DNA of 64,000 nt from Aquificaceae bacterium. GTDB lineage: Bacteria; Aquificota; Aquificia; Aquificales; Aquificaceae. The notes below the pieces were generated by a model. That model was given only the letters and a program-made list of their open reading frames with translations. It made no database searches and was not told where the DNA came from. A program made the translations under genes and the position numbers. Shown one piece after another: positions 1 to 64,000 of the stretch (the first letter of the stretch is position 1; every line of letters begins with the position of its first letter). Location: the NCBI GenBank assembly GCA_039630345.1, contig JBCNVD010000034.1, positions 3,231 to 67,230 of the forward strand, given 5' to 3'.

Positions 1-1
1 C

Positions 2-1906
2 TTGAGGGGCTTTCAAAAGCAGAATATCAATGTCTTTTATGATGATATCGAGATTCACGGAGCCTGTCCTAACAGGATGGACCCTCCTGCTTTTAAGGTT
101 GATATCTCCAATGTCGAGTCTGTGGAAGTAATAAGAGGTCCTTTTGATGTAAGGTTTCAGGGCTCTCTTGGGGGTGTGGTGAATTTTAAAACCAAAACGC
201 CAAAAGAGGGTCTTGATTTAGAGCTTAATTTAAGTGCTGGCTCTTTTGATTTTAGAAGCGCCTCTTTGCGCGCTTCTTTCAGGTCAAAGGACTTCTTTGT
301 TCAGCTATCTACATCCCACAAACGCGCAGAGCCATATAAAGACGGCTCTGGGGTTAGATTAACAGAGATCTATCCCCCTTCTGATGTGGCAGGATATAGA
401 CCGGAGGCTTCAAAAGGCAGAGCATATGAGGTTAATTTTACTTCTTTAAAAACTAAATTTTCCCCATTAAAAGGGCAAAATCTGGAGCTTTTTGCAAGCA
501 GGCAGGAGTCTACTCAGGTTCTTTACCCTGCTCTTTTGATGGATGGCATATCTGATACTGCAAACGCAATCAAACTTGGATACACGCTTGAGGATATTCT
601 CTTTTTTGACAGTCTCAAGCTAACCTTTTCCTATTCAGAAACACAGCATGATATGACAGATCAGCTCAGAAGGAGAGCGGCTGTAAATCCCATACCCGGA
701 AGACCTTACCATATGAGAAGCTATGCAGAGAGCAGAAATGTCGCGCTTCGCGCGGATATGAATCTGGATAACTTCCTTTTTGGTTTTGAAACCTACAGAT
801 GGAACTGGGATGCAACTAACGAGCGAAGAGGCTACAGAGGTGGCTTGCCGGTCCCTATTATTCCTGATGTTGATACTGAAAACATAGGGCTTTTTGGTCA
901 GTATTCCAAAGACTTTAATAAAATCCGCCTACTAGCCGGGCTTAGACTTGATAGCGTGAAAACAAAAGCCAAAAATCTACCCTTGCCAAATCCAGCCAGC
1001 GACAGGTCTTCTGTTTCTGATCTTTATTTTACATATCATTTGAGCAGGGAGCTATCCAGAACCGATACATACCCTTCCGGTAATATCCAGCTATTTTACG
1101 ATTTTGGTGAGAATTTAGAGCTTTCTGCCAAGATAGGTCATGGAGTGAGAGTGCCTGATGCTCAGGAAAGATACTTTGTCCTGCCTATGCCAATAATGGG
1201 AGGTCAGTGCAGAAACCCTGAGAATGTGCCTGACTGGTGTGCATGGGTTGGAAATCCAGAGCTAAAGCCTTCAAAGAACACCCAGATAGAACTTGGGGTT
1301 AAATACACAAAAGATAATACCGCTTTGAATGCAAGAGCGTTTGTTAGCTTTGTTGAAGATTACATAACCCTTGGCACAGTAAGAGCCAGAACTCTCACAC
1401 CTTTTAACATGGGGGTAGCAAACGCAAGGGCGATGAGTTATGTCAATACAGGAGCTACCCTGACTGGTTTTGAGATAGGCTTTAACACAAAGCTCCCTGC
1501 GGGGTTTGACCTAGAGCTTGGGGTTGACTTCGTTAGTGGTAAAAAGTCCAAAAAACCTGAGTTTGGGCTAAATGACTCTGACCTTGCCGAAATTCCGCCT
1601 CTTAGAGGGGTTTTGAGCATTGGTTATAAAAAATCAGGAGCTTACTTTAGAGTCGATACTATAGCCTCTGCTTCCCAAAACAGGGTCGATAGCGACCTAA
1701 GAGAGAGTAAAACCCCGGGATGGACTACGGTTAATTTAACCGCAGGTTATAGCGCAAAATTTGGGGATTTAAGAGTTGATGTAAATAATGTATTTGACAG
1801 GAAGTATTTTGAGTATCTATCTTATGTAAGAAACCCATTCAGAGCGGGAGTGAGTGTGCCCGAACCCGGAAGGTCTATAACACTTTCTGCTAATTTTAGC
1901 TTTTAA
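2..1906 (+). CDS. TonB-dependent outer-membrane receptor, C-terminal 634 aa (5' end lies outside the window)
   Basis: ORF is open to the window edge. It has the plug-end motif 'VEVIRGPFDV', a long beta-barrel-like sequence, and a terminal '...ITLSANFSF' ending in an aromatic residue, as in TonB-dependent receptors. Confidence 0.85.
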   Translation: MRGFQKQNINVFYDDIEIHGACPNRMDPPAFKVDISNVESVEVIRGPFDVRFQGSLGGVVNFKTKTPKEGLDLELNLSAGSFDFRSASLRASFRSKDFFVQLSTSHKRAEPYKDGSGVRLTEIYPPSDVAGYRPEASKGRAYEVNFTSLKTKFSPLKGQNLELFASRQESTQVLYPALLMDGISDTANAIKLGYTLEDILFFDSLKLTFSYSETQHDMTDQLRRRAAVNPIPGRPYHMRSYAESRNVALRADMNLDNFLFGFETYRWNWDATNERRGYRGGLPVPIIPDVDTENIGLFGQYSKDFNKIRLLAGLRLDSVKTKAKNLPLPNPASDRSSVSDLYFTYHLSRELSRTDTYPSGNIQLFYDFGENLELSAKIGHGVRVPDAQERYFVLPMPIMGGQCRNPENVPDWCAWVGNPELKPSKNTQIELGVKYTKDNTALNARAFVSFVEDYITLGTVRARTLTPFNMGVANARAMSYVNTGATLTGFEIGFNTKLPAGFDLELGVDFVSGKKSKKPEFGLNDSDLAEIPPLRGVLSIGYKKSGAYFRVDTIASASQNRVDSDLRESKTPGWTTVNLTAGYSAKFGDLRVDVNNVFDRKYFEYLSYVRNPFRAGVSVPEPGRSITLSANFSF

Positions 1907-1911
1907 AGATT

Positions 1912-1937
1912 GCGGGCGCTTTGCGCCCGCGCTTTTG
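1912..1937. terminator. GC-rich hairpin between convergent genes, probably a bidirectional intrinsic terminator
   Basis: 'gcgggcgc-ttt-gcgcccgc' followed by 'gcttttg'. It sits 6 nt after the receptor stop codon, and an A/T run also flanks it on the other strand. Confidence 0.65.
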
Positions 1938-1938
1938 A

Positions 1939-2577
1939 TTATAAGGATCTTTTAAAGAGTTCTTCCCAGACCGGGTTCATTTTTACAGTGCCGAGCTCTT
2001 TGGCTATGCCTTGCTTGCCTTCCTTGACGCTTACCTGGACCAGTTTTACCGACTTGTTAGGAAGGTCAGGGGTTACGGAGAAGAGGTTTTCTTTCTTCTC
2101 AAGATACTGGGCGATGGTCTGGTCTTCCTGAGCTGCGCGCTCTACTAACTTTGGAGCAAAGACCCTAAGGTGGAAAAAGATTGCGCCGTTGTACTTTGCC
2201 TCTGCAAGTTGACGTAGGGTGTTTTTCAAAAGCCCGTAGTTTGCATCCTGAGCTAGCTGACCTCCAAGGATTATGAGAACTGCCTCCTCTTTGGGGCTAA
2301 GCCCTCTTGCATCCTCTGGTGAGTTAAGGACGGTAACGAGCATTCTTCTGTTGCCTTCTGGGTCAAGGTATTCAGAGCCGATTGCGCCAACGAGAGATGA
2401 ACAGATGCTGGTGTTGTTTGTAATCACATGGATGCTTTTGAATTTAAGGGCATTTGCCATTGCAGAGCCAAATGCCTGACCTGTGTAGGACCTGAGAGTG
2501 TAGTGCTCGCCAACAGATAGCCCCTGAGCTCCAACAAACACAGAGAAGGCCAAAGATAGAGAGATGACTTTTTTCAT
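1939..2577 (-). CDS. Secreted hypothetical protein (212 aa) with an N-terminal signal peptide
   Basis: The internal ATG at 2577 is preceded by 'aggaggtagg'. The product starts 'MKKVISLSLAFSVFVGAQG' (signal peptide). I recognise no family. The 34 codons upstream in the ORF track are probably not translated. Confidence 0.55.
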   Translation of the reverse strand: MKKVISLSLAFSVFVGAQGLSVGEHYTLRSYTGQAFGSAMANALKFKSIHVITNNTSICSSLVGAIGSEYLDPEGNRRMLVTVLNSPEDARGLSPKEEAVLIILGGQLAQDANYGLLKNTLRQLAEAKYNGAIFFHLRVFAPKLVERAAQEDQTIAQYLEKKENLFSVTPDLPNKSVKLVQVSVKEGKQGIAKELGTVKMNPVWEELFKRSL

Positions 2578-2680
2578 CTTCCTACCTCCTTTTAGTAGGT
2601 TTATATCGTCATTATAAATGGGTATTTTGTATTTCGAATATGCAAAATCGCTTTTGAATATAAAATATAGTCCTGACACA

Positions 2681-2754
2681 GGCGGCGTAGCTCAGCTGGT
2701 TAGAGCGGAGATCTCATAAGTCTCAGGTCGGAGGTTCGAGTCCTCCCGCCGCCA
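2681..2754 (+). tRNA. tRNA with CAU anticodon (elongator tRNA-Met type; a lysidine tRNA-Ile2 cannot be excluded)
   Basis: Hand-folded cloverleaf: acceptor ggcggcg/cgccgcc, D arm gctc-agctggtta-gagc, anticodon stem gagat/gtctc with loop ctCATaa, T arm ggagg-ttcgagt-cctcc. CCA is not encoded. Confidence 0.9.
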
Positions 2755-2759
2755 TTAAA

Positions 2760-4472
2760 TCACTCTACGCTTACTTTAGGCTGAAGCTCGTAGAGTCTTC
2801 GGAGCTCTTCCGGGCTTGTCGTGTCTTTTGGAGTTTTATCTTCTCTTATGTAGCCAAGAGCTCTGGGGAAGCGAAGAGCAAGACCTCTCTGGGATTTATC
2901 CATGCCCGCTGTATGCAACTTAGAGAGCGTGATTTCGTCTGCTTCTACACTTATTACATACTTTGGCTCTACCCAGAAGTCGGGTTCAAGGATGCTTTTT
3001 ACATTCTTTGGTTTTTGATTTAGCTTAATTTCATCAAGCTTTGATTTAAGACTTTGCCACTCTTCCTGGGTAAAGCCCGAGCCTATTTTGCTAACTGTTA
3101 GAAACTCGTCGTTGATTTCATCGTAAATTCCTACCAAAAGCCCGCCTATTCCGAGTTTTACCCTGGAGCCTTTTCCTGAATAATATCCAAGAATTACCAC
3201 ATCTATGCTGTCTTTGAGCTGTCCTCTATAGCTTCTCTTTAGCTTTACCCAGTTAAAGTTCCTTGCGCCTGCTGAGTATATTCCGTCTAACCTCTTTGCC
3301 ATGATGCCTTCAAGCCCGCGAAGCAAAACACTTTCAAAAAAGTCTTCAATCTCTTCCGGGGTTTTTATAAAAGTTAGCTCCGATGGTCTTAAGCGCCCTC
3401 TTTTAAAGAGCTTTTCTATGTGCTCTCTTCTTTCTATTAGTGGCAAATTGGTAAGATCCTGGGAGTTAAGATAGAGAATATCAAATACAAATACATTAAC
3501 CGGCATTTCTTTTGCATATTTTTCTACTTGATGTTTTCTTTTGCGCCTCACTATTGCCTGAAAGGGAAAAAATTCCCCGCTCTCTTCGTCTAAAATAACC
3601 GCTTCTCCTTCAAATATTATGTTATTTATCTCTAGGTTTTTTGTTTCCTCAACAACTTCCGGGAACATATGAGTTATGTTCTCAAGGCTTCTTGAAAATA
3701 TCGTCACTTCCTGATTGGCTTTATGAACTTGAAGTCTAAGACCGTCATATTTTGCCTCGAGCGCGCAAGGACCAAGTCTTTGAAATAGCTCCTGAGCGTC
3801 TTTTACCCTTTCTGCAAGAGCCATCCTGACAGGATAACCTACCTCAAGCTTAAAGCCTTCAAGCGCCTCTTTGCCGCCCCTTTTTAACTCCATTGCAACT
3901 TTCCCAAGGTCACTGCAAAGGGTATAAGCTCTCTCTATCTGCGGCTTTAGCTCGCGCTCACTGACGCTTAGCGCAAGAGCATCTATTAAAGTTGATTCCC
4001 CAACCCCGAGTCTTAGCTTGCCAAGGACTATCCTGACAGCATACCTTGCCTCTATGGGCGATAGCCCCTTAAGTAAGTTTATAAACCCCATTAGCTTATT
4101 TAGCATCGCTCTATCTTTTGCTATTTGCAAAATCTCTCCGTAGACTCTCAGGAGCTCTAAAGACCTCCCGCTCCATTTTATTGATCTTTCTGCTACAAGC
4201 CCAAGGTCTCCAAGGTCTTTATATAGCTTTGCTATGTTCTCTTGCTTTATGTTGCAGGCTTTTGATATGCCTTCGATAATTAACTTGTCAGAAAGCCCTG
4301 TTTCTAAACCTCTAAAAGGGGCCTCGATTTGACCAAGTACCAAATAGGCTGCTATGCGCGCTTCTTGATCGCTAAGGTCTTTATATAACTGAGATAAGAT
4401 ATCCGCCATCTCAAGTCTTGAGCTGGTTGCTTCCAGCCCCTCTAAGAACTCGCAAAATCTAAAAAATAGCAA
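2760..4472 (-). CDS. lig: ATP-dependent DNA ligase (archaeal/eukaryotic LigB type)
   Basis: 570 aa. Adenylation motif I 'EAKYDGLRLQVH' (KxDG), 'FEGEAV', 'LEGIMAK', 'WVKLK', and a C-terminal OB-like region. Confidence 0.9.
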   Translation of the reverse strand: MLFFRFCEFLEGLEATSSRLEMADILSQLYKDLSDQEARIAAYLVLGQIEAPFRGLETGLSDKLIIEGISKACNIKQENIAKLYKDLGDLGLVAERSIKWSGRSLELLRVYGEILQIAKDRAMLNKLMGFINLLKGLSPIEARYAVRIVLGKLRLGVGESTLIDALALSVSERELKPQIERAYTLCSDLGKVAMELKRGGKEALEGFKLEVGYPVRMALAERVKDAQELFQRLGPCALEAKYDGLRLQVHKANQEVTIFSRSLENITHMFPEVVEETKNLEINNIIFEGEAVILDEESGEFFPFQAIVRRKRKHQVEKYAKEMPVNVFVFDILYLNSQDLTNLPLIERREHIEKLFKRGRLRPSELTFIKTPEEIEDFFESVLLRGLEGIMAKRLDGIYSAGARNFNWVKLKRSYRGQLKDSIDVVILGYYSGKGSRVKLGIGGLLVGIYDEINDEFLTVSKIGSGFTQEEWQSLKSKLDEIKLNQKPKNVKSILEPDFWVEPKYVISVEADEITLSKLHTAGMDKSQRGLALRFPRALGYIREDKTPKDTTSPEELRRLYELQPKVSVE

Positions 4473-4476
4473 CGTT

Positions 4477-5172
4477 TCAGACCTCCCTTTTTATAATCTC
4501 AAAAATCTGATTTGCTATATTGCTGAAAGAGCTGGATAACTCATGGTCGTCTTCTAAAAGCTCAAGACTCTCTACTTTGACATTTTTTGCAAACATTTCA
4601 GAAAATTTATAAGATACCACAGAGTCTTTAGTCCCATGGTATATCCTTATAGGAGTGTTACAATCGTTCCTGAAATTGACCCTGTTATCTTTTATTATCT
4701 CGTAATCGTTTTTTATAATATCCATTGCAAAATCTTTGTGGATTTTTAAGTTAAGTCCGGTTTCGCATTCAAAAATCTCAAGCTCTTCCTTACCCTCCAG
4801 CCATCTATCTGGGTCTTTTGCCTCTTTTAATATCAGTTCAAGCGTATTATAAGAAGGAGCAAACAAAAATACAGAGCTTACGCAGGGCCTAAAAAACCTA
4901 AGGTAATTTAAAGCCACATAACCCCCGTGAGAGCTAGCGCTTATGTAAACTCTCCTATGAGTGTTTAAAAGCCCTGAAATGATTACCTCGAGAGTTTTTA
5001 GGATAGTGCTCGTTGTAGAGCTCTGATAGTCCATGTCCATTGCAAAAAACCCAATCCCGTGCTCTTTTGAGAGTCTGTGCAGTGTGCTTACTTTCCTGCC
5101 CTTTACAGAGCTTGCAAAGCCATGCAGGTGCAAAATAATTGCCCCCAGGCTAGAGCTTTCGTAAACTATCAC
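4477..5172 (-). CDS. Alpha/beta-fold hydrolase or esterase (YqiA-like)
   Basis: 231 aa with 'HLHGFASS' near the N-terminus, an 'SASSHGG' nucleophile-elbow-like motif and a C-terminal 'DDH'. Confidence 0.55.
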   Translation of the reverse strand: MIVYESSSLGAIILHLHGFASSVKGRKVSTLHRLSKEHGIGFFAMDMDYQSSTTSTILKTLEVIISGLLNTHRRVYISASSHGGYVALNYLRFFRPCVSSVFLFAPSYNTLELILKEAKDPDRWLEGKEELEIFECETGLNLKIHKDFAMDIIKNDYEIIKDNRVNFRNDCNTPIRIYHGTKDSVVSYKFSEMFAKNVKVESLELLEDDHELSSSFSNIANQIFEIIKREV

Positions 5173-5184
5173 ATAGGCGATTTT

Positions 5185-5745
5185 ATGACAGCTCTTGAGC
5201 TAAGGAGAAAGGTTTTTCACCTTTTTGCACTGCTCCTTTGGCTTTTGCCCATTAAGTATCTTACATTCTGGCAGTTTTTATTTGTGTTTTTACTGGTTAT
5301 TTCTCTAAATGCTTTGACCGTTTTAAAACTTGGCAAGGACAGCTTTTTAAAGCACTACTATATGATAGTTTTTAGCCTAGAAAGAGAGAAAAACCTCTCA
5401 AAGCCTTCAGTGCAGGCTCTTTGGGCAAACCTCGGGGTTGGACTCTCATATTTTCTTTTTGGTCCTGATAGCGCAGTTGCAGGCATAATCACACTGGCTG
5501 TAGGGGACGCCTTTGCAGGCCTAATAGGTCAATCCTTTGCGCGCATAAAAATATTCTCCAAAAGCCTCGAAGGCAGTCTTGCTTTTTTCTTAAGTTCTAG
5601 CCTGGCTCTATACTTTTTTGTCCCATTTCCTCTAGGTCTTTTGCTTGCGCTCCTTGGAGCTCTTATAGAGCTATTGCCTTCTCCTGTTGATGATAATTTC
5701 AGCATCCCGCTTGGTGTTTCTTTAGCTCATAGCGTTTTATATTAG
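5185..5745 (+). CDS. Polytopic membrane protein of the CTP-dependent polyprenol/phytol/dolichol kinase (cytidylyltransferase-like) family
   Basis: Start taken at the ATG at 5185 ('MTALELRRKVFHLFALLL'). Multiple TM segments, 'AVGDAFAGLIG', and a C-terminal 'PSPVDDNFSIPL'. The upstream part of the ORF-track entry overlaps the hydrolase antisense and was discarded. Confidence 0.5.
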   Translation: MTALELRRKVFHLFALLLWLLPIKYLTFWQFLFVFLLVISLNALTVLKLGKDSFLKHYYMIVFSLEREKNLSKPSVQALWANLGVGLSYFLFGPDSAVAGIITLAVGDAFAGLIGQSFARIKIFSKSLEGSLAFFLSSSLALYFFVPFPLGLLLALLGALIELLPSPVDDNFSIPLGVSLAHSVLY

Positions 5746-7032
5746 CTCTCCCTCAAGCCCATACGCACTTGATTTTAAAACTTTAATCTTTACCCTTTTT
5801 CCAACCAGCTCCTTATCTCCACTGAAGCTCGCCCAGCGATTTGAGGGTGTTCTTCCGATGAGTTTTCCGTCCTGATATTCTTCAACTAAAATCTCCTGAG
5901 TTGTTCCTAAATAATACCTTGATATTTTCTCAAGGATTGATTTTTGAAGCTCTAAAAGCCTTGACATTCTGCTGGTTTTTACCTCATCGGGCACTTCAAA
6001 TGGCATATCATATGCAGGCGTTTCAGGTCTTGGCGAAAACTTAAAGGAAAAAACCTGCTCAAACTCCACCTCTTTTAAGACCTCAAGCGTCCATCCAAAG
6101 TCTTCCTCTGTCTCTGAAGGAAAGCCAACTATCACATCTGTAGAAAATGTAATACCCTTAACATACTCTCTAAGCATCTCTATCTTTGAGAGGTATTCTT
6201 CTCTTGTGTAATTTCTTTGCATAAGCTCAAGTATTCTGTCTGACCCTGCTTGAAAAGGCAAATGCAGGTGGGGGCAAACTTTCTCAAGCTCTCCCATAGC
6301 CCTTGCTATCTCGGGCGTCATATCTTTTGGATGACCTGTTGTAAATCTCACCCGCCATATACCCTCAACTTCGCAAACCCTTCTTAAGAGCTCTTCAAAG
6401 CCCATATTTATGTCCTGACCCCATGCAGTAACATTTTGCCCAAGAAGATGAACCTCTCTAACTCCCATCTGGGATAGCTCTCTAACCTCTTTTAATATAC
6501 TCTCAAGGCTCCTTGAGCGCTGGCGACCTCTCGTTTTTGGAACGACGCAGTAAGTGCAGGACTTATCACAGCCTTTCATAACCGTGACATAGGCACAAAC
6601 CTGTCCGTCTCTTACGGGTTTAATATCCCAGAGCTTATCCTCATCCTCCGGGGGCTCTTCTAAAATCTCAATAGCCTTATACCCTGCCATCGCCTGCTTT
6701 ACTAGCTTCTCAAGACTATGGATGTTAAAGCTCGAAAACATCAAATCCACTTCCGGGGCTTTATGGAGCAGGCTCTCACCCATCCTCTGGGCAAGACATC
6801 CGCAAACGCCTATAATACTGCCATTTTTTTGCTTTATTTTTCTAAGCTCCCCAAGGAGCGAAAAGACCTTCTGGTCTGGCTTTTCCCTTATTGTGCAGGT
6901 ATTTAATAAAATAACATCCGCCTCCTCTGGGCTTTGCGCCACCTTAAATCCAAGCCCTTCAAGAACCCCTCTTATCCTTTCGCTATCTGAGACATTCATC
7001 TGACAGCCAAAGGTCTTTATGAAGTATTTCAT
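5737..7032 (-). CDS. miaB: tRNA-i6A37 methylthiotransferase (radical SAM)
   Basis: 'KYFIKTFGCQMNVSDSE' UPF0004 domain, radical-SAM 'CDKSCTYCVVP', and a C-terminal TRAM-like domain. Confidence 0.85.
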   Translation of the reverse strand: MKYFIKTFGCQMNVSDSERIRGVLEGLGFKVAQSPEEADVILLNTCTIREKPDQKVFSLLGELRKIKQKNGSIIGVCGCLAQRMGESLLHKAPEVDLMFSSFNIHSLEKLVKQAMAGYKAIEILEEPPEDEDKLWDIKPVRDGQVCAYVTVMKGCDKSCTYCVVPKTRGRQRSRSLESILKEVRELSQMGVREVHLLGQNVTAWGQDINMGFEELLRRVCEVEGIWRVRFTTGHPKDMTPEIARAMGELEKVCPHLHLPFQAGSDRILELMQRNYTREEYLSKIEMLREYVKGITFSTDVIVGFPSETEEDFGWTLEVLKEVEFEQVFSFKFSPRPETPAYDMPFEVPDEVKTSRMSRLLELQKSILEKISRYYLGTTQEILVEEYQDGKLIGRTPSNRWASFSGDKELVGKRVKIKVLKSSAYGLEGELI

Positions 7033-7048
7033 AATCTAAAATATTAAA

Positions 7049-7075
7049 GCGAAGGGGGGAAGATTCCCCCCTTCG
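7049..7075 (-). terminator. G6/C6 palindromic hairpin downstream of rny
   Basis: 'gcgaagggggg-aagatt-ccccccttcg'. On the minus strand it is followed by the T-rich 'ctttaatatttt'. Confidence 0.4.
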
Positions 7076-7083
7076 ACCCCCCT

Positions 7084-8751
7084 CTATTTTGCAACCTCTA
7101 CATGCCTTGTCTCTCTAATTACCACGACCTTTATCTGCCCTGGAAACTGCAGCTGCTCTTCTATCTTCCTTGCTATTTCTCTGGAAAGCCAGTGCGATTC
7201 CTCGTCAGAGAGCTCTTCCGGGTTTACTATCACCCTTACCTCTCTTCCTGCCTGCACCGCATAGACGTTGTTAACCCCTTTAAAAGAGCGCGCTATCTCT
7301 TCAAGCTTTTCAAGGCGTTTTAAATAAAGCTCTAAACTCTCTCTCCTTGCCCCGGGTCTTGCCGCAGATAGAGCGTCAGCTGCACAAACCAGAGCCACCT
7401 CCGGGTATCTTATAGGCTCTTCGTCATGATGAGCCCTTATGGCATTTAAAACCGCATCGTGCTCGCCAAACTTTCTGCAAAGCTCCACACCTATATCTGT
7501 ATGCGAACCGCCGGTCTCGTTTGAGATGGCTTTTCCAATGTCGTGTAAAAGCCCCGCTCTTCTTGCAAGCTGTGCGTTTAGCCCAAGCTCGCTTGCCATT
7601 AGCCCCGCAAGATTTGCAACCTCTTTTGAGTGAATCAAAACGTTTTGAGAGTAGCTGGTTCTAAAGTAGAGCTTGCCAATGTAGTAATATAGCGCAGGGT
7701 TTATGTCATTTAACCCAAGCTCGTAGCAGGTCTCTTCACCCGTTTTGCGAATCTTTTCGTCGATTTCTCTCTTTACCTCGTTTACGACCTCCTCTATCCT
7801 TGCAGGATGTATCCTCCCGTCCTGAATTAGCCTCTCAAGGGCTTCTCTTGCAATCTCTCTTCTAAGAGGGTCAAAGGAAGATATCGTAACTATATCAGGG
7901 GTGTCATCGATAATTAAGTCAACACCCGTTAATAACTCAAAAGTCCTTATGTTCCTGCCCTCTCTCCCTATGATTCTGCCTTTAAATTCGTTGTTAGGAA
8001 GCTCTACGGATGTGGTAGTGTAATTAACCGCAATCTCTGAGGAGAGTTTCTGTATGCTTGTTGTTATTATGCGCTTTGCCTCAAGCTCTGCTCTCTCTCT
8101 TGCCTCTTCTTCAATACGCTTTATTAGCTTTAAAACCTCTGCTTTTGACTCTTCTTCTGCTCTTTTGAGTATCTCAACTCTCGCTTCCTGCATCGTCATG
8201 CTGGCAATTCTTTGAAGCTCAAGCATCTCTTTTTGTCTTATACTCTCAATTTCCCGCTCTTTTTCCTCAAGACTTAAAGCTCTTACCTCAATAGCCTTTT
8301 GCTCTGCCTCTATGCGCTTTTTGGCTTCTCTGAGCTCTCTTTCCATGTTAAAGAGCTCTTCTTCTCTTCTTGAGAGGAGATTTTCTCTTCTCTCTAAGGC
8401 GCTCTCTCTTTGCTTTAAACTCTGGTCAAGACTTGCAATCTGGGCTTTTATTTCAGATAGATATTCCTCGACCTGCTTTTTCTTCTGCTCAAGCTCTAAC
8501 TTTATAGCCTCGCTCTCCTCTCTTGCGCTCTGTTTTATCCTGAGAGCTTCTTCTCTTGCATCCTCAAGGATTTTTTCTGCTTCCTGAGCGGCTCTTTCTC
8601 TTAGCTCTATGGCTTCTGCCCTCTCTAATTCCTCGCCACTGCTTTCTGGCAAAGCTATGCTCTGACTAACCTCTGGTTTGTTTCTAAAGACCAAAAAAAT
8701 TACTGTCAGAGCTAGAAAAACTATAACCAAAACCAAAAACGCTGTTAGCAT
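7084..8751 (-). CDS. rny: Ribonuclease Y
   Basis: N-terminal TM helix, a long E/K/R coiled coil, KH domain 'GRIIGREGRNIRTFELLTGVDLIIDD', and HD domain 'LLHDIGKA'. Confidence 0.9.
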   Translation of the reverse strand: MLTAFLVLVIVFLALTVIFLVFRNKPEVSQSIALPESSGEELERAEAIELRERAAQEAEKILEDAREEALRIKQSAREESEAIKLELEQKKKQVEEYLSEIKAQIASLDQSLKQRESALERRENLLSRREEELFNMERELREAKKRIEAEQKAIEVRALSLEEKEREIESIRQKEMLELQRIASMTMQEARVEILKRAEEESKAEVLKLIKRIEEEARERAELEAKRIITTSIQKLSSEIAVNYTTTSVELPNNEFKGRIIGREGRNIRTFELLTGVDLIIDDTPDIVTISSFDPLRREIAREALERLIQDGRIHPARIEEVVNEVKREIDEKIRKTGEETCYELGLNDINPALYYYIGKLYFRTSYSQNVLIHSKEVANLAGLMASELGLNAQLARRAGLLHDIGKAISNETGGSHTDIGVELCRKFGEHDAVLNAIRAHHDEEPIRYPEVALVCAADALSAARPGARRESLELYLKRLEKLEEIARSFKGVNNVYAVQAGREVRVIVNPEELSDEESHWLSREIARKIEEQLQFPGQIKVVVIRETRHVEVAK

Positions 8752-9296
8752 GTCAAACCTCCTGATGTTCTTTTTTCAGTTATCACCATATCAACCCTTT
8801 CGTCCCAGCTATCATATTCAAGCTCCTGAATGAGCTCCTCGTCAAAGCAAACGCCTATCTTTGGAGCTCTAACCAGCTTTAAAAACCTGTCGTAGTATCC
8901 TCCCCCGTATCCCAGCCTATAACCTCTTAAGTCAAAGCAAATGCCAGGCACTATTGCCAGCTCTAAGTCTGAAGGCTCTTTTGCAATTAACCCTTCAGGC
9001 TCTAAAGTCCCAAAAGGACCTCTCTTTAATATGCCTCTAAACTCAAACAGCAAAAGCCCGCCCTTTGCAACTGCTGGCAATAAAAGCTTTATACCTTCTT
9101 TATTTAGCTCCTGAAAAAAAGACCATAGCTGTGGCTCTTTCTTTATTGGCCAAAACCCAAGAATGGCTTTTGGTTTTAAATGAGAGATTATCTCTCTAAG
9201 TCTCATTGAGATATAAAAAGACCTCTTCTGTATATCTTCCTGGCTCATAAAGAGCCTTCTTTTTATAAAACTTCTTCTTAGATGCTCTTTTACCAT
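8745..9296 (-). CDS. 5-formyltetrahydrofolate cyclo-ligase
   Basis: Start taken at the ATG at 9296 ('MVKEHLRRSFIKRR...') with 'ggaggcggaaga' upstream. Contains 'VPGICFDLRGYRLGYGGGYYDRFL', typical of the MTHFS family. Confidence 0.8.
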   Translation of the reverse strand: MVKEHLRRSFIKRRLFMSQEDIQKRSFYISMRLREIISHLKPKAILGFWPIKKEPQLWSFFQELNKEGIKLLLPAVAKGGLLLFEFRGILKRGPFGTLEPEGLIAKEPSDLELAIVPGICFDLRGYRLGYGGGYYDRFLKLVRAPKIGVCFDEELIQELEYDSWDERVDMVITEKRTSGGLTC

Positions 9297-9299
9297 TCT

Positions 9300-9490
9300 T
9301 CCGCCTCCAGCCTGTTTTCGGAGGGGAAGGCAAACCCGCCCTTGCCGTGACTCAGGGACTATGTGGGCCCCAAACAAACTAAGGTGGGTGTCCTCCCGGA
9401 GCTCCTATGTGGATACCCCGGAGACCGGACTCCCTATTAAGGTCCCATGTGGACCCCAAATTCTGCCCTTACGCCACAAGCAGGGCAGGC
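9300..9490 (-). ncRNA. Candidate structured RNA (6S RNA or leader) in the pheT to 5-FCL spacer
   Basis: A 196-nt gap between co-directional genes that otherwise overlap. It is much more GC-rich than the flanks. A 'GGGG-N(1-3)-CCACAT(A/G)G' motif occurs three times, and several local hairpins are present. Its position directly upstream of a 5-FCL (ygfA-type) gene mirrors the ssrS-ygfA linkage known in proteobacteria. I could not derive a full 6S-like fold by hand. Confidence 0.35.
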
Positions 9491-9492
9491 TT

Positions 9493-11601
9493 TTATCTCA
9501 ATCTTGCGCCAAATCTCTCCTCAAGGAGAGACAGCATCTTGCCAACTATGGCATTAACTTCCTCGTCAGAGAGTGTTTTTCCAGGGTCTCTAAATTTCAC
9601 TCTCAGACCTACGCTCTTTTTGCCTTCCCCAACGCCTAAGTAAATGTCAAACACCTTCACCTCTTCCACATTTGCAAATTCAAGCACCAAGTTAACTAAT
9701 TTAGCCACTTCTATCTCTCTGTCTACTACAACACTTAAATCCCTCACTACAGGAGCGAAGTTTGAAATTCTCTTAAATTCCGGTTTTTTCCTTACTGGCT
9801 TTTCAAATAATACCTCTCCAACATAGATTTCCCCCCTTAGCTCAAGTTTTTTTGCAACTTCAGGGTTTAAAATACCTACAAAACCCCTTATCTCGTCATC
9901 TTTTTTGTAGACAACTTGGACCCCCGGATGCAAAAACCCCAGCTTTTCCCTGCTTATTTCAAGCCCTTGGGTGAACTTTAAAATCTCATGAAATACTTCC
10001 ATAGCATCCCAGATATCATAATTTCTTGCCGGATAGAGTCTCTTTTCTCCAACTATTAAAAATCCAGCCCCGTAGAGCTCTCTCTTAGATTTATATACGC
10101 TATCTAACTCAAATATTGCCATGGAGTAGTTATGCCTGCTTTGGTTATAAGCACATGTCTTTAAAAGCCCTGTTATTATATTAGACCTTATGAATCTCAA
10201 TGATTTAACAAGCGGGTTAAGGATTTCTATCTTAGGTACATCCAGCCCAAGAATCTCGTAAACATCAGCCCCTTCAAAGGAGAAGTTTATAACCTCGTAA
10301 AGCCCAAGAGAGGTCAATCTATCTCTTAGCTCTTCTATTAAATCCTGCTCTTTATCACTTGCAGGGACACAAACCCTCTTTTTTTCAAAATTATCAAGCC
10401 CCTCAAGACGCATAAACTCTTCAATAAGGTCAACATCTTCTTTAATGTCATGCTCTCTCCAGCCAGGGACTTTCACATTTAAAACCCCGTTTTCAAAATG
10501 GCATTTAAATCCAATCCTTTCAAGAGCCTTTGAAATGTCTTCTTTTTTAACTTCTTTGCCGGCATACAATCTTAGTTTCTCAGGATTTAATCTTAAAATT
10601 TTCTCTTCTGAGAGATTTTCAACTATCTCAACCTTTACTATCTTGCCTTTGCAAAGCTCTTTAATCATCTCAAGGGCAATTGCAAACGCTCTTTTAACGC
10701 CCCTTTTGTCAACCCCTCTCTCAAATCGAAAAGAGCTCTCTGTTCTTACATTGACTGATTTAAAAGACCTTCTTACCCTGCGCGCATTAAAATAAGCCCC
10801 CTCAAGAAAGCACCTTTTTGTGCTTTTGCTAACTGCGCTATTTAAACCCCCCACAACACCCGCAAGGGCTCTAACCTCCTGCCTATCAGCTATAACCAGA
10901 TTTTCAGCCCCTAAACTTAGCTTCTCACCAGAGAGGGTTATAAACTCCTCTTTTGGCTTTGCATCTCTTACCTCAAGCGGGAGAGTTATCCTCTCTAGGT
11001 CAAAAGCGTGAAGAGGCTGACCTGTTAGCATCATCACATAGTTTGTAATATCAACAAGGGCATTAATTGGTCTAACCCCGCATTGCAAAAGTCTTTTAAC
11101 CATCCATTGTGGCGAAGGGCCTATCTCAAGCTCTTCTATAATCGCCCCTATGTATAGCTCGCAATCCTGCGATTTGATCTCAATAAGCCCCTGTGCGTTT
11201 GATTTAAGCTCTGGCGCCTCCAGCGGCTTTAAGTGGCTATCTGTAAGGGCAGCTATTTCCCTCCCAAGCCCATAAACGCTTAATAAATCCCCCCTGTTTG
11301 GCGTTGGGTCAATTTCGATAATTTCCTCACCATAGCCCAGCGCTTCTGAAAGGGTTCTGACGCTTAATTGCCCGCCAAGGCAAAATCTGTCTTCTACGCC
11401 AAATCCAAGGTCTTTGTAGGTTATGACTCTATTGCCATCTTTGGCTACATAAAACCCTTCCAGGAGCTCTAAATTACCATCAACCCCAAGGTCAAAGTAA
11501 GATATTGTGGCCTCTACGCTCTTTAAAGATAAAAGGTTTGCAACCTCCTTTGGGTCTTTGACCTCCACAAACTCCCTTAGCCACTCAAGCCCTAATTTCA
11601 C
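9493..11601 (-). CDS. pheT: Phenylalanyl-tRNA synthetase beta subunit
   Basis: 702 aa starting 'MKLGLEWLREFVEV' (GTG start). B3/4, B5, FDX-ACB-type domain order, ending '...LSLLEERFGARLR'. Confidence 0.9.
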   Translation of the reverse strand: MKLGLEWLREFVEVKDPKEVANLLSLKSVEATISYFDLGVDGNLELLEGFYVAKDGNRVITYKDLGFGVEDRFCLGGQLSVRTLSEALGYGEEIIEIDPTPNRGDLLSVYGLGREIAALTDSHLKPLEAPELKSNAQGLIEIKSQDCELYIGAIIEELEIGPSPQWMVKRLLQCGVRPINALVDITNYVMMLTGQPLHAFDLERITLPLEVRDAKPKEEFITLSGEKLSLGAENLVIADRQEVRALAGVVGGLNSAVSKSTKRCFLEGAYFNARRVRRSFKSVNVRTESSFRFERGVDKRGVKRAFAIALEMIKELCKGKIVKVEIVENLSEEKILRLNPEKLRLYAGKEVKKEDISKALERIGFKCHFENGVLNVKVPGWREHDIKEDVDLIEEFMRLEGLDNFEKKRVCVPASDKEQDLIEELRDRLTSLGLYEVINFSFEGADVYEILGLDVPKIEILNPLVKSLRFIRSNIITGLLKTCAYNQSRHNYSMAIFELDSVYKSKRELYGAGFLIVGEKRLYPARNYDIWDAMEVFHEILKFTQGLEISREKLGFLHPGVQVVYKKDDEIRGFVGILNPEVAKKLELRGEIYVGEVLFEKPVRKKPEFKRISNFAPVVRDLSVVVDREIEVAKLVNLVLEFANVEEVKVFDIYLGVGEGKKSVGLRVKFRDPGKTLSDEEVNAIVGKMLSLLEERFGARLR

Positions 11602-11611
11602 TTAAATAATT

Positions 11612-11636
11612 ATAAAAACCCGCCCCTTCGGGGCGG
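11612..11636 (-). terminator. Intrinsic-terminator-like hairpin plus U5 on the minus strand, 12 nt upstream of the pheT start (orphan terminator or attenuator)
   Basis: Minus strand reads 'ccgcccc-gaa-ggggcgg' followed by 'ttttt'. No minus-strand ORF lies upstream of it. Confidence 0.5.
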
Positions 11637-11771
11637 AGATAGTTTTGTGCAAAGCTTTTACTCTCAAACAGGCCTGTCAAGCATTGCTTCTTTTACTCTC
11701 TAACAACTTTCCAGAATCTTTACCTTCCGTCTTTGTGTATATCTCATTTTATCCCCTTTTTGATGTCAAGA

Positions 11772-11801
11772 TGACTCTTTAAGGCTAAATTATGGTATAA
11801 T
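11772..11801 (+). promoter_or_regulatory. Putative extended -10 promoter for the AAA/helicase operon
   Basis: 'TGgTATAAT' (TATAAT at 11796-11801) with a weak -35 'tgactc' 18 nt upstream. It would give a leader of about 145 nt before the ATG at 11953. Confidence 0.4.
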
Positions 11802-11952
11802 ATTCAAGTTAGGAGATGGAAGTTTAGGGGCTTAAAAAGACCTGAAAAATACCTTTATAAAATCGCCTCAAATATTAAAAAATCTCTGGAGAAACCCTGA
11901 AGCAAGAGTTTTAAAGCCTTGCTAAGTCTTTGAAATTAAAGGAGGAATAAAA

Positions 11953-13185
11953 ATGATAAGAATTATTAGAACCAAAGATTTTAAAAGGGTTTTACAAAAG
12001 CTGCAAGAGTCCTTACAGGAAGAGAATTTGCAAAATGGGAGCACTTACAGAATGCTGGTCTTTGGCGAGGGCATAGAGAGGATAGAAGGAACAGGCTTTA
12101 ACAAAGACCGATTCATTAGCGACTTAAAAAGCGGTCAAGAACTGACCTATGTTTTTAGAAACTTCAACCCTTTTTCTATTGATGAGCTTGTGCAAATTGC
12201 TGAGAAATATCTCCTTGCGGGAAATCCACTAAGAGTTGTCTTTCTATCCCCAACAATGGAAATTCCCCCGGAGCTTGAACCTTATGTAGATATAGAAGAA
12301 GACTATTTCCCAAGCCCTAAAGAGGCAAAGGCAGAAGGTCTTAATTATTTAGAGGGTCTTACTCTGGCAGAGCTTAAGAAAATAAGTCTTCTTAAGCTAA
12401 ATCCTTCAGAATACAGACACAACATTCTCAAAAGGTCTGGTGGAGTGCTGGAACTCCTTAAACCACACGAGGTAGATAGGGCTGTCGGGCTTTTTGAAAC
12501 CATACAGGTCATAAAAGCCATGAAGGGCAAAGGAAAAGGAGTGCTCCTTATGGGCGTTCCCGGAACGGGTAAGACATTAATAGCCAAGAACTTATCCAGA
12601 GAGGACACTGTTGTAAGGTTTAACTTCTCTGCAGTTTATACAAAGTATGTGGGAGAGAGCGAGCGAAAGCTGAGAGAGACTCTTAGGCTCGTTGAGGAGT
12701 TTGGCGAGTGCTATCTGTTTATCGATGAGTTTGAAAAGGCTCTTGCCATGGGCAGTGGAGATAGCGGTGTCTCCAGAAGGCTTCTTGGAGAGTTTCTTGG
12801 CTGGCTAGAGGATAGACCTACCAGGCAGTATTTAATAGCTACTGTCAATGACCTTACTGAGCTTCCCTTAGAGCTTATAAGGCCGGGTCGCTGGGATTTT
12901 ATCTTTGGTCTAACCCCACCCCCGCAGAGCGTGAGAAATCAGATAGTGGATTATTATGCCCAGAAGTATTCCCTGTCTTTTGATGAAAAGCTTGCAGAAA
13001 CGCAGGATATAACACCTGCAGATATAGCCACAATTTACCGGGTTGGAGCTGCGCTGGGCTTAAGTAGAGCCAGAAAGCTAGTAAAACTAACCAGAGATTT
13101 GCACCCAAAGTTTGACATAGTTCTTGAGCTGGTAAAAAGATACTCAGTGCTCGTGTGGGAGGAGCAAAATGAATACACTTTATGA
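11953..13185 (+). CDS. AAA+ ATPase, Ycf46-like (classic AAA clade) with an N-terminal Ycf46-type domain
   Basis: SD 'aaaggagg'. Walker A 'GVPGTGKT', Walker B 'YLFIDEFE', 'YVGESERKLR', 'GDSGVSRRLLGEFLGWLED', 'ATVNDLTELPLELIRPGRWD'. The N-terminal 'VFRNFNPF...VVFLSPTMEIPPELEPYV' pattern resembles Ycf46. Confidence 0.85.
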   Translation: MIRIIRTKDFKRVLQKLQESLQEENLQNGSTYRMLVFGEGIERIEGTGFNKDRFISDLKSGQELTYVFRNFNPFSIDELVQIAEKYLLAGNPLRVVFLSPTMEIPPELEPYVDIEEDYFPSPKEAKAEGLNYLEGLTLAELKKISLLKLNPSEYRHNILKRSGGVLELLKPHEVDRAVGLFETIQVIKAMKGKGKGVLLMGVPGTGKTLIAKNLSREDTVVRFNFSAVYTKYVGESERKLRETLRLVEEFGECYLFIDEFEKALAMGSGDSGVSRRLLGEFLGWLEDRPTRQYLIATVNDLTELPLELIRPGRWDFIFGLTPPPQSVRNQIVDYYAQKYSLSFDEKLAETQDITPADIATIYRVGAALGLSRARKLVKLTRDLHPKFDIVLELVKRYSVLVWEEQNEYTL

Positions 13186-14749
13186 GTGGCAGAGAGATTG
13201 TCTTGAAGTTATAAAAGATAAAAACGCCATAGTGTCTGCTCCCACGGGTGCGGGAAAGACCAGAGTTGCATACCTTTGGATGGAGCCACAGAAGGCTAAA
13301 GAAGGTAGACACAGGATTATCTACACGACCCCTATAAAAGCCCTTGCCAACCAGAAAGTCGAAGAGCTTATAGAACTCTACGGCAAAGACCTGGTGGGCA
13401 TAGAAACCGGTGACATAAAACGCAGAGAAAACGCCCCTATTTTGGTCTGCACTCAGGAAATTTACACCAGAAAGTATGCACACAAAGAAGAGCCTATGAG
13501 AGTGGTGATAGATGAGTTTCACTACATTTTCTCCGCTCAGGATAGAGCAAGGGCATATATACAGGGTATAGCAAAAGCCCATAGCGCTCACAAAATACTC
13601 ATAATGTCCGCTACTTTGGGAAACCCTCAAAAATTAAGGGACTATCTTTTTAAAACCACAAGCAAGGACTTTGCTCTGTATGAGACGAGCTTTAGACCCA
13701 CCAAGCTTACTTTTACAGACAGGGTTTTTAAGCTCGAGGAGATACCTCCTCATTCTTTAATTTATATTCTTAATACGGTTAGTATTGAAAGTATTGCAAA
13801 ACATCTAACGACCAAGCTCCCGGCGCTTCCTCTTTATAAAAGGAGAAAGATCAAACTTTTAGCAGATGAGTATAAGGTCAACCTCGAGAAATTCCCTGAA
13901 GTTTTTCACGGCGTTGCAAGATATTACTCAAGGCTTACTTACACAGAAAAGCGCTGGATAGAGAGACTCATAAAAGAAGGCTTTATCCATACTTGCTTTG
14001 CCACGAATGCACTCGGGGTGGGGGTTAACCTCCCATTCCAGTGGGTTCTCTTTGGTGGTGTGCGCCTACCTGGCATAGGGAGCACTAAATATCTTTCCAA
14101 AACCGACTTTCTTCAGCTATCTGGTAGAGCCGGAAGAAAAGGCTACTTTGATGAAGGTTTTGTAGGCTTCCTCTGGCATGATTTTCACTGCTACTATGAA
14201 GATATGCAAGAAAGTTTAGAAGAGTTTTTAAAACTCAAAGATAGACCCATGGAAGAGCCAAATGTGGTTTTAAAAATCGATGTGGAAGCCATAGTAAAAG
14301 GTCAAAGAACTCCCGAAGAAGAATATCAATACATCTTGCATTTCTCAGAGCCACCACCTGAAGAGTCAAAACTAAAAGAGGAATTAGAAAGAATAAAAAA
14401 AGAACTATCAAAAATTCAAGCAGGACAGCTGGAGTTTTTGAAAAGGTTTTATATCCCTGAACTTGATCTCCATAGCAACATAGAGCTTGCCAGGATGGTC
14501 CTGAGTCTTCCTGTAGTTGAATATAAAACCAAGAGGGGAAAAACATACAAAGCGCGGATTATTACCCCTTCGCTACTGAAATTCTTGGAAAAGTCAGACC
14601 AAATAAATTCTCTTTTGCTTAAAAGAAAGGTTTTAAAAATGCTAAACCGCAGGACCTTTGAAGGTATTCGTATAAGATGCTTGGGTATAGTGAAATTGGA
14701 AGATCAAATAAAAGCTCTTGACCCATTACTTTTGGAGGTGGGCGCATGA
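13169..14749 (+). CDS. Compact Ski2-like (DExH, SF2) helicase
   Basis: Motif I 'SAPTGAGKT', Ia 'TTPIKALANQK' (Ski2/Mtr4/Hel308 signature), II 'DEFH', III 'SAT', V 'FATNALGVGVNLP', VI 'QLSGRAGRKG'. SD 'gggaggag'. Overlaps the AAA gene by 17 nt. Confidence 0.85.
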   Translation: MNTLYEWQRDCLEVIKDKNAIVSAPTGAGKTRVAYLWMEPQKAKEGRHRIIYTTPIKALANQKVEELIELYGKDLVGIETGDIKRRENAPILVCTQEIYTRKYAHKEEPMRVVIDEFHYIFSAQDRARAYIQGIAKAHSAHKILIMSATLGNPQKLRDYLFKTTSKDFALYETSFRPTKLTFTDRVFKLEEIPPHSLIYILNTVSIESIAKHLTTKLPALPLYKRRKIKLLADEYKVNLEKFPEVFHGVARYYSRLTYTEKRWIERLIKEGFIHTCFATNALGVGVNLPFQWVLFGGVRLPGIGSTKYLSKTDFLQLSGRAGRKGYFDEGFVGFLWHDFHCYYEDMQESLEEFLKLKDRPMEEPNVVLKIDVEAIVKGQRTPEEEYQYILHFSEPPPEESKLKEELERIKKELSKIQAGQLEFLKRFYIPELDLHSNIELARMVLSLPVVEYKTKRGKTYKARIITPSLLKFLEKSDQINSLLLKRKVLKMLNRRTFEGIRIRCLGIVKLEDQIKALDPLLLEVGA

Positions 14750-15348
14750 TAGGAGTTTTGGAAATCAGCGAAAGTGGCAAAATCCTATTTCTCAGGGATA
14801 GAAAACGTAGCAGTTTTATGTTAATAAAAGAAAGTAGCAGGGAAAACCCTTTGCCTGAAGGGTATTATGTGGTTAGGCTTTTGGAATACTGGAGAAGTAG
14901 CAAGAGGACATTTCCTTACCTCTCGCTTGTAAAACCTTTGCCTGATTTGGAGAAAGATCCTCAAGAGGCTGCCTTAGCCTTATCAGAGATACCTCTGGAA
15001 ATCCAGAAGGAAGTTGTGGAAATTCTCACGCAGATGGGACAGGATATTAGCAGGATAAAAAACATCCTCAATTGCATAGCTATAAATGACAGAGGAGAGC
15101 TCCTTTGGGATGAAGAGCCAAAAGAGGATGAGTTTTTAAAAGAGCTCTTTATAAGCATAGATGAAGTAAGGAGGAAATATCATGAGATACTTGGAATTAA
15201 GCAAGAAAGGAAGAGTAAAAACCTTCAAGGGAGACTTTCCGCAGGTCGAAGCCCTGCTAAAAGAAAAAAGAGAAGAAAGAATAAGCCAAATAGTGCCAAA
15301 AAAGATATTACTCAGAATTCTCTGGAAGGTATTCAGATGGAGTTTTGA
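14746..15348 (+). CDS. Hypothetical protein (200 aa): OB/cold-shock-like N-terminus, acidic helical middle, highly basic tail
   Basis: ATGA start/stop overlap with the helicase and SD 'ggaggtg'. N-terminus 'GVLEISESGKILFLRDRK...EGYYVVRLLEY' resembles Rho/RNase R CSD-type OB folds. Tail 'RSPAKRKKRRKNKPNSAKK'. Confidence 0.6.
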   Translation: MIGVLEISESGKILFLRDRKRSSFMLIKESSRENPLPEGYYVVRLLEYWRSSKRTFPYLSLVKPLPDLEKDPQEAALALSEIPLEIQKEVVEILTQMGQDISRIKNILNCIAINDRGELLWDEEPKEDEFLKELFISIDEVRRKYHEILGIKQERKSKNLQGRLSAGRSPAKRKKRRKNKPNSAKKDITQNSLEGIQMEF

Positions 15349-15502
15349 GAAATTAGGCTACCAGAGGGGCATTAACTGGCTTAGGAGCTGGAAAGTAAGC
15401 TGGGTGGTAGTTATAAATGGAAGGGAAATGGCTGTATTTAAAGAAAGAGCAAAAGCCATAGAGTGGGAGAAGAAACACTTTATTAGAGGAGGTTTGCCAT
15501 GA
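15182..15502 (+). CDS. Hypothetical protein (106 aa), out-of-frame overlap with the preceding gene
   Basis: Strong SD 'taaggagg' 7 nt before the ATG at 15182. Its stop overlaps the next start (ATGA). I recognise no family. Confidence 0.5.
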   Translation: MRYLELSKKGRVKTFKGDFPQVEALLKEKREERISQIVPKKILLRILWKVFRWSFEKLGYQRGINWLRSWKVSWVVVINGREMAVFKERAKAIEWEKKHFIRGGLP

Positions 15503-15879
15503 GTATAAGAGTAGAAGGCATTATCGACCTGCCTTATTTTGACCTCAGAGACATACATACCTTGCAAGAGCTCCTGATGTTTTTAAAAGAGAATGAACTA
15601 TGTAAAGAGCTCAAAGATTACAGGGTTTTTGTCGAAGGAGGTATTTTGAAATTAGAGCACTCTAAAAGAAGCTGGAGCTACATAGAGATATCCCCCGAAG
15701 GGAGACTTGTCTGGGACGAGCATTATAGAGAAACTGTGGAAGAAAAAGACTCAATCCTTGGCGCTATAAGAGAATACTACCCTATGTTTAAAAAAGCGCT
15801 TGAGATACACTTGCAGGTGGGAGGAACAATCAGATACGACAGAGAAAGAGAGCTCATAATTCTGGAGGTTGAAGAATGA
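15499..15879 (+). CDS. DUF1257 (Ycf35)-like protein
   Basis: 126 aa with SD 'agaggagg'. The 'MS...I.DL...L..LL' N-terminus, central 'YIEISPEGRLVWDE', and C-terminal 'L..IREYY....L......G.I.......ELIILEV' resemble Ycf35/DUF1257 as I remember it. Confidence 0.5.
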   Translation: MSIRVEGIIDLPYFDLRDIHTLQELLMFLKENELCKELKDYRVFVEGGILKLEHSKRSWSYIEISPEGRLVWDEHYRETVEEKDSILGAIREYYPMFKKALEIHLQVGGTIRYDRERELIILEVEE

Positions 15880-16070
15880 GAAAAATAGTCTTTACCATAA
15901 CAAAAGAGGGGCAGGTCTTTTTGCAGGCGGAAGGTTATGAAAATCAGGAGTGCTTAAAAAGCCCCAGAGTTCAAAAATTGCTCGAAAGACTCAAACAAGA
16001 AGGCGAGATAGAGAGAGTGGAGCTTGAAGGACAAAAAGAAAGTCTTAAACAGGAAGAAAAGCTCTGGTAA
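15876..16070 (+). CDS. DUF2997-like small protein
   Basis: 64 aa with SD 'ggagg' and an ATGA overlap. 'KIVFTITKEGQVFLQAEGYENQECLKS' fits the DUF2997 pattern (I.f.I..dG.v...v.G..g..C). DUF2997 is typically adjacent to DUF1257. Confidence 0.5.
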   Translation: MRKIVFTITKEGQVFLQAEGYENQECLKSPRVQKLLERLKQEGEIERVELEGQKESLKQEEKLW

Positions 16071-16079
16071 AAGGGCTTT

Positions 16080-16532
16080 TTAATCTATCTTAAAAGATAG
16101 ACCTGGCTTTATGCTTTTGAGTTTGCCATCTTTATCAAAGGTAAATGTCGAAGGCAGAAACTCAATCGTGTAAAACTCATTTAGCTTAACTGGAGTGTCA
16201 ACCAGCGTTATAAATTCCGGGTTTTGTATTTTCATCTCTTCATAGCTTGATTTAACGTCTTTGATATCCATAGCAACTGCGTAAGAGACTATGTAGATGT
16301 CTTTTCTTTCCTTTGCAATTCTCTGTAGCTCTTTGAGGTGTCTTTCGTGCCCTACGCAGGTTCTGCTCCAGACATATAAAATAACTGGCTTTCCCCTAAG
16401 AGAGTTTAAGTATAGTTCTGTCCCTTGAAGGTCTCTTACCTTAATGCGCGGAAGCGCGTTCTGGCAAGAGAAAATTCCTAAAAGAATAAAAACTTTAAGC
16501 GTTAACCAGAACTTTCTCTTTAAAGTCTGCAA
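16080..16532 (-). CDS. TlpA/redoxin-like thioredoxin-fold lipoprotein with a single-Cys active site
   Basis: Lipobox 'LLGIFSC'. Thioredoxin-fold 'KPVILYVWSRTCVGHERH', where the usual CxxC is C-V-G-H. 'LPSTFTFDKDGKL'. Confidence 0.65.
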   Translation of the reverse strand: MQTLKRKFWLTLKVFILLGIFSCQNALPRIKVRDLQGTELYLNSLRGKPVILYVWSRTCVGHERHLKELQRIAKERKDIYIVSYAVAMDIKDVKSSYEEMKIQNPEFITLVDTPVKLNEFYTIEFLPSTFTFDKDGKLKSIKPGLSFKID

Positions 16533-17721
16533 GGGTTGGCTTAATTACTACCGGCGTTTGCAAATTGCCCTCTAAAACCTCGGCGGTTTTGTAGCCATTT
16601 CCGGTTATGTAAGCTACCACAACCTCATCTGGCTTTAATAGCCCTTTTGTTGCCAGCTTTTTCAAAACTGCTATGGTCGTCCCGCCTGCGGTTTCTGTAA
16701 AAATCCCCTCTGTTTTTGCAAGTAGCCTGATGCCTTCTATTATCTCTTCGTCAGTTGCTACTTCAAAGCCGCCGTTTGTTTTTCTTGCAACTTCAAGAGC
16801 GTATATTCCGTCTGCCGGGTTACCTATTGCTATGGACTTTGCTATGGTGTTTGGTTTAACAGGGTCTACGAATTTTTTGCCCTCAAGCCACGCTTTTGCA
16901 ACCGGCGAACAACCAAGAGCCTGCGCGCCATAGATTCTGGTATGCATTGAATCTGTGAGTCCGACTTTGAAAAACTCTTCTATGCCTTTATAGACCTTTG
17001 TCAGGAGTGAGCCTGACGCTACCGGAACGACTACCGCATCGGGCACTCGCCAGTTTAGCTGTTCTATTACTTCAAAAGCGAGGGTTTTTGAGCCTTCTGC
17101 ATAGTAAGGTCTTAGGTTAACATTTACAAAAGCCCAGCCAAAGTCGTTTGCTATTTCAGAGCAAAGTCTGTTAACATCATCATAATCGCCCTCAACTGCT
17201 ACCACGGTTGGGTTAAATACTAAACTTCCTATTATTTTCTGGAGCTCTAAGTTTGCAGGTATAAATACAAAGCAGTTAAGACCGGCTTGCGCACAGTGAC
17301 TTGCTACGGAGTTTGCAAGATTTCCAGTTGAAGCACATGCGCCTGTGTCAAATCCCATCTCGATTGCTTTTGATATTGCAACTGCGACTACTCGGTCTTT
17401 GAAAGACAACGTTGGATGATTCACCGAATCGTCTTTTATGTAAAGATTTTTAAGTCCAAGTGCTTCTCCAAGGGATTTTGCGTGCTTTAGAGGGGTAAAG
17501 CCTGCGTGAAAACCAACCTTTGGCTCTGCAGGTAGCAGGTCTTTGTATCTCCATAGGCTTTTTGGTCCTGATTGTATCTTCTCCCTTGAGATTTGGCTTG
17601 CTATTTTTTGATAATCATAAATAGCTTCTAAAGGTCCAAGGCAAAAATCACAAACATGTATAGGCTCGGGCGGGTGCTCTTTGCCACACTCTTTGCACTT
17701 AAGACCTATCAGGTTAAACAT
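16495..17721 (-). CDS. thrC: Threonine synthase
   Basis: N-terminal Zn-ribbon 'CKECGKEH...CDFC', PLP-lysine motif 'PTLSFKDR', 'GNLANSVA'. Confidence 0.9.
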   Translation of the reverse strand: MFNLIGLKCKECGKEHPPEPIHVCDFCLGPLEAIYDYQKIASQISREKIQSGPKSLWRYKDLLPAEPKVGFHAGFTPLKHAKSLGEALGLKNLYIKDDSVNHPTLSFKDRVVAVAISKAIEMGFDTGACASTGNLANSVASHCAQAGLNCFVFIPANLELQKIIGSLVFNPTVVAVEGDYDDVNRLCSEIANDFGWAFVNVNLRPYYAEGSKTLAFEVIEQLNWRVPDAVVVPVASGSLLTKVYKGIEEFFKVGLTDSMHTRIYGAQALGCSPVAKAWLEGKKFVDPVKPNTIAKSIAIGNPADGIYALEVARKTNGGFEVATDEEIIEGIRLLAKTEGIFTETAGGTTIAVLKKLATKGLLKPDEVVVAYITGNGYKTAEVLEGNLQTPVVIKPTLADFKEKVLVNA

Positions 17722-17740
17722 TAGTATTATTATAGTCCCT

Positions 17741-19390
17741 TTACTCTAAAAGGTTTTGATAAACATAGTAGTTGTAAAGAACCTTCTTGACATAATCCCT
17801 AGTTTCTGCAAAGGGTATGTTTTCTATAAAAAGATAAGTATCAGAATAATAAGACCAGGCTCTTGCTCTCGCTGGTCCTGCGTTGTATCCAGCAAGAGCT
17901 CTTGCGTAATCTCCCCCAAGCTGATCAAGGAGCCACTTTAGATACGCGGTTCCTAGCATGATATTGGTCTCTGGCTCATAGATGTCTCTTAGGGGTATGC
18001 CCTCTTTTTTTGCAACTTCCTGGGCTGTGCTATCAAGAAGTTGCATAAGACCTCTTGCGTTTGCGACTGATGTTGCCCTTACGTCAAATAAACTCTCTTG
18101 ACGCATTACCGCGTAAATAAGAGCCGGCTCAATTTTGTAAGTTTGAGAAGCCCTCTCTACAAAGCTTTGAAATGGAGTTGGGTATGCAACTGCGTTATAG
18201 ACATTACTGCCATGGCCAAAACGCCTGACTGACAACCTTATTGCAAGATTTGGATCAAAAGAGGCAATACTTATAATGTCTGCTGCTGATAGCTCCTCGA
18301 GTCTTTTAAAGGCTTCTCTTCTATAATATAGAGGAAACTCTTCCCTTATCAACCTTATCAAAGAGGCGGTTTTGGGCATTCCACTGTCTTTTAAAACAGC
18401 TTTGAGAGCTCTATTGTGAATAGGAACCCCAACTTCTTTGCTTGCAATTGCCTGATAAAAACCTGAACCGGAAGTTGCCTTCACCAGATTTTCGCTAGCG
18501 CTTGAAACACCAAGGGCGCTTTTGCATCTATATATCCAGAAATGCGCCGCGGTTTTTTCTTCTTTGTTTTGAGATAGCTCTAAAGATTTTAAAAAACTAT
18601 CAAGAGCTCTTTGATAGTCATTTAGTGCAAAGTAACAAAGACCTAAGTTAAATTCCTTTCTATAACTTGGTTTCATCTCATTCAGGACCTCTATTGCCAG
18701 GCTTGAGGCTCCTCTTTGCATTGAGATTCTTGCTATCCTGAAGCGTGCATTGTCGACTATATTTTCATCTTTTATTAGCGCAAGGGTTTGAAGCGCCCTT
18801 TCGTTTTGTCCCTGTTCAAATAACATCACTACCAGGTCTTCTTTTGCGTTTGGGTCCTGACAGTTTTGAAGGGTGTTTATGGCCTGGGGCATTCTCAGAG
18901 CTCTTTGAGAGCGAGAGAGCAAATAACAATGTTCTGCTGGGGAGTGGCGCTCAATAAGCGCTATTGCTTCCTGATGCATTCTTCTTCTCTGGAGCTCTGA
19001 GGCGACTTTTTTAACCTCTTCCGGTTCTAATCTAACTTCCGGGATAAACTCTTTAAAGAGAATCGGGTCTTTTATAACTGCAACTTTGGGGTCAAGCCCG
19101 AGTTCTTTCCAGAGTCTCAGGAGCTGGGGTTTTAAATCATCGCGCAAAGAGCGTGGATTTACAGAGAGCAGGAGATTGATTGCAGTGCTTTTTTGAATCT
19201 TGCCGGGAGTTACCTCGTTTGCTAACATTAGCTTTAAATCATCTGCAAAAACCGCATCGGGATACTCTTTCAAAATTCTTAGCCCCAGATTTACATCTCT
19301 TGATGCCATATATTCTTTTAAAAGTGCGTATTCGCGCGGTAGCGCGTTGCAGGATAAAATAAAAATTAGCAGGGTTATGAAAATTTTCAT
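17741..19390 (-). CDS. slt: Soluble lytic murein transglycosylase (Slt70-like)
   Basis: Signal peptide, TPR-like superhelical N-domain, and SLT catalytic motif 'MRQESLFDVRATSVANARGLMQL...AGYNAGP'. Confidence 0.8.
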   Translation of the reverse strand: MKIFITLLIFILSCNALPREYALLKEYMASRDVNLGLRILKEYPDAVFADDLKLMLANEVTPGKIQKSTAINLLLSVNPRSLRDDLKPQLLRLWKELGLDPKVAVIKDPILFKEFIPEVRLEPEEVKKVASELQRRRMHQEAIALIERHSPAEHCYLLSRSQRALRMPQAINTLQNCQDPNAKEDLVVMLFEQGQNERALQTLALIKDENIVDNARFRIARISMQRGASSLAIEVLNEMKPSYRKEFNLGLCYFALNDYQRALDSFLKSLELSQNKEEKTAAHFWIYRCKSALGVSSASENLVKATSGSGFYQAIASKEVGVPIHNRALKAVLKDSGMPKTASLIRLIREEFPLYYRREAFKRLEELSAADIISIASFDPNLAIRLSVRRFGHGSNVYNAVAYPTPFQSFVERASQTYKIEPALIYAVMRQESLFDVRATSVANARGLMQLLDSTAQEVAKKEGIPLRDIYEPETNIMLGTAYLKWLLDQLGGDYARALAGYNAGPARARAWSYYSDTYLFIENIPFAETRDYVKKVLYNYYVYQNLLE

Positions 19391-19791
19391 GAAACGATAC
19401 TGATTAGTAGAATGATAATTATTCCAAAAAAGAGATTAATAGCTATAAGTGGTGGTATTGAGCTTAGTTTCATTCGCCTAAAAAGATAAAGATGTATGTA
19501 AGAAAAAATCAAAAACATAACGCTGAAGAGAAATAGCTTTATGTGAAAAAGGGGATTTTCGCCAAGGTCTGGTCTCCTGCCGTGCCAAAGCCCCATTCCG
19601 GTTACAAAAAGAGCCAGTATGGAAACCCACACGGCAAGGAAAAATCGCGAGAAAACCCCTTTAAGGAGAATGCTTTGTTGCTCTTTTGGGAGAGATTTTA
19701 AGGCAGGTCTTAGGAAAAAGAAGCTATAAATCATCCCTCCTATCCAGAGGGATGCAAAAACGAGATGCAAAAACAGAAGACTATTCGCCAT
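19387..19791 (-). CDS. Small four-TM membrane protein (CopD/DUF4149-like)
   Basis: 134 aa, hydrophobic, starting 'LLFLHLVFASLWIGGMIY'. The family call is weak. Confidence 0.4.
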   Translation of the reverse strand: MANSLLFLHLVFASLWIGGMIYSFFFLRPALKSLPKEQQSILLKGVFSRFFLAVWVSILALFVTGMGLWHGRRPDLGENPLFHIKLFLFSVMFLIFSYIHLYLFRRMKLSSIPPLIAINLFFGIIIILLISIVS

Positions 19792-20011
19792 TGTTTTCAG
19801 GCTTTACCCTCAGGGGGACAACTCTGCTGTCTGCTATATCAACTATCGCCTGAAAGGTTTTCTTAAGAAGCTCGTTTTTCTGTCTGTCTTTTATAAAAAT
19901 ATCTTCGTCTCTCTCAAGTAACTTGGCAGTGCGTTTTGCCGCAGCATGCACAAGCTCATATCTCGAGCTTACATTCTTTAGAGCCTTTTCAATCGGCGGT
20001 AGTTCGCTCAT
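19781..20011 (-). CDS. rpoZ: DNA-directed RNA polymerase omega subunit
   Basis: Start at the ATG at 20011, preceded by 'ggaggttaaaa'. Contains 'SRYELVHAAAKRTAKLL'. Confidence 0.8.
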   Translation of the reverse strand: MSELPPIEKALKNVSSRYELVHAAAKRTAKLLERDEDIFIKDRQKNELLKKTFQAIVDIADSRVVPLRVKPENNGE

Positions 20012-21896
20012 TTTTAACCTCCATCCATCTAAAATTTTCAAAATGCCACATACTTATCCTTTTGTCAAGCTCTAGACCGGCGTTAAATTCCCTAACCAGA
20101 TCAGATAGCGTATCTACATCTTGCGGTTTTTTGTAAAGTTCTTGTATAGCTTCGTCTATAAAGTATCCAAGGAGTTCTGCATTATCTCTTTTAAAATCAA
20201 TCTCAAGAGCTTTTAGCATCTTGTTAGCTCTTTCGTAATTTTTCTCTCTCAGAGCTCTTAAGAACTCAAGGCTTTGTAAAACCCCTTTTGCATAATCTGA
20301 AAAACCCTTAAGATTGCTATTTGCAAGCGCTTCAAGGAGCTTTTTATCATAAAGCATCATCTCTTCACGGCTAAGTCGCCAAAGGAGCTCTTCTGGAAGC
20401 TCTACTTCATCAGCTTCTAAAACTGTCTTTTCCAGGGTTAGTCTGTTTTTGAGAGCTATCTTGTTTGATTTTATTTTATATTCAAAATAACCAAAGCGCC
20501 CTTCGGGCGGAAAAACCTGCATCTCTATCATACTTCTTAAGAAGAAAGCAATTTGCTCCTCTTTTATGACCCTTTTAAGAACCAGCTTTTGCCAAACTTC
20601 AAGTCCACCCAAGGCATAGATGTTGCTCTGAGCCTCTGAGATAATTTTTAAAAACTCCCTCTCTATCTCCGGGGCTTCAAGGAGGTCAATTGCCCTTTTG
20701 GCAAAAAGCAGATTTCTTACCGTTTCTATCCCTGAAAGCTCGGCAAAAAACCACCCATCTGAAGAGAATGCATAGCTAACAAACTTATAAGCCCCAAGCA
20801 TTTTCAGGGCTTTTATCTTCTCATTGGGTTTTAGCTTCCTCTTTTGGTGCTTTTTTATAAATTCTTCCGCGTCAACACCCATAATCACATCTACGTAATC
20901 AAGCAACGCTTCATAAGGGTCTTTAAATACCCCCTCAAGAACCTCAAAGAGAGATTTTTTAACATAGCTTCTTAAATACTCAAGGGCTTTTCTTAACGGC
21001 TCTCTCCATTTTTGATGCCAGTTTTCCTCTCCACCTGTAGAGCATCCGCAGTCGCTCTTCCAGCGCTCAACCCCGTGGACACAGCTCCAGGAGGTCATCT
21101 CGTTAATATCGCAATCAGATGGTTTTAATAATTTTCTTACCTCTTTGAGTGTTTTTAAATATGGGCAGGATTTTAACACTCTATGTAGCCACAGCTCTGA
21201 AAACTTATGGTGATGTCCAAAGGTCTCTCCATCCAGGGCAATGAGCGAAAACCCCTTGCCGTGGCTTATGCTTTTGCAAAACTCATCCGCGCTTTTAAGG
21301 AGTTTCCCAAAGGCAACCCCGTGCGACAGCTCTGCATCGTAGACAAATATATCAATCTCCCCGCTCTGGGTTTTGTAGCGCAAATATCCAGACCCCTTGT
21401 TAACTTGATGCGGTGCAAGAATTATCCACGAAATTCCCTCCTCTACAAGTATCGACAGGGACTTTTTATCAACTGCAAGCTCAGGAAGCCAGAAACCTTC
21501 TGGATAGATTCCAAAGACTTTTTCAAAAGCCCTTATGCCCCAGACTATTTGCACCTTTTTATCCTCAGGGGGGTCAAGCGCCAGTATCGTGTGATTAAAC
21601 CCGCAAGCTATGGCGTTTTGAGAAAACTCTTTTAGCTTCTTAATATACCACTCTCGCTCGCTTATAAGCCAGCTTAGAAGCGTATGGCTAAAATTAAAAC
21701 TTATAAGGGAAAATGTCGGCAATATTTCTGTGCTATCCTTTTCATGGGCAAACATATGCGCAAGATAAGACTCTCTAAAGATTCTTTCGTTCCAGTTTTT
21801 GAAAGGAAAAGCAGACTCTTCTATCTCAAATATACCTGTGTATGGATTTTCCCTCGGCGGTTGATGGAAATGACAATGAAAACTCAGCATTCTCAT
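19989..21896 (-). CDS. Glycoside hydrolase family 57 protein with a C-terminal DUF3536-like region
   Basis: 'LSFHCHFHQPPRE' N-terminus, 'DGETFGHH' catalytic region, 635 aa. Its 3' end overlaps the rpoZ start by 23 nt. Confidence 0.75.
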   Translation of the reverse strand: MRMLSFHCHFHQPPRENPYTGIFEIEESAFPFKNWNERIFRESYLAHMFAHEKDSTEILPTFSLISFNFSHTLLSWLISEREWYIKKLKEFSQNAIACGFNHTILALDPPEDKKVQIVWGIRAFEKVFGIYPEGFWLPELAVDKKSLSILVEEGISWIILAPHQVNKGSGYLRYKTQSGEIDIFVYDAELSHGVAFGKLLKSADEFCKSISHGKGFSLIALDGETFGHHHKFSELWLHRVLKSCPYLKTLKEVRKLLKPSDCDINEMTSWSCVHGVERWKSDCGCSTGGEENWHQKWREPLRKALEYLRSYVKKSLFEVLEGVFKDPYEALLDYVDVIMGVDAEEFIKKHQKRKLKPNEKIKALKMLGAYKFVSYAFSSDGWFFAELSGIETVRNLLFAKRAIDLLEAPEIEREFLKIISEAQSNIYALGGLEVWQKLVLKRVIKEEQIAFFLRSMIEMQVFPPEGRFGYFEYKIKSNKIALKNRLTLEKTVLEADEVELPEELLWRLSREEMMLYDKKLLEALANSNLKGFSDYAKGVLQSLEFLRALREKNYERANKMLKALEIDFKRDNAELLGYFIDEAIQELYKKPQDVDTLSDLVREFNAGLELDKRISMWHFENFRWMEVKNERTTAD

Positions 21897-22840
21897 CCTG
21901 AAAATATGCCCATTTTGCTAAACTTTTCCAGCCTCTTTTCAAGGAGCATCTTTTTATCCATTTTAATTAGCTCTTTTATGGTTTTTCTTAAAAAATATTT
22001 TAAAATCCGCGCGCTTGCGCGCGCGTTCCAGTGACTTGCTCCCCAGGGTTCCGGGACTATGCAATCGATAACCCCGAGCTTTTTAAGGTCTTTTGATGTA
22101 AGCTTTAGAGCTCTTGAGGCTTCGCGCACCTTGCTCTGGTCTTTCCACAAAATAGCGGCGCATCCTTCGGGAGATATAACAGAATAGACAGCATTTTCAA
22201 ACATCAACACCCTATCTGTTGCCGCAAGCGCAAGAGCCCCGCCAGAACCCCCTTCTCCTATAATCACCGAGATTGTGGGAACTTTTAGATTCAGTAAAGT
22301 AATTATGCACTCTGCAATCGCCTGTGCCTGACCTCTCTCTTCTGCACCAACACCTGGATATGCCCCTGGGGTGTCAATTAAGGTAATAAGCGGCAAAGAC
22401 CAGCTCTCTGCGAGTTTTGCCACTCTGATTGCTTTTCTATAGCCTTCTGGATGGGGCATGCCAAAGTTTCGCTCAAGTTTCTCCTTGGTGGTTTTCCCTC
22501 TCTCCTGGGCTATTATCGCAACCGGCAGAGAATCTATAAATCCAACCCCGGCGACTATAGCCCTGTCGTCACCAAAGGCTCTATCTCCGTGAAGCTCTAA
22601 AAATCTTTGGATAATATACTCAAGGTAATCTTTTGCTCTCGGTCTTTGCGGATGGCGGGCAGTCTGGACCTTATCCCATGGGTCTAGTTTTTTATATATC
22701 TCTCTTGCCCTTTTTTTAAACTCTCTTTGCAATCTTCTGAGCTCTGGCTCGTGGGTTTTTTCTCCAAAGGAATAGAGCCTTAGAAGATGCTGGATCCTCT
22801 GGTTTAGTTCGCTTAGCTCCTTTTCAAAGCCAGAGACCAT
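21893..22840 (-). CDS. accA: Acetyl-CoA carboxylase carboxyltransferase alpha subunit
   Basis: 'RHPQRPRAKDY', 'FGMPHPEGYRKA', 'LITLIDTPGAYPG', 'IGEGGSGGALA'. Confidence 0.9.
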   Translation of the reverse strand: MVSGFEKELSELNQRIQHLLRLYSFGEKTHEPELRRLQREFKKRAREIYKKLDPWDKVQTARHPQRPRAKDYLEYIIQRFLELHGDRAFGDDRAIVAGVGFIDSLPVAIIAQERGKTTKEKLERNFGMPHPEGYRKAIRVAKLAESWSLPLITLIDTPGAYPGVGAEERGQAQAIAECIITLLNLKVPTISVIIGEGGSGGALALAATDRVLMFENAVYSVISPEGCAAILWKDQSKVREASRALKLTSKDLKKLGVIDCIVPEPWGASHWNARASARILKYFLRKTIKELIKMDKKMLLEKRLEKFSKMGIFSG

Positions 22841-22856
22841 TTTGCTATTATAGACC

Positions 22857-22929
22857 TAGGCACGGGCGGACTCGAACCGCCGACCTCCTCCTTGTAAGGG
22901 AGGCGCTCTCCCAGCTGAGCTACGCGCCT
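22857..22929 (-). tRNA. tRNA-Val (UAC)
   Basis: Hand fold on the minus strand: acceptor aggcgcg/cgtgcct, D arm gctc-agctggga-gagc, anticodon stem cctcc/ggagg with loop ctTACaa, T arm ggcgg-ttcgagt-ccgcc. CCA is not encoded. Confidence 0.9.
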
Positions 22930-22947
22930 TAAAGATATAATTTTACT

Positions 22948-23373
22948 GTGAACTACGAAGAAGAGTGTCTTAAACTCGCGAAGAGGGCAAAAGACCTCAA
23001 CGAGGTGCCAGTAGGCTGCATAATAGTAAAAGAAGAATCTATAATATCAAAAGCACATAATCTTGTGCAGACCCTGAAAGACCCTACGGCGCATGCGGAG
23101 ATGCTGGCTCTAAGAGGTGCTTTTAAAACCCTTGGGAGAAAATATCTAAATGACTGCGAGGTTTATGTAACCCTTGAGCCATGCCCTATGTGTGCCTGGG
23201 CTCTTGCCCTTGCACGGGTAAGAAGAGTGACCTTCCTTGCCCTTGATGAGCGTCAGGGTGCAGTAATGAGCAACTGGGGGCTTCTTGACCAGGCAAGAAT
23301 AAGCTGGGAATATAAGCCTTTTGAAATCGCTTCAAGGCTCATCTCTGAGTTTTTCAAAACCCTGAGGGTTTAG
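22948..23373 (+). CDS. tadA: tRNA-specific adenosine deaminase
   Basis: GTG start. 'HAEMLAL' and 'PCPMCAWAL' CDA zinc motifs. 141 aa. Confidence 0.85.
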   Translation: MNYEEECLKLAKRAKDLNEVPVGCIIVKEESIISKAHNLVQTLKDPTAHAEMLALRGAFKTLGRKYLNDCEVYVTLEPCPMCAWALALARVRRVTFLALDERQGAVMSNWGLLDQARISWEYKPFEIASRLISEFFKTLRV

Positions 23374-23375
23374 AT

Positions 23376-24815
23376 ATGTTTCTTGTAACAACTCCTATTT
23401 ACTATGTCAACGATGAACCGCACATAGGGCATTTTTACACAACGCTGGCTGCAGATGTCCTTGCAAGATATCATAGAGCTCTTGGTGAAAAGGTGTTTTT
23501 CCTCACTGGCACTGACGAGCATGGACTTAAGATGCAAAAGGCAGCTCAGGAAAGAGGTCTTGACCCCAAAGAACTTGCAGACAAAAACGCAGGTATTTTT
23601 AAATCCCTGTGGGATGAACTCGGCATAAGCTATGATAGATTTATAAGAACAACCGAAAAAGACCACATAGAGCTCGTTAAAGAAGTCTTTACAAAGTGCA
23701 AAGAAAATGGCTTTATATACAAAGGTGAATATTCAGGCTGGTATTGTGTAGGGTGTGAAGAATTTAAACCCGAAAGCGAACTACTCGAAGGAAACGCCTG
23801 TCCCATACACTTAAAGCCCTGCGAATACATAAGCGAACCAACTTATTTTTTTAGACTCAGCGCTTTTGGGGATTTTTTAAAAGACTTTCTAAATAGCAAC
23901 GCGGTTATGCCAAAAGAGAGGGTCAAAGAGATGCTATCTTTTATACAGGAAGGACTAAAAGACCTCTCTGTAACCCGCCCTCGCTCAAGAGTCAGCTGGG
24001 GAATACCTGTTCCTTTTGATAAAGACCATACCATATATGTCTGGTTTGACGCTCTTTTTAACTATGTTTCAGGGCTACCCTCCTGGCCTGCAAGCTTGCA
24101 TCTTGTGGGCAAAGACATTCTTCGCTTCCACTCTCTATATTGGCCCTCTTTTTTAAACTCTATAGGCTTTCAACTCCCTCAGAGGATATTTGCCCACGGC
24201 TGGTGGAAAGTAGAAGGTCAGAAAATGTCAAAATCTCTGGGTAATGTCTTAAAGCCTCTTGACCTTGTTAGAGATTTTGGTCTTGACGAAATCAGATATT
24301 TTCTCCTAAGGGAAATACCCTTTGGCGATGATGGGGATATATCCAAAGATGCAATCTTAAGAAGGATTAACGCAGAACTCTCTAATAATGTTGGAAATCT
24401 CTATAGCAGGGTAGTAGGCATTGCTACAAAATTTGGAAAGTCCAGTATAACTGGCGTTAAGGACATAAACTATTGCCAAAGAGCAGAAGAGTTTGTTAAA
24501 TCTTACCACGATAAGATGGCGAATGTTGACTTTTATGGGGCTTTGGAGGAAGTTATGAGTTTTTGTATGTTTTTAAATAAGTATGTAGATACCAAAGCCC
24601 CCTGGGCTTTAAGTGACGAAGATGCAATTTTAAATACTCTCTACGCCCTGTTTGATGGGATTTGTCTTGTATGTTCCTCCTTAGAGCCATTTATGCCAAA
24701 TAAGATGAGGGTTGCTCTTTCTGCAATTGGGGTCGAGGAGCCTATTTTCGCTCCCTGTGAAAAGCCATCTTACAGAGTAATTAACAAATTAACGCTCTTT
24801 CCAAGAAGGGCTTAA
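23376..24815 (+). CDS. metG: Methionyl-tRNA synthetase (short form without the C-terminal tRNA-binding domain)
   Basis: 'PHIGH' (HIGH), 'KMSKSLGN' (KMSKS), Zn knuckle 'CVGCEEF...CPIH'. 479 aa. Confidence 0.9.
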   Translation: MFLVTTPIYYVNDEPHIGHFYTTLAADVLARYHRALGEKVFFLTGTDEHGLKMQKAAQERGLDPKELADKNAGIFKSLWDELGISYDRFIRTTEKDHIELVKEVFTKCKENGFIYKGEYSGWYCVGCEEFKPESELLEGNACPIHLKPCEYISEPTYFFRLSAFGDFLKDFLNSNAVMPKERVKEMLSFIQEGLKDLSVTRPRSRVSWGIPVPFDKDHTIYVWFDALFNYVSGLPSWPASLHLVGKDILRFHSLYWPSFLNSIGFQLPQRIFAHGWWKVEGQKMSKSLGNVLKPLDLVRDFGLDEIRYFLLREIPFGDDGDISKDAILRRINAELSNNVGNLYSRVVGIATKFGKSSITGVKDINYCQRAEEFVKSYHDKMANVDFYGALEEVMSFCMFLNKYVDTKAPWALSDEDAILNTLYALFDGICLVCSSLEPFMPNKMRVALSAIGVEEPIFAPCEKPSYRVINKLTLFPRRA

Positions 24816-24819
24816 ATAA

Positions 24820-26028
24820 ATGCGGACAGTTGTTTTAAAGTTTGGCGGGACATCTGTTGCAGACCTTGAGAGGATTGAAAACGCCGCAAGGCGGGTAATT
24901 AACAAACTAAAAGAGGGAAAAAGGGTGGTTGTGGTAACCTCCGCAATGGCAGGGGAAACCGATAATTTGCTTGCTCTTGCTTTTCAAAAGGGTAAAAATG
25001 TAAGTTTAAGAGAAGTTGACGCTCTTGTTTCAACAGGCGAGCAAAGATCTGCGTCTCTTTTTGCAATAACTCTCCAGAGACTTGGTTATAGTGCCAAAAG
25101 TCTTTGCGGTTGGCAGGTTCCTGTTTATACCGATAACCTCCATACAAAAGCAAGAATCATTGGCGTTAAAACCGAGAGAATCTTGAAAGAACTTGATGAG
25201 GGTGTCGTGCCTGTCGTTACGGGTTTTCAAGGGGTTAGCGAAGAGGGTGATATAACAACCCTTGGCAGGGGTGGGTCTGACCTCTCTGCGGTGGCTCTTG
25301 CCCACGCGCTATGCGCGGATTGTGAAATTTATACAGATGTAGAAGGTGTTTTCAGTGCAGACCCAAGGATAGTGAGCAATGCCAGAAAGGTAAGCAGGAT
25401 TTCTTACGAGGAGATGCTCGAGATGGCATCTCAGGGTGCTAAAGTTATGCAATCAAGGAGTGTTGAATACGCCATGAAATATGGCGTCAGGATACATGTA
25501 AGGAGTTCTTTTACTGAAGCTGAAGGCACCTGGATATTACCGGAGGAGGAAGTAATGGAAAAGCCAGAAGTGAGGGCAATTACGCTTGATAGAAACGAAT
25601 GCAGGATTACTCTCGTTGGGGTTGAGGATAGACCGGGTATAGCTTACGAAGTTTTTAGCGCACTCGGTCAGGCTCATATAGTAGTTGATATGATAGTTCA
25701 GAATGTATCGCATCAGGGCTTTACTGATCTTTCTTTCACTGTCAATAGGGGCGAGCAATCCAGAGCTTTTGAAATTGTCAAAGAAGTTGCTAAAAAAATT
25801 GGCGCAAAAGATGCTGTTTTGGATGACAAAATAGCCAAAATATCAGTCGTTGGCATAGGCATGAGGAGCTCTTATGGCACTGCAGCAAGGGTTTTTGAAG
25901 TTCTATATAAACTTGGAATTAACATAATGGCAATATCAACCTCGGAAATAAAAATATCCTGTCTTATAGAGGAAAAGTATGGCGAGCTGGCTTTGAGAGA
26001 GCTCCATCAGGTCTTTATAGAGCAATGA
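24820..26028 (+). CDS. lysC: Aspartate kinase
   Basis: 'VLKFGGTSV', 'GRGGSDLSA', and two C-terminal ACT domains. Confidence 0.9.
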
Positions 26029-26960
26029 GGGCGAAAGCCCTTGAGGTGCTTGAAGGTTTCAAATCTCTCAGGGTTTTTGTTGTTGGGGATGTTATCCTTG
26101 ATAGATACATCTTTGGAAAGGTCGAGAGAATCTCTCCAGAGGCTCCTGTACCGGTTTTGGAAGTAACTGGCGAAGACTTTCGCCTTGGCGGTGCAGGAAA
26201 TGTAGCTCTTAATCTCAAAAATTTGGGAGCTGAAGTTAGTATCTTTGGTGCTTTGGGAGACGACGAAGCCGGGAAAAAGGTAAGACAGCTTCTTTATCAA
26301 AACCAGATAGAGGATTTTACAATTCAGGATAGCAGGCGCACAACCCAAAAGATAAGAGCTGTAGGCCTATCCCAGCAGCTTCTCAGACTTGATTACGAAG
26401 ATAGAATAAAAATAAGCGATAGCGGTCTAAAAGAGCTGGAAAGTGCCCTTTCAAGATGGGAAGGAGACGGGATTGTAATTTCAGACTACTACAAAGGGGT
26501 TATATCTGACAAAGTGATGGAGATAGTGAGGCGAAAAAATCTGCCCATAGTAGTAGACCCAAGACCAAACAATGCGCATTTATATAAAGGTGTTAGCCTG
26601 ATAACCCCCAATGAAAAAGAGGCAAGGTCTATACTAAATTTGTCAAATTTAGAAGAGCTTGGCTGGTCAATCAAGAGAGAGCTTGAGCTAAAGGCCTTGA
26701 TGATTACTCTCGGTCCAAGAGGTATAGCTCTTTTTGAGGAGGGTTTTAAAATCTTTCCAGCGAAGGCAAGACAGGTATTTGATGTTTCGGGTGCAGGTGA
26801 TACTGTCTGCGCTGTTGCAAGTCTTTGTCTTTTTTTGAAAGAGAGTCTGTCACTTGCCTGTGAGCTTGCAAATTTAGCTGCGGGAGTGGTTGTTGCAAAA
26901 CTGGGAACTTATGCGATAAGTTCCAGGGAGCTCGAACTTGCAATCAGGCAAGAGCTTTGA
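26025..26960 (+). CDS. rfaE: Ribokinase-family sugar kinase, RfaE domain I-like (D-glycero-beta-D-manno-heptose-7-phosphate kinase)
   Basis: '[22 protein letters not shown]', 'GGAGNVA', C-terminal 'DVSGAGDTV'. ATGA overlap with lysC. Confidence 0.75.
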
Positions 26961-27261
26961 GGATATTGCTCTTAGTTACCTTCAATCCGCTGGTTATACG
27001 CTTGTTTGCAGGAATTTTAGGTGTCAAGATGGGGAGATAGACCTCATAGTTAGATATGGCGAATTGCTTGTTTTCGTAGAGGTCAAAGGCTCAAGGTATC
27101 TAAATCCAATTGAGAGAATAGGCAGGAGAAAACTTAAAAATCTTGTCTCCTGTATAGAGCAATATCTTAGCAAAAATCCACACTATGGTGATGTGAGACT
27201 GGATGTTATATGTATAAGTGCCAAAGGCTTAAGTCATTTAAGAGGTATTGAGATAGATTAG
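26938..27261 (+). CDS. yraN: YraN family (UPF0102) endonuclease-like protein
   Basis: TTG start. 'GEIDLIV....LVFVEVK' PD-(D/E)xK-like core. 107 aa. Confidence 0.7.
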   Translation: MQSGKSFEDIALSYLQSAGYTLVCRNFRCQDGEIDLIVRYGELLVFVEVKGSRYLNPIERIGRRKLKNLVSCIEQYLSKNPHYGDVRLDVICISAKGLSHLRGIEID

Positions 27262-28326
27262 GTTTTTTTCTGTCCAAGATTAAAAAAGAGGTTTTGAGAT
27301 AGCTATTAAAGAGCACTATTTTATTAGCACTCTTTGTCTTTCAAGACTTTGCATTCAGGAGTTTGCTCTTTTGTGTCGATTTTTTAACACCTGGATGCCT
27401 GATCTGGAGTAGATGGGTAGTTTGAAGCCTATTTGGGAAATCTAGGTGCTATCTCAAGAGGGGTGGTTTTCAAAACTATTTAACAAAAAGCCACAAACAG
27501 TCAAAATTGCAGATAAACCTATAGAAGGCAAAAGTTCCAAGTTTGGCAAAGTTACCCTCTGTTAGCCAGCAAATACATTCAGGCTAGACCTGATACATTT
27601 TATCTTTCAGGATACCGAGTCTCCGACTCTAAAAATACGCCGGCCGCTCATGAAAACACAAGAGAAGCCAGAGCTTGCCACTCTGCCACAAAAATTAAGC
27701 CCGCAGCAATGCTTAGCCTAGGCATCACCGAGCCTTTGGAAATGGCTGTCTATTTACGAAAACATCAGGGCTTCCCTCTACTCTGGCTTTTTCAGACCAC
27801 AGCATCCTTATTCTGACAACTGCAGGCATTTTTATATCTCATGGGTTTAGGTATCATTAAGGCTTTGAGTATCATATTACCTACATGAGAATACCATCTT
27901 GACCGCTAATATTGAGCTTGTGGCTTGCCCTATTGTGCTCTATCTTTGTCTTGTTCTTGAACTGGATCATTTGTGTTTACCGTAAACACTATCCACTCAT
28001 AGAATACACAGTTTTCTGAAGGTCTGATGTCCTAAAGGAATTGGCAAAGGTCTGCATCTAATCTAATGCTTGCTTCAGGCTTACTTAGGATTTAAAAGAG
28101 CGCTTATGCTTTGGCAGTGTCTTTCAGAGCTCTACACAAATAGTATCTATTTCCATGTCTTTTATAACTTGCAGTTCTTTTGAATGTCTCCTGAAAACTA
28201 CCAGTGGTTTTCTGCACCTGCTTCTAAATTTTAAGAGAGTTGTCTTTACTGCCCAAGAACTCTGAACTATTTGCTTTGTGAAGTTATAAATGAGGCTGAG
28301 GCTTATATTGGTCTATATTTTCATGT

Positions 28327-28476
28327 ATGGAACTCGTAATAACCGTCCTACTTGGCTACTTCCTTGCACCACTTGTCCTGATAGCTTATGTCGTGGGCTT
28401 TTGGATAGCGGTTGCGATTGGTGTCATCTGGGTTGTTCTGACCGTGGTGGATTACCATAAAGCACGGCGAACTTAA
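28327..28476 (+). CDS. Possible small hydrophobic protein (49 aa), below the ORF-track cutoff
   Basis: Hand translation: 'MELVITVLLGYFLAPLVLIAYVVGFWIAVAIGVIWVVLTVVDYHKARRT*'. Two predicted TM helices and a basic C-terminus. No obvious SD. Confidence 0.25.
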   Translation: MELVITVLLGYFLAPLVLIAYVVGFWIAVAIGVIWVVLTVVDYHKARRT

Positions 28477-28756
28477 AAGGGCCAAAACTCTTGATAGGAG
28501 CTCTCCAAAGATTTAACCTATAGAGCTTAGCCTGCCGCAGATATTTAAACAAGCGCCTCATAGCTAAACCAATGCTTCAAAAGCGTTAAGACTAATTCTG
28601 CGCTGACAAAGGGTTGGTTTGCTTGACTACCTTGTATATCTGACTACCAGCTTATAGTAATGCACCATGAGGTTGAAGTTATTCTCCCCAAAATGCCAAG
28701 ACCTTTCATTTTTCTGGTTTTTTGTTAGGCCATAGGTAATTCTGCCATGATACAGC

Positions 28757-28972
28757 CTATTTCAGGATAAGACATTTCGTGGTTTTTATTGCCTCTGCTA
28801 TAAGGGCTTTTAACCTGCCTGTTGACAGAGGCGTAGGGTTGTCTAAAAAGCCTAAGAAGTCCATTGCAAAATCAGGTCTATGAGGCACAGAGCCTTTTTG
28901 GGTCGTAAGGATTATGCGGATGTTTTGTAAGACTGACCTTATGGTGTCTCGCTCTACAAGCGTCAGAGGCAT
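28757..28972 (-). pseudogene. Truncated GpW/gp25-like baseplate wedge protein (N-terminal ~65 aa only)
   Basis: 'IRSVLQNIRIILTTQKGSVPHRPDFAMDFLGFLDNP....LKALIAEAIK' matches the GPW_gp25 pattern (I..il.T..Ge....P.fG). The protein stops about 40-50 aa short. No spike, sheath or tube genes flank it. Confidence 0.55.
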
Positions 28973-29041
28973 GAGGATGAGTTTAGAAGGTCATGGAAAT
29001 GTTTCAAGCAAGGATTTCAGAGCTGGCTTATATTTTCTTTA

Positions 29042-29293
29042 GTGAACATAACAGAGGTCATAACAGTAATCTCAGCCCTGACGGTCCTTATAGGTATTGC
29101 AGTAAGCCTGTTAAACAAAAGGATTGATGACGCTAACAGAAGGATTGACGAGCTACGGCAGGATATGGATAGGAGGTTTCAGGAAGTTAACAATAAGATT
29201 GATAACCTAAGGCAAGAGTTAAAGGAAGAGATAAGAGAAATCCGCCAGCTTCTTTATAAGGTTCTGGAAGTTCCTCAGAAATTAGACAAATAA
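29042..29293 (+). CDS. Membrane-anchored coiled-coil protein (83 aa)
   Basis: GTG start. N-terminal TM 'VITVISALTVLIGIAVSLL' followed by heptad-rich 'RRIDELRQDMDRRFQEVNNKIDNLRQELKEEIREIRQLL'. Confidence 0.45.
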   Translation: MNITEVITVISALTVLIGIAVSLLNKRIDDANRRIDELRQDMDRRFQEVNNKIDNLRQELKEEIREIRQLLYKVLEVPQKLDK

Positions 29294-29643
29294 AACTTTC
29301 TCAGATGCTCTGGCAATAGTTCCGCAGGATATGTTCTATCGGCTATTTTTTCTAAATGCCACCACCAGTGCTCTAAAGGATGCAGTTTTGATTCGTAGTT
29401 GCCTCCCACTTTCTCTTTTAGAACTTTCTTAATCAGAGCTTTGTCTACCTCTACCACCTCTGGAAGATTTTCTATGCCAGCGGCTTTTATCTCGTCTCTT
29501 ACTTCAAGCCATGCAGGACCTGTGTGGTAATCCTGTGCATAGGAAATAAAAGTGCCATCATACATAGGCGTAATCGCTGCCTGCCAGTCTTCTATCAGTT
29601 CTCTATAGTATTCTGACAGTTGCCCTTCCTTTTTTGACTGCAT
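29275..29643 (-). CDS. Hypothetical protein (122 aa), Trp/His-rich C-terminus
   Basis: The only intact ORF over 100 aa in the ORF-poor segment. 'LHPLEHWWWHLEKIADRTYPAELLPEH'. I recognise no family. Confidence 0.45.
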   Translation of the reverse strand: MQSKKEGQLSEYYRELIEDWQAAITPMYDGTFISYAQDYHTGPAWLEVRDEIKAAGIENLPEVVEVDKALIKKVLKEKVGGNYESKLHPLEHWWWHLEKIADRTYPAELLPEHLRKFYLSNF

Positions 29644-30067
29644 CGTTGAGCCATTCCTTTAAAAGATAATATAAGCTCATAGTTGGATTTAATGCTAACC
29701 TATCACTTCTGATGAAGATGTAATCTGTGCTCCCATCTACGAATTTGTCTGGTTTTTATATAATGTTATACAAAGCATTCAGGTATTCCACTGGGTCTTT
29801 ATGACCGAGTTTCTTTGCATTCTTATTCATTTGTCTCTGTGTCTCTTTCCCTAGCTACTTCCTAAATGAGTTATAATCCTATTTTCTATCTCTTCAGGCT
29901 TTATATCTCTCAGCCTAGCTTAAGCACAGCCGTAGGCAGTCATAGTCCTCTACATGCGCCACTATCCTGCATCTGCTTTAATTTCTCAAAAAATCTGCAA
30001 CACATTTTGGGAGATACATGGACTTTGCGAAACATACAGGGAAATCCTTAAATACAATCTGCATTAG

Positions 30068-30083
30068 AGTGTTGCATATTTTT
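30068..30083 (+). repeat. 16-nt direct repeat copy 1 ('agtgttgcatattttt')
   Basis: An identical 16-mer recurs at 30557-30572. The embedded 'TTGCAT' could be a -35-like element. Confidence 0.6.
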
Positions 30084-30556
30084 AGCAATTTTGAATATTT
30101 CGCTACCCTTTCAAGGCTTTTAATATCAAGGCTTTTACAACATCGGGTTTCTAAAAAAATCTGCACACTTTAATGTGATAAATCGCTAAAACTGCGCGGG
30201 ATGAATGGGCTTTATGCAAAACGGCAAATTTATCAAAATAAACACTTGCCCTGAAAAGGAAGCTTTAGTAGCTTACCGAGATAGCATTTTTCTAAATTTA
30301 GACTTTTTCAGCTTGGTGGGTGTTAGCGTGCGCTTGTTTTATGAGTTCAAACTGCTCTTATTTAAACAATAATAGCTGCCTTGCTAGGACAGGCCTCAGT
30401 AGTTTCACAGTTTGTATTCAGCTCTCATTATTTGCCTGATTGTCTTGATGTCTTTGAATGTAGCCCATGTGGGTTTTCTCTTATATATGTTTCACAAACT
30501 TGCGCCTTTGACCCTCTGTCAATTCATCAGTATTTTTTGTAAGTTTATCACTTTTA

Positions 30557-30572
30557 AGTGTTGCATATTTTT
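30557..30572 (+). repeat. 16-nt direct repeat copy 2 ('agtgttgcatattttt')
   Basis: Identical to 30068-30083. Lies 93 nt upstream of tRNA-Leu. Confidence 0.6.
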
Positions 30573-30604
30573 TTAAAAGTTCGTAAACTTATTGATAGCC
30601 AATA

Positions 30605-30634
30605 TTGTCAAAAATAAAAAGTGCTGAGTATTTT
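30605..30634 (+). promoter_or_regulatory. Possible promoter of tRNA-Leu
   Basis: 'TTGTCA' - 18 nt - 'TATTTT', about 30 nt upstream of the mature tRNA 5' end. Confidence 0.3.
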
Positions 30635-30664
30635 TGAGAAAGTTGAGGTTCGGAAGATAACAAA

Positions 30665-30748
30665 GCCGGAGTGGCGGAATTGGCAGACGCAGGGGATTCA
30701 AAATCCCCCGCCCGCAAGGGCGTGTGGGTTCGACTCCCACCTCCGGCA
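30665..30748 (+). tRNA. tRNA-Leu (CAA), long variable arm
   Basis: Acceptor gccggag/ctccggc, anticodon stem gggga/tcccc with loop ttCAAaa, variable arm 'cgcccgcaagggcgtg', T arm tgggt-tcgactc-ccac region. CCA is not encoded. Confidence 0.9.
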
Positions 30749-30760
30749 TAAACTTAAAGC

Positions 30761-31414
30761 ATGGAAAGAGTGATAGTTTTACTCTCTGGTGGTATGGATA
30801 GCGCCGTGCTTTTATGGCTTTGCAGGCAAAAATTCAACGAAGTTTTTGCAATTTCTTTTGATTATGGTCAAAGACACTCTGTTGAACTAAAATATGCCAA
30901 AGAGCTTGCGAAGATTGCTGATGTTTTAGAGCATATAATAGTGAAACTTCCGCATTATAGCCTTCTTAGTGCTTCCGCTTTGCTAAGTTCAGAGATGGAT
31001 TTGTCTAACTATAGCCACGATGGCGTGCCTCAAACGTATGTGCCTATGAGAAATTTAATCTTTATATCGATTGCAAGCGCATTTGCGGACGAAAAATCAA
31101 TTCAAAACATAGCAATAGGCGTTCATGCTCTTGATAGTCCCTATCCTGATTGCAGGCCAGAGTTTATAACATCTGCCGAGGCTGCTATCAATGCAGGCTC
31201 ATCGTATGTTTTCAAAACAAAGCGCAGGATTTCAATCTTTGCGCCGTTTCTTGGCATGACAAAGGCTGAAATCGCAAATCTTGGCAAGAGTCTAAAAGTT
31301 CCTTTTGAGATGACATATTCTTGCTATGCAGGCACTGAGCCACCCTGCGGAAAATGTCTGGCTTGTATGCAAAGAGAGAGAGCTCTTCTTGAGGCCGGGG
31401 TTATTCTACAGTAA
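30761..31414 (+). CDS. queC: 7-cyano-7-deazaguanine synthase
   Basis: PP-loop 'VLLSGGMDSAV', C-terminal Zn cluster 'SCY....PCGKCLAC'. Confidence 0.9.
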   Translation: MERVIVLLSGGMDSAVLLWLCRQKFNEVFAISFDYGQRHSVELKYAKELAKIADVLEHIIVKLPHYSLLSASALLSSEMDLSNYSHDGVPQTYVPMRNLIFISIASAFADEKSIQNIAIGVHALDSPYPDCRPEFITSAEAAINAGSSYVFKTKRRISIFAPFLGMTKAEIANLGKSLKVPFEMTYSCYAGTEPPCGKCLACMQRERALLEAGVILQ

Positions 31415-33173
31415 CTGTTTTGGCAAGGTTTCTAGGCTGGTCTACATCAAGTCCAAGATGGTCGGCTATATAATATGCAATTAGCTGAAGCGGAACTATT
31501 GTTATAAAGGGAGTTAGAAATTCTTCTGTTTTCGGTATTTCAATCATATAGTTACTTATGGATGATAGCTTCTGGTCGCCTTTAAAGCCTATTGTTATTA
31601 GTTGTCCTCTCCTTGCCAGAACCTCTTCTAAATTTGACAAAACTTTTTCATAAACTCTATCCTGAACTGCAATGGCAAAAACCGGCATTTTCTCGTCAAT
31701 TAGAGCAATTGGACCGTGCTTCATTTCCCCTGCGGGTAGCCCCTCTGCGTGGATATATGAAATTTCTTTTAGCTTTAGAGCTCCTTCAAGAGCAATAGGG
31801 TAATTTATATACCTGCCTATGTATAAGGCGTTTTTGACCTGTGAAATTTTAGGCGCAAAGGCTTTTATTTTCTCACCAATACTTAAAACATCTTCAATAA
31901 GCCCGGGGATTGCAGAGAGTTTCTGTCTAAGCGACTTATCCTTTCCCTGGGTTGATAGATAGTAAAGTGCAACCAGCTGTGCAATGAAGGTCTTGGTTGC
32001 GGCAACCCCTATTTCAGGTCCTGCATTGGTATAGAGGGTAAAATCTGATTCTCTATCGAGCGCGCTCCCAACTACATTAACAACCGAAAGAAGGCTGGCC
32101 CCTCTCTCTTTGGCGCTAAGGGCTGCAAATCTTGTGTCTGCGGTCTCGCCTGATTGAGATATGGCTATTACCAGGTCATTTACCCCTATGGGCTCGTCGC
32201 TATAGCGTAGCTCTGAGGCGTGATAAACTTCAGAGGGTATTTCCTGAAATTTTGATATCCAGTTTTTGGCAACCATAGCGGCATGGAGTGAAGTGCCGCA
32301 GGCTACAAAAACGACCCTTTTAAAATCTTTTAAATTAAAAGAGAGCTCGCTTTCGCGAGATACAAGGCCTCTTATGGTGTCTGAGACGACCCTTGGCTGT
32401 TCGTTTATCTCCTTTAGCATAAAGTGTTTAAAACCGCCTTTTTCAGCCGATATTACATCCCACTGGATATAGATAACATCTCTGGTAACAGGGCTTAAAT
32501 CCTCTGCATAGATTGAAACCCCGTCAGGTCTTAAGTCAACGAGCTCTCCTTCGCTAAGCGGAATTACCCTTCGGGTAAAGGATAGCAAAGCGGGAATATC
32601 AGAGGCAAGGAAGTTTTCATTTTCGCCAAGTCCAACCACCAGAGGGCTTGAACGCCTGAATGCAACTATCCTCTCAGGCTCATGGGTTGACAAAACGGCA
32701 AAGGCAAAGGCGCCTTCGAGCATCTTTGTAACTTTGTGGGTTGCTTCAAGGAGGTCTCCTCTGTAATTTAGAGCTATTAAATGAGCTATTGCTTCTGTGT
32801 CTGTTTGAGAGCGGTATTCAATCCCCTGAGAAGTTAGCCAATCCTTTAGCTGGCGGTAGTTTTCAACAATCCCGTTGTGAACAACTGCGAAATTGCCCTT
32901 TGAGTCTGAATGCGGGTGAGCGTTTAGCTCACAAACCTGACCGTGAGTTGCCCATCTTGTGTGACCTATGCCTGCCTTTGCTTTTGTTTTTTTGCCCCAA
33001 AGGCTCTTTATGAGCTCTCTGATTTTGCCTGTTTTTTTCTCTATAAAGAGCTCTCCATCTTCTACCAGGGCAACGCCCGAGGAGTCATAGCCTCTATATT
33101 CAAGCTTTTCGAGGGCTTCGAGTAAAACCAGAAGTGTTGGACCAGAACCTACATAACCAACGATTCCGCACAT
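31401..33173 (-). CDS. glmS: Glutamine--fructose-6-phosphate aminotransferase
   Basis: Start at the ATG at 33173 giving 'MCGIVGYVG' (Ntn Cys2). Two SIS domains, ending '...LAKTVTVE'. The 43 upstream codons in the ORF track are not part of the gene. Confidence 0.9.
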   Translation of the reverse strand: MCGIVGYVGSGPTLLVLLEALEKLEYRGYDSSGVALVEDGELFIEKKTGKIRELIKSLWGKKTKAKAGIGHTRWATHGQVCELNAHPHSDSKGNFAVVHNGIVENYRQLKDWLTSQGIEYRSQTDTEAIAHLIALNYRGDLLEATHKVTKMLEGAFAFAVLSTHEPERIVAFRRSSPLVVGLGENENFLASDIPALLSFTRRVIPLSEGELVDLRPDGVSIYAEDLSPVTRDVIYIQWDVISAEKGGFKHFMLKEINEQPRVVSDTIRGLVSRESELSFNLKDFKRVVFVACGTSLHAAMVAKNWISKFQEIPSEVYHASELRYSDEPIGVNDLVIAISQSGETADTRFAALSAKERGASLLSVVNVVGSALDRESDFTLYTNAGPEIGVAATKTFIAQLVALYYLSTQGKDKSLRQKLSAIPGLIEDVLSIGEKIKAFAPKISQVKNALYIGRYINYPIALEGALKLKEISYIHAEGLPAGEMKHGPIALIDEKMPVFAIAVQDRVYEKVLSNLEEVLARRGQLITIGFKGDQKLSSISNYMIEIPKTEEFLTPFITIVPLQLIAYYIADHLGLDVDQPRNLAKTVTVE

Positions 33174-33185
33174 TTTATTTATGTT

Positions 33186-33204
33186 AGCGCCCTTAAAGGG
33201 CGCT
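33186..33204. terminator. Palindromic hairpin after the peroxiredoxin gene
   Basis: 'agcgccc-ttaaa-gggcgct'. The T/A run lies only on one side (plus-strand 'tttaaaaaaa'), so terminator function on the minus strand is uncertain. Confidence 0.35.
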
Positions 33205-33214
33205 TTTAAAAAAA

Positions 33215-33814
33215 TTATGAGCTTAGAGCTTCGTAGACTTTTCCGACGAGAGATTCTGATGGCTTTAGGGTTTTCTCCCCTTCTTTCCAGCTTGCAGGGC
33301 AAGCCTCATCCGGATGGCTCATTAAGTAGAAGTTTGCTTTCATCTTTCTAACGAGCTCTTCTGCGTTCCTTCCGACATTGTAGAAGTTTATTTCAGAGCC
33401 TACCAAAACCCCATCCGGGTTTATTATGAAAGTTCCCCTTAGAGCCAAGCCTGTAGATTCATCGTAGACTCCAAAGAGTCTTGAGATATTACCGGTTGGG
33501 TCTGCACCCATGAGGTATTTGACATTTTCAAGGAGCTTTTCTGTCTTTTGCCATGCAAGGTGGGTGAATTTAGTGTCTGTGGAGACAGAAATCACATGAA
33601 CGCCCATTTTTTCGAGCTCTTCCTGATATTTGGCAAGGTCGGCAAGCTCTGTTGGGCAGACAAAGGTAAAGTCAGCAGGGTAAAACACAAGAACGGTCCA
33701 CTTTCGCTCTTTTTTAGCATCTTCGAGCGAAAACTTGGTAAAGGTGCCAGACTTTGGATCGTAGCAATCCATTTCAAACTGTGGGACCTGTTGCCCTATT
33801 TTGACCTGGTTCAT
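33215..33814 (-). CDS. Typical 2-Cys peroxiredoxin (AhpC/Prx1 type)
   Basis: 'FYPADFTFVCPTE' peroxidatic Cys. C-terminal resolving Cys 'EACPASW'. Confidence 0.85.
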   Translation of the reverse strand: MNQVKIGQQVPQFEMDCYDPKSGTFTKFSLEDAKKERKWTVLVFYPADFTFVCPTELADLAKYQEELEKMGVHVISVSTDTKFTHLAWQKTEKLLENVKYLMGADPTGNISRLFGVYDESTGLALRGTFIINPDGVLVGSEINFYNVGRNAEELVRKMKANFYLMSHPDEACPASWKEGEKTLKPSESLVGKVYEALSS

Positions 33815-33877
33815 TTTACACCTCCTTGCGATTTTTTATCAGTTAAGATTTTATCACTACTTAAGGAGGTTTTTAAG

Positions 33878-34195
33878 ATGTTTAATGTGCCAGAGGTTAG
33901 CCCATCAAAGGCAAAAGAGCTTTTATCTTCAGGAGCGGTGCTTATAGATGTCAGAACCCCGCAAGAGCATTTTCAGCTTAGAATTCCTGACTGTAAACTT
34001 ATGCCACTTGACGAGCTTAGATTTACCTTTAAAGAGCTCTCTAAGGAAAAAGTTTATGTAATTTATTGCAGAAGCGGCGAAAGAAGCGCCTTTGCGACTT
34101 ACTTTTTAAGGCAGATGGGATTTGAGGCCTATAACCTATCAGGGGGCATTATAAATTGGCCATACGAAAAGGAGTCTGGACCGCCCTCTTCTTAG
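33878..34195 (+). CDS. Single-domain rhodanese sulfurtransferase
   Basis: Start at the ATG at 33878 with SD 'aaggagg'. Active-site loop 'CRSGERS'. 105 aa. Confidence 0.8.
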   Translation: MFNVPEVSPSKAKELLSSGAVLIDVRTPQEHFQLRIPDCKLMPLDELRFTFKELSKEKVYVIYCRSGERSAFATYFLRQMGFEAYNLSGGIINWPYEKESGPPSS

Positions 34196-34869
34196 GGTTT
34201 ATACTCTCTTGCGGGGTAAAGTCTGACACAAAACCATTAAAACCTCCACAGTTTGAATTTTACAGAATAGGCAGGAGCGTCTTTATAAGACCTCTTGAAG
34301 AAGGAATAGTTGCGGATGGATTTTCAAAACTTGGACCTTATTTAGTGGTTCAAAACGAGGAGGCTTTTTGTTTTGTGGTTAGAAATAAGAGCTCTGGTTT
34401 AAAAAAGTGTGTAAATAGAGCAAACACAGAAATTCCCCGCTATAGCATTCAGAGATTAAACGGCTTTAGCTACATCAGACCTGCCGGTGAGGGGGAGTTT
34501 TTGCTCTTTAGATTAAAAGACGGGATGGTATCCCTTGAGAAGGGCATGAGAGTTTCAGAGCCATTGAGTTTTGGATGTTTCTGGCTTGTTAAAAAGTCTC
34601 AAGAGGGTTTTAGTCAGCCTGCGGAGTTTTGCATAGAGCCGGATTTGCCAAAAGAGGTCAGCAATGTCCAGATATTTACCGCGTGGGGCAAGAAGTTCAT
34701 AAGCTGGAGCTACGAGGGGGATTATCTAAAGTTTGTGATTTTGCTTGATGGTAAAGAGGTTTACTCAACTACAGGGTTTTATGCGCCATTTTTTGAAGGT
34801 GGGGAGCTATCCATTCAGGTTATTGGCATAAACGGCGAGCGAGGGAGACCTTTAAAGGTTTATCCCTGA
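34156..34869 (+). CDS. Hypothetical lipoprotein
   Basis: Lipobox 'GFILSCG' near the N-terminus. No recognisable family. The start (TTG at 34156) is uncertain. Confidence 0.45.
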   Translation: MAIRKGVWTALFLGFILSCGVKSDTKPLKPPQFEFYRIGRSVFIRPLEEGIVADGFSKLGPYLVVQNEEAFCFVVRNKSSGLKKCVNRANTEIPRYSIQRLNGFSYIRPAGEGEFLLFRLKDGMVSLEKGMRVSEPLSFGCFWLVKKSQEGFSQPAEFCIEPDLPKEVSNVQIFTAWGKKFISWSYEGDYLKFVILLDGKEVYSTTGFYAPFFEGGELSIQVIGINGERGRPLKVYP

Positions 34870-34880
34870 AAAGGGGGGTA

Positions 34881-34901
34881 GCGGGGGGAATTTCCCCCCG
34901 C
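34881..34901. terminator. G6/C6 palindromic hairpin between convergent genes
   Basis: 'gcgggggg-aattt-ccccccgc'. Same G6-AAnnTT-C6 core as the hairpin at 7049-7075. Confidence 0.5.
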
Positions 34902-34904
34902 GCT

Positions 34905-35747
34905 TTAGATTATAAGAAGAATAAAGAGCCAGAGAGTTATTCCGATGGTGCTTGAGGTTATCGCAAGCTGATAGTTGTGGCCAAATTTCAAAATAAGAGC
35001 GCTTGCTGTTAGCATCGTTGGCATTGAGGATTCAAGGACGCAAACCTTTAAAGCTGTGGCAGGAAGCCCCAAAGCAGTGGCAATCAAGAAGGCAAAAAGA
35101 GGCGAGATGAGGATTTTTATCCCAAGAGCCATAGCGAGGAGTTTTAAGTTAGCAGGTTCAAACCTAAGACCAAGACCGAGCGCAAAAAGAACCACAGGCA
35201 TCAAGGGAGATATCAAAAACTCCACAAGATGACTGAGCACAGGATAGAGCCCAAGGGGTCTTAGGAATATTCCCAGTAAAAAGCCTATAAAAGGCGGGAA
35301 GAGAAGTGGGGTTTTGAGATCTGGCTTTCCCGATAGCACCATAATGCCAAGGGTTGAAATGGCAAGGAAAGAGCCAAGCCCGTCATATATCACTGCATAG
35401 GGCAGATAGCTTTCTCCTAGCAACGAAATAGTTAGGGGAAAGCCAAGAAAAGCCGTATTGCCAAAGGAGGACACTACTATAAAGCTCTTTTCGTCTGACT
35501 TTTCAAGGCGCATGGATTTTGCAACCAAATAAGATGTAAGAACGCACAAAGATATGGTCAAATAAGCGCATATGGCTATTTTGATATTTTGGGTGTTTAT
35601 TGGTATTGTAGAGGAGGTTTTAAAACTCAGGGCTGGTAAGCTTAGATAAATTACAAAATTTATTAAGGTTTTGGCATCCTCTTTGGTAAAGATTTTTTTA
35701 AGTCCAAGGATAAAACCAAGGATTAAAGGGATATATATTTCAAGCAC
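34905..35747 (-). CDS. AEC (auxin efflux carrier) family permease
   Basis: 280 aa, about 8-10 TM segments, 'LSLPALSF', 'NTAFLGFPL'. Confidence 0.65.
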   Translation of the reverse strand: MLEIYIPLILGFILGLKKIFTKEDAKTLINFVIYLSLPALSFKTSSTIPINTQNIKIAICAYLTISLCVLTSYLVAKSMRLEKSDEKSFIVVSSFGNTAFLGFPLTISLLGESYLPYAVIYDGLGSFLAISTLGIMVLSGKPDLKTPLLFPPFIGFLLGIFLRPLGLYPVLSHLVEFLISPLMPVVLFALGLGLRFEPANLKLLAMALGIKILISPLFAFLIATALGLPATALKVCVLESSMPTMLTASALILKFGHNYQLAITSSTIGITLWLFILLII

Positions 35748-36663
35748 GAAAAGTTTTTATTATGTTTGAGCGAATAATGCCGTATGAGCCAAGATAGTAT
35801 CGCAAAAACCTCTCAAGAGCGCTGATTGGCAAAAGGTTTTGAGGAGAGCGCTGGTCCTGAAATGGATTGCTTGACATTAAAGGCAACATATATGTAGAGG
35901 CATTTACGAGTCTATAGAGAGTTTTTCTATCGCAGATAAATACCTCTAACCTGATTAAGTTCTCAAGACCTCCTTCTCTTAGTTTGACATACCAGGAATA
36001 CTTGTAGGGTTTTTCGTCTTTTAGCAAAACAAATATATGCGAGCGCTCGCCCTTTTTTAGCTTTGAGAGAATCTCTGGCTCTACAAAAGCCCTTCGGGAA
36101 TTTTTTATTATCCCTATACAGAAGGTGTTTGATAGATCATAATCCAGAGGCCCATCGCATATTACTATCGAGTCTTGATATTTTGATGATTCTTCAACTG
36201 CCTTTATGGCAGTATTTAACTCACAAAGGCGGAGCTGGTTTGCTATTTCTAAATTTAGATCTTGATTTACGACCCTTGGTTCAAAGCCTGATAGGTGGAT
36301 TTTTTGCTCTAAATCCGCAGGGATTTGCTCAAAGTTTGTAAAGAGATATTTTTTTTGCTCAAAGTAGAAAAGACTGTCTTTTATGAGGTTTATGTTGCCA
36401 TGGCGAACCGCTATAGCCCCCGCGCAAAGGGACACAAAAATGCCATTATAGACTTTTGAGCTATCAGGTCTTTGAAAGGCTATAACAGCCTCGGTTCTCC
36501 TAACCCCGTCTATAAAAAAAACAAACGGAGCAGGTTCCTCTTGAGGTTTGTAACAGCCCGGGGTTTCCTCTAGTTTTACATTAAGCCCTTCTTCTTCAGA
36601 AGGTATAAGCGCCTCTCCAACGCTCCAGTTACTGAGAGAGATATTTATCTCCATGGCTTTCAA
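35740..36663 (-). CDS. Hypothetical protein, possibly NurA-like nuclease fold
   Basis: 'FVFFIDGVRR' and 'IVICDGPL' resemble the two DG(S) acidic motifs of the NurA/RNase-H-like fold. This is a weak recognition. Confidence 0.35.
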   Translation of the reverse strand: MKAMEINISLSNWSVGEALIPSEEEGLNVKLEETPGCYKPQEEPAPFVFFIDGVRRTEAVIAFQRPDSSKVYNGIFVSLCAGAIAVRHGNINLIKDSLFYFEQKKYLFTNFEQIPADLEQKIHLSGFEPRVVNQDLNLEIANQLRLCELNTAIKAVEESSKYQDSIVICDGPLDYDLSNTFCIGIIKNSRRAFVEPEILSKLKKGERSHIFVLLKDEKPYKYSWYVKLREGGLENLIRLEVFICDRKTLYRLVNASTYMLPLMSSNPFQDQRSPQNLLPISALERFLRYYLGSYGIIRSNIIKTFRA

Positions 36664-37636
36664 AAAAGTCTAAGAGCTCTCTCTTTAGTTTATCAATCCC
36701 TTCTAAAGTAAGACACGATATTGCAAAGGTTTTTTTGTCAAAGAGCTCCTCTGCTTTTTTTATGGGGTTTTTGTCCTCTATAAGGTCTATTTTGTTGAGC
36801 ACTATAAAGTAGGGTTTTGTCAGTAGCTTTGGATTGTAAGCTTTCATTTGAGACCTTAGCAATTTAAACTCCTCCAGGGCTATCTCCGGCTTTCCATGTG
36901 AGAAGTCAATAACATGCAGGAGGATTTTGCATCTTTCTATGTGCCTTAGGAACTGATGACCAAGACCCTTTCCCATCTCGGCACCTTTTATAAGCCCGGG
37001 GATATCTGCTATGGTTATCCTGATAGTATCCCCAAATAGAGTGCCCAGGTTTGGTGATTTGGTGCTAAATGGATAGGGTGCTATCTCCGGGTTTGCATTC
37101 GTGAGAGCTTTTAAAAGGCTTGATTTTCCCGCGTTTGGTATCCCAACCAATCCAACATCTGCAACGCTTTTAAGCTCAAGAATAAGGGTTTTTAACTCGC
37201 CTTTTTGACCTCTCTGGGCAATTCTTGGGGCTCTGTTTGTTGAAGAGGCAAATCTGGCATTGCCTTTTCCGCCTTTTCCGCCCCTTGCGACTATAAAAGA
37301 CTCCCCTTCTTTACTCAGATCCGCTATTTGCTCTTTTTTTATAGCGTCAAAAACTACAGTTCCCAAAGGCACCTCAATTATGAGGTCTTTTCCATCTTTT
37401 CCTGCTCTGTTTTTGCCAGAGCCGTTTTCGCCTCTCTGGGCTTTAAAATACCTCTGGACTTTTAAATCATACAGAGTGGTTTTTCTAGCGGTTGATAGCA
37501 GTATAACATCACCTCCCTTTCCTCCATCCCCTCCTGCAGGTCCTCCAAAAGGTCTATATTTCTCCCTTAAAAAAGCCACTGCCCCATCTCCTCCGTCTCC
37601 TGCTTTTACCACTATTTTTACCCTGTCTACAAACAC
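36629..37636 (-). CDS. obg: GTPase Obg/CgtA
   Basis: 'FVDRVKIVVKAGDGGDGAVAFLREKY..GGPAGGDGGKGGDV' Obg fold. G1 'GIPNAGKSS', G3 'DIPG', G4 'NKID'. I chose the GTG at 37636 (gives MFVDR...). The ORF is open to the TTG at 37675. Confidence 0.85.
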   Translation of the reverse strand: MFVDRVKIVVKAGDGGDGAVAFLREKYRPFGGPAGGDGGKGGDVILLSTARKTTLYDLKVQRYFKAQRGENGSGKNRAGKDGKDLIIEVPLGTVVFDAIKKEQIADLSKEGESFIVARGGKGGKGNARFASSTNRAPRIAQRGQKGELKTLILELKSVADVGLVGIPNAGKSSLLKALTNANPEIAPYPFSTKSPNLGTLFGDTIRITIADIPGLIKGAEMGKGLGHQFLRHIERCKILLHVIDFSHGKPEIALEEFKLLRSQMKAYNPKLLTKPYFIVLNKIDLIEDKNPIKKAEELFDKKTFAISCLTLEGIDKLKRELLDFFESHGDKYLSQ

Positions 37637-37707
37637 CCTGACTTTGATCCAATATTTTAGTGGTCTTAAAATCAAAAATGGTTCATTTAGTGTATGATAA
37701 TAAACCT

Positions 37708-38208
37708 ATGCGCACCTTTATAGGTTTAATAATGGCGGCTTTTGCCTTTGCAAGCAACCCCGATATAGTCGCAACTGCCCTCCAATTTACACAGCGCACC
37801 AAATACGGCTTTGGCTCAAGTAGCGTTGAAAGAATGGATTGCTCTGCCTTTGTCAAGAGGGTTTTTTCGCTCCATGGAATTAACCTGCCAAGGACTTCTA
37901 TAGAGCAATCCAGAGTAGGCAGACCGGTTTCCTTAAGCGAGCTAAAACCGGGTGACCTTCTTTTCTTCTCAACTTATAGACCTGGCCCTTCTCATGTTGG
38001 AATTTACATAGGCAATGGCAAGATGGTTCACTCTTCCAGCAGGGGCAATGGGGTCATAATCAGCGACCTTAGTGAACCTTACTGGAGCTCAAGATATCTA
38101 TTTGCCAGAAGGGTTGAAGGCAACATAGGACTATCCCAGAATCCAAAGCCATTGCCCATAGACCACAGCGACGAAATAGGCGATCTTATACTTATTCTTA
38201 TTCGCTAA
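37708..38208 (+). CDS. NlpC/P60 family peptidoglycan hydrolase
   Basis: Signal peptide '[15 protein letters not shown]'. Catalytic '[11 protein letters not shown]' and '[15 protein letters not shown]'. Confidence 0.8.
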
Positions 38209-38214
38209 ATCAAT

Positions 38215-38967
38215 TTGCTTGCAAAGCGGATAATCCCGTGTCTTGATGTTGATGCAGGGAGGGTTGTAAAAGGTATAAGGTTTAAAAACCTCAAAGACGC
38301 GGGAGACCCTGTGGAGGTCGCAAGAGAATATCAGCGCCAGGGCGCTGATGAGCTTGTGTTTCTTGATATCACTGCCTCCAGCCAGAGTCGTTCAACAGCC
38401 ATAGAGCTCGTCAAAAGAGTTGCCAGAGAGGTCTTTATCCCTTTTAGTGTAGGGGGAGGTATAAAAACCCCAGATAACGCAAGAGCGCTCCTTGAGGCAG
38501 GAGCCGATAAGGTTTGCATAAATACCTCCGCGGTGCAAAACCCGGAGCTTATTTCAAAACTTGCCTATGAATTTGGCTCTCAGTGCGTGGTGGTTGCTGT
38601 GGATGTTAAGCGCAAAGGAGATTCATGGCGGGTTTACATAAAGGGCGGGAAGGTAGAGACAGAGTTAGATGCCCTTGAGTGGCTTAGGCAAGTTCAGGAC
38701 CTTGGGGCAGGAGAGGTTTTGCTAACTTCCATGGATAAAGACGGCACAAAACTTGGTTATGATGAAGAGCTTCTAAGGGCCTGCTCTTTTTTAAAAATTC
38801 CCCTTATAGCCTCCGGCGGTGCAGGTCAGATGGAGCATTTCTTCAGGGCTTTCAGTCTCGGAGCTGACGCCTGTCTTGCGGCTTCAATCTTCCACTTTGG
38901 CGAAATCAAAATCCCAGAGCTAAAACTCTACCTTAAACAAAGAGGACTTAATGTAAGAATTTCATAA
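38215..38967 (+). CDS. hisF: Imidazole glycerol phosphate synthase cyclase subunit
   Basis: TTG start. 'KRIIPCLDV', '[13 protein letters not shown]', 'ASGGAG'. Confidence 0.9.
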
Positions 38968-38968
38968 A

Positions 38969-38997
38969 GCGCGCGCTAAAGCGCGCAGATTTTATTT
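38969..38997 (+). terminator. Intrinsic terminator after hisF
   Basis: 'gcgcgcgc-taaa-gcgcgc' followed by 'agattttattt'. Confidence 0.55.
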
Positions 38998-40200
38998 AAG
39001 CTCTACCCCATAATAAAGCCTGTAAACCTCTCTTCCGGGGCTTGATAAAGAGCTCGCTCCCTCAATCACTATGGCTAAATTGCCTGATTTTATCTCTTTT
39101 TGATTATCTTTCAGGATATTCTTTATATTATCAAGGCTAACGCCATGGTCTTCACAGGTATCTGCTGGCAAAATAAGTCTCTGTTTCGCCTCTGGGCTTC
39201 CTATGGTTAAATATAAAGACCTCATGGGCTCAATCTCTGTTTCCAGACTTGCCTGCAACCTGCCACTTAATAAGAGCTCTTTATCGGTTTTTTGAACCAT
39301 AAAAACAGGCTGACATATCCTAAAGTCTATATTAAATTTCTTAAAATCATCCACAAGAAGAACTATCAAACCACCCTTTTCGTAAATTATTACCTCGTCT
39401 TTTATTACCTTTGGGTCAGTTTTTAAAACCCCTCTTATGCTTGGCGAATAGGGTCTAACGGCGTGTTTTATGGGGTTTTTGTTAACCTCAAGAGAAGACC
39501 TTAAAACTCTCCAGCCTATAAAACCAAATTCAATCTCTTCAGAGTTTAGGCAAAGTTCTTGCGCCATCAGGCGAACTTGCTTTATAAATAAGAGCTCTTC
39601 TCTGCTACCGGGTGGTCTCTCCTTTTGAGAAAGGAGGTCTTTATATGAGTCTTCTCCTTTTTGCTTGAATAGTCCAAAGACGCAGCCGCAATAGTCTTGA
39701 TGATATAGCTGCATGCTCTTTGAGAGCTTAACCATCTCCTGAGAGCCACCGCCTTTTCTGTAATCAATAGCCAGAAATTCAATTCCAAAGAGTTTTGAAG
39801 AGATTTCCCCGCTTTTTCTAACTGTCTCAAGGTCTTTTTTGGGGCTCATCATAAGAGTTGAGGTCAGATGTGTTGCCCCAATGCTTTTTGCAAACTCTGC
39901 GCTCTTTTTGAGCCGAAAGTCAAAACAGACCCTGCATCTTTCACCTCTTTCTGGTTCCTGTTCAAGACCTTTGACAGCACTTAGCCAGTTTTCAACATCA
40001 TACTCACCCTCGTAGAGCTCTATGCCAAGGCTTTTACAAGCCCTTTTGGTCTCTACTAGTCTGAGCTCATACTCTTCATAAGGGTGGATATTAGGATCAT
40101 AGAAAAACCCGACTATTTGAGCACTGGGATAGTCTTCTCTCAGCCTCTTTAGAAAGTAAACCGCATCAGGAGCACAGCATATATGGACTGCTATTTTCAT
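38992..40200 (-). CDS. queH: Epoxyqueuosine reductase QueH (DUF208) with a C-terminal extension of about 200 aa and unknown function
   Basis: N-terminal ~185 aa: 'HICCAPDAVYF', 'FFYDPNIHPYEEY', 'GERCRVCFDFRL', 'YHQDYCGCVFG'. Residues ~190-402 have no family I recognise. Confidence 0.7.
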   Translation of the reverse strand: MKIAVHICCAPDAVYFLKRLREDYPSAQIVGFFYDPNIHPYEEYELRLVETKRACKSLGIELYEGEYDVENWLSAVKGLEQEPERGERCRVCFDFRLKKSAEFAKSIGATHLTSTLMMSPKKDLETVRKSGEISSKLFGIEFLAIDYRKGGGSQEMVKLSKSMQLYHQDYCGCVFGLFKQKGEDSYKDLLSQKERPPGSREELLFIKQVRLMAQELCLNSEEIEFGFIGWRVLRSSLEVNKNPIKHAVRPYSPSIRGVLKTDPKVIKDEVIIYEKGGLIVLLVDDFKKFNIDFRICQPVFMVQKTDKELLLSGRLQASLETEIEPMRSLYLTIGSPEAKQRLILPADTCEDHGVSLDNIKNILKDNQKEIKSGNLAIVIEGASSLSSPGREVYRLYYGVELK

Positions 40201-41421
40201 TTACTTTATACCCTTGACATATTGTTCCCAGTTTTGAGCGTTAAATGGCGATAGCTCTCTGAGGGTTTTTACCGTCTTTGGAAACTCTTCAAGGACATAG
40301 TCTATATCCTCTTGAGTGTTGTCTCTTCCGAGGCTAAAAACTATAGAACCGTTAGCAACCTCTTTGGCAACTCCTATTGCAAAGAGCACGTGGGATTGTT
40401 TTAAAGCCAGCGAAACGCAGGCAGAGCCAGAAGCGGTTTCAATGCCCATAAGGTCAAGTCTTAGGAGCATCGCTTCGCCCTCTATTAAGTGAACAATCAA
40501 AGAAAGATGATGCGCAAGCCTCTGGGTTGGATGACCCGTAAATTCAATCATCTCAAGGCGCTCACTTAGACCTTTTCTTAGCCTATCTCTCATGCTTGAG
40601 AGTCTCTGGATTCTATCTGGTAATTCGCTAATAGCCAGCTCGCAGGCTTTACCAAATCCAACTATCCCCGGCACATTTTCTGTCCCTGCTCTTACGCCCC
40701 TTTCCTGGGTTCCTCCTTCTATTAAAGGCTTTATTTTTATACCTTTCTTAGTCCATAGAGCTCCAACGCCTTTGGGTCCATACATCAAATGCGCGGTAAA
40801 TGAAGCGCAGTCAACCCCCATCCGTTTTAAGTCAACCTCTGAATGCCCTAAACTTGCACAGGCGTCTGTATGGAATATAACTTTCGGATTTTTATCCTTG
40901 GCAGCTTCAACCAGAGATTTAATATCCTGAATTGTCCCTATCTCTCTGTTTGAGTGCCCTATTGATACAAGAACCGTATCTTCCCTTATAGCTTCTTTAA
41001 CCTGCTCCGGGGTTATTATTCCGTATTTATCTGGTTTTATGTAGGTAACTTCCCAGCCTTTTCTTTCCAGACTCTTCAAAGGGTGCAATATAGAGTGGTG
41101 TTCTATATGAGAGCTCACTATGTGTTTGCCTCTCTTTTCATAAGCTTCGCATATGCCTTTGATTGCCATGTTGTTGGCTTCTATCCCGCCTGAGGTGAAG
41201 ATAAACTCTTCCGGGCTATTGGCATTTGTCAGCTTTGCCAGTGATTCTCTTGCCCTGTTTATGGCTTTTTTGGCTTCCTGTCCAAAGCTATGCAAAGATG
41301 TCGGATTGCCAAATTTCTCTGTAAAGAAAGGCATCATAGCCTCTAAAACTTCCTTTGCAACTGGTGTAGTTGCTATATGGTCAAGGTAAACAACCCTGCT
41401 TCCAGCTTTTTTTGCAAACAT
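40201..41421 (-). CDS. NifS/IscS-like class V aminotransferase lacking the PLP-binding lysine
   Basis: 'TSGGIEANNMAIKG', 'HTDACASLG', active-site loop 'SGSACVS' present. The canonical 'S.HK.YGPKG' reads 'FTAHLMYGPKG' (codon TTG at 40786-40788 on the minus strand). Confidence 0.8.
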   Translation of the reverse strand: MFAKKAGSRVVYLDHIATTPVAKEVLEAMMPFFTEKFGNPTSLHSFGQEAKKAINRARESLAKLTNANSPEEFIFTSGGIEANNMAIKGICEAYEKRGKHIVSSHIEHHSILHPLKSLERKGWEVTYIKPDKYGIITPEQVKEAIREDTVLVSIGHSNREIGTIQDIKSLVEAAKDKNPKVIFHTDACASLGHSEVDLKRMGVDCASFTAHLMYGPKGVGALWTKKGIKIKPLIEGGTQERGVRAGTENVPGIVGFGKACELAISELPDRIQRLSSMRDRLRKGLSERLEMIEFTGHPTQRLAHHLSLIVHLIEGEAMLLRLDLMGIETASGSACVSLALKQSHVLFAIGVAKEVANGSIVFSLGRDNTQEDIDYVLEEFPKTVKTLRELSPFNAQNWEQYVKGIK

Positions 41422-42459
41422 TCAGGCATTCCTCCTTTTTAATTGCTCGTTTATAACCTGTGCCAGTGCCATAAAAGCCCTTGCACTTTCTGAGTCTTCA
41501 AGAGCGACTGGCCTTCCGCTATCGGAAGCGTTACATAGCTGTGGGTCTATGGGTATAGAACCAAGCACTTTGAGCTCGTAAGTTAGAGCAAACTCCGCTA
41601 CCTTACCCTTACCAAATATGTAGTACTTTTGATTGCTTTCAGGACAGGTAAAGTAAGCCATATTTTCCACGACCCCAATTATGGGGATATTAACCTCTTT
41701 AAACATAGCAACTGCTTTTCTAACATCCGCGAGCGCAAGGTCTTGAGGGGTCGTAACTATTATTGCGCCATCTATCTTCACATTCTGAGCAAGGGTAAGC
41801 TGGACATCTCCGGTTCCCGGCGGCAAATCAAGAACCAAAAAGTCAAGCTCGCCCCACTCTACATCAAAGAGAAACTGAGTAAGAGCTCTCATAAGCATAG
41901 GACCCCGCCATATAACAGGCGTATCCTCAGAAGGCAGCAAAAACCCGATTGATAAAACCTTAAGCCCATAAGCCTCTAAAGGTATTAGTCTGTTTTTTTC
42001 GCTTATGTGGACCCTCTCGTTTTTTAGTCCAACAAGCGTTGGGATACTTGGACCATATATATCCGAGTCAAGGAGTCCAACTCTGTTTCCAAGTCTTGAT
42101 AAAGCTACCGCTATATTTGTAGCCACTGTGGACTTTCCGACTCCCCCTTTGCCGCTCGCGACTGCTATTAGCCTTTGAATTCCTGGAACAGATCGTCTTG
42201 AAAAAACAGGCGATGCCATAACTGGCTGAGCTCTAACCTCTTGGTCTGAGAACCTTATGTTTACCTCCTTTACCTCGGGCAGGTTTTTAAGAACATTTTT
42301 AGTAGCGTCACTTACGCTAATTCCATCTACCCCTGCTGGCAAATTGTAGACAATTTCTACCTTTCCAGAAACTATTTTTACATCCTTGACTAGCTCTGAT
42401 AGTCTCTTCTCTCCTATAGTCGTTTGACTAAGAGCGTCTATGATGTCTTTGACCGCCAT
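41422..42459 (-). CDS. apbC: Mrp/ApbC/NBP35 Fe-S cluster carrier ATPase
   Basis: Start at the ATG at 42459 with SD 'caggagga'. N-terminal DUF59-like domain, deviant Walker A 'SGKGGVGKST', 'CP' motif region. Confidence 0.85.
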   Translation of the reverse strand: MAVKDIIDALSQTTIGEKRLSELVKDVKIVSGKVEIVYNLPAGVDGISVSDATKNVLKNLPEVKEVNIRFSDQEVRAQPVMASPVFSRRSVPGIQRLIAVASGKGGVGKSTVATNIAVALSRLGNRVGLLDSDIYGPSIPTLVGLKNERVHISEKNRLIPLEAYGLKVLSIGFLLPSEDTPVIWRGPMLMRALTQFLFDVEWGELDFLVLDLPPGTGDVQLTLAQNVKIDGAIIVTTPQDLALADVRKAVAMFKEVNIPIIGVVENMAYFTCPESNQKYYIFGKGKVAEFALTYELKVLGSIPIDPQLCNASDSGRPVALEDSESARAFMALAQVINEQLKRRNA

Positions 42460-42537
42460 CGTTATCCTCCTGATAAAGAGAATATAATTTTCATACAATA
42501 TCGTTGCGATGAGAATTATCAGAGAGAGGTTAGGGAC

Positions 42538-43398
42538 ATGAACTATATGCCACAGGTTATGAGTTATCTTGGTTCTACCGAGGACATAACTGAACTTTAC
42601 ATAACCCCAAAAGCTTACATAACAGAAAAGCGTGACGGCAAGCTTATTCGCGTATCTGATACCCCTCTTACGCCAGAAGATGTGCGTGACACTCTGGTTG
42701 CTTTAAGAAGCCACGCTTCTTCTGTGATGGGGCCTCTTGGTAAAGAGGGCGTTTTCTCCTTCGGTGTTCAAAATATCGGAAGGTTTAGAGTAAATTACAT
42801 AACTCAGCGCGGTAGCTATGTTATTCATCTAACCAAAACCCCATTTAAAATACCGGAACTCGACCAAATATGCACAGATAAAGAGGCGATCAAACAACTA
42901 GACGAGCTATTTCGTCTCCACAAAGGTGGTGGAATAGTGGTTTTTTTTGGCAAAACACATATAAGAGCTAGTACTCTGATTTACTCCTTGCTCCAGCATG
43001 TCTGTAATAGCTATAATAAGGTTATTTTTATAATAGAAAAACCTCTTTCTTTCCTCCTCAAGCATGGGCTTTCCTTGGTCATCCAAATGGAAGTTGGGGT
43101 AGATGTTAACAACTTTGAAGACGGTATAAATGACGCTTTGCATATGTCTCCTGATATTTTATATCTTGGTTACCGTGAAGTTGGTTTCCGTCAGCAAGCT
43201 GACATAATAGCCGGCATCGCAGATGCTGGCACATTGGTTTTAATAAACTATCCAAACGCAGAGGAGGATATAGTTCTAAGACACTTTGGTGATTATGTTC
43301 ATCATGTTAAGGCTTTCGTCTCTATAGAGCCATCAGAAGCTGGTACCATGAATGTAACTATTAAAAACACAAAGTATATGGAGCGCGGAAACCGTTAA
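42538..43398 (+). CDS. PilT/GspE-like protein with degenerate nucleotide-binding motifs
   Basis: Start at the ATG at 42538. 'ELYITPKAYITEKRDGKL...LTPEDVRDTL' resembles the PilT N-domain. The Walker A position reads 'VVFFGKTHIRASTL' instead of GxxGSGKS/T. Confidence 0.5.
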   Translation: MNYMPQVMSYLGSTEDITELYITPKAYITEKRDGKLIRVSDTPLTPEDVRDTLVALRSHASSVMGPLGKEGVFSFGVQNIGRFRVNYITQRGSYVIHLTKTPFKIPELDQICTDKEAIKQLDELFRLHKGGGIVVFFGKTHIRASTLIYSLLQHVCNSYNKVIFIIEKPLSFLLKHGLSLVIQMEVGVDVNNFEDGINDALHMSPDILYLGYREVGFRQQADIIAGIADAGTLVLINYPNAEEDIVLRHFGDYVHHVKAFVSIEPSEAGTMNVTIKNTKYMERGNR

Positions 43399-44527
43399 AG
43401 TTCGAGGCATAAACTGTAGTATATGCCCCCGCGGACAGGATAATAATTCTGTCTCCGACCTCTGGCTCCGGCAAGGCTACTTTTCTGGCAACTACATCAA
43501 CGCTATCACAGGAAACCCCTCCTACTGTCCATTCTTTTAAAGGACCTTCTCTGTCTATAAAAAATCCGTATCTAATACCCCCTATTGCCTCTGCAAGCCC
43601 GTTAAAGACACCAGCATCTATGTAAAGCCAATTTTCCTCACCTCTTTTTGCTTTCCCTATGACGCTGCAAACCATAATCCCTTGATCTCCAACTATGCCT
43701 CTCCCTGGTTCTATCTGGAGTTCTGCCGGCTGAACCTGCAAAAACTTCTTTAAAAGTCCTTGGATGTATCTTGCAATTTCTTCAATTTCAAGAGATCTGT
43801 ATGTATATTCAACCGGCAGTCCGCCCCCTACATTCAGCATTCTTAGTTTTATACCGCTATTTCGCGCAAGCTCCCAAAGCTCGCTAACTCTTTTAATGCC
43901 TATGAGCCAGTTTCTTAAATTGTTGCATTGTGAACCCACATGAAAGGTTATTCCGTATGGTATCAGGCCTAATTGTCTACTTAGTTCAAGTATTGAAAGC
44001 GCGTTTTCCACGTCTGTTCCAAATTTCTTGGCAAGTGGCCAGTCGCTACCTTCATTTGGTACAGATAGTCTTACATAAACTCTTGACCTTGGAGCCAAAC
44101 GCGCAAGCTTTTGTACTTCTGTTTCTGAATCAACAACAAACCTGTTAAGCCCCATTTCATAAGCTCTTTTAATAAAATCAGGTGGTTTAACGGGATTGCT
44201 GGAGATTATTTTTGATATCTCTCCGCCAGCTTCAATAACACTCTCGAGCTCTCTGATGGACGCTACTTCAAATCCAGCTCCTAACCTTACCAGAGATTTT
44301 AAAACTTCTATGTCATCATTTGCCTTCACTGCATAAAATACCTCAAAGCCTTTGAAACTATCTCTAACTGCTTTGAATCTGTTTTGTATTCCTCCCAGAT
44401 CCATTATCAAAAATGGCGTTTCTTTTTTGTAAAGAGCTTCTATAACCTCTGGTTTTTTTGAAACAAAAGAATAAAATTGCCTTTTTGCGAGTTCAAATTG
44501 AGACCTCAGCGGGTCCACTTCATTCAT
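43361..44527 (-). CDS. Group IV (alanine-racemase-fold) PLP-dependent decarboxylase (Orn/Arg/Lys/DAP family)
   Basis: 'FYAVKAN' PLP-lysine motif, 'FHVGSQ', 'NVGGG', 'EPGR', 'GAY'. Confidence 0.8.
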   Translation of the reverse strand: MNEVDPLRSQFELAKRQFYSFVSKKPEVIEALYKKETPFLIMDLGGIQNRFKAVRDSFKGFEVFYAVKANDDIEVLKSLVRLGAGFEVASIRELESVIEAGGEISKIISSNPVKPPDFIKRAYEMGLNRFVVDSETEVQKLARLAPRSRVYVRLSVPNEGSDWPLAKKFGTDVENALSILELSRQLGLIPYGITFHVGSQCNNLRNWLIGIKRVSELWELARNSGIKLRMLNVGGGLPVEYTYRSLEIEEIARYIQGLLKKFLQVQPAELQIEPGRGIVGDQGIMVCSVIGKAKRGEENWLYIDAGVFNGLAEAIGGIRYGFFIDREGPLKEWTVGGVSCDSVDVVARKVALPEPEVGDRIIILSAGAYTTVYASNFNGFRAPYTLCF

Positions 44528-44792
44528 AGCTTACAAGTTCTTTCTTGTAATAATCTACTATAACTCTTCTAACTTCTTGCATAAGCTCTTTATCTTTTAA
44601 TTCTATAGCTTCGATCTCGGATTTTTGAGATAGCAATGGCATCTTTATAAAAAGTCCGCCAAAGCGCGAGCGAAACAATCTTATTCCTCTTATTACCATC
44701 ATTTTATTAACTTCCACCTCTGCATATCCAACCAGCCTGGTGCCATAATCTGATACCTCAAAAGGATAAAACCTTATCAGGGATACTTTCAT
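44520..44792 (-). CDS. spoVG: SpoVG family protein
   Basis: 'GYAEVEVNKMMVIRGIRLFRSRFGGLFIKMP' resembles the SpoVG core (..a.v.ld..f.i..irv......glfv.MP). Confidence 0.6.
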   Translation of the reverse strand: MKVSLIRFYPFEVSDYGTRLVGYAEVEVNKMMVIRGIRLFRSRFGGLFIKMPLLSQKSEIEAIELKDKELMQEVRRVIVDYYKKELVSYE

Positions 44793-45289
44793 GTCTTTTC
44801 TAGCTTTCTATAACGCTCTAGTGCCATTCTGCGCCTTATTGGGCTAACCCTGTCAAGAAAGGTCTTACCAAGTAAATGATCAAGCTCGTGCTGGAAAACA
44901 ATTGCAGGAAACCCTTCAAGTGTTAGCTCCAGCTCCTTGCCACTTAAGTCAAAACCCTTTATGTAAACTTTACTGAATCTCTCTACCTGAAGACTAAGTC
45001 CGGGAAAAGACAGGCACCCTTCTTTGAAGGTTATACTCCCTTCTCCGTATATCAGATTTGGGTTAATAAGCACTAGCTTTACAGGGGGCGAGTCCTCTCT
45101 TGGACTTGTATCAATTACCATCACCCTCTTATCCACGCCAATTTGATTAGCAGCTAGTCCAACCCCTTCCTTTTCTTTCATAACTTGCCACATTATTTCT
45201 GTAAGGTCTTTTATTTCCTTGCTAATATCCTCTACTACGCTGGTTGGTTTTTGCAAAATCGGGTGTGGGAACTTAAGAACTTTCACCAT
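44789..45289 (-). CDS. def: Peptide deformylase
   Basis: 'GLAANQIG', 'EGCLSFPG', 'HELDHL'. Confidence 0.9.
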   Translation of the reverse strand: MVKVLKFPHPILQKPTSVVEDISKEIKDLTEIMWQVMKEKEGVGLAANQIGVDKRVMVIDTSPREDSPPVKLVLINPNLIYGEGSITFKEGCLSFPGLSLQVERFSKVYIKGFDLSGKELELTLEGFPAIVFQHELDHLLGKTFLDRVSPIRRRMALERYRKLEKT

Positions 45290-45314
45290 TTTGATTATAT
45301 TCCCGAAGGGAGTT

Positions 45315-46376
45315 TTATGTAGTAGAACCCTCCTCGTCTAAATAAAAAACATCATCCCCTATGGGTTCATTCCAGCGTTTGAACCCAGGAAGCGCCTCGA
45401 TTCTATACCATGCGGAGCGGTACCATATGCCCTGTGGGTCTTTTTTAACAGGTGCAATCTCCCATGCTTTGGTTTCATGATGATAATCCCATGTTTCATA
45501 AAGATTAAAATCCTGAACGATGTCTGTGATGGCAGTTCCAAATTCTGTGGTTAGAGAAATTTGAAAGTCCCTCCAGCGGAAAACCGAGGAATCTCTCAGA
45601 GTTAGACCGAAGTATCCGACTCCCCCATCTTGCTTGAGCGTTGCAATTCCTCTTCCTATGAATGCTCTGAAAGCAGGCAATGTCTCGGGTGGGTCCGAGA
45701 CAAACACATCATAAGAGCCTAATATCTCCTTTGGCAGGGGGTTTCTAAGATCCCATACCATAGCTCTTGCGTTGTCTATCCCCAGAGATTTGAAAATATC
45801 GTTATCAAAATCTATAAGCCTTTTGTCTATATCTATAACCAAAACATTCCTTGCCTTTCTAAAAAGGGCAATCGCAAGCCCGGTAAGGTCGTCTTCTGCC
45901 CCCAGGACTATTATGTTTTTATTTCTTATATCTCCTCTTGCATCCATAAATAAAACCCTTGAAACCGTGGTCTCTGGCGTTACAGAACCCTGGTCATAAT
46001 CCCTTATTGCTTTTGGGCGTTCTTTTGTAAGTTGCAGGAACTCCCTGTAAAATTCTGGCTTTGCGTAAAACGGAATGCCTCTGCCTTCGCATGCTTGACA
46101 TTTATAATCAATATGTGCTTCTATACCAAGCTCTTTGACAAGGTCAAGCCCTTTTTGTGTGAGCCTTATCCCTTGAGAGTTATCTATGAAAGCAAGCTCT
46201 TCTTCAATAAGAACCTTGATTATGGCAGAAGCGCCCGGCACAGGCAGATCAGATATATCAACCAGAGTCCAAAAATTGTCACTTACCAAAAGTCCCGCTA
46301 AGATTCTCTCTATGTTCCTTATGTAGAGCTTTACCCCGCCTAGCTCCTGCGCCCTTTGGGCGAGTTCTCTTATCAT
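45315..46376 (-). CDS. bpsA: Branched-chain polyamine synthase BpsA-like (DUF43 aminopropyltransferase)
   Basis: 353 aa. wHTH-like N-domain, Cys cluster 'CQACEGRG', Rossmann 'IIVLGAEDDLTGLA', 'VFVSDPPET'. Matches my memory of the DUF43/BpsA family of hyperthermophiles. Confidence 0.65.
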   Translation of the reverse strand: MIRELAQRAQELGGVKLYIRNIERILAGLLVSDNFWTLVDISDLPVPGASAIIKVLIEEELAFIDNSQGIRLTQKGLDLVKELGIEAHIDYKCQACEGRGIPFYAKPEFYREFLQLTKERPKAIRDYDQGSVTPETTVSRVLFMDARGDIRNKNIIVLGAEDDLTGLAIALFRKARNVLVIDIDKRLIDFDNDIFKSLGIDNARAMVWDLRNPLPKEILGSYDVFVSDPPETLPAFRAFIGRGIATLKQDGGVGYFGLTLRDSSVFRWRDFQISLTTEFGTAITDIVQDFNLYETWDYHHETKAWEIAPVKKDPQGIWYRSAWYRIEALPGFKRWNEPIGDDVFYLDEEGSTT

Positions 46377-46428
46377 TTTTTAAATTATAAATCAAAAGGG
46401 AAACCCTCACTCACACTATAATTTCCTG

Positions 46429-47085
46429 ATGAAGCTACAAATTGCTCTCAGAGCCGAAAATCCAAGTCTTGAATTTTTAAGAGTGTCAAATCCTGCAATT
46501 TTTGAGCCTTTTGACTCATGGTCTGAATTGGAGGTTAAATTTGAGCTTAAGAAGCTGGATAATGATTGCTATTTGTTGACCGCGGAAATTCAAGACAGCT
46601 CTTTCGAAGCTCTATCGCAGATTTTTGGTAGCAAAGAAAATGCATTAGGTGCTTTTTTAACTCTTGCAGTTGAGAGAGGCTGGGAAGAGTTTCCGAGCAA
46701 TATTTTGTTTTTGCACATATGGGAAGAAAACGGCATGACAATAGCCTCGGTTTACTCTCAAGGAGAGTTAGAACTTTTCAAGCATGACAATCTCGAAGCA
46801 CTTTCAAGAAAGCTAGCAAGCGCAAATAGAGTAGTCGTCTTCTCTATGGATATAGTTGCAAAAGTCCGTGATGTCTTCCCTGGACTTGAGGGAAAAACCT
46901 ATAGCATAAGCAGGCATCTATCAGCTAAAGAACTGGAAAATAACTCTTTAAAAGATTTTCTTGGAGACTCTGTGCAGGAAAAGGATATACCAAAGTATCT
47001 TAAGGATTTGACAAACTCCCTTGTCTCTAAGGGTCTAATTAAACCGGTTTGGCTTCCTATTAAGGATTGCTCTCAATTAGACTGA
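46429..47085 (+). CDS. Hypothetical protein (218 aa)
   Basis: An intact ORF in a coding-dense region. No motif recognised. Confidence 0.45.
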   Translation: MKLQIALRAENPSLEFLRVSNPAIFEPFDSWSELEVKFELKKLDNDCYLLTAEIQDSSFEALSQIFGSKENALGAFLTLAVERGWEEFPSNILFLHIWEENGMTIASVYSQGELELFKHDNLEALSRKLASANRVVVFSMDIVAKVRDVFPGLEGKTYSISRHLSAKELENNSLKDFLGDSVQEKDIPKYLKDLTNSLVSKGLIKPVWLPIKDCSQLD

Positions 47086-47962
47086 TATAGTCCTTTATTC
47101 CCTCCTCAAGGCTGAACTCCGGATGAAACCCAAACGTTTCTTTAATTTTTGTAATATCTGCCAGCGTATGTTTTTGATAAAATTCATAGGGGCAATCTAT
47201 ATACTCTATCTCCGTGGTTTTACCAAGATTTCTAGAAATTATTTCAACTATTTCGTTAAAACTTCTTGATACTCCGCTCCCTACATTAAAAATCCCAGAT
47301 ATTTCGCTGTTTAGACATAAAATACTCGCTCTAACTGCATCTTTTATGTAGATAAAATCTCTCCTTTGCTCACCAAACTTAAATAGTTTTGGCTTTTTAC
47401 CTTCTTTTATCTGTTTGTAGAGTTGTAATATCATGCTGGCGGATTTTCCCTTAAACTCCTCTCCATATCCGTATACGTTAAAATACCTAAGCCCTGCAAT
47501 GCTTAGTCCTTCTTTAATAGCGTTTAGAGCTAGTCTATCCATACATAGTTTTGAAAAGCCGTATATATTTTCTGGTTTTAAGCCTCTGTTCTCTACCATT
47601 GGAATTTGCGTATTCCCATAAACCGCGGCAGAGGATGCATAAACCAGTCTTGCTCTATTGCGCTTTATGTATTCCAATAACCAGTAAAATCCAGTGCAAT
47701 TTTTTGTCATAACCAGATTCTGGTCTGTTATAGTAGTATCTGTAATGCTAGCCATGTGGATTATAGCGTCAAAATCATCACAGTTTTCCCAAAAATCTCT
47801 CTGAGAGACATCCGCACATACAACTTCTCCTTCAAATCCATATAAATTCTTAAAATTTCCAGAAGAGAAATCGTCAACTATCCTTATGTCATGAGTCTTT
47901 TGAAGTTCAAGTGCTATTCTGGAGCCTATAAACCCTGCGCCTCCTGTTATTAAAACTCTCAA
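47060..47962 (-). CDS. hldD: NAD-dependent sugar epimerase (likely ADP-L-glycero-D-manno-heptose 6-epimerase)
   Basis: 'VLITGGAGFIGS', 'YASSAAVYG', 'YGFSK'. SDR extended family. The heptose assignment is inferred from rfaE in the same window. Confidence 0.7.
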   Translation of the reverse strand: MRVLITGGAGFIGSRIALELQKTHDIRIVDDFSSGNFKNLYGFEGEVVCADVSQRDFWENCDDFDAIIHMASITDTTITDQNLVMTKNCTGFYWLLEYIKRNRARLVYASSAAVYGNTQIPMVENRGLKPENIYGFSKLCMDRLALNAIKEGLSIAGLRYFNVYGYGEEFKGKSASMILQLYKQIKEGKKPKLFKFGEQRRDFIYIKDAVRASILCLNSEISGIFNVGSGVSRSFNEIVEIISRNLGKTTEIEYIDCPYEFYQKHTLADITKIKETFGFHPEFSLEEGIKDYISLIESNP

Positions 47963-49443
47963 GCTTTCTTTCTCCTTTTTTTAGTAGGTTTTGGTTGAGT
48001 AAGTTTTTTAATAAGGTATGTTTGCCCTATACTTATTATGTTATTGAATATCCAATAAAGCACAAGCCCCGACGGGAAGCCAGCAAAGGCAAGAACGAAG
48101 ACAATAGACATACCAATCATTAAATAGTTCTGTGTTCTATCAGGATTTGGTGTAATAATCTGTTGCAAGACCATAGTAAGTCCCATCAAAGCCGGCAATA
48201 TGTAGTAGGGGTCTTTCTCAGCAAGGCTATTTACCCATAAAAATCTCTCAAGTTGCAACTCTGAAGTTATTGTAAGTACCTTATAAAGAGCAAAAAATAT
48301 TGGAATTTGCAAAATTATAGGTAAGCACCCTGATGCCGGGTTAAATCCAGCCTGTTGATAGAGCTTTATCAACTCTTCTTGAAATTTCGCCTGGTCTTTT
48401 GCATACTTTTGTTTAAGCTCCTGAATTTTTGGTGCGAGCTCTGCCATTTTGCTGAAAGCAACTGTGCTGTTATAAGTCAAAGGAAACATCAAAAGCCTTA
48501 CTATGAAGGTCAAAATAAATATAGAAACTATCCAGAATCCTGTTTTATCATAAGTCCAGTAAAGAAACATAAAAAGTGGTTTTACTAAAAACCACAATCT
48601 TCCGAAATCAATAGCATCTGTTAAGTTCGCAGCTTTTAATTGGTTATATTCTTTTGCTCCAAAATGCATCACAAGCTCACCTTTAGGAACTATTGCACTA
48701 AGGGTATGCTCGCCTAGCCTGTATATTGCAATTGTAGAGATGTCTCCTGAAAAACCCTTGAAGTAGTATCTGCTCTCCTCTCCAGCCATTGATATGTCGC
48801 CATGGAAAACTGCGGGAGATTTTAAATCTTCTATGTCAATCCTCTGGAGCTTTTTGTTAAGTTTAAAAACGCTTCCGTTGTGACTAAACAACTCTCCTTC
48901 TTTTAAATTCGCTCCTATAACGACAAAGGGAGTATTTATACCCTCAGTAATTAGCTTAAAGCGCAGTAGTTTTCCGTCATACCATATTATTTTGTTAACT
49001 TTTATATTGCTTTCTTCAAATGAAGCAATGATTTTATTGTCCTGAAACCTTATTTCATAAGGTGAAAAGCTCAGCTTCGAAGTAATGTATGGGTCATTAA
49101 CTATTATTTCAAGTGGGAAGATATTAAGTTTTCTCTCCACTTCTGTGATTAATTCTTTGTTATAAGGCTTATAAACCGCTGAAGTAAGTCTGGCGCCTGT
49201 TTTCGAGATAGATAGTCTGTATGGTCCAATGCTAAAGCTGTAAACTTCGCTGTTTTTTATACTCTCTCTTGTCGTTCCCAGTAGTAAATTAGGGGCGTTA
49301 ATCTCAGGTTTCGAGGGTTCTGGCTCTTTTGTTTGTTGATTTGTTTGAAAAAGTATCATATATACCTGAAAAGCAAAAATTAGCATAGTGCTTATAAAAA
49401 ATAGCAAAAACAGTCTCTTTATGTCTTGCTCTTGAGGTGTCAA
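47959..49443 (-). CDS. yidC: Membrane protein insertase YidC
   Basis: N-terminal TM, large periplasmic domain, conserved C-terminal core 'GCLPIILQIPIFFALY', basic tail 'KPTKKRRKKA'. Confidence 0.9.
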   Translation of the reverse strand: MTPQEQDIKRLFLLFFISTMLIFAFQVYMILFQTNQQTKEPEPSKPEINAPNLLLGTTRESIKNSEVYSFSIGPYRLSISKTGARLTSAVYKPYNKELITEVERKLNIFPLEIIVNDPYITSKLSFSPYEIRFQDNKIIASFEESNIKVNKIIWYDGKLLRFKLITEGINTPFVVIGANLKEGELFSHNGSVFKLNKKLQRIDIEDLKSPAVFHGDISMAGEESRYYFKGFSGDISTIAIYRLGEHTLSAIVPKGELVMHFGAKEYNQLKAANLTDAIDFGRLWFLVKPLFMFLYWTYDKTGFWIVSIFILTFIVRLLMFPLTYNSTVAFSKMAELAPKIQELKQKYAKDQAKFQEELIKLYQQAGFNPASGCLPIILQIPIFFALYKVLTITSELQLERFLWVNSLAEKDPYYILPALMGLTMVLQQIITPNPDRTQNYLMIGMSIVFVLAFAGFPSGLVLYWIFNNIISIGQTYLIKKLTQPKPTKKRRKKA

Positions 49444-49646
49444 GGGTAGTCAATCCCCCCTTTAGATAGAGGGTGACATCTCATAATCCTCCAGATTGCC
49501 TTTAAAGAGCCCTTAAAAAGTCCGTATTTCTCTATCGCCAGCTTTGCATATTCAGAACATGAGGGATAGTATCTGCAAGATGGAGCATAAAGTGGAGACA
49601 CAAACCTTTGCCATAGTTTAATTAAAAAGATAATTATCTTGCTCAA
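49440..49646 (-). CDS. yidD: Membrane protein insertion efficiency factor YidD
   Basis: '[12 protein letters not shown]', '[13 protein letters not shown]'. The TTG start overlaps the rpmH stop (TTGA). Confidence 0.85.
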
Positions 49647-49786
49647 GGCGTTAGTCTTCTTCTTCCCTTTCTCCGGCGAGCTGATATTATCTTCCTTCCG
49701 CTTTTTGTAGACATTCGGGCGAGAAACCCACTCGCCCTTTTTCGCTTTAAATTAGAAATTCTTGTGATGTTTCTCTGGCTTGCCAC
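49643..49786 (-). CDS. rpmH: 50S ribosomal protein L34 (47 aa), below the ORF-track cutoff
   Basis: Hand translation from the GTG at 49786 (SD 'gggagg'): '[47 protein letters not shown]'. Matches the L34 consensus (..KRKR.HGF..RM.TK.GRK....RR.KGRK.L). Confidence 0.85.
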
Positions 49787-49805
49787 AGGCAAACCTCCCT
49801 CAAGT

Positions 49806-50093
49806 TCAGAAAAGAAGTATTAGCGCAACGAGTAATGCATAAAGTGCAAGCGTCTCCATGAATGCAAGACCTATAAACATCAGAGTTTGAAGCCTTTGAC
49901 TAGCTCCTGGATTTCTGGCTACTCCCTCTTGAGTGCCCTTTATAGCGTTTCCCATACCAATACCTGTTCCAAGAGCCGCAAGCCCAATTGCGAGCCCTGC
50001 CGCCAGATAAGCCAGACTCGTTGCCAGACCCTCTGCAGCAAGGGTTATGGCTGGTGTTAAGATTGCAATAGCTGTAGCTAACTTGGCTTTCAT
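49806..50093 (-). CDS. atpE: F0F1 ATP synthase subunit c
   Basis: 95 aa hairpin proteolipid. '[12 protein letters not shown]', with an Ala/Gly-rich helix and '[10 protein letters not shown]' (carboxylate E). Confidence 0.85.
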
Positions 50094-50105
50094 GGTAAAC
50101 CTCCT

Positions 50106-50747
50106 TTAATGTTCTTCAACCGCATTGGCAAGATATACGGTAGAGAGAATCATAAAGATGTAGGCTTGGATAAATGCAGCAAGTAACTTTATTGCCATAA
50201 CTGGAACCAAAAGTATTGGTGAAAGGGCAAGCACTGGAATACTCTTTAATGCTAACCCAACCAATACAGTTATAAGCAAAGACCCACCCTTTATGTTGGC
50301 AAATAGCCTTAAAGTAAGCGTAACAGGTCTTGAAAGGTGAGAAACAACCTCTATAACGAAGAAAAAAGGTGCAAGATAAGGGTTAGGTCCTGCAAAGTGT
50401 TTTAAATATCCAAAACCATGAATTCTAAAGCCTTCAAAGTTATAAAAAAGAAATACTAAAACAGCAATCCCAAGGTTAGTATTTGCGTTAGCTGTTGGTG
50501 CAGTAACGCCCGGTATCATACCGGCTATATTCGAAATCAAAACAAAAAGACCTATACTGGCGATAAAAGGTATGTATCTGTCTCCTCTCTCGCCCATATT
50601 TTCTCTAAGCATGGAGCGAACAAATCTTACGTATCCTTCAAAAATAGCTTGCGGGGCTGAGGGTGAAAATCTGGGCTTTATGAACTCTACTGTGCCTAAA
50701 ATCAGCACCATTATCAATGCCCCTACGATTAGATGTATGTATTCCAT
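50106..50747 (-). CDS. atpB: F0F1 ATP synthase subunit a
   Basis: 213 aa polytopic. 'LSRPVTLTLRLFANI' (essential Arg helix). Confidence 0.85.
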   Translation of the reverse strand: MEYIHLIVGALIMVLILGTVEFIKPRFSPSAPQAIFEGYVRFVRSMLRENMGERGDRYIPFIASIGLFVLISNIAGMIPGVTAPTANANTNLGIAVLVFLFYNFEGFRIHGFGYLKHFAGPNPYLAPFFFVIEVVSHLSRPVTLTLRLFANIKGGSLLITVLVGLALKSIPVLALSPILLVPVMAIKLLAAFIQAYIFMILSTVYLANAVEEH

Positions 50748-50884
50748 TGATTCGATATTATAGCAGCTTTTTGGTGTATCTTAAAAGACTCTTCAATCTG
50801 GCCTGGTTTTAAGTAATTTGAGGCAAAAGGGATGAATCCAAACCTCAAAAGTCTTTATGCGTCTGCTTTGGAAATGGCTGCAAT

Positions 50885-50890
50885 TATAAT
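50885..50890 (+). promoter_or_regulatory. Consensus -10 box upstream of tRNA-Arg
   Basis: A perfect 'TATAAT' 10 nt before the tRNA 5' end. No convincing -35 at 17 +/- 1 nt. Confidence 0.3.
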
Positions 50891-50900
50891 ATCTAATAAA

Positions 50901-50974
50901 CGGCCCGTAGCTCAACTGGACAGAGCGTGGGACTACGGATCCCAAGGTTGGGGGTTCGACTCCCTCCGGGCCGG
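50901..50974 (+). tRNA. tRNA-Arg (ACG)
   Basis: Acceptor cggcccg/cgggccg, D arm gctc-aactggaca-gagc, anticodon stem tggga/tccca with loop ctACGga, T arm ggggg-ttcgact-ccctc. Confidence 0.9.
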
Positions 50975-51000
50975 TACCAAGCTTGAAGGAGGTATTTGGT

Positions 51001-51423
51001 ATGAAAGTTTTAGTAGGCGCTGCTTTGATTACTGTTGCATTTGCACAGCAAAACATCCAGATTAAAAATGCCTGGGTGCGTGAGGTTCCCCAGGGCTCTC
51101 GTGCAACAGCTGCATACATGCTAATTGAAAACAAATCCTCTCAGCCTGACAAACTGTTGCAAGCTTCCAGCCCAGTGGCAGGCACTACTGAACTTCACGA
51201 AACAGTTGATGGAAAGATGCGCAAAATACAATCAATAGAGGTTCCCGCAAATTCAAAAGTCGAGCTAAAACCAGGTGGTCTTCATGTAATGCTCATTGAC
51301 CTCAAAAACCCGATAAAAGAGGGAGATAAAGTCGACCTTACTCTAAAATTCGAAAAAGCAGGCGAAGTTAAGTTGCAACTGCCGGTCAAGAAAGGCGGCG
51401 GCGGTGCTCACCACTCTCATTAA
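51001..51423 (+). CDS. Periplasmic copper chaperone PCu(A)C (DUF461)
   Basis: Start at the ATG at 51001 with SD 'ggagg'. Signal peptide, then 'AAYMLIEN', 'HETVDGKMRKI', 'GGLHVML', His-rich tail 'GGGGAHHSH'. Confidence 0.75.
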   Translation: MKVLVGAALITVAFAQQNIQIKNAWVREVPQGSRATAAYMLIENKSSQPDKLLQASSPVAGTTELHETVDGKMRKIQSIEVPANSKVELKPGGLHVMLIDLKNPIKEGDKVDLTLKFEKAGEVKLQLPVKKGGGGAHHSH

Positions 51424-51456
51424 GGGTGAAAAATCTTATTTAAGGAGGTAATACCA

Positions 51457-52089
51457 ATGCCACACAAGCTTTCACCAAGGGATCATGTAAAGCCCAGTGG
51501 TCTAAATGGTATATCAGATCAACAAATAGAGCCACATTTCGAAGCTCACTACAAGGGATATGTAACCAAGTATAACGAGATTCAGGAAAAGCTAGCGGAT
51601 ATGAACTTCTCAGACCGCTCTAAGGCAAATCAGAACTACTCAGAATATCGCGAGCTAAAGGTAGAGGAAACATTTAACTACATGGGGGTTGTTTTGCATG
51701 AGCTTTACTTTTCCCACTTAGGTCAGGGCGGAGAACCTTCAAAAGAGCTCCTTGACAAAATCCAGGAAGACTTTGGCTCTATGGAAGCCTGTATGGCAGA
51801 GTTAAAAGCAGCCGGCATAGCTTTTCGTGGCTGGGCAATTCTTGGACTTGATATATTCTCTGGCAGACTCGTAGTAAATGGTTTGGATTCTCACAACACA
51901 TACAACTACACAGGTCTAATACCCCTAATAGTCCTGGACACATACGAACATGCCTACTATGTAGACCAGAAGAAGAAGCGCCCGCCTTACATAGATGCCT
52001 TTATGCAAAACATAAACTGGAATGTCGTAAACGATCGCTTCAACAAAGCTATGCAGGCTTATCAAGCCCTTAAGGGACTACTTCCCTGA
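51457..52089 (+). CDS. sod: Fe/Mn superoxide dismutase
   Basis: 'HFEAHYKGYV', 'LDTYEHAYY'. SD 'aaggagg'. Confidence 0.9.
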   Translation: MPHKLSPRDHVKPSGLNGISDQQIEPHFEAHYKGYVTKYNEIQEKLADMNFSDRSKANQNYSEYRELKVEETFNYMGVVLHELYFSHLGQGGEPSKELLDKIQEDFGSMEACMAELKAAGIAFRGWAILGLDIFSGRLVVNGLDSHNTYNYTGLIPLIVLDTYEHAYYVDQKKKRPPYIDAFMQNINWNVVNDRFNKAMQAYQALKGLLP

Positions 52090-52624
52090 TACTTTCCAGG
52101 GGGCTTTGCCCCCTCTTTACCTCAATCCATCTATCTCTTTTTGAAATGGCTATTTTTCTAACTCCGTCAAAGTTTATCTCTTTTGATATTCTGTAACTAT
52201 CCGGCGAGGCTATAAATTCTTTCATATGCTCTAAAGAGTCAAAATAAAGTATACTCTTACTATCCATCAAAGCACAGTATTCATCGCTTGGTTTGATAAT
52301 CTTTCCACATACAGGGCATCTGCTAAAGTGTTTTGGTGAGGCAGGTATCAGGTCTTTTAGCTTCTTTTGACTTCTTGCTTTTAAAAACATCCCTATACTA
52401 AGCGCTATAACTATAGCGTCTGCGACCAGCACTCCTTCTAAAGATAGAGCGCCAACCATAATTCCAATCAAAATGAGAAAAAATGCAATGCTATTTATTG
52501 CAAAGACTCCAAAGGTCATACTAAGAGAGTATTCAAGCGCTAACATAACGATTGCAACAGAAAACCCCGCCACCTGAATAAACCTGGCAACCACGATTAG
52601 GGCATTTACCCTATCAGAATCCAC
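52070..52624 (-). CDS. Membrane protein with a C-terminal YHS/TRASH-like Cys motif domain
   Basis: Three or four N-terminal TM helices, then 'CPVCGKIIKPSDEYCALMDSKSILYFDSLEHMKEF'. Confidence 0.45.
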   Translation of the reverse strand: MDSDRVNALIVVARFIQVAGFSVAIVMLALEYSLSMTFGVFAINSIAFFLILIGIMVGALSLEGVLVADAIVIALSIGMFLKARSQKKLKDLIPASPKHFSRCPVCGKIIKPSDEYCALMDSKSILYFDSLEHMKEFIASPDSYRISKEINFDGVRKIAISKRDRWIEVKRGQSPLESIREVVP

Positions 52625-52671
52625 CCTTTCCTAATTCTAAGTTAAAGCAGTGTTAAATTTTATGATAATAC

Positions 52672-53940
52672 TCACATCTTCTCCGTTATAGCTTTTGCAA
52701 ACTCAATCGTTGATAATACTCTGGTTTCATAACCCATTTTGGAAAACCCACTGCATATATCAGGCGTTCCTTCCCTCTTTGCTATTGTCTCTTTGACGGC
52801 ACTATATATTATCGAAGATGCCAAATCCCAGCCTATGTATTCAAGCATCATTGCCCCTGAAAGAATAAGAGAAAGCGGATTGGCAATGCCTTTGCCTGCA
52901 ATATCCAGCGCAGTCCCGTGTGTGGACTCAAATAGAGCATACCCATCGCCTATGTTTCCGCTTGGCACAAATCCCGGACCCCCTACAAGAGCCGATGCAA
53001 GATCTGATATGTAATCTCCGTTAAGATTCTGGGTTATTATCACATCGTAAGCCTCTGGTTTTAAAACCAGCTGCATTAGCATCTGGTCTGTTATAACTTT
53101 TGTCATTAGCAACTGACCTTCTGAAGGCTCCCCTTCTGTTATAACTCTGCCCTGAAATTCAGGCTCTTTTGCAACCTCAAAAGCCCAGTTCATAAAAGCG
53201 CCCTCAGTTGCTTTCATGATGTTTCCTTTTCCAACAACAGCAACCCTCTTTTTGCCATTTTTTATAGCCCATCTGAGCGCTTTTCTAACATGTCTTTTGG
53301 TTTTAAACTCGCTCATTGGCTTTATGGTTATACCTGCATCCTCAGGTATCTCACATCCCTTTGGCTTTAGAAATTCAATCATCATCCGTGCATCTTCAGA
53401 GCCTGGCATAAACTCTATACCCGCATAAACATCGTCAGAATTTTCTCTAAAAACAGCCAGATTAACCCTCTCGGGATTTGGAATAGGCGCAGCCTGCCCA
53501 AGATGAAAAACAGGTCTTATGGCGCTATAAAAATCCATAGATTGCCTAAGGAGAGAGTTCAGAGACTTTTGGCCTTTACCAATTGGAGTTCCCAAAGGTC
53601 CTTTTATCGCAACGATGCACTTTCTTAAAAACTCTATAGTCTCACTCGGCATACGCTCTTTGGTTAAAGCCTCTGCTTTATCCCCTGCCAGTAACTCGAC
53701 CCAAACTATAGCACGAGAACCCCCATATGCCTTCTGGATTGCCTTATTTAAAACAATCAGCATAGCCTCTGTAATCTCTTGACCTATCCCGTCTCCTTGT
53801 ATAAACCCTATGATGGGCTTATCTGGCACATTTAGCTCTCTGTTTTCATTCATAGAGATAAAAGACCCCAAATCAGGCATTTTTAACCCGTTTTCCCACC
53901 TAAAAACCATCTCGAGACTCATGGCTTGGTATTTTAACAA
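52672..53940 (-). CDS. icd: Isocitrate dehydrogenase (NADP type; homodimeric family)
   Basis: 'PIIGFIQGDGIGQE', 'NLNGDYISD', 'ESTHGTA'. Start uncertain (alternatives at 53910 and 53880). The longest form overlaps the ribD 3' end. Confidence 0.85.
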   Translation of the reverse strand: MLKYQAMSLEMVFRWENGLKMPDLGSFISMNENRELNVPDKPIIGFIQGDGIGQEITEAMLIVLNKAIQKAYGGSRAIVWVELLAGDKAEALTKERMPSETIEFLRKCIVAIKGPLGTPIGKGQKSLNSLLRQSMDFYSAIRPVFHLGQAAPIPNPERVNLAVFRENSDDVYAGIEFMPGSEDARMMIEFLKPKGCEIPEDAGITIKPMSEFKTKRHVRKALRWAIKNGKKRVAVVGKGNIMKATEGAFMNWAFEVAKEPEFQGRVITEGEPSEGQLLMTKVITDQMLMQLVLKPEAYDVIITQNLNGDYISDLASALVGGPGFVPSGNIGDGYALFESTHGTALDIAGKGIANPLSLILSGAMMLEYIGWDLASSIIYSAVKETIAKREGTPDICSGFSKMGYETRVLSTIEFAKAITEKM

Positions 53941-54970
53941 GTTCTATGGCAACATCCTCACCCAAGGTATGGACCCTTCTCGTCCTTAGCTTGATGGCCT
54001 TTTCGAGCTCTAAGCTAAAAAACCCGCCGAGCCTTAAACCCTCCCCTATGATTTTTGGCGCTATTACCACAAAAATTCTGTCAAAGAGCCCATCTTTTAA
54101 AAACCAGCTGAGCGTTCTTGGACCTCCCTCTACAAAAACGTGCATAACCTCCCTTTTCCTTAGCTCCTCAAGAACTCCCCTTAAGGTTATATTTTCCATA
54201 TAACAAATCTCGGCGCTTCGCGCCGATAGATTTACATCCCTTTGCGTAAAAACCAGAACCTTCCCCTCTTCCTGAAAGATTCTCTCGCTCCCATTTAGTC
54301 TCCCGCTTCTGTCAATTACTACTCTTAAAGGCTGGCGAGGCAGTTTTATCTCCCTTACAGTAAGGCGTGGGTCATCTTTAATAACTGTGCCAGAACCAAC
54401 CAGTATGGCACTCGCCTGTGCTCTTAAGGTGTTTGTAAATGCCCTTGCCTTTTCAGAGCTTATCCACTTGCTCTGCCCGCTCTTTGTAGCCAGGGAGCCA
54501 TCCACGCTCTGGGCCCATTTTAGGGTAATGTAAGGTCTTTTCTGGGTTATGTAGGTAAAGAAGTCCTCGTTTAACTCTCTTGCTTCGCTTTCACAAACCC
54601 CTATCTCTATCTCTATTCCCGCCTCTTTGAGTCTATTAACACCTTTTCCGCAAACAATCGGGTTTGGATCAAGGGTTGCTATAACGACCCTCTTTACACC
54701 CGCTTTTATCAAAGCTTCAGTGCAAGGTGGCGTCCTGCCAAAGTGATTACAGGGTTCAAGCGTTACATAAACGGTTGAGCCTCTTGCTCTCTCGCCTGCA
54801 ATCTCGAGTGCTTTAGCTTCCGCATGCAAAGCCCCGGCCTTTTCGTGGTTTGCCTCGCTTATTATCTTGCCGTCTTTTACAATAACGCAACCAACTGTTG
54901 GATTTGGGTGGGTCAGGCCCTTTCTGGCTCTTGCGAGCCTAAGGGCCCTTTGCATAAAGATTTTGTCCAA
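53900..54970 (-). CDS. ribD: Bifunctional riboflavin biosynthesis deaminase/reductase
   Basis: 'HAEAKAL', 'TLEPCNHFGRTPPC', C-terminal reductase 'KWAQSVDG'. Confidence 0.9.
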   Translation of the reverse strand: MDKIFMQRALRLARARKGLTHPNPTVGCVIVKDGKIISEANHEKAGALHAEAKALEIAGERARGSTVYVTLEPCNHFGRTPPCTEALIKAGVKRVVIATLDPNPIVCGKGVNRLKEAGIEIEIGVCESEARELNEDFFTYITQKRPYITLKWAQSVDGSLATKSGQSKWISSEKARAFTNTLRAQASAILVGSGTVIKDDPRLTVREIKLPRQPLRVVIDRSGRLNGSERIFQEEGKVLVFTQRDVNLSARSAEICYMENITLRGVLEELRKREVMHVFVEGGPRTLSWFLKDGLFDRIFVVIAPKIIGEGLRLGGFFSLELEKAIKLRTRRVHTLGEDVAIELVKIPSHESRDGF

Positions 54971-54975
54971 GCTCT

Positions 54976-55356
54976 TTAGGCGGATTCTTTAAGGATGTTA
55001 AGAAGTAGCTCTTCAACCTCCTGTGCAACAGGTTTTAAATCAGGTTCGTCGTAAGCTTCCAGCATCTTCGTGGGTGCAATCGTTTCAATAACAGTCTTGC
55101 CCTCAGACTCATATAGCGCAATTCTGCAAGGCATTGCAGTTGCTATACTGGGGTTTTTGGATAGCACCTGGCTTGCATGCCTTGGGGAGCAAACCTCTAT
55201 TATCACGCAGGGGTAGTTTATCGGCACTCCTTTACTCTGGAGTATTCCCCCAACGTCGTGCACTGACATTACGCCAAAACCTGATTGTTTTGCTCTCTCC
55301 TCAATAACTTGTCTCAACACACCAATACTCTTTTCACTTGTTAGTTTTATTAACAT
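54976..55356 (-). CDS. DUF302 domain protein
   Basis: 126 aa. 'GFGVMSVHDVGGILQSKGV', 'VIIEVCSP', 'PCRIALYE'. Pattern of the DUF302 family. Confidence 0.6.
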   Translation of the reverse strand: MLIKLTSEKSIGVLRQVIEERAKQSGFGVMSVHDVGGILQSKGVPINYPCVIIEVCSPRHASQVLSKNPSIATAMPCRIALYESEGKTVIETIAPTKMLEAYDEPDLKPVAQEVEELLLNILKESA

Positions 55357-55774
55357 CTTCTACCCTCCTTATAAACTCTATTATATCAAATGTTCCAAGC
55401 CTTATGACATCAACCAAAGCCTGTTTCACCGGCAGGTCTAATAAGCTTCCAGATTCCTGAAAAAAGCCTTTTCTGAGCCTGATTTCCTTCTCAAATTCCT
55501 GACTCTTTAGCCTGAAAGTCAGCCTAAGCTCGTAGAAGTTTGTCCTCTGATTTGGTGATAATCCAATAGGTAAAAGCCTGAACTCTTCTACTTTCGCGCT
55601 CAGATCTCTTCCTGGACACTCTATTTTAAAGCCACTTTCCACCACAGCCCTCTCCAGAGCCTTTAAAAGTTCTATAGACAAAAAGCTACTGTCATAGGGG
55701 TTTTGAATCTCTCTTATGCATATTTCTTTGGCTGATATCAAAGAAACTAAAAAAATAGCGTAGACCCACCTCAT
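55334..55774 (-). CDS. Hypothetical exported protein or lipoprotein (possibly LptE-like)
   Basis: Signal-like 'MRWVYAIFLVSLISA'. Small beta-rich protein. The LptE idea rests only on size and its position next to a leuS gene. Confidence 0.3.
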   Translation of the reverse strand: MRWVYAIFLVSLISAKEICIREIQNPYDSSFLSIELLKALERAVVESGFKIECPGRDLSAKVEEFRLLPIGLSPNQRTNFYELRLTFRLKSQEFEKEIRLRKGFFQESGSLLDLPVKQALVDVIRLGTFDIIEFIRRVEDVNKTNK

Positions 55775-55797
55775 CTCTTGCTTAAAATTTAAAGCAT

Positions 55798-56634
55798 ATG
55801 ACCATAGGCGAGTTTTTAAGCTCTAAGGGTATCTCCATAGGAGACAATGCCTCTTTTCTTTTGCAGGCGCTTGGCATCTCTTCAATTTTGCCAGAGCTTG
55901 AATCAAAATTCGGAGAACCTGCAAAGATGTCAAAGTCCAAGGGAAATACAGTCGACCCATCTTCTGTGATAGAGCGCTATGGCGCAGATAGCGTAAGACT
56001 CTATGTTCTGTTTGTAGGGCCTGTTGAAAAAGATTTTGAATGGACTGACGAAGGTCTTCAAGGTGCCCATCGCTTTCTTAGAAGACTCTGGAGCAGTTTT
56101 CACTCCCATCTTGAGCTTATTAAAAACCCGCAATCCGGTGAGCCATCCAGCTATGCAGTAGAACTCAGAAGCAAAGCTCACAAAACTCTTGATAAATACA
56201 GGCGCGATATGCAGGAGATGTCTTTTAATACCTGCATAGCCTCTTTGATGGAACTCCTTAATGAAATCCAGCGCTCTGAACTCAAGCCCCAGGATGCAGG
56301 ATTTTTAAAAGAAATCTACGAGCTTTTACTCCTTATGCTTTACCCCTTTGCGCCTCATATATCAGAAGAACTCTGGTCTTTGCTTGGCAACGAGCCTCTT
56401 TACAAGGCTCGCCTTCCTGAGCCAGATAAATCCGCTCTCATTTCTGAGTGGTTAGAAATCCCTGTCCAGATCAACGGCAAACTTCGCGAAGTTATAAAAG
56501 TCCCGGCTTTTGCATCTGAGCAAGAGATTCTAAACCTCGCTTACGCGAGTGAAAAGCTAAAAACCTGGCTGGGTGGTAAAGAGCCAAAAAGAGTCATCTA
56601 TGTCCCCGGAAGGGCTCTTAATATAGTTCTTTAA
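55798..56634 (+). CDS. leuS': Leucyl-tRNA synthetase beta subunit (stand-alone C-terminal part carrying KMSKS)
   Basis: 278 aa, starting about 40 aa before 'KMSKSKGN'. Contains the anticodon-binding helical domain and C-terminal domain. No HIGH or CP1 part is adjacent. Confidence 0.85.
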   Translation: MTIGEFLSSKGISIGDNASFLLQALGISSILPELESKFGEPAKMSKSKGNTVDPSSVIERYGADSVRLYVLFVGPVEKDFEWTDEGLQGAHRFLRRLWSSFHSHLELIKNPQSGEPSSYAVELRSKAHKTLDKYRRDMQEMSFNTCIASLMELLNEIQRSELKPQDAGFLKEIYELLLLMLYPFAPHISEELWSLLGNEPLYKARLPEPDKSALISEWLEIPVQINGKLREVIKVPAFASEQEILNLAYASEKLKTWLGGKEPKRVIYVPGRALNIVL

Positions 56635-56637
56635 CCG

Positions 56638-56760
56638 ATGGATTTTTTAATTGCTCTTATCAAGCCAGTTATCATACTATTGCTATTTGCAGCATTTATG
56701 CTATTTCTGGTTATAATCCTGTCGATGCTCATTTACAATCTGCTGGAGAAAAATGACTAA
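56638..56760 (+). CDS. Possible small membrane protein (40 aa), below the ORF-track cutoff
   Basis: Hand translation: 'MDFLIALIKPVIILLLFAAFMLFLVIILSMLIYNLLEKND*'. No SD. Lies between leuS' and the for operon. Confidence 0.25.
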   Translation: MDFLIALIKPVIILLLFAAFMLFLVIILSMLIYNLLEKND

Positions 56761-56777
56761 TCTCATAAATCCTTCAC

Positions 56778-56805
56778 TTGACACTTTATCAGTCTATCCT
56801 AATTT
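56778..56805 (+). promoter_or_regulatory. Putative sigma70-type promoter of the oxidoreductase operon
   Basis: 'TTGACA' (56778-56783) - 16 nt - 'TAATTT'. SD 'aagaggagg' precedes the ATG at 56838. Confidence 0.45.
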
Positions 56806-56837
56806 TTTGAAAATCCGAAGCCAAGAGGAGGTGTTTT

Positions 56838-57551
56838 ATGCCCGCTGAAATATTGCCAGGACCTTCAGGATACATTCCCATCCCGGCAGTTTTTGAAGAT
56901 GTAGAACTCTCACCGCCTGGATATGGATTGTTCTTTGGCCAGATAGTTGACGAGCTAACCGCGATGCGTGAAGCCGCAAAAGCTATGCTAACTCGCCGAA
57001 ACCCAACTATCTTCCCGGGTCCTAAAATCCTCTGGGGCTGGAATGCCCATGCAATGGAGGAAGCCAAAGCAATCCTTGAGCTTGCTGCGGAGATACCAAA
57101 CTGCAGGATAATCCCAATGCCCGATTACAGACCCAAGTATCCCAAAATAGACCCGGAGGCTGAAATAAACCCAAACCACCCCAACCTTACTATACTTCAT
57201 AACAAAATAGAGGCCTGCATCTTCGTGGGCGTTCACTGCCACTATGCCAATCTCTCTTTAAGGATGATAAGAGCAGGCACAAACTGCTTTACCATAGCCC
57301 TTTGCGGAGAGCTCGGGCATGAAGATGCAATGGTCTCAATAAGAGACCTAACCCCTGAAAAAATAAGACGCTTTAGAGAAGTTCTCATACAGGTGAGAGA
57401 AGAGCTCGGTATATCTCACACCCCAACCCCGCCTCCAGAAAATCCATCTCTTCCGAAAGAAGAGTTTCAGACCCTCTCTGTTCTGGATTATGGTGAGTAT
57501 TCTTATCTTCTTATCCCTAGAAAAGATGAACAAGTTACGGACACTGAATAA
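56838..57551 (+). CDS. forD: 2-oxoacid:ferredoxin oxidoreductase accessory subunit (ForD-like)
   Basis: First gene of a D-A-B-G-E operon, 237 aa. Assignment is by position and size, by analogy to the five-subunit enzymes of Hydrogenobacter thermophilus. Confidence 0.6.
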   Translation: MPAEILPGPSGYIPIPAVFEDVELSPPGYGLFFGQIVDELTAMREAAKAMLTRRNPTIFPGPKILWGWNAHAMEEAKAILELAAEIPNCRIIPMPDYRPKYPKIDPEAEINPNHPNLTILHNKIEACIFVGVHCHYANLSLRMIRAGTNCFTIALCGELGHEDAMVSIRDLTPEKIRRFREVLIQVREELGISHTPTPPPENPSLPKEEFQTLSVLDYGEYSYLLIPRKDEQVTDTE

Positions 57552-57563
57552 GGAGGTAAGCTA

Positions 57564-58733
57564 ATGCCAGAGCAAAGAGTCGTTGACGCGGACGAGCTGA
57601 TTTTAAGAACTGAGCGCCAGCGCAAGTTTATAACTGGCGCCCAGGCAATGGCAGAGGCAGTCAAGCGCGCAAATGTAGATGTCGCTATCGCCTATCCAAT
57701 AACTCCTCAATCCGAGGTTATGCACCTGGTTGGCGATATCTGGGCACAGGGCTATATTCGCGACTACTATAGAGCTGAAGAAGAATACGGTGCTATGTCA
57801 GCTATTGCAGGCGCAGTTCGCGGTGGTGCGCGTGCTTTTAGTGCAACCTCAGGTCCTGGACTCTTGAGGGGTCTTGAGGCAATTGCTTCCTGGCCAGGTC
57901 ATAGAATCCCGGTCGTTCTTGGGGTTCTCACCCGTGTTGTTAATGCACCTCTTTCAATCCAGCCTGATAATGTCGAAATTTCCTATCTTCTAAACTGCGG
58001 AATGGTCGTTTTGCACGCAGAAAATCAGCAAGATGTCTTTGATTTTACTCTCGCAGGCTTTGTAATTTCAGAAAAGGTAGATGTATATATCCCCGTAGCA
58101 GTATGCACAGAAGGCTTTTTCGTCACCCACGCTAAAGGTTATGTTAATATTACCCCGGAAGAGCTCAAACTCCCTCCACGTGACCCATACAAAGCCCCGG
58201 TTCCTCCCACAGATTGTGAAATCCCGCCCGCAAGGATTCAAAGAGATGCCCCCGTTCAAAAATCTAACTTTATGAGCTATCTAATTCACGCAGTATGGCA
58301 ACAGGAAATCTGGTCCTCAAACAAGCGTGCAATGAGATATATAAACCACTATCTGGGAGGTCCGATAGAGGTTGTCAATCCAGGAGCGGAGGTCTTTATA
58401 GTCGCCTCTGGCTGTGCTGCAGCTCAGGGTCGTGAGGCAGTTCGCTATGCGAATATGGAAGGTCTTAATGTGGGATTAGTAAAAGTCAAGTCCATAAGAC
58501 CATTCCCTGAAAAGCAAGTCAGAGAAGTCCTTTCAAACGCCAAAGCTATAATAGTCCCCGAGCATAACATAGTAGGCTGGCTTGCAAAAGAGGTTAAAGC
58601 CTGCATACCAAACAGCGACGCCGTAATTGGCGGTCCAAGGGTTTATGGCGGTATGACCCTTCCGGTTGAGCTAATAATGGAAAGGGTCTATGATGCCTTT
58701 GGCATCAAAAAATCAAAGAAAGTAGTAGTTTAA
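57564..58733 (+). CDS. forA: 2-oxoglutarate (2-oxoacid):ferredoxin oxidoreductase alpha subunit
   Basis: 'IAYPITPQSE', 'SGPGLLRGLE'. 389 aa. Confidence 0.85.
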   Translation: MPEQRVVDADELILRTERQRKFITGAQAMAEAVKRANVDVAIAYPITPQSEVMHLVGDIWAQGYIRDYYRAEEEYGAMSAIAGAVRGGARAFSATSGPGLLRGLEAIASWPGHRIPVVLGVLTRVVNAPLSIQPDNVEISYLLNCGMVVLHAENQQDVFDFTLAGFVISEKVDVYIPVAVCTEGFFVTHAKGYVNITPEELKLPPRDPYKAPVPPTDCEIPPARIQRDAPVQKSNFMSYLIHAVWQQEIWSSNKRAMRYINHYLGGPIEVVNPGAEVFIVASGCAAAQGREAVRYANMEGLNVGLVKVKSIRPFPEKQVREVLSNAKAIIVPEHNIVGWLAKEVKACIPNSDAVIGGPRVYGGMTLPVELIMERVYDAFGIKKSKKVVV

Positions 58734-58748
58734 AAAGGAGGTTTTGCT

Positions 58749-59615
58749 ATGGGTCTAGAATATGTGAGAATCTCACCGGGATTCGAAAGATACATGCCAA
58801 AAGACTATGTCGACCTTGTCCAGTATGGACAGTTTGGCAAAGAGGTTGACATTCAACAGCTCGGTCAGTTTAAAGAGCTCGTTGAAGAACACCCAATGTG
58901 CGCAGGGTGCTTTATGGCTTACTTTATAAGGGTCTTCTATGCCGCACTTCCAAAGCCAGAAGATACCATAGTCATTGGAACTGCAGGCTGTGCCCGTTTG
59001 GCATTATCTCAGGCAGCAGTTCCTTTCATATATGGCAACTACGGGGATACCAATGCTGTCGCATCAGGTCTTAAAAGAGCTCTAAAGATCCGCTTTCCAA
59101 ATAAACCAAAAGATGTAGTCGTCATAGCAGGTGATGGTGGACTAATAGACATTGGCTTTGGCATGACAATGCACTCCTGGTTTAGGCGCGAAAACTTCAC
59201 AACCATAATGGTCGATAATGAAGTTTATGGAAACACAGGCGGTCAGGAAAGCGGAATGTCTCCAAAAGGTGTGCAACTAAAAATGGCTCCAAAAGGCAAG
59301 CAATTTGAGAAAATCAACGCAGTAGAGCTTGCCAAGACCGCAGGATGCGTATATGTTGCAAAGCTCTCCCCAACGAATCCAAAAAGGATAGCAAAAACTG
59401 TTAGAAGAGCTGTTCTCGCTGCAAGGGAGTTTGGTCCAACATTTATTCATGCATACACCTCTTGCAACATCGAATACTCAATCCCAACAGAGAAAGTTCT
59501 TGAAGATGCCAGAAAGAGAGAAAAGCAAGACTTTGGCTTTTATGAGTGGATGACAGATGAAGTAAAAGAATTCTTCGAAGAGCTCGAGCGTTCCCCACAG
59601 GAGGTCAAGACATGA
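58749..59615 (+). CDS. forB: 2-oxoacid:ferredoxin oxidoreductase beta (TPP-binding) subunit
   Basis: Cys motif 'CAGC', TPP motif 'IAGDGGLIDIGFG...DNEVYGNTGGQ'. Confidence 0.85.
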   Translation: MGLEYVRISPGFERYMPKDYVDLVQYGQFGKEVDIQQLGQFKELVEEHPMCAGCFMAYFIRVFYAALPKPEDTIVIGTAGCARLALSQAAVPFIYGNYGDTNAVASGLKRALKIRFPNKPKDVVVIAGDGGLIDIGFGMTMHSWFRRENFTTIMVDNEVYGNTGGQESGMSPKGVQLKMAPKGKQFEKINAVELAKTAGCVYVAKLSPTNPKRIAKTVRRAVLAAREFGPTFIHAYTSCNIEYSIPTEKVLEDARKREKQDFGFYEWMTDEVKEFFEELERSPQEVKT

Positions 59616-60295
59616 AACGCTACAACATTCGCATAGCAGGTGTTGGTGGGCAGGGGGTTGTAACTTCTGCCCACATCCTTGGCAATGCAATGTCAGCTGC
59701 GGGAAAGTATGCAACGCTCGTGCCTTTCTTTGGTTCTGAAAAGAGGATGGCTCCCGTTGAGGCATATGTGAGAGTCTCTGACCAGCCCATATATGAAGTT
59801 GGTGAGGTCGTCTATCCTAATGTCATAATGATTTATCACCCTCAGGTTATAACTCACGGAAAGTCCTATACCATGCCCTTCTATTCTGGTCTGAAAGAAG
59901 GTGGAATGGTAATAATCAACACCGATGTTGACATAATCCCTCAGGAAGATTGGCAGATACTAAACGAGCTAAACACGAGAGTATTTAACATACCCGCGAC
60001 GAAAATAGCCCTTGATGTGGCAGGCACGGAGCTTGCTACAAACATGGCAATGTTAGGTGTGTTCTTTGGTATTACAAGACTGGTAGGTTTTGAACACATA
60101 GAGCAAGCAGTTAGAGAAAGATTTCTTGGAAATACTTTCGTAGCCTCTGGTGGAACAACATCTCTCGATAGTGCAATAGAGAAGAAGTTCAAGAAAAAGA
60201 TGGAACTCCTTGAAAAGAACATGCAAGTTATCAAAGAAACCTTCAAAATAGCAGAGGAGAAAGGTTGGGTAGAAGAATTGGCCCTTACAAACTAG
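59612..60295 (+). CDS. forG: 2-oxoacid:ferredoxin oxidoreductase gamma subunit
   Basis: 'IRIAGVGGQGVVT', 'NMAMLG'. ATGA overlap with the beta gene. Confidence 0.85.
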   Translation: MKRYNIRIAGVGGQGVVTSAHILGNAMSAAGKYATLVPFFGSEKRMAPVEAYVRVSDQPIYEVGEVVYPNVIMIYHPQVITHGKSYTMPFYSGLKEGGMVIINTDVDIIPQEDWQILNELNTRVFNIPATKIALDVAGTELATNMAMLGVFFGITRLVGFEHIEQAVRERFLGNTFVASGGTTSLDSAIEKKFKKKMELLEKNMQVIKETFKIAEEKGWVEELALTN

Positions 60296-60311
60296 TTCCG
60301 GAGGCTCTAGA

Positions 60312-60536
60312 ATGTACTATGTTGCTGAGGTAAATGAAGCAGATTGCGCCAAATACAACTGCAAGCAGTGTGTTCTATTTTGCCCAGAGCCAAATACGCT
60401 TATGTATCATGATAAAAATCATGTTGCATGGGTAAACTTTCCCAGGTGCAAGGGCTGTGCAATTTGCGTATATGTCTGCTCTGACCTTCTTAAGCGCAAT
60501 TGTATAAAGATGGTAATGGTGAAAGCGGGTGATTGA
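60312..60536 (+). CDS. forE: Ferredoxin-like (2x[4Fe-4S]) small subunit of the oxidoreductase
   Basis: 'CKQCVLFCP' and 'CKGCAICVYVC' cluster motifs. 74 aa. Confidence 0.8.
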   Translation: MYYVAEVNEADCAKYNCKQCVLFCPEPNTLMYHDKNHVAWVNFPRCKGCAICVYVCSDLLKRNCIKMVMVKAGD

Positions 60537-60801
60537 CAAATCTTGGATTGAGGAAGTTTGTAGGATATTAACAAACAGCATCGTAAACCCCGATTTGGAG
60601 ATTGAATTTATAGAAAGTGAGAGCTCTCAACCTATTTTTAGAGTGCGCTACATAGTAGAAGGTCACGATGTTTATGTTAAGGATTTTGACCTCTTTCCTG
60701 CCTGTAATGGCATGACGCCTGCGCAGGCAGCCGATTTTATAAGCTTCCAAATCCAGCAATTCATGGACGAAATAGACTCTACTGAATACGGCGGTGAATG
60801 A
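60529..60801 (+). CDS. Hypothetical acidic protein (90 aa)
   Basis: GTG start overlapping the forE stop (GTGA). Its stop overlaps the next start (ATGA). No family recognised. Confidence 0.45.
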   Translation: MIDKSWIEEVCRILTNSIVNPDLEIEFIESESSQPIFRVRYIVEGHDVYVKDFDLFPACNGMTPAQAADFISFQIQQFMDEIDSTEYGGE

Positions 60802-61694
60802 GAGCAAGCGCATATGTAATCACTGGTTATTTGGGTAGTGGTAAAACCACCTTCCTGATAAACACTGCCCGTAGACACCTAAAAGACCGTAAGGTCTCGA
60901 TAGTCGTTAACGAAGTTGGGGAAATTGGTGTAGATGGACAGCTTCTGAAGCGTCATTATGCAAATGTACTTGAGTTGCCAGAAGGATGCGTTTGCTGTGC
61001 TCTTTCTGAAGAATTCGAAAGGGTAGTAGACGACCTAATTAAGAGTCAAAATCCAGATGTCATTTTGGTTGAAACCTCTGGTAGTGCAATCCCCATGCCT
61101 GTGATGTATTCTCTTCAGGCGCTTAATTGTGCCGTTGACGGTGTAGTTTGTGTTGTCGATGCATCTAATTTTGATAAGATAAAGCACGAGCAAAACGCCC
61201 GATCTCAAATAGGCAGCTCTAACATACTGGTTTTAAACAAAAAAGACCTGGTGAGCCCTTCAGAGCTTGAGCGTATAGAAAAAGAGCTGTTAAACCTCTG
61301 GCGGGAGAGTGTTCCAAGAAATACAATAACCGGCGAGCCTCTTTATGAGAGAGTTCTTCTCCTCTCAAGCGAGAGGGGAGTGGTCGACGAGCAGGTTTTT
61401 GGCTGTAGTTATACTCTAAATGAGTTAAAAAATTTCAATAAAGACCATTTTCATACCCAGAGCGCGAATACTATTTACTTTTTTGAAAAAGTGGACCTGG
61501 AGGTTCTTCAAAAAAGACTATCACAAGCACAGGATATCATAAGAGCAAAAGGAATAGTCAGAATTAAAAACTACCCATTTCCGACTGTGGTGCAATGGGT
61601 TTTCGGTAAACTTGAGGTTTATGATGATTTACCTGATTACTCTGGTCCCAGCTTTCTTGTATATGTTAGACGAAACTCATGCATATCGATTTAA
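60798..61694 (+). CDS. COG0523 (CobW/YjiA/ZigA-like) G3E-family metallochaperone GTPase
   Basis: P-loop 'GYLGSGKTT', metal motif 'GCVCC', 'ETSG', 'NKKD'. Confidence 0.85.
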   Translation: MRASAYVITGYLGSGKTTFLINTARRHLKDRKVSIVVNEVGEIGVDGQLLKRHYANVLELPEGCVCCALSEEFERVVDDLIKSQNPDVILVETSGSAIPMPVMYSLQALNCAVDGVVCVVDASNFDKIKHEQNARSQIGSSNILVLNKKDLVSPSELERIEKELLNLWRESVPRNTITGEPLYERVLLLSSERGVVDEQVFGCSYTLNELKNFNKDHFHTQSANTIYFFEKVDLEVLQKRLSQAQDIIRAKGIVRIKNYPFPTVVQWVFGKLEVYDDLPDYSGPSFLVYVRRNSCISI

Positions 61695-62647
61695 TTTTAC
61701 AGAATATTCTAAATCCTCCGGTTTTAATGTTCTTTTTGGGTATTTTTGCAGCTTTGGTAAAATCAGACCTTGAAATCCCACAATCTCTCTCCAAGCTCTT
61801 CTCTCTCTACTTACTAATTGCAATCGGACTGCACGGTGGATATGAGCTTGCAAATAGCGGGATATCAATCTACATAATCAAGGTTCTAACTATGGCTAGT
61901 TTAATGGCTGTTGTGGTTCCGATTTATGCTTTTTTTATACTTAAAATTCGCCTTGATACTTACAATGCCGTTGCAATTGCTGCATCTTATGGTTCTATAA
62001 GCGCAGTTACTTTTATTACCGCAGCCTCTTTTTTAAGTAGTATAGGACTTGGGTATAGTGGTTATATGGTTGCTGCGATGACTTTGATGGAATCTCCGGC
62101 CATTATCATCGGACTATTACTTTTATCGCTCTTTGCCCGAAGGGCAGATTCCGGAATAAGATGGGGAGAAGTTTTTAGAGAATCTTTTTTTAATTCATCG
62201 GTTATTCTATTGGTTGGGACTTTATTGATTGGTACTTTGACAGGCGAGAAAGGGTGGAAGTCTATAGAACCTCTTTTTGGAGGACTTTTTAAGGGTATGC
62301 TTACATTTTTTCTTCTTGATATGGGGCTCATAGCGGGTAAGCGCCTTGGTGATATTAAAAAAGTAGGAGCTTTCTTGTTGGGTTTTGGCATAGCATTGCC
62401 TGTTTTGAATGCGATTTTAGGAATTTTTCTGGCAAGGATCGCTAATTTTAATATGAGTGATGCGTTTTTGTTTAGTATTCTCTGTGCCAGTGCCTCGTAT
62501 ATTGCTGTACCAGCTGCAATGAGAATGTCAGTTCCTGAAGCGAACCCAAGCTTATATCTGACCCTATCTCTTGCTGTTACTTTTCCTTTTAATATTGCTA
62601 TTGGTATTCCGCTTTACTATAGTCTTGCATCTTTGCTATGGAACTAG
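61679..62647 (+). CDS. sbtA: SbtA-like sodium-dependent bicarbonate transporter family permease
   Basis: 322 aa, about 10 TM. 'PPVLMFFLGIFAALVKSDLEIP', 'GLHGGYEL', 'ASYGSISAVTF'. Resembles cyanobacterial SbtA/DUF897. Confidence 0.7.
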   Translation: MHIDLILQNILNPPVLMFFLGIFAALVKSDLEIPQSLSKLFSLYLLIAIGLHGGYELANSGISIYIIKVLTMASLMAVVVPIYAFFILKIRLDTYNAVAIAASYGSISAVTFITAASFLSSIGLGYSGYMVAAMTLMESPAIIIGLLLLSLFARRADSGIRWGEVFRESFFNSSVILLVGTLLIGTLTGEKGWKSIEPLFGGLFKGMLTFFLLDMGLIAGKRLGDIKKVGAFLLGFGIALPVLNAILGIFLARIANFNMSDAFLFSILCASASYIAVPAAMRMSVPEANPSLYLTLSLAVTFPFNIAIGIPLYYSLASLLWN

Positions 62648-62937
62648 CTAGAATGAAAAAAGTAGAAGTAGTTATTGATAACACGCATCTGAGACTAGTT
62701 CTTGAAATCTTAGAATCATCCGGGGTTAGTGGATACACAATAATAAGAGATGTTATTGGCAAGGGTGATAGGGGTACTGTACTGGCTGATGAGCCTTCAG
62801 AGAGTTTTAAAAACAGCTATATTTTTACAATATGTGACGAGGAAAGGGCCAAGAGTATTACCTCACGTATTGCTCCAGTCATTAGGCGCTTTGGGGGTGC
62901 GTGTTTTCTAAGTGATGTGGAATGGTTAATGCATTAG
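62638..62937 (+). CDS. sbtB: PII-like signalling protein (SbtB-like)
   Basis: 'KKVEVVI....L..VLEILESSGVSGYTIIRDVIGKGDRG' PII fold with T-loop region. An alternative start at the ATG at 62653 is likely. Confidence 0.7.
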   Translation: MELARMKKVEVVIDNTHLRLVLEILESSGVSGYTIIRDVIGKGDRGTVLADEPSESFKNSYIFTICDEERAKSITSRIAPVIRRFGGACFLSDVEWLMH

Positions 62938-63030
62938 AGACTGTTATGATTGTTATTAAGACCAGTTATTGAATGTGCCAGACATTAAGTTTATAATAAA
63001 AAGCCTATTCTTTATTAGGAGGTGTAAAAA

Positions 63031-63267
63031 ATGGCTACTATAACCCCTGATAAGTCTTTAGATACTTCTGGCCTTAATTGCCCACTTCCGGTTCTTAAAA
63101 CGAAAAAGGCCATGGAAGGGCTTCAATCTGGGCAAATATTAGAGGTCATTAGCACTGACCCAGGTGCAAAAGCCGACATACCCGCCTTTTGCAACAGAAC
63201 CGGTCATCAGCTTCTGGAAACTGTTGAAGAGGGTGGCAAATACATATTTTATCTACGCAAAAAGTAG
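63031..63267 (+). CDS. tusA: TusA/SirA-family sulfur carrier
   Basis: 'LDTSGLNCPLPVLKTKKA' active-site Cys-Pro motif. SD 'aggaggtg'. Confidence 0.85.
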   Translation: MATITPDKSLDTSGLNCPLPVLKTKKAMEGLQSGQILEVISTDPGAKADIPAFCNRTGHQLLETVEEGGKYIFYLRKK

Positions 63268-63278
63268 AGGTTTAGGTC

Positions 63279-63812
63279 ATGGCAACAGAGAGGTTTGCTA
63301 TAATAGCTACGAAGGGTACGCTTGATATGGCGTATCCGCCTCTGATACTTGCTTCTACAGCTGCTTCTTTGGGAATTGAAACAGCAATCTTCTTCACCTT
63401 CTATGGTCTTAACATCATCCACAAGAAAAGGATGCATGAATTGAAAGTCGCACCTGTTGGAAATCCGGCAATGCCAATGTCTTTCCCACCTTCCATGAAA
63501 AATGGTTTTACTGATGCTATAGCTTCCGCGATGCCCGGTCCTCCTCAGCTACTTGGCGTAATCCCGGGAATGACTGACCTGATGACATATATGATGAAAA
63601 AGTCTATAAAAGAGCATGGTGTTGCCTCAATACCAGAGCTTTTAGACGCTTGTAAAGAGGCTGAGGTAAAGCTAATAGCCTGCCAGATGACCATGGAACT
63701 ATTTGGTTATAGTCAGGATGACCTGATAGATGGGCTTGAGCCTCCTGCAGGGGCTGCTACCTTTATTAACTATGTGATGGAAGCAGATAAACCAATGATA
63801 GTTTTCGTCTAA
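63279..63812 (+). CDS. DsrE/DsrF-like family protein (DsrE2-type)
   Basis: 'FAIIATKGTLDMAYPPLILA', 'KLIACQMTM' (conserved Cys). 177 aa. Confidence 0.65.
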   Translation: MATERFAIIATKGTLDMAYPPLILASTAASLGIETAIFFTFYGLNIIHKKRMHELKVAPVGNPAMPMSFPPSMKNGFTDAIASAMPGPPQLLGVIPGMTDLMTYMMKKSIKEHGVASIPELLDACKEAEVKLIACQMTMELFGYSQDDLIDGLEPPAGAATFINYVMEADKPMIVFV

Positions 63813-63821
63813 GGAGGGGTT

Positions 63822-64000
63822 ATGTCATACGAAAAGGTGCTTTTTTACATTTTAACAGTCCCCTTTTTTGAGAGGGCAGAACCTGCCACTGGAGAGCTCA
63901 TAAATCCAAAAGCGGGAGCCCCTTTTTTCCTCGCTACCGCTGCAACCACTATGGACTATGAAGTTGAAATGGTTATTACCTCCGAAGCCGGTTTTTTGCT
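63822..64000 (+). CDS. Second DsrE-like protein, N-terminal fragment (runs off the window)
   Basis: ATG at 63822 with SD 'aaggagggg'. Hand translation: 'MSYEKVLFYILTVPFFERAEPATGELINPKAGAPFFLATAATTMDYEVEMVITSEAGF...'. Confidence 0.5.
   Translation, partial: MSYEKVLFYILTVPFFERAEPATGELINPKAGAPFFLATAATTMDYEVEMVITSEAGFL

Follow-up and report, generated by a model that had tools for sequence, protein, structure and literature searches.

A mobile six-gene module that joins a Cdc48-like AAA+ ATPase to a Ski2-type helicase in hot-spring bacteria

A cluster of six genes was analysed within a window of 64,000 nucleotides from the metagenome-assembled genome of an Aquificaceae bacterium. These genes make up a self-contained module that is mobile by horizontal transfer and is kept together in hot-spring bacteria. 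It is built on a triad composed of an AAA+ ATPase (g1), a small protein in the place of DUF1257 (g5) and a distant DUF2997 protein (g6), and is extended by the helicase g2 and the orphan proteins g3 and g4. The parent triad, a Ycf46-type AAA+ ATPase with DUF1257 (Ycf35) and DUF2997, is uncharacterised and occurs on plasmids of cyanobacteria and the Bacillus group, on phage-plasmids and on viral contigs. We infer that the module is a new, expanded variant of it. No published description of the six-gene ensemble was found, which agrees with an earlier note on this DNA that considered it undescribed.

Layout of the cluster

Six consecutive open reading frames are tightly packed at 11953–16070 of the plus strand, with overlaps of 17, 4 (ATGA), 167, 4 and 4 nt, and a GGAGG lies 6–7 nt ahead of the ATG start in each of them. 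Their products are the AAA+ ATPase g1 (11953–13185, 410 aa), the short DExH (DEFH) SF2 helicase g2 of the Ski2/Mtr4/Hel308 type (13169–14749, 526 aa), the orphan protein g3 (14746–15348, 200 aa), the Arg/Trp-rich orphan g4 (15182–15502, 106 aa), g5, with a predicted TBP-like topology (15499–15879, 126 aa), and g6 (15876–16070, 64 aa). Coordinates and overlaps match exactly those of the linked, Shine-Dalgarno-led genes described in the earlier note, and six overlapping genes, each with its own GGAGG, support its claim of a single operon. The surroundings are on the minus strand, as had also been noted: Pfam identifies pheT (9493–11601) upstream and divergent, and an AhpC/TSA-fold protein (16080–16532) and a thrC-like PALP enzyme (16495–17721) downstream and convergent. 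The sign of the GC skew switches across the cluster.

Direct reading of the sequence points to a possible extended −10 promoter element, TGGTATAAT (11793–11801, plus strand), which would leave a leader of ~145 nt before g1 and was missed by a consensus promoter scan because a good −35 is absent. The region upstream of g1 shows no conservation with respect to L007, a related chromosomal locus, and the folding of the leader is not unusual (z = 0.63). At the other end, the consensus scan gave a tentative terminator-like hairpin (16056–16081, plus strand), with a 10-pair stem containing only 3 G-C pairs and a weak T-run, which covers the g6 stop and adjoins the convergent AhpC/TSA gene.

Conservation of the six genes as a set

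All six genes are present in 11/11 related loci long enough to judge, and the set is retained down to 33–44% identity in at least five gene orders (1-2-3-4-5-6, 5-6-1-2-3-4, 1-2-4-3-5-6, 1-2-x-5-6-x-3-4 and 2-3-1-5-6-4). Homologues of g1 and g2 co-occur on the same contigs. In the one suitable pair of loci (L163/L164), dN/dS is 0.07–0.10 for each gene, which places all six under purifying selection. These comparative data, with the complete set kept through several rearrangements, establish the presumed co-conservation and refute a chance juxtaposition, that is, unrelated genes adjacent by accident in one genome. The translational coupling of the six genes and the low dN/dS throughout them also stand against such an accident, which retains practically no probability; all that speaks for it is the occurrence of the helicase family in Synergistota as well, where close g2 relatives are solitary, with none of the module partners.

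The triad core

The g1 protein is a classic-clade, Cdc48-like AAA+ ATPase (PF00004 at 2e-20), in which a non-P-loop α/β N-domain (~residues 1–116) and a linker precede one classic-clade AAA module. It contains the Walker A GVPGTGKT, the pore loop KYVG, the Walker B FIDEFE, and the stretches GDSGVSRR and RPGRWD. The closest solved structures are VAT, p97 and Cdc48, and the full chain of the AF2 model (pLDDT 82) was aligned by Foldseek to the two-ring Cdc48/Drg1/Rix7 proteins at E 1e-15, superposing on both D1 and D2. The classic-clade module and the KYVG loop are shared with the type II unfoldases Cdc48, p97 and VAT, but the N-terminal “D1-like” domain of g1 lacks a P-loop, and therefore only one ring would be active. 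Unlike those systems, the module has no Cdc48 N-domain and no UBX or Npl4-type cofactors, and g1 is linked to a helicase gene. As a further parallel, small partner proteins would serve as adaptors.

When compared with the AAA ATPases linked to DUF1257/DUF2997, g1 gave a BLASTP match of 1e-30 whose alignment spans the N-domain, and the N-domain by itself reached 96.2% in hhalign (E 2.6e-9); the common GDSG-S-R signature is a further likeness. The N-domain is thus homologous to that of the ATPases adjoining DUF1257/DUF2997 on plasmids and viral contigs, and the proposed placement of g1 near Ycf46 is sustained, as it falls into the same AAA subfamily as these companions.

The relationship of g6 is visible at the family level. 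By itself it matches PF11211 at E 0.032, whereas 7/9 members of its family match that profile (best 7e-5), and profile–profile comparison of the family with real DUF2997 proteins gave 95.5% in hhalign (E 1.3e-8). The earlier assignment to DUF2997 therefore holds, in the sense of a distant member. The protein has an N-terminal β-hairpin motif, one invariant cysteine (C26) and an acidic tail whose last residue is hydrophobic or aromatic.

The g5 gene, invariably directly upstream of g6, had been taken for DUF1257, an identity that is not supported, as it fails every sequence test: none of 9 family members has a Pfam match at E ≤ 10, hhalign against real DUF1257 proteins gave 0.1–0.5%, and among 1.84 billion proteins, searched exhaustively by profile, only 13 g5-like representatives turned up, which defines a rare family. 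The two agree only in position, size and colinear layout. The AF2 model of g5 (pLDDT 87, pTM 0.79) consists of β-α-β4-α plus a hairpin, and its weak matches to TBP-like folds (best E 0.014) suggest a fold of this kind.

The triad was found in 7/8 annotated plasmid loci and in 8 IMG/VR viral contigs. In common with the module, it has a ~126-aa protein immediately upstream of the DUF2997 gene, it occurs in the order small-small-AAA and it is carried by mobile elements. It differs in that its AAA+ proteins have 508–549 aa, compared with 410 aa for g1, in that g5 is not recognisable as DUF1257, and in that the Ski2-like helicase, g3 and g4, obligatory in the module, are absent in 16/16 plasmid and viral triads examined. 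Its accessories are instead DUF3150 or unrelated proteins of 293–393 aa, each lineage having its own, in a pattern of “conserved core plus variable module”.

The helicase

Pfam assigns DEAD (1.7e-18), ResIII and Helicase_C to g2, and 30 homologues show no variation in motifs I, Ia (TPIKALANQK), Ib, II, III, V and VI. The nearest solved structures are Mtr4/Dob1 (2e-31), followed by Ski2, Brr2 and Hel308, which confirms the Ski2-like nature attributed to this protein. Partial Hel308-type matches were obtained in NCBIfam, together with phrog_6819 at 1.6e-34. The full motif set, including Ia and DEFH, is shared with Hel308/Hjm, Mtr4, Ski2, HamB and BrxHI; unlike these relatives, g2 has just 526 aa and is partnered with an AAA+ unfoldase. 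The Hel308 and Mtr4 matches end at ~residue 330–350, and the C-terminal 180 aa are family-specific.

The resemblance to Mtr4/Dob1, Ski2 and Brr2, all RNA helicases, favours the reading of the earlier note, an RNA-directed machine that unwinds or unfolds in the service of RNA surveillance or quality control, comparable to Mtr4/Ski2 with the exosome, or to the pairing of Slh1 and Cdc48 in ribosome quality control. Also in its favour, a gene for an RNA-binding ASCH protein adjoins the triad of Planktothrix, and expression of the ycf46 operon is anticorrelated with that of ribosomal genes in Synechococcus. Nevertheless, g2 is about equally similar to RNA helicases (Mtr4) and to DNA helicases of the same family (Hel308/Hjm), none of the loci examined links the module to an RNase, exosome-like or ribosome-associated gene, and the patchy, mobile-element-borne distribution is unlike that of a housekeeping RNA pathway. 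Such a role is considered improbable.

The module is very unlikely to be a divergent representative of a defence system that already has a name (Hachiman (HamAB), IetAS or Cas3-type). PADLOC matched g2 to HamB (its top match, 2.8e-25) and Cas3 (1e-14), and g1 to IetA (1e-9); g1 also matched IteA in NCBIfam (1.3e-7). These matches are nonetheless confined to generic helicase and ATPase cores and lie far under the curated thresholds, with 31 bits for IteA in NCBIfam against a cut-off of 510. HamB proteins have 800–1100 aa, and the partners HamA (the Hachiman nuclease), IetS and Cas are absent. With IetAS (IteAS), an anti-phage system, the module shares a classic-clade AAA+ ATPase component, but it has five other partners and lacks the IetS/S8 protease. 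The remaining four proteins match none of these systems: PADLOC gives nothing credible for g3, g5 and g6, and for g4 only weak partial matches to CARF/HEPN models (E 0.001–0.011).

The orphan proteins

No match to g3 was found in Pfam, NCBIfam, PADLOC, PHROG or PDB, and no complete locus lacks a homologue of it (dN/dS 0.10). It has a conserved core of ~160 aa, followed by a basic tail of ~40 aa that overlaps g4. The tail had been regarded as a trait of the protein, a view that fails in L005, L007 and L009, where g3 stops at ~161–163 aa; it is present only where the stop is changed to Gln, in the frame overlapping g4, and is a lineage-specific read-through.

The start codon of g4 lies within g3, in another frame. 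Its 8 homologues share 17 invariant residues over the full length, including the overlapped N-terminal half, the gene is free-standing, without overlap, in L087, L163, L164 and L091, and its dN/dS is 0.10. By these comparisons g4 is a real overlapping gene. It has no family match in Pfam, NCBIfam or PHROG.

Genomic context and proposed role

Most relatives of the module are located on conjugative or integrative elements and not amid housekeeping genes, a setting beyond the reach of the earlier note. The module is placed after DnaC-like loader and DnaB genes in L009, also beside genes for a NikA-like RHH protein and SLT; near a TraG/TraD coupling protein, a topoisomerase, SLT and an integrase in L157; near an actin-like segregation protein in L164; and between SSB plus RNase H and an SF1 helicase in L090, with an Alp7A-like protein nearby and a TM-SAVED gene inserted within the module. 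Chromosomal sites are variable, with different flanks in every genome.

This company makes it possible, though rather unlikely, that the module assists plasmids and integrative elements as an accessory in replication, repair or conjugative DNA processing. The Hel308-like helicase would then work on forks or transferred single strands, the AAA+ remodeller, aided by its adaptors, would strip replication or relaxosome proteins or activate them, much as DnaK and ClpA/X strip or activate plasmid and phage initiators, and the chromosomal copies, that of the window included, would be leftovers. The neighbours in L009 and L090, the coupling, topoisomerase and partition genes beside the L157 and L164 modules, and the matches of g2 to Hel308/Hjm speak for it, as do triads near ThyX, UvrD and primase (Bacillus and Paenibacillus), near DnaQ (Trichormus) or merged with GrpE and Hsp70 in one cluster (Pseudanabaena). 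On the other hand, both the window copy and L007 remain intact at different chromosomal sites, amid housekeeping genes and with no replicon genes nearby, and within the elements the module has no constant position with respect to the replication genes. Classic-clade AAA proteins are not known to load helicases.

Several observations hint at a role in conflict between mobile elements and their hosts: the TM-SAVED gene inside the module in L090, the toxin–antitoxin and RloB/ATPase genes among the triad neighbours on cyanobacterial plasmids, the variable accessories around the triad core, and the fact that HamB, the best PADLOC match of g2, and BrxHI are Ski2-like helicases serving in antiviral defence (Hachiman in the case of HamB; PMC12839542). 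Against it, none of the six proteins is recognisable as an effector (nuclease, protease, toxin or membrane protein), and the PADLOC results described above, with generic cores in g1 and g2 and little or nothing in the other four, count in the same sense. Ycf46 and Ycf35, core genes of cyanobacteria and plastids, are tied to carbon use, circadian timing and stress arrest, and not to defence, and the triad is often beside genes of replication, nucleotide metabolism and chaperones. The partnerless helicases of Synergistota and the weak fold match of g5 likewise weigh against the explanation that follows.

With somewhat less than even confidence, we propose that the six products form a single ATP-driven machine that remodels nucleic acid–protein complexes. 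The helicase would load onto single-stranded nucleic acid and translocate 3′→5′, and g4, rich in Arg and Trp, and the TBP-like g5 may bind nucleic acid or mark the target. The pair g5 and g6 would act as adaptors, the acidic, hydrophobic-ended tail of g6 being a candidate docking peptide that recruits the g1 hexamer. The KYVG pore loop and other motifs of g1, and its Cdc48-like structure, argue for an unfoldase, which would thread, unfold or extract protein through the pore in the Cdc48 fashion. Since the module is found both as cargo of conjugative and integrative elements and as a solitary chromosomal survivor, such a machine would most likely serve conflict between mobile element and host, a housekeeping role being less likely; it may defend against incoming DNA, or protect and establish the element that carries it.

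Organization of the six-gene cluster

The six consecutive + strand genes at 11953–16070 coincide exactly with the ORF list of the window, as the earlier note had them: g1 (11953–13185, 410 aa) encodes an AAA+ ATPase, g2 (13169–14749, 526 aa) a Ski2-like helicase, g3 (14746–15348, 200 aa), g4 (15182–15502, 106 aa) and g5 (15499–15879, 126 aa) three small orphan proteins, and g6 (15876–16070, 64 aa) a DUF2997-like protein. Successive genes overlap by 17, 4, 167, 4 and 4 nt, and a GGAGG sequence is found 6–7 nt 5′ of the ATG in all six. The neighbours, which lie on the minus strand, are pheT and genes for an AhpC/TSA-fold protein, a thrC-like PALP enzyme and an SLT/TPR protein; the GC skew changes sign across the cluster. 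A possible extended −10 element, TGGTATAAT, can be read at 11793–11801, 150 nt upstream of g1, and a consensus scan places a weak hairpin across the g6 stop codon. A conserved leader, a riboswitch and att sites were rejected: the g1 leader has no Rfam match, no conservation with that of L007, a locus carrying another copy of the cluster, and no unusual fold, and a search for att sites at both copies found neither direct repeats on the flanks nor an adjoining tRNA.

The 350-nt region 5′ of g1 also contains a 16-nt direct repeat, CTTTTACTCTC(A/T)AACA (11655–11670 and 11690–11705, 35 nt apart), which is absent from L007 and may be an operator pair. On the minus strand, a G+C-rich hairpin, CCCGCCCC-GAA-GGGGCGGA, followed by a T-run (11609–11637), ends about 8 nt before the GTG assigned as the pheT start (11601). 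This hairpin may be an attenuator in the leader or may terminate an unseen transcript, or else it may indicate that the start of pheT has been placed wrongly. Directly past the pheT stop there is a 6S RNA gene (9329–9494, minus strand; RF00013, 47.8 bits, E 2.7e-7), overlapped by several mechanical ORFs and followed by a 5-formyltetrahydrofolate cyclo-ligase-like ORF (8745–9377), the classic ssrS-ygfA arrangement.

Conservation and mobility of the module

Relatives of the cluster were reached by three routes: from g5, from the helicase, and by a metagenome scan with a narrow g5 alignment. All six genes are present in each of the 11 independent loci long enough to judge (L007, L008, L009, L087, L090, L091, L152, L154, L155, L157 and L164; L087, L088 and L163 are one contig, counted once), and the contigs that end early carry module genes only, up to their ends. 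This co-conservation is complete despite five gene orders: 1-2-3-4-5-6 in the window, L007 and L152; 5-6-1-2-3-4 in L002, L008–L010 and L154–L161; 1-2-4-3-5-6 in L087 and L164; 1-2-x-5-6-x-x-3-4 in L090; and 2-3-1-5-6-4 in L091. The adjacency of g5 and g6, in this direction, is constant in every order, with g1 always within the same cluster. Full-length g1 homologues (~27 clusters) and the closest helicases pair one-for-one by the size of the carrying contig, and dN/dS is 0.07–0.10 for each gene in the single pair compared (L163/L164). The six genes form one obligatorily linked, mobile unit, and the module is solidly real.

The sample series of the window contig also contains a second, diverged copy (~67% amino acid identity), on the contigs L004, L005 and L006, where an extra 150-aa ORF without Pfam match is found between g4 and g5 (456–908, 646–1098 and 59–511, respectively). 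In L155, a frameshift splits g3 into two ORFs (9664–10283). The database protein P0256 (67 aa) joins the N-terminus of g5 to the C-terminus of g4, a chimera that arose by deletion or is an assembly artefact.

The module is found mostly on mobile elements. Its neighbours are a sigma factor, a DnaC-like loader, DnaB, a NikA-like RHH protein, an ExoVII-like protein and SLT genes in L009; a TraG/TraD coupling protein, a topoisomerase, a methyltransferase, an SLT protein and an integrase in L157; an actin-like segregation protein in L164; and SSB, RNase H, an XRE protein, an SF1 helicase and an Alp7A-like protein in L090, from Persephonella sp. KM09-Lau-8. The copies in the window and L007 are chromosomal, at different sites. 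The frequent closeness of replication genes would suit an accessory of replication or transfer, and it weakens the alternative that the module acts in conflict between element and host. We nevertheless favour the conflict role, tentatively, because the module is mobile, self-contained, patchily distributed and kept alone in chromosomes; an accessory function appears rather unlikely.

In L090, the module is interrupted between g6 and g3 by a gene whose 166-aa product begins with a hydrophobic helix and contains a SAVED domain (14607–15107 of JNLL01000002.1; PF18145, 4.4e-12), and a weakly Gad2-like protein is encoded upstream.

The AAA+ ATPase and its relation to the triad

The g1 protein is a classic-clade AAA+ ATPase (PF00004, 2e-20), whose best solved relatives by sequence are VAT, p97 and Cdc48. 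Its Walker A (GVPGTGKT), pore loop (KYVG), Walker B (FIDEFE) and RPGRWD motifs are all invariant within the family. In the AF2 model (pLDDT 82) the N-domain is a five-stranded α/β structure without a P-loop, in agreement with the sequence of residues 1–190, and the whole predicted chain superposes on the two-ring proteins Cdc48, Drg1 and Rix7 (E about 1e-15). Like Cdc48 and p97, g1 has the threading AAA module (Walker A and B, aromatic pore loop and arginine fingers), but it differs from them in having neither two ATPase rings (D1 and D2) nor the double-psi-barrel N-domain; a Pfam search gave no Cdc48_N match, and the N-terminal domain superposes on Cdc48 D1 as a fold only. Its sequence and modelled fold are those of a substrate-threading unfoldase, an activity that is predicted.

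The earlier note had recognized g1 as Ycf46-like, and its subfamily is indeed that of the ATPases found in the triad, the neighbourhood of a Ycf46-type AAA+ ATPase, DUF1257 (Ycf35, PF06868) and DUF2997 (PF11211). BLASTP aligns g1 from residue 4 with triad ATPases of Paenibacillus, B. thuringiensis and Planktothrix (1e-30), and the isolated N-domains are matched by hhalign with 96.2% (E 2.6e-9, 183 columns). By the Ycf46 signature, we provisionally take the plasmid triad ATPases to be Ycf46 proteins. Real DUF1257 genes were fetched with consensus-like probes, which were validated with Pfam (163.5 and 82.7 bits) and served only to retrieve annotated genes. An AAA ATPase of 508–549 aa, DUF1257 and DUF2997 occur together in seven of eight annotated loci with plasmid DUF1257 genes, and the order AAA, DUF1257, DUF2997 is found on eight IMG/VR viral contigs. 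None of 16 plasmid and viral triad loci contains the Ski2-like helicase, g3 or g4; in their place are DUF3150 proteins or unrelated proteins of 293–393 aa, and these accessory proteins show no relation to g3 or g4. The module shares with the triad the ATPase with the family's own N-domain, a DUF2997 protein and the neighbouring position of the genes, but it has no DUF1257 protein, g5 standing in its place. Because the N-domain is shared and triad loci lack the helicase, g3 and g4, we regard the module as an expanded variant of the triad. The triad superfamily consists of a conserved core and variable modules, which argues further for the conflict role.

Among the viral contigs, a 328–355-aa DUF3150 protein (PF11348, 7e-21 and 1.5e-25) is always 3′ of the AAA gene (L107, L114, L115, L120 and L124); the unrelated proteins belong to cyanobacterial plasmids and Bacillus-group records. 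On the Pseudanabaena galeata plasmid pPg_01 (L096, 2864–8808), genes for GrpE and an Hsp70-family protein directly precede DUF1257, an ABC/OLD-like ‘ATP-binding protein’ and a 167-aa protein are encoded between DUF1257 and the DUF2997–AAA pair, and the region is bounded by RelE/ParE and PIN genes.

Two other origins or identities were rejected for g1. Full-length relatives are absent from GenBank phages and IMG/VR, where matches cover the AAA core only, which speaks against a phage origin. Compared with the IetAS/IteAS defence system, g1 scores 31 bits against an NCBIfam IteA cut-off of 510, its PADLOC IetA match (1e-9) is confined to the AAA core, and the IetS protease was not found.

The small proteins

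No match to g3 was found in Pfam, NCBIfam, PADLOC, PHROGs or PDB profiles, and to g4 only weak partial CARF/HEPN matches in PADLOC (E 0.001–0.011), which were dismissed because the conserved R-x4-6-H motif is absent. Despite starting inside g3, g4 is a true gene: it has its own Shine–Dalgarno sequence and 17 invariant residues, some of them in the half overlapped by g3, and it is free-standing in three lineages. The basic tail of g3, on which the earlier note had drawn, did not hold up as a feature of the family; it is limited to the window and the L008 group, and we interpret it as read-through, since in L005, L007 and L009 a stop codon ends the frame some 40 codons sooner.

The last gene was borne out as DUF2997-like. 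Alone, g6 scores below threshold against PF11211 (E 0.032, 14.6 bits; threshold 24.1), but seven of nine family members match it (best 7e-5), and seven annotated DUF2997 proteins are matched by hhalign with 95.5% (E 1.3e-8), so that g6 is, as judged from these profiles, a distant member. An acidic stretch capped by a hydrophobic or aromatic residue forms the C-terminus of g6 and of DUF2997 proteins alike.

The proposed DUF1257 identity of g5, by contrast, was rejected at the sequence level by Pfam searches of nine proteins, a profile search and three hhalign runs. Neither PF06868 (at E<=10, in g5 and eight homologues) nor any other Pfam family matches the nine family members. Among 1.84 billion representatives, searched exhaustively with a profile, there were 13 matches, none recognizable as DUF1257: 12 are g5-like, and the other, a repeat protein of 612 aa, aligns over a short stretch only. 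Comparison with 8 and with 16 real DUF1257 sequences by hhalign gave 0.1% and 0.5%. The agreement is confined to gene position, length, the ‘MS’ start and a colinear low-confidence alignment. The AF2 model of g5, a confident one (pLDDT 87, pTM 0.79), has the element order β-α-β4-long α-hairpin of a single TBP-type domain; in PDB and BFVD, Foldseek found weak TBP-like matches and nothing below E 0.01.

The Ski2-type helicase

All Ski2/Hel308-type motifs, I, Ia, Ib, II (DExH), III, V and VI, are present in g2, and APTGAGKT, TPIKALxN, TGD, TQE, DEFH, SAT, TxAxGVNLP and QxxGRAGR are invariant across 30 homologues. Pfam finds DEAD, ResIII and Helicase_C domains, NCBIfam partial Hel308-type models (1e-20 to 1e-24) and PHROGs the Hjm-like phrog_6819; the nearest solved relatives by phmmer are Mtr4/Dob1 (2e-31), Ski2 (1e-26), Brr2 (2.5e-23) and Hel308 (1e-15 to 1e-17), with sequence matches stopping near residue 330–352. 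The Ski2-like assignment made from the sequence stands, and g2 is a Ski2-type translocase. With relatives such as Mtr4 and Ski2, the module might be an RNA surveillance machine, a variant of the RNA-directed role suggested earlier; given its mobile, patchy occurrence we consider this improbable, and rank it below both the conflict role and a replication or transfer accessory.

The helicase family is broad, and not all of it is bound to the module, since the Synergistota members (~35% identical) are solitary in variable neighbourhoods, without an AAA ATPase or small partners. With respect to the Hachiman defence system, the PADLOC HamB matches of g2 are partial, covering about 130–160 residues of models of >=850, and PADLOC finds no HamA (DUF1837 nuclease) partner among g1 and g3–g6.

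Proposed role of the module

Two components connect the module with a known but uncharacterised neighbourhood, two are members of well-known superfamilies, and three represent orphan families. In the mechanism that we propose, g2 would track 3′→5′ along single-stranded nucleic acid, which the Arg/Trp-rich g4 and the TBP-like g5 may also bind; g5 and g6 would bring in the g1 hexamer, the acidic, hydrophobic-ended tail of g6 resembling a docking peptide; and g1 would then extract or unfold the bound protein.

The module does not correspond to a named defence system: PADLOC and NCBIfam matches are to generic ATPase and helicase cores only, and no system matching the six-gene ensemble was found in these databases or in literature searches. 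Several observations weaken the conflict role: no effector domain was found among the six proteins; g3, g5 and g6 carry no defence-database signature, g4 having the weak CARF/HEPN matches only; and the cyanobacterial Ycf46 and Ycf35 serve housekeeping functions. A possible but doubtful, more specific form of the conflict role is an undescribed class of system of conjugative elements in thermophiles, in which the helicase would find foreign or transferred nucleic acid and the g5/g6-targeted unfoldase would take the bound protein apart. The Ycf46, Ycf35 and DUF2997 proteins of cyanobacteria and plastids would, by extension, form an unfoldase–adaptor set with nucleic-acid-bound clients.

The module documents a real 167-nt gene overlap (g3/g4) and defines three new orphan families (g3, g4 and g5). 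It also gives the little-known conjugative elements of Aquificota a candidate module for conflict or DNA processing, and its proteins, which come from thermophiles, suit biochemistry and cryo-EM. Ycf46, Ycf35 and DUF2997, conserved from cyanobacteria to plastids and present on many plasmids and phages, have long been enigmatic. In the literature searched, five papers mention DUF1257 or DUF2997, as annotations only, and Ycf46 is described as a KaiC-interacting AAA protein, encoded in a stress-induced three-gene operon, with no biochemical function given. By tying the ATPase–adaptor core obligatorily to a helicase and two likely nucleic-acid-binding proteins, the module offers a testable idea, an unfoldase working on nucleic-acid-bound clients, and with it a handle on the Ycf46/Ycf35 problem.

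Follow-up and report, generated by a model that had tools for sequence, protein, structure and literature searches.

An ORF-poor segment beside tRNA-Leu in a compact Aquificales genome as the probable remnant of a myovirus-type prophage

Results and Discussion

The segment at 27262-30660 of the window, a 64,000-nt stretch of Aquificaceae DNA, can be read with good confidence as the remnant of a myovirus-type prophage, of a kind still intact in related hot-spring bacteria. The ORF-poor DNA looks like an ordinary genomic fossil and not like a cluster of RNA genes. The element is dead as a phage and has no mechanism of its own. Its core, at about 28485-29983, was determined to be a minus-strand relic, collinear with myovirus-like prophages that are still intact in related thermophiles. 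It contains the C-terminus of a MuF head protein, a 122-aa gene, the N-terminus of gp25 and a tail assembly chaperone extension. A decayed phage-like element had been proposed in the preliminary description for the whole segment. The proposal held for the core with its four collinear minus-strand pieces, while the flanks at 27262-28326 and 29984-30660 had no detectable phage similarity.

ORF scarcity and genome context

The source genome is a 1.16-Mb Aquificales MAG of 41 contigs with a completeness of 96%. Gaps without an ORF of at least 100 aa number 534 in this assembly and make up together 5.1% of the genome. In the genome-wide ORF listing, the longest of them was 27262-29274 (2013 nt), and 29644-30760 (1117 nt) ranked sixth. 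No start-to-stop ORF of at least 60 aa was listed in any frame of 27262-28756, the longest being 56 aa, and at 29644-30660 the listing contained only two ORFs, of 61 and 62 aa, which overlap each other. The ORF scarcity over 3.4 kb and the overlapping pair, both reported in the preliminary description, were thereby confirmed. The three further ORFs named there were also found: 71 aa at 28757-28972 (minus strand), 83 aa at 29042-29293 (plus strand) and 122 aa at 29275-29643 (minus strand). Within the segment, the dicodon coding score, which was trained on this genome, was host-like for the 83-aa and 122-aa genes only, the latter having the strongest score.

The right boundary of the segment is formed by tRNA-Leu(CAA) at 30665-30748 on the plus strand (ARAGORN and Rfam). 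The genes neighbouring the segment are all intact according to the ORF listing and the dicodon score. In the genome of the same genus (69% complete), the contig ends at both segment borders and yraN is absent from the MAG; the yraN flank and tRNA-Leu-queC lie apart in other genera. A chromosomal replication origin (oriC) was rejected as a candidate due to the absence of a DnaA-box cluster: no box resembling TTATCCACA (up to 1 mismatch) was found in 27262-30660, and the total in the window was equal to the chance expectation.

An assembly or binning artefact, i.e. a chimeric join or error-ridden sequence which breaks real genes, is almost certainly not the explanation. The MAG is split into 41 contigs, that of the same genus breaks at both borders, and the Logan assembly is broken up at 29105-29572 by multi-copy families which the segment contains. 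However, the Logan contigs of the source run (k=31) contained 26000-29105 in one piece and 29572-30572 in another, with 30544-30692 also covered, so that yraN is bridged by independent contigs into the segment up to 29105. The depth over the segment was 79-92, comparable with 71-79 in the sequence on its sides, and apart from a few substitutions and 2 nt inserted at 27618 the contigs were identical to the window. The intact neighbouring genes also speak against an artefact, as do the stops in the relics, which are substitutions inside otherwise alignable sequence and not homopolymer errors. The sequence-quality problem considered in the preliminary description was therefore not borne out, since an independent assembly reproduced the segment nearly identically and at a similar depth.

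Phage gene pieces of the core

The genes of the intact relatives are arranged in the order of small terminase, large terminase, portal, MuF head protein, 122-aa gene, gp25 and baseplate J, followed by gpI, fibres, sheath, tube, chaperone and tape measure. In the intact locus L103, MuF was located at 233-1534, the 122-aa gene at 1479-1859, gp25 at 2156-2467, the tube at 8708-9226, the chaperone piece at 9473-9604 and the tape measure from 9613 onwards. The gene order of L047, L048 and L108 matches that of L103 and of the relic. MuF, the 122-aa gene, gp25 and the chaperone stand in this order on one strand of the segment, as is characteristic of a defective prophage remnant, and inactivation was seen in the stops and frameshift of the MuF and chaperone pieces and in gp25, which is cut after about residue 65. 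The comparison with phage proteins suggested in the preliminary description recovered both eroded pieces, MuF and chaperone, with tblastn E values of 9e-12 and 4.4e-8, respectively.

The MuF-type minor head protein pseudogene at 29606-29983 (minus strand; tblastn and profiles) comprises the C-terminal 125-165 residues, approximately. The tblastn match was to residues 327-449 of a 449-aa protein of genome G089. In the family-profile search (iE 3.9e-10), collinear pieces were aligned at positions 286-301, 325-359 and 358-449. The C-terminal third remains, and the first 285 residues or so are missing or unrecognisable. A single in-frame stop is present at 29756-29758 and the frame shifts at least once near 29850-29857; the translations beside the stops contain short C-terminal motifs in common with the homologs. 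The MuF homologs of the relatives carry Pfam Phage_Mu_F and PHROG 115, whereas Phage_Mu_F (PF04233) gave no signal in this genome at E values up to 10. The relic aligns only C-terminally of the PF04233 domain, which makes it a piece of such a gene and no member of the family.

The ORF at 28757-28972 (minus strand; profiles and pairwise identity) encodes the N-terminal 65 residues, approximately, of a gp25/GpW baseplate wedge protein. By sequence comparison, its predicted product is a clear gp25 homolog, as an N-terminal fragment only. It matched PHROG 43 with an E value of 7.6e-11, confirming the truncated gp25-like gene of the preliminary description, and a gp25 profile built in this analysis with 78 bits at positions 3-64 of 105. 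The score with Pfam GPW_gp25 (PF04965), 21.8 bits at positions 5-57 of 96, was below the cut-off of 27.2. The product was 65.6% identical to the 103-aa gp25 of G012, in which residues 2-65 were aligned. The frame is open for 71 codons and the homology stops at about 28778-28781. The fragment is the sole gp25 signal of the whole genome.

The frameshift-extension relic of the tail assembly chaperone at 28485-28634 (minus strand) has three in-frame stops in 50 codons. It was aligned by tblastn with L114:15994-16197 and L046:16414-16641 (34% identity, 62% positives). This extension piece is conserved in three prophages between the tube and tape measure genes, in a frame without a start of its own. 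A possible tail tube scrap at 28674-28745 (minus strand) matched positions 27-50 of 172 of the tube-family profile with an iE of 0.057, a level at which several chance matches are expected among 69 profiles; the weak assignment draws mainly on the collinear position. The gp25 scrap was observed to be much less decayed (65% identity, 71 codons stop-free) than the chaperone scrap located 120 nt away, which indicates that the pieces may be of different age or origin.

In the 96%-complete genome, no signal of terminase, portal, capsid, sheath, tube, tape measure, Baseplate_J or Mu_F was found elsewhere. The roughly 7 kb by which gp25 and chaperone are separated in the intact phage are missing from the segment. 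The comparison with the intact relatives shows that large deletions removed almost all of the prophage, including these 7 kb, and that subsequent point mutations introduced the stops and frameshifts into the remaining MuF and chaperone scraps. The 122-aa gene, the 83-aa gene and perhaps a 49-aa peptide look intact and are presumably still used, because their frames are open, residues are conserved and, in the 122-aa and 83-aa genes only, the codon usage is host-like.

Comparison with known elements

Cryptic and defective prophage remnants occur in bacterial chromosomes, for example as the cryptic prophages of E. coli K-12. The segment resembles them in its collinear scraps of structural genes, in truncation, stops, frameshifts and large internal deletions, in the few small accessory genes kept and in the adjacent tRNA. 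Compared with the classical examples, the relic is far smaller (3.4 kb), more eroded and without an integrase or att remnant. The relic is situated 5' of tRNA-Leu. The hallmarks of integration, i.e. an integrase or its relic and att direct repeats, were not detected: in the search, which covered tyrosine integrases, the sole signal of the genome was on contig C26 and none was at the segment, and no att repeat or copy of the tRNA-Leu sequence was present in 27000-31000. Thus, of the tRNA-associated site suggested earlier, the adjacency to tRNA-Leu stood, while the marks of integration (integrase relic, repeat of the tRNA sequence) did not appear.

With myoviruses that combine a MuF/SPP1 gp7-type head module and a P2/Mu-type baseplate (gp25-J-I), the window has its MuF and gp25 pieces in common. 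In the intact relatives, the small terminase is Mu gp27-like and the large terminase T4-type, and portal, Phage_Mu_F, GPW_gp25, Baseplate_J and Tail_P2_I are also present. In contrast to those myoviruses, the thermophile elements always have a gene of 116-136 aa directly after MuF, in one thermophile subtype the baseplate genes directly follow the head genes, and the copy in the window is non-functional.

A tail assembly chaperone and a gp25-like baseplate wedge are common to the relic, R-type tailocins and eCIS. However, tailocins and eCIS have no head genes, whereas here a MuF head relic is found at a distance of two genes from gp25, and genes for terminase, portal and capsid are present in the intact relatives of the relic. 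In the genome, no gene for a sheath, tube or spike was found. The tailocin or eCIS option raised previously was not supported, since the MuF head piece is present and the module of the intact relatives starts with terminase and portal; the relic is therefore one of a whole phage.

No virus of the host phylum had been isolated as of 2020 (PMC7689252). As a by-product, the analysis indicates that a myovirus-like prophage family exists in Aquificales and Thermodesulfobacteria; very few viruses are known from these phyla. The relic would also illustrate how deletion-biased decay clears prophages from a small (1.16 Mb) genome.

The 122-aa gene and small membrane proteins

The intact 122-aa gene at 29275-29643 (minus strand) belongs to a conserved phage-linked family, fam122, according to the family profile, the dicodon score and the alignment. 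The window copy matched the family profile with 137.6 bits (iE 1e-43), retained 8 of the 8 invariant columns of a 16-sequence alignment and has the C-terminal motif WWWHL..I....YP..LLPEHL. The family was present in 61 of 148 Aquificales genomes, and the term "orphan" used in the preliminary description does not apply. In at least 13 intact elements, the fam122 gene is located directly after MuF and is 116-136 aa in length; in the present genome, this conserved gene has outlasted the rest of the phage. The AF2 model of the 122-aa protein was helical, with a pLDDT of 88.9. Searches of Pfam, NCBIfam and PADLOC with the protein gave no match and PHROG none of significance; a fold match was absent from PDB and BFVD (PDB profile search, Foldseek), and ESM Atlas was uninformative. 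Scans of viral and metagenome contigs with the single 49-aa and 122-aa sequences gave no match, whereas an alignment query gave matches.

The intact 83-aa gene at 29042-29293 (plus strand; dicodon score and family alignment) lies as an insertion between gp25 and the 122-aa gene; it shares 19 nt with the 3' end of the latter. As previously described, it encodes a membrane-anchored coiled coil, with an N-terminal membrane helix, and it was determined to be an intact, host-like scored member of a multi-copy family. It is full length in comparison with the family members, which begin with M-N-I-T-E-V. Copies in another genus, where they form tandem arrays, had identities of up to 83% (nt) and 76% (aa). 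With DUF948 and coiled-coil entries only weak matches were obtained.

The 49-codon ORF at 28327-28476 (plus strand) encodes a two-helix hydrophobic peptide which matched the profile of a small membrane protein family. It is a short member of this family of about 67 aa (profile of three members, iE 1.1e-6, positions 3-53 of 67), and it was 56% identical over 18 aa to L095 by tblastn. In related contigs of the community, the ORF had about 15 differences; the five listed were two synonymous changes, V>I and two within one Ala codon. No host-like dicodon signal and no Shine-Dalgarno sequence were detected for the ORF, which makes its function uncertain.

Elsewhere, members of the 67-aa family lie convergent to stand-alone fam122 copies. 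Outside prophages, fam122 genes of other thermophiles are likewise paired with a small membrane protein in convergent orientation, at G072:C189, L094-L096 and G162:C271. The small membrane proteins occur in tandem arrays and had weak SieB- and spanin-like matches. Because of the recurrent pairing, the arrays and these matches, it may be suggested, as an idea that is unlikely to be right, that selection kept a small module of the 122-aa protein and convergent membrane proteins, which could be an undescribed exclusion, abortive-infection or addiction module of hot-spring bacteria, derived from a phage.

The flanks and the question of non-coding RNA

About 1.7 kb of the 3.4 kb, i.e. both flanks, had no detectable similarity to phage genes even by profiles and stop-read-through six-frame searches. 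The left flank, 27262-28326, is non-coding and is located at the position of the tape measure, after the chaperone in the intact phage type. The right flank, 29984-30660, is non-coding and AT-rich (GC 34.7%). No coding signal was found in either: in all frames, the dicodon score was negative or close to zero. Shuffling the same sequences gave matching stop counts and stop-free frames as long as the longest ones observed (99 and 62 codons). The GC deviation proposed for checking in the preliminary description was detected: the flanks have a GC content of 35-40% against 42.6% in the genome and 62-68% in the tRNAs of the window.

The left flank DNA had no match in 178 Aquificota genomes, 83 fam122-carrying loci, INPHARED phages or PLSDB plasmids. 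The right flank was searched as DNA only within the whole segment, which outside the three genes gave matches of chance size in 31 and then 178 Aquificota genomes, INPHARED, PLSDB and the 83 loci. Protein searches of the flanks (ORFs and stop-to-stop frames of at least 20 aa against 111 loci; 69 profiles) returned only the chaperone scrap and the 49-aa peptide, and no match was obtained with any ORF or protein of the same genome. A 25-nt match at 28157-28181 to three genomes was rejected as AT-rich coding noise.

The flanks lie at the positions of the tape measure and of the MuF front and would most likely be DNA of the same prophage decayed past recognition, plus the tRNA promoter; this is suggested by the position, the random-like sequence statistics and the low GC. 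The alternative that only the core of about 1.5 kb is phage-derived, and that the flanks are another mobile element, deletion or repair filler or a lineage-specific spacer, was considered improbable. It is in agreement with the lack of likeness to any of the families in 83 related elements, be it tape-measure, MuF N-terminal, portal or another, with the varying degree of decay between the pieces and with the motif TGCAKATTTTTT, which has three of its five genomic copies in the right flank and also occurs in another ORF desert, on contig C10. However, the flank positions fit the gene order of the intact phage, and tape-measure genes diverge fast, so that the absence of a signal after decay is expected. 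In a second run, from which the host was almost absent, other contigs at least 85% alike covered 28211-28612, 29819-30019 and 30422-30622. One community contig, in run X2, joins 30578 to 29284. Parts of the flanks are thus shared with other members of the community, where they are arranged differently; such circulation is typical of mobile DNA and likewise argues for prophage origin.

In the left flank, two patches at 27749-27773 (25 nt) and 27787-27802 (16 nt) are identical to the aroA-GNAT locus of the host. They are not accounted for by phage decay. In terms of the unrelated-flank alternative, their scrambled order suggests template-switch filler.

The patches also have a bearing on the other alternative for the flanks, namely that at least one lineage-specific non-coding RNA is encoded there, either a large structured RNA or a minus-strand antisense RNA pairing with the aroA-GNAT mRNA via the patches, which was judged very improbable. 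A long stretch without coding signal adjoins a tRNA, and both patches correspond, in the same strand orientation, to neighbouring genes of the host, which is unlikely by chance. The folding z-scores scattered around 0 over about 96 sliding windows, with an extreme of -3.55 at 28500-28649 (150 nt, plus strand). However, one value of -3.5 is near the expected extreme of so many windows, and this one overlaps the chaperone relic. At a GC of 35-40%, no 100-nt window exceeded 52%, whereas structured RNAs of thermophiles are generally GC-rich like the tRNAs, and there was no conservation in the 178 Aquificota genomes. Over the segment, tRNA-Leu was the sole Rfam match both at gathering thresholds and at E values up to 5 with lax filters, to the exclusion of GOLLD, ROOL, group I/II introns and riboswitches; the Rfam comparison called for in the preliminary description thus gave no further family. 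The segment resembles the loci of the ornate RNAs GOLLD and ROOL in its ORF-free DNA of at least 1 kb, phage-derived context and adjacent tRNA, and differs from them in having no covariance-model match, no excess structure, low GC in a thermophile and no conservation. The block of non-coding RNA genes suggested earlier was left unsupported by the Rfam, folding and GC results. On the prophage reading, the largest seemingly empty stretch of a compact thermophile genome is explained as a phage fossil and not as a new RNA locus, which removes a false lead.

A promoter-like site was found on the plus strand at 30605-30634, and by its sequence the last 60 nt or so of the right flank probably contain the promoter of tRNA-Leu. 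The right flank also has a 16-nt direct repeat.

Coding signal of the ORF-poor segment

The scarcity of ORFs noted in the preliminary description between yraN and tRNA-Leu(CAA) (30665-30748) was confirmed by the ORF listing. The longest start-to-stop ORF of 27262-28756 was 56 aa, and 29644-30660 held only the previously described overlapping pair of 61 and 62 aa. Between 28756 and 29644, ORFs of 71, 83 and 122 aa were listed on the minus, plus and minus strands, respectively. In the host genome (G000, an Aquificales MAG of 1.16 Mb in 41 contigs, 96%-complete; the window is G000:C28:3231-67230), the 534 gaps without an ORF of at least 100 aa summed to 5.1% of the genome, 27262-29274 being the longest and 29644-30760 the sixth longest. 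The longest open frames and stop counts of both flanks (27262-28326 and 29984-30660) were indistinguishable from those of shuffles of the same sequences. When 464 long ORFs of G000 were used to train a dicodon score, the flanks came out near zero or negative in all six frames; every neighbouring gene scored +10 to +40 per 50 codons.

The segment is genuine sequence. Logan contigs, assembled independently from the hot-spring run that represented it best, spanned 26000-29105 and 29572-30572, with a depth of 79-92 over the segment compared with 71-79 over the flanking genes. Their sequence departed from that of the window only by a few substitutions and, at 27618, an insertion of 2 nt.

Structural gene relics and their intact relatives

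Relics of phage structural genes were detected in the core of the segment (about 28485-29983). The 71-aa ORF (minus strand) corresponded to the N-terminal part of a baseplate wedge protein of the gp25/GpW type (PHROG 43, E 7.6e-11; Pfam gp25/GpW, 21.8 bits, positions 5-57 of 96) and was 65.6% identical to residues 2-65 of an intact 103-aa protein in the tail cluster of a relative (G012). The C-terminal ~125 residues of a MuF protein were recovered directly upstream of the 122-aa gene at 29913-29606 of the minus strand (tblastn E 9e-12; family profile iE 3.9e-10). The reading frame shifts near 29850-29857 and is interrupted by a stop codon at 29756-29758; a weak collinear match reaches 29983. 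A tail assembly chaperone scrap with 3 stops in 50 codons (28634-28485, minus strand) was found by six-frame stop-to-stop comparison with 111 loci (E 4.4e-8). Its partner was a ~60-residue piece that three intact prophages share, located between their tube and tape-measure genes. This piece is in a frame that has no start of its own, as is usual for the frameshift extension of a tail assembly chaperone.

Among the fetched neighbourhoods of the 122-aa family genes, a prophage module recurred in the order Mu gp27-like small terminase (terS), large terminase (terL), portal, MuF protein (430-460 aa, with a Phage_Mu_F domain) and 122-aa family gene. The module continued either with gp25, Baseplate_J, Tail_P2_I and fibres followed by sheath, tube, chaperone and tape measure, or with a scaffold-like gene and then a capsid gene. 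The metagenomic element L103 had all four core features in the same order on one strand; its gp25 and chaperone were separated by ~7 kb (baseplate J, gpI, fibres, sheath, tube) compared with 120 nt in the window. Screening all six frames of G000 with 69 family profiles, together with Pfam Baseplate_J and Mu_F searches, uncovered no other phage structural gene.

Since the gp25, MuF and chaperone scraps are collinear with L103, ~7 kb is missing and G000 yielded no other phage structural gene, the core is a prophage fossil riddled with deletions. Of the decayed phage, tailocin or eCIS-like element suggested earlier, the phage part thus held for the core; a tailocin or eCIS is contradicted by the inclusion of a head gene. 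Like other cryptic prophage remnants, the segment combines dead structural genes with a few small genes kept, and it is a fresh example of this already known type.

Intact myovirus-like prophages (L046 at G089:C4:13000-32900, L047, L048, L103, L108, L114/L141) were seen in Aquificaceae, Sulfurihydrogenibium, Hydrogenobacter and Thermodesulfobacteria genomes and in hot-spring metagenomes. Few viruses are known from the phyla concerned. A study of Aquificae viruses described a phylum without any isolated virus and found no prophages matching its viruses (PMC7689252); the intact relatives may for this reason merit separate study.

Small genes kept in the segment

The 122-aa gene (29275-29643, minus strand), formerly regarded as an orphan, belongs to a family represented in 61 of 148 Aquificales genomes, a single genome carrying as many as five members. 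It retains every invariant residue of the family and had the highest host-like dicodon score within the segment. The C-terminal motif of the family has the form WWWHL..I....YP..LLPEHL (alignment A2). The AF2 model is helical and of high confidence (pLDDT 88.9), and neither PDB nor BFVD contained a counterpart to its fold; the family had no match in Pfam, NCBIfam or PADLOC and no significant one in PHROG. Members also occurred in Caldimicrobium, Thermodesulfobacterium, Desulfurobacterium, a Kryptonium MAG and others.

The 83-aa gene (plus strand), encoding a membrane helix and a coiled coil, is full length relative to its homologs. In intact phages, the stretch that it occupies between the 122-aa gene and gp25 is a bare spacer of 180-290 nt. 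Copies in another genus reached 83% identity to its DNA, and the family is arranged there in tandem arrays. Arrays of ~4-8 copies were located at G066:C1:590415-591753 (L058) and in L057, L059 and L062, a short internal repeat being present in variable number from copy to copy.

A putative 49-codon hydrophobic ORF (28327-28476) matched the profile of a ~67-aa membrane-protein family (iE 1.1e-6) whose genes are convergent with stand-alone 122-aa-family genes in other genomes. These proteins have a basic tail (L094:1941-2144, L095:743-955, L096:1214-1414, L075 (G162:C271):1405-1608) and a weak SieB-like Pfam match (E 1.2e-3).

Flanks and integration site

The flanks had no DNA match in 178 Aquificota genomes, phage and plasmid collections or 83 loci of the 122-aa family, no match in protein and profile searches reading through stops, and no paralogs in G000. 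The proposed block of non-coding RNA genes was not borne out: Rfam matched the tRNA alone, even at E up to 5, and 150-nt windows of either strand had folding z-scores scattered about zero. The GC content was 40.5% in the left flank and 34.7% in the right, with no 100-nt window above 52%; that of the window's four tRNAs was 62-68%. No DnaA boxes were found in the segment.

In terms of gene order, the left flank occupies the place of the first part of the tape-measure gene, and the right flank that of the leading part of MuF. As the chaperone scrap carries stops at random density, its less conserved neighbours would be unrecognisable. Run X2, a second hot-spring data set that almost lacks the host, contained contigs of other organisms with at least 85% likeness to 28211-28612, 29819-30019 and 30422-30622, and one of these contigs joined 30578 to 29284; parts of the flanks therefore circulate in other community members. 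Position, stop density and these contigs together suggest that the flanks consist of decayed mobile DNA together with the tRNA promoter, for which 30605-30634 is a candidate.

Searches for a relic of an integrase and for att repeats were negative, and the phage relic is placed 5' of tRNA-Leu; its association with the tRNA is therefore one of adjacency, although related elements are often near tRNAs. In the only congeneric genome, contigs break at both segment borders.

Patches, repeats and other ORF-poor stretches

Two patches of the left flank matched adjoining genes of G000: 27749-27773 a GNAT-like gene (24/25 nt, C6:50316-50340) and 27787-27802 aroA (16/16 nt, C6:50052-50067). They lie on the same strand in the order reversed relative to C6, with surroundings that could not be aligned. 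The matches are unlikely to be due to chance; they may represent filler DNA from repair, an antisense RNA being a possible alternative. The 12-mer TGCAKATTTTTT had 5 copies in G000, three of them in the right flank (29988-29999, 30154-30165, 30562-30573) and one in another ORF desert (G000:C10:3256-3267); the expectation is 0.1 copies per 64 kb.

Further ORF-poor stretches of G000 (C10:369-1658, 2157-3562, 33259-34237; C26:21579-23473; C36:20839-21689, 22089-23204; C37:22241-23421) were not rRNA and matched no other Rfam family; they may likewise be decayed mobile elements. Two of them adjoin tRNAs, and one adjoins the only tyrosine integrase of the genome (C26:20142-20627).
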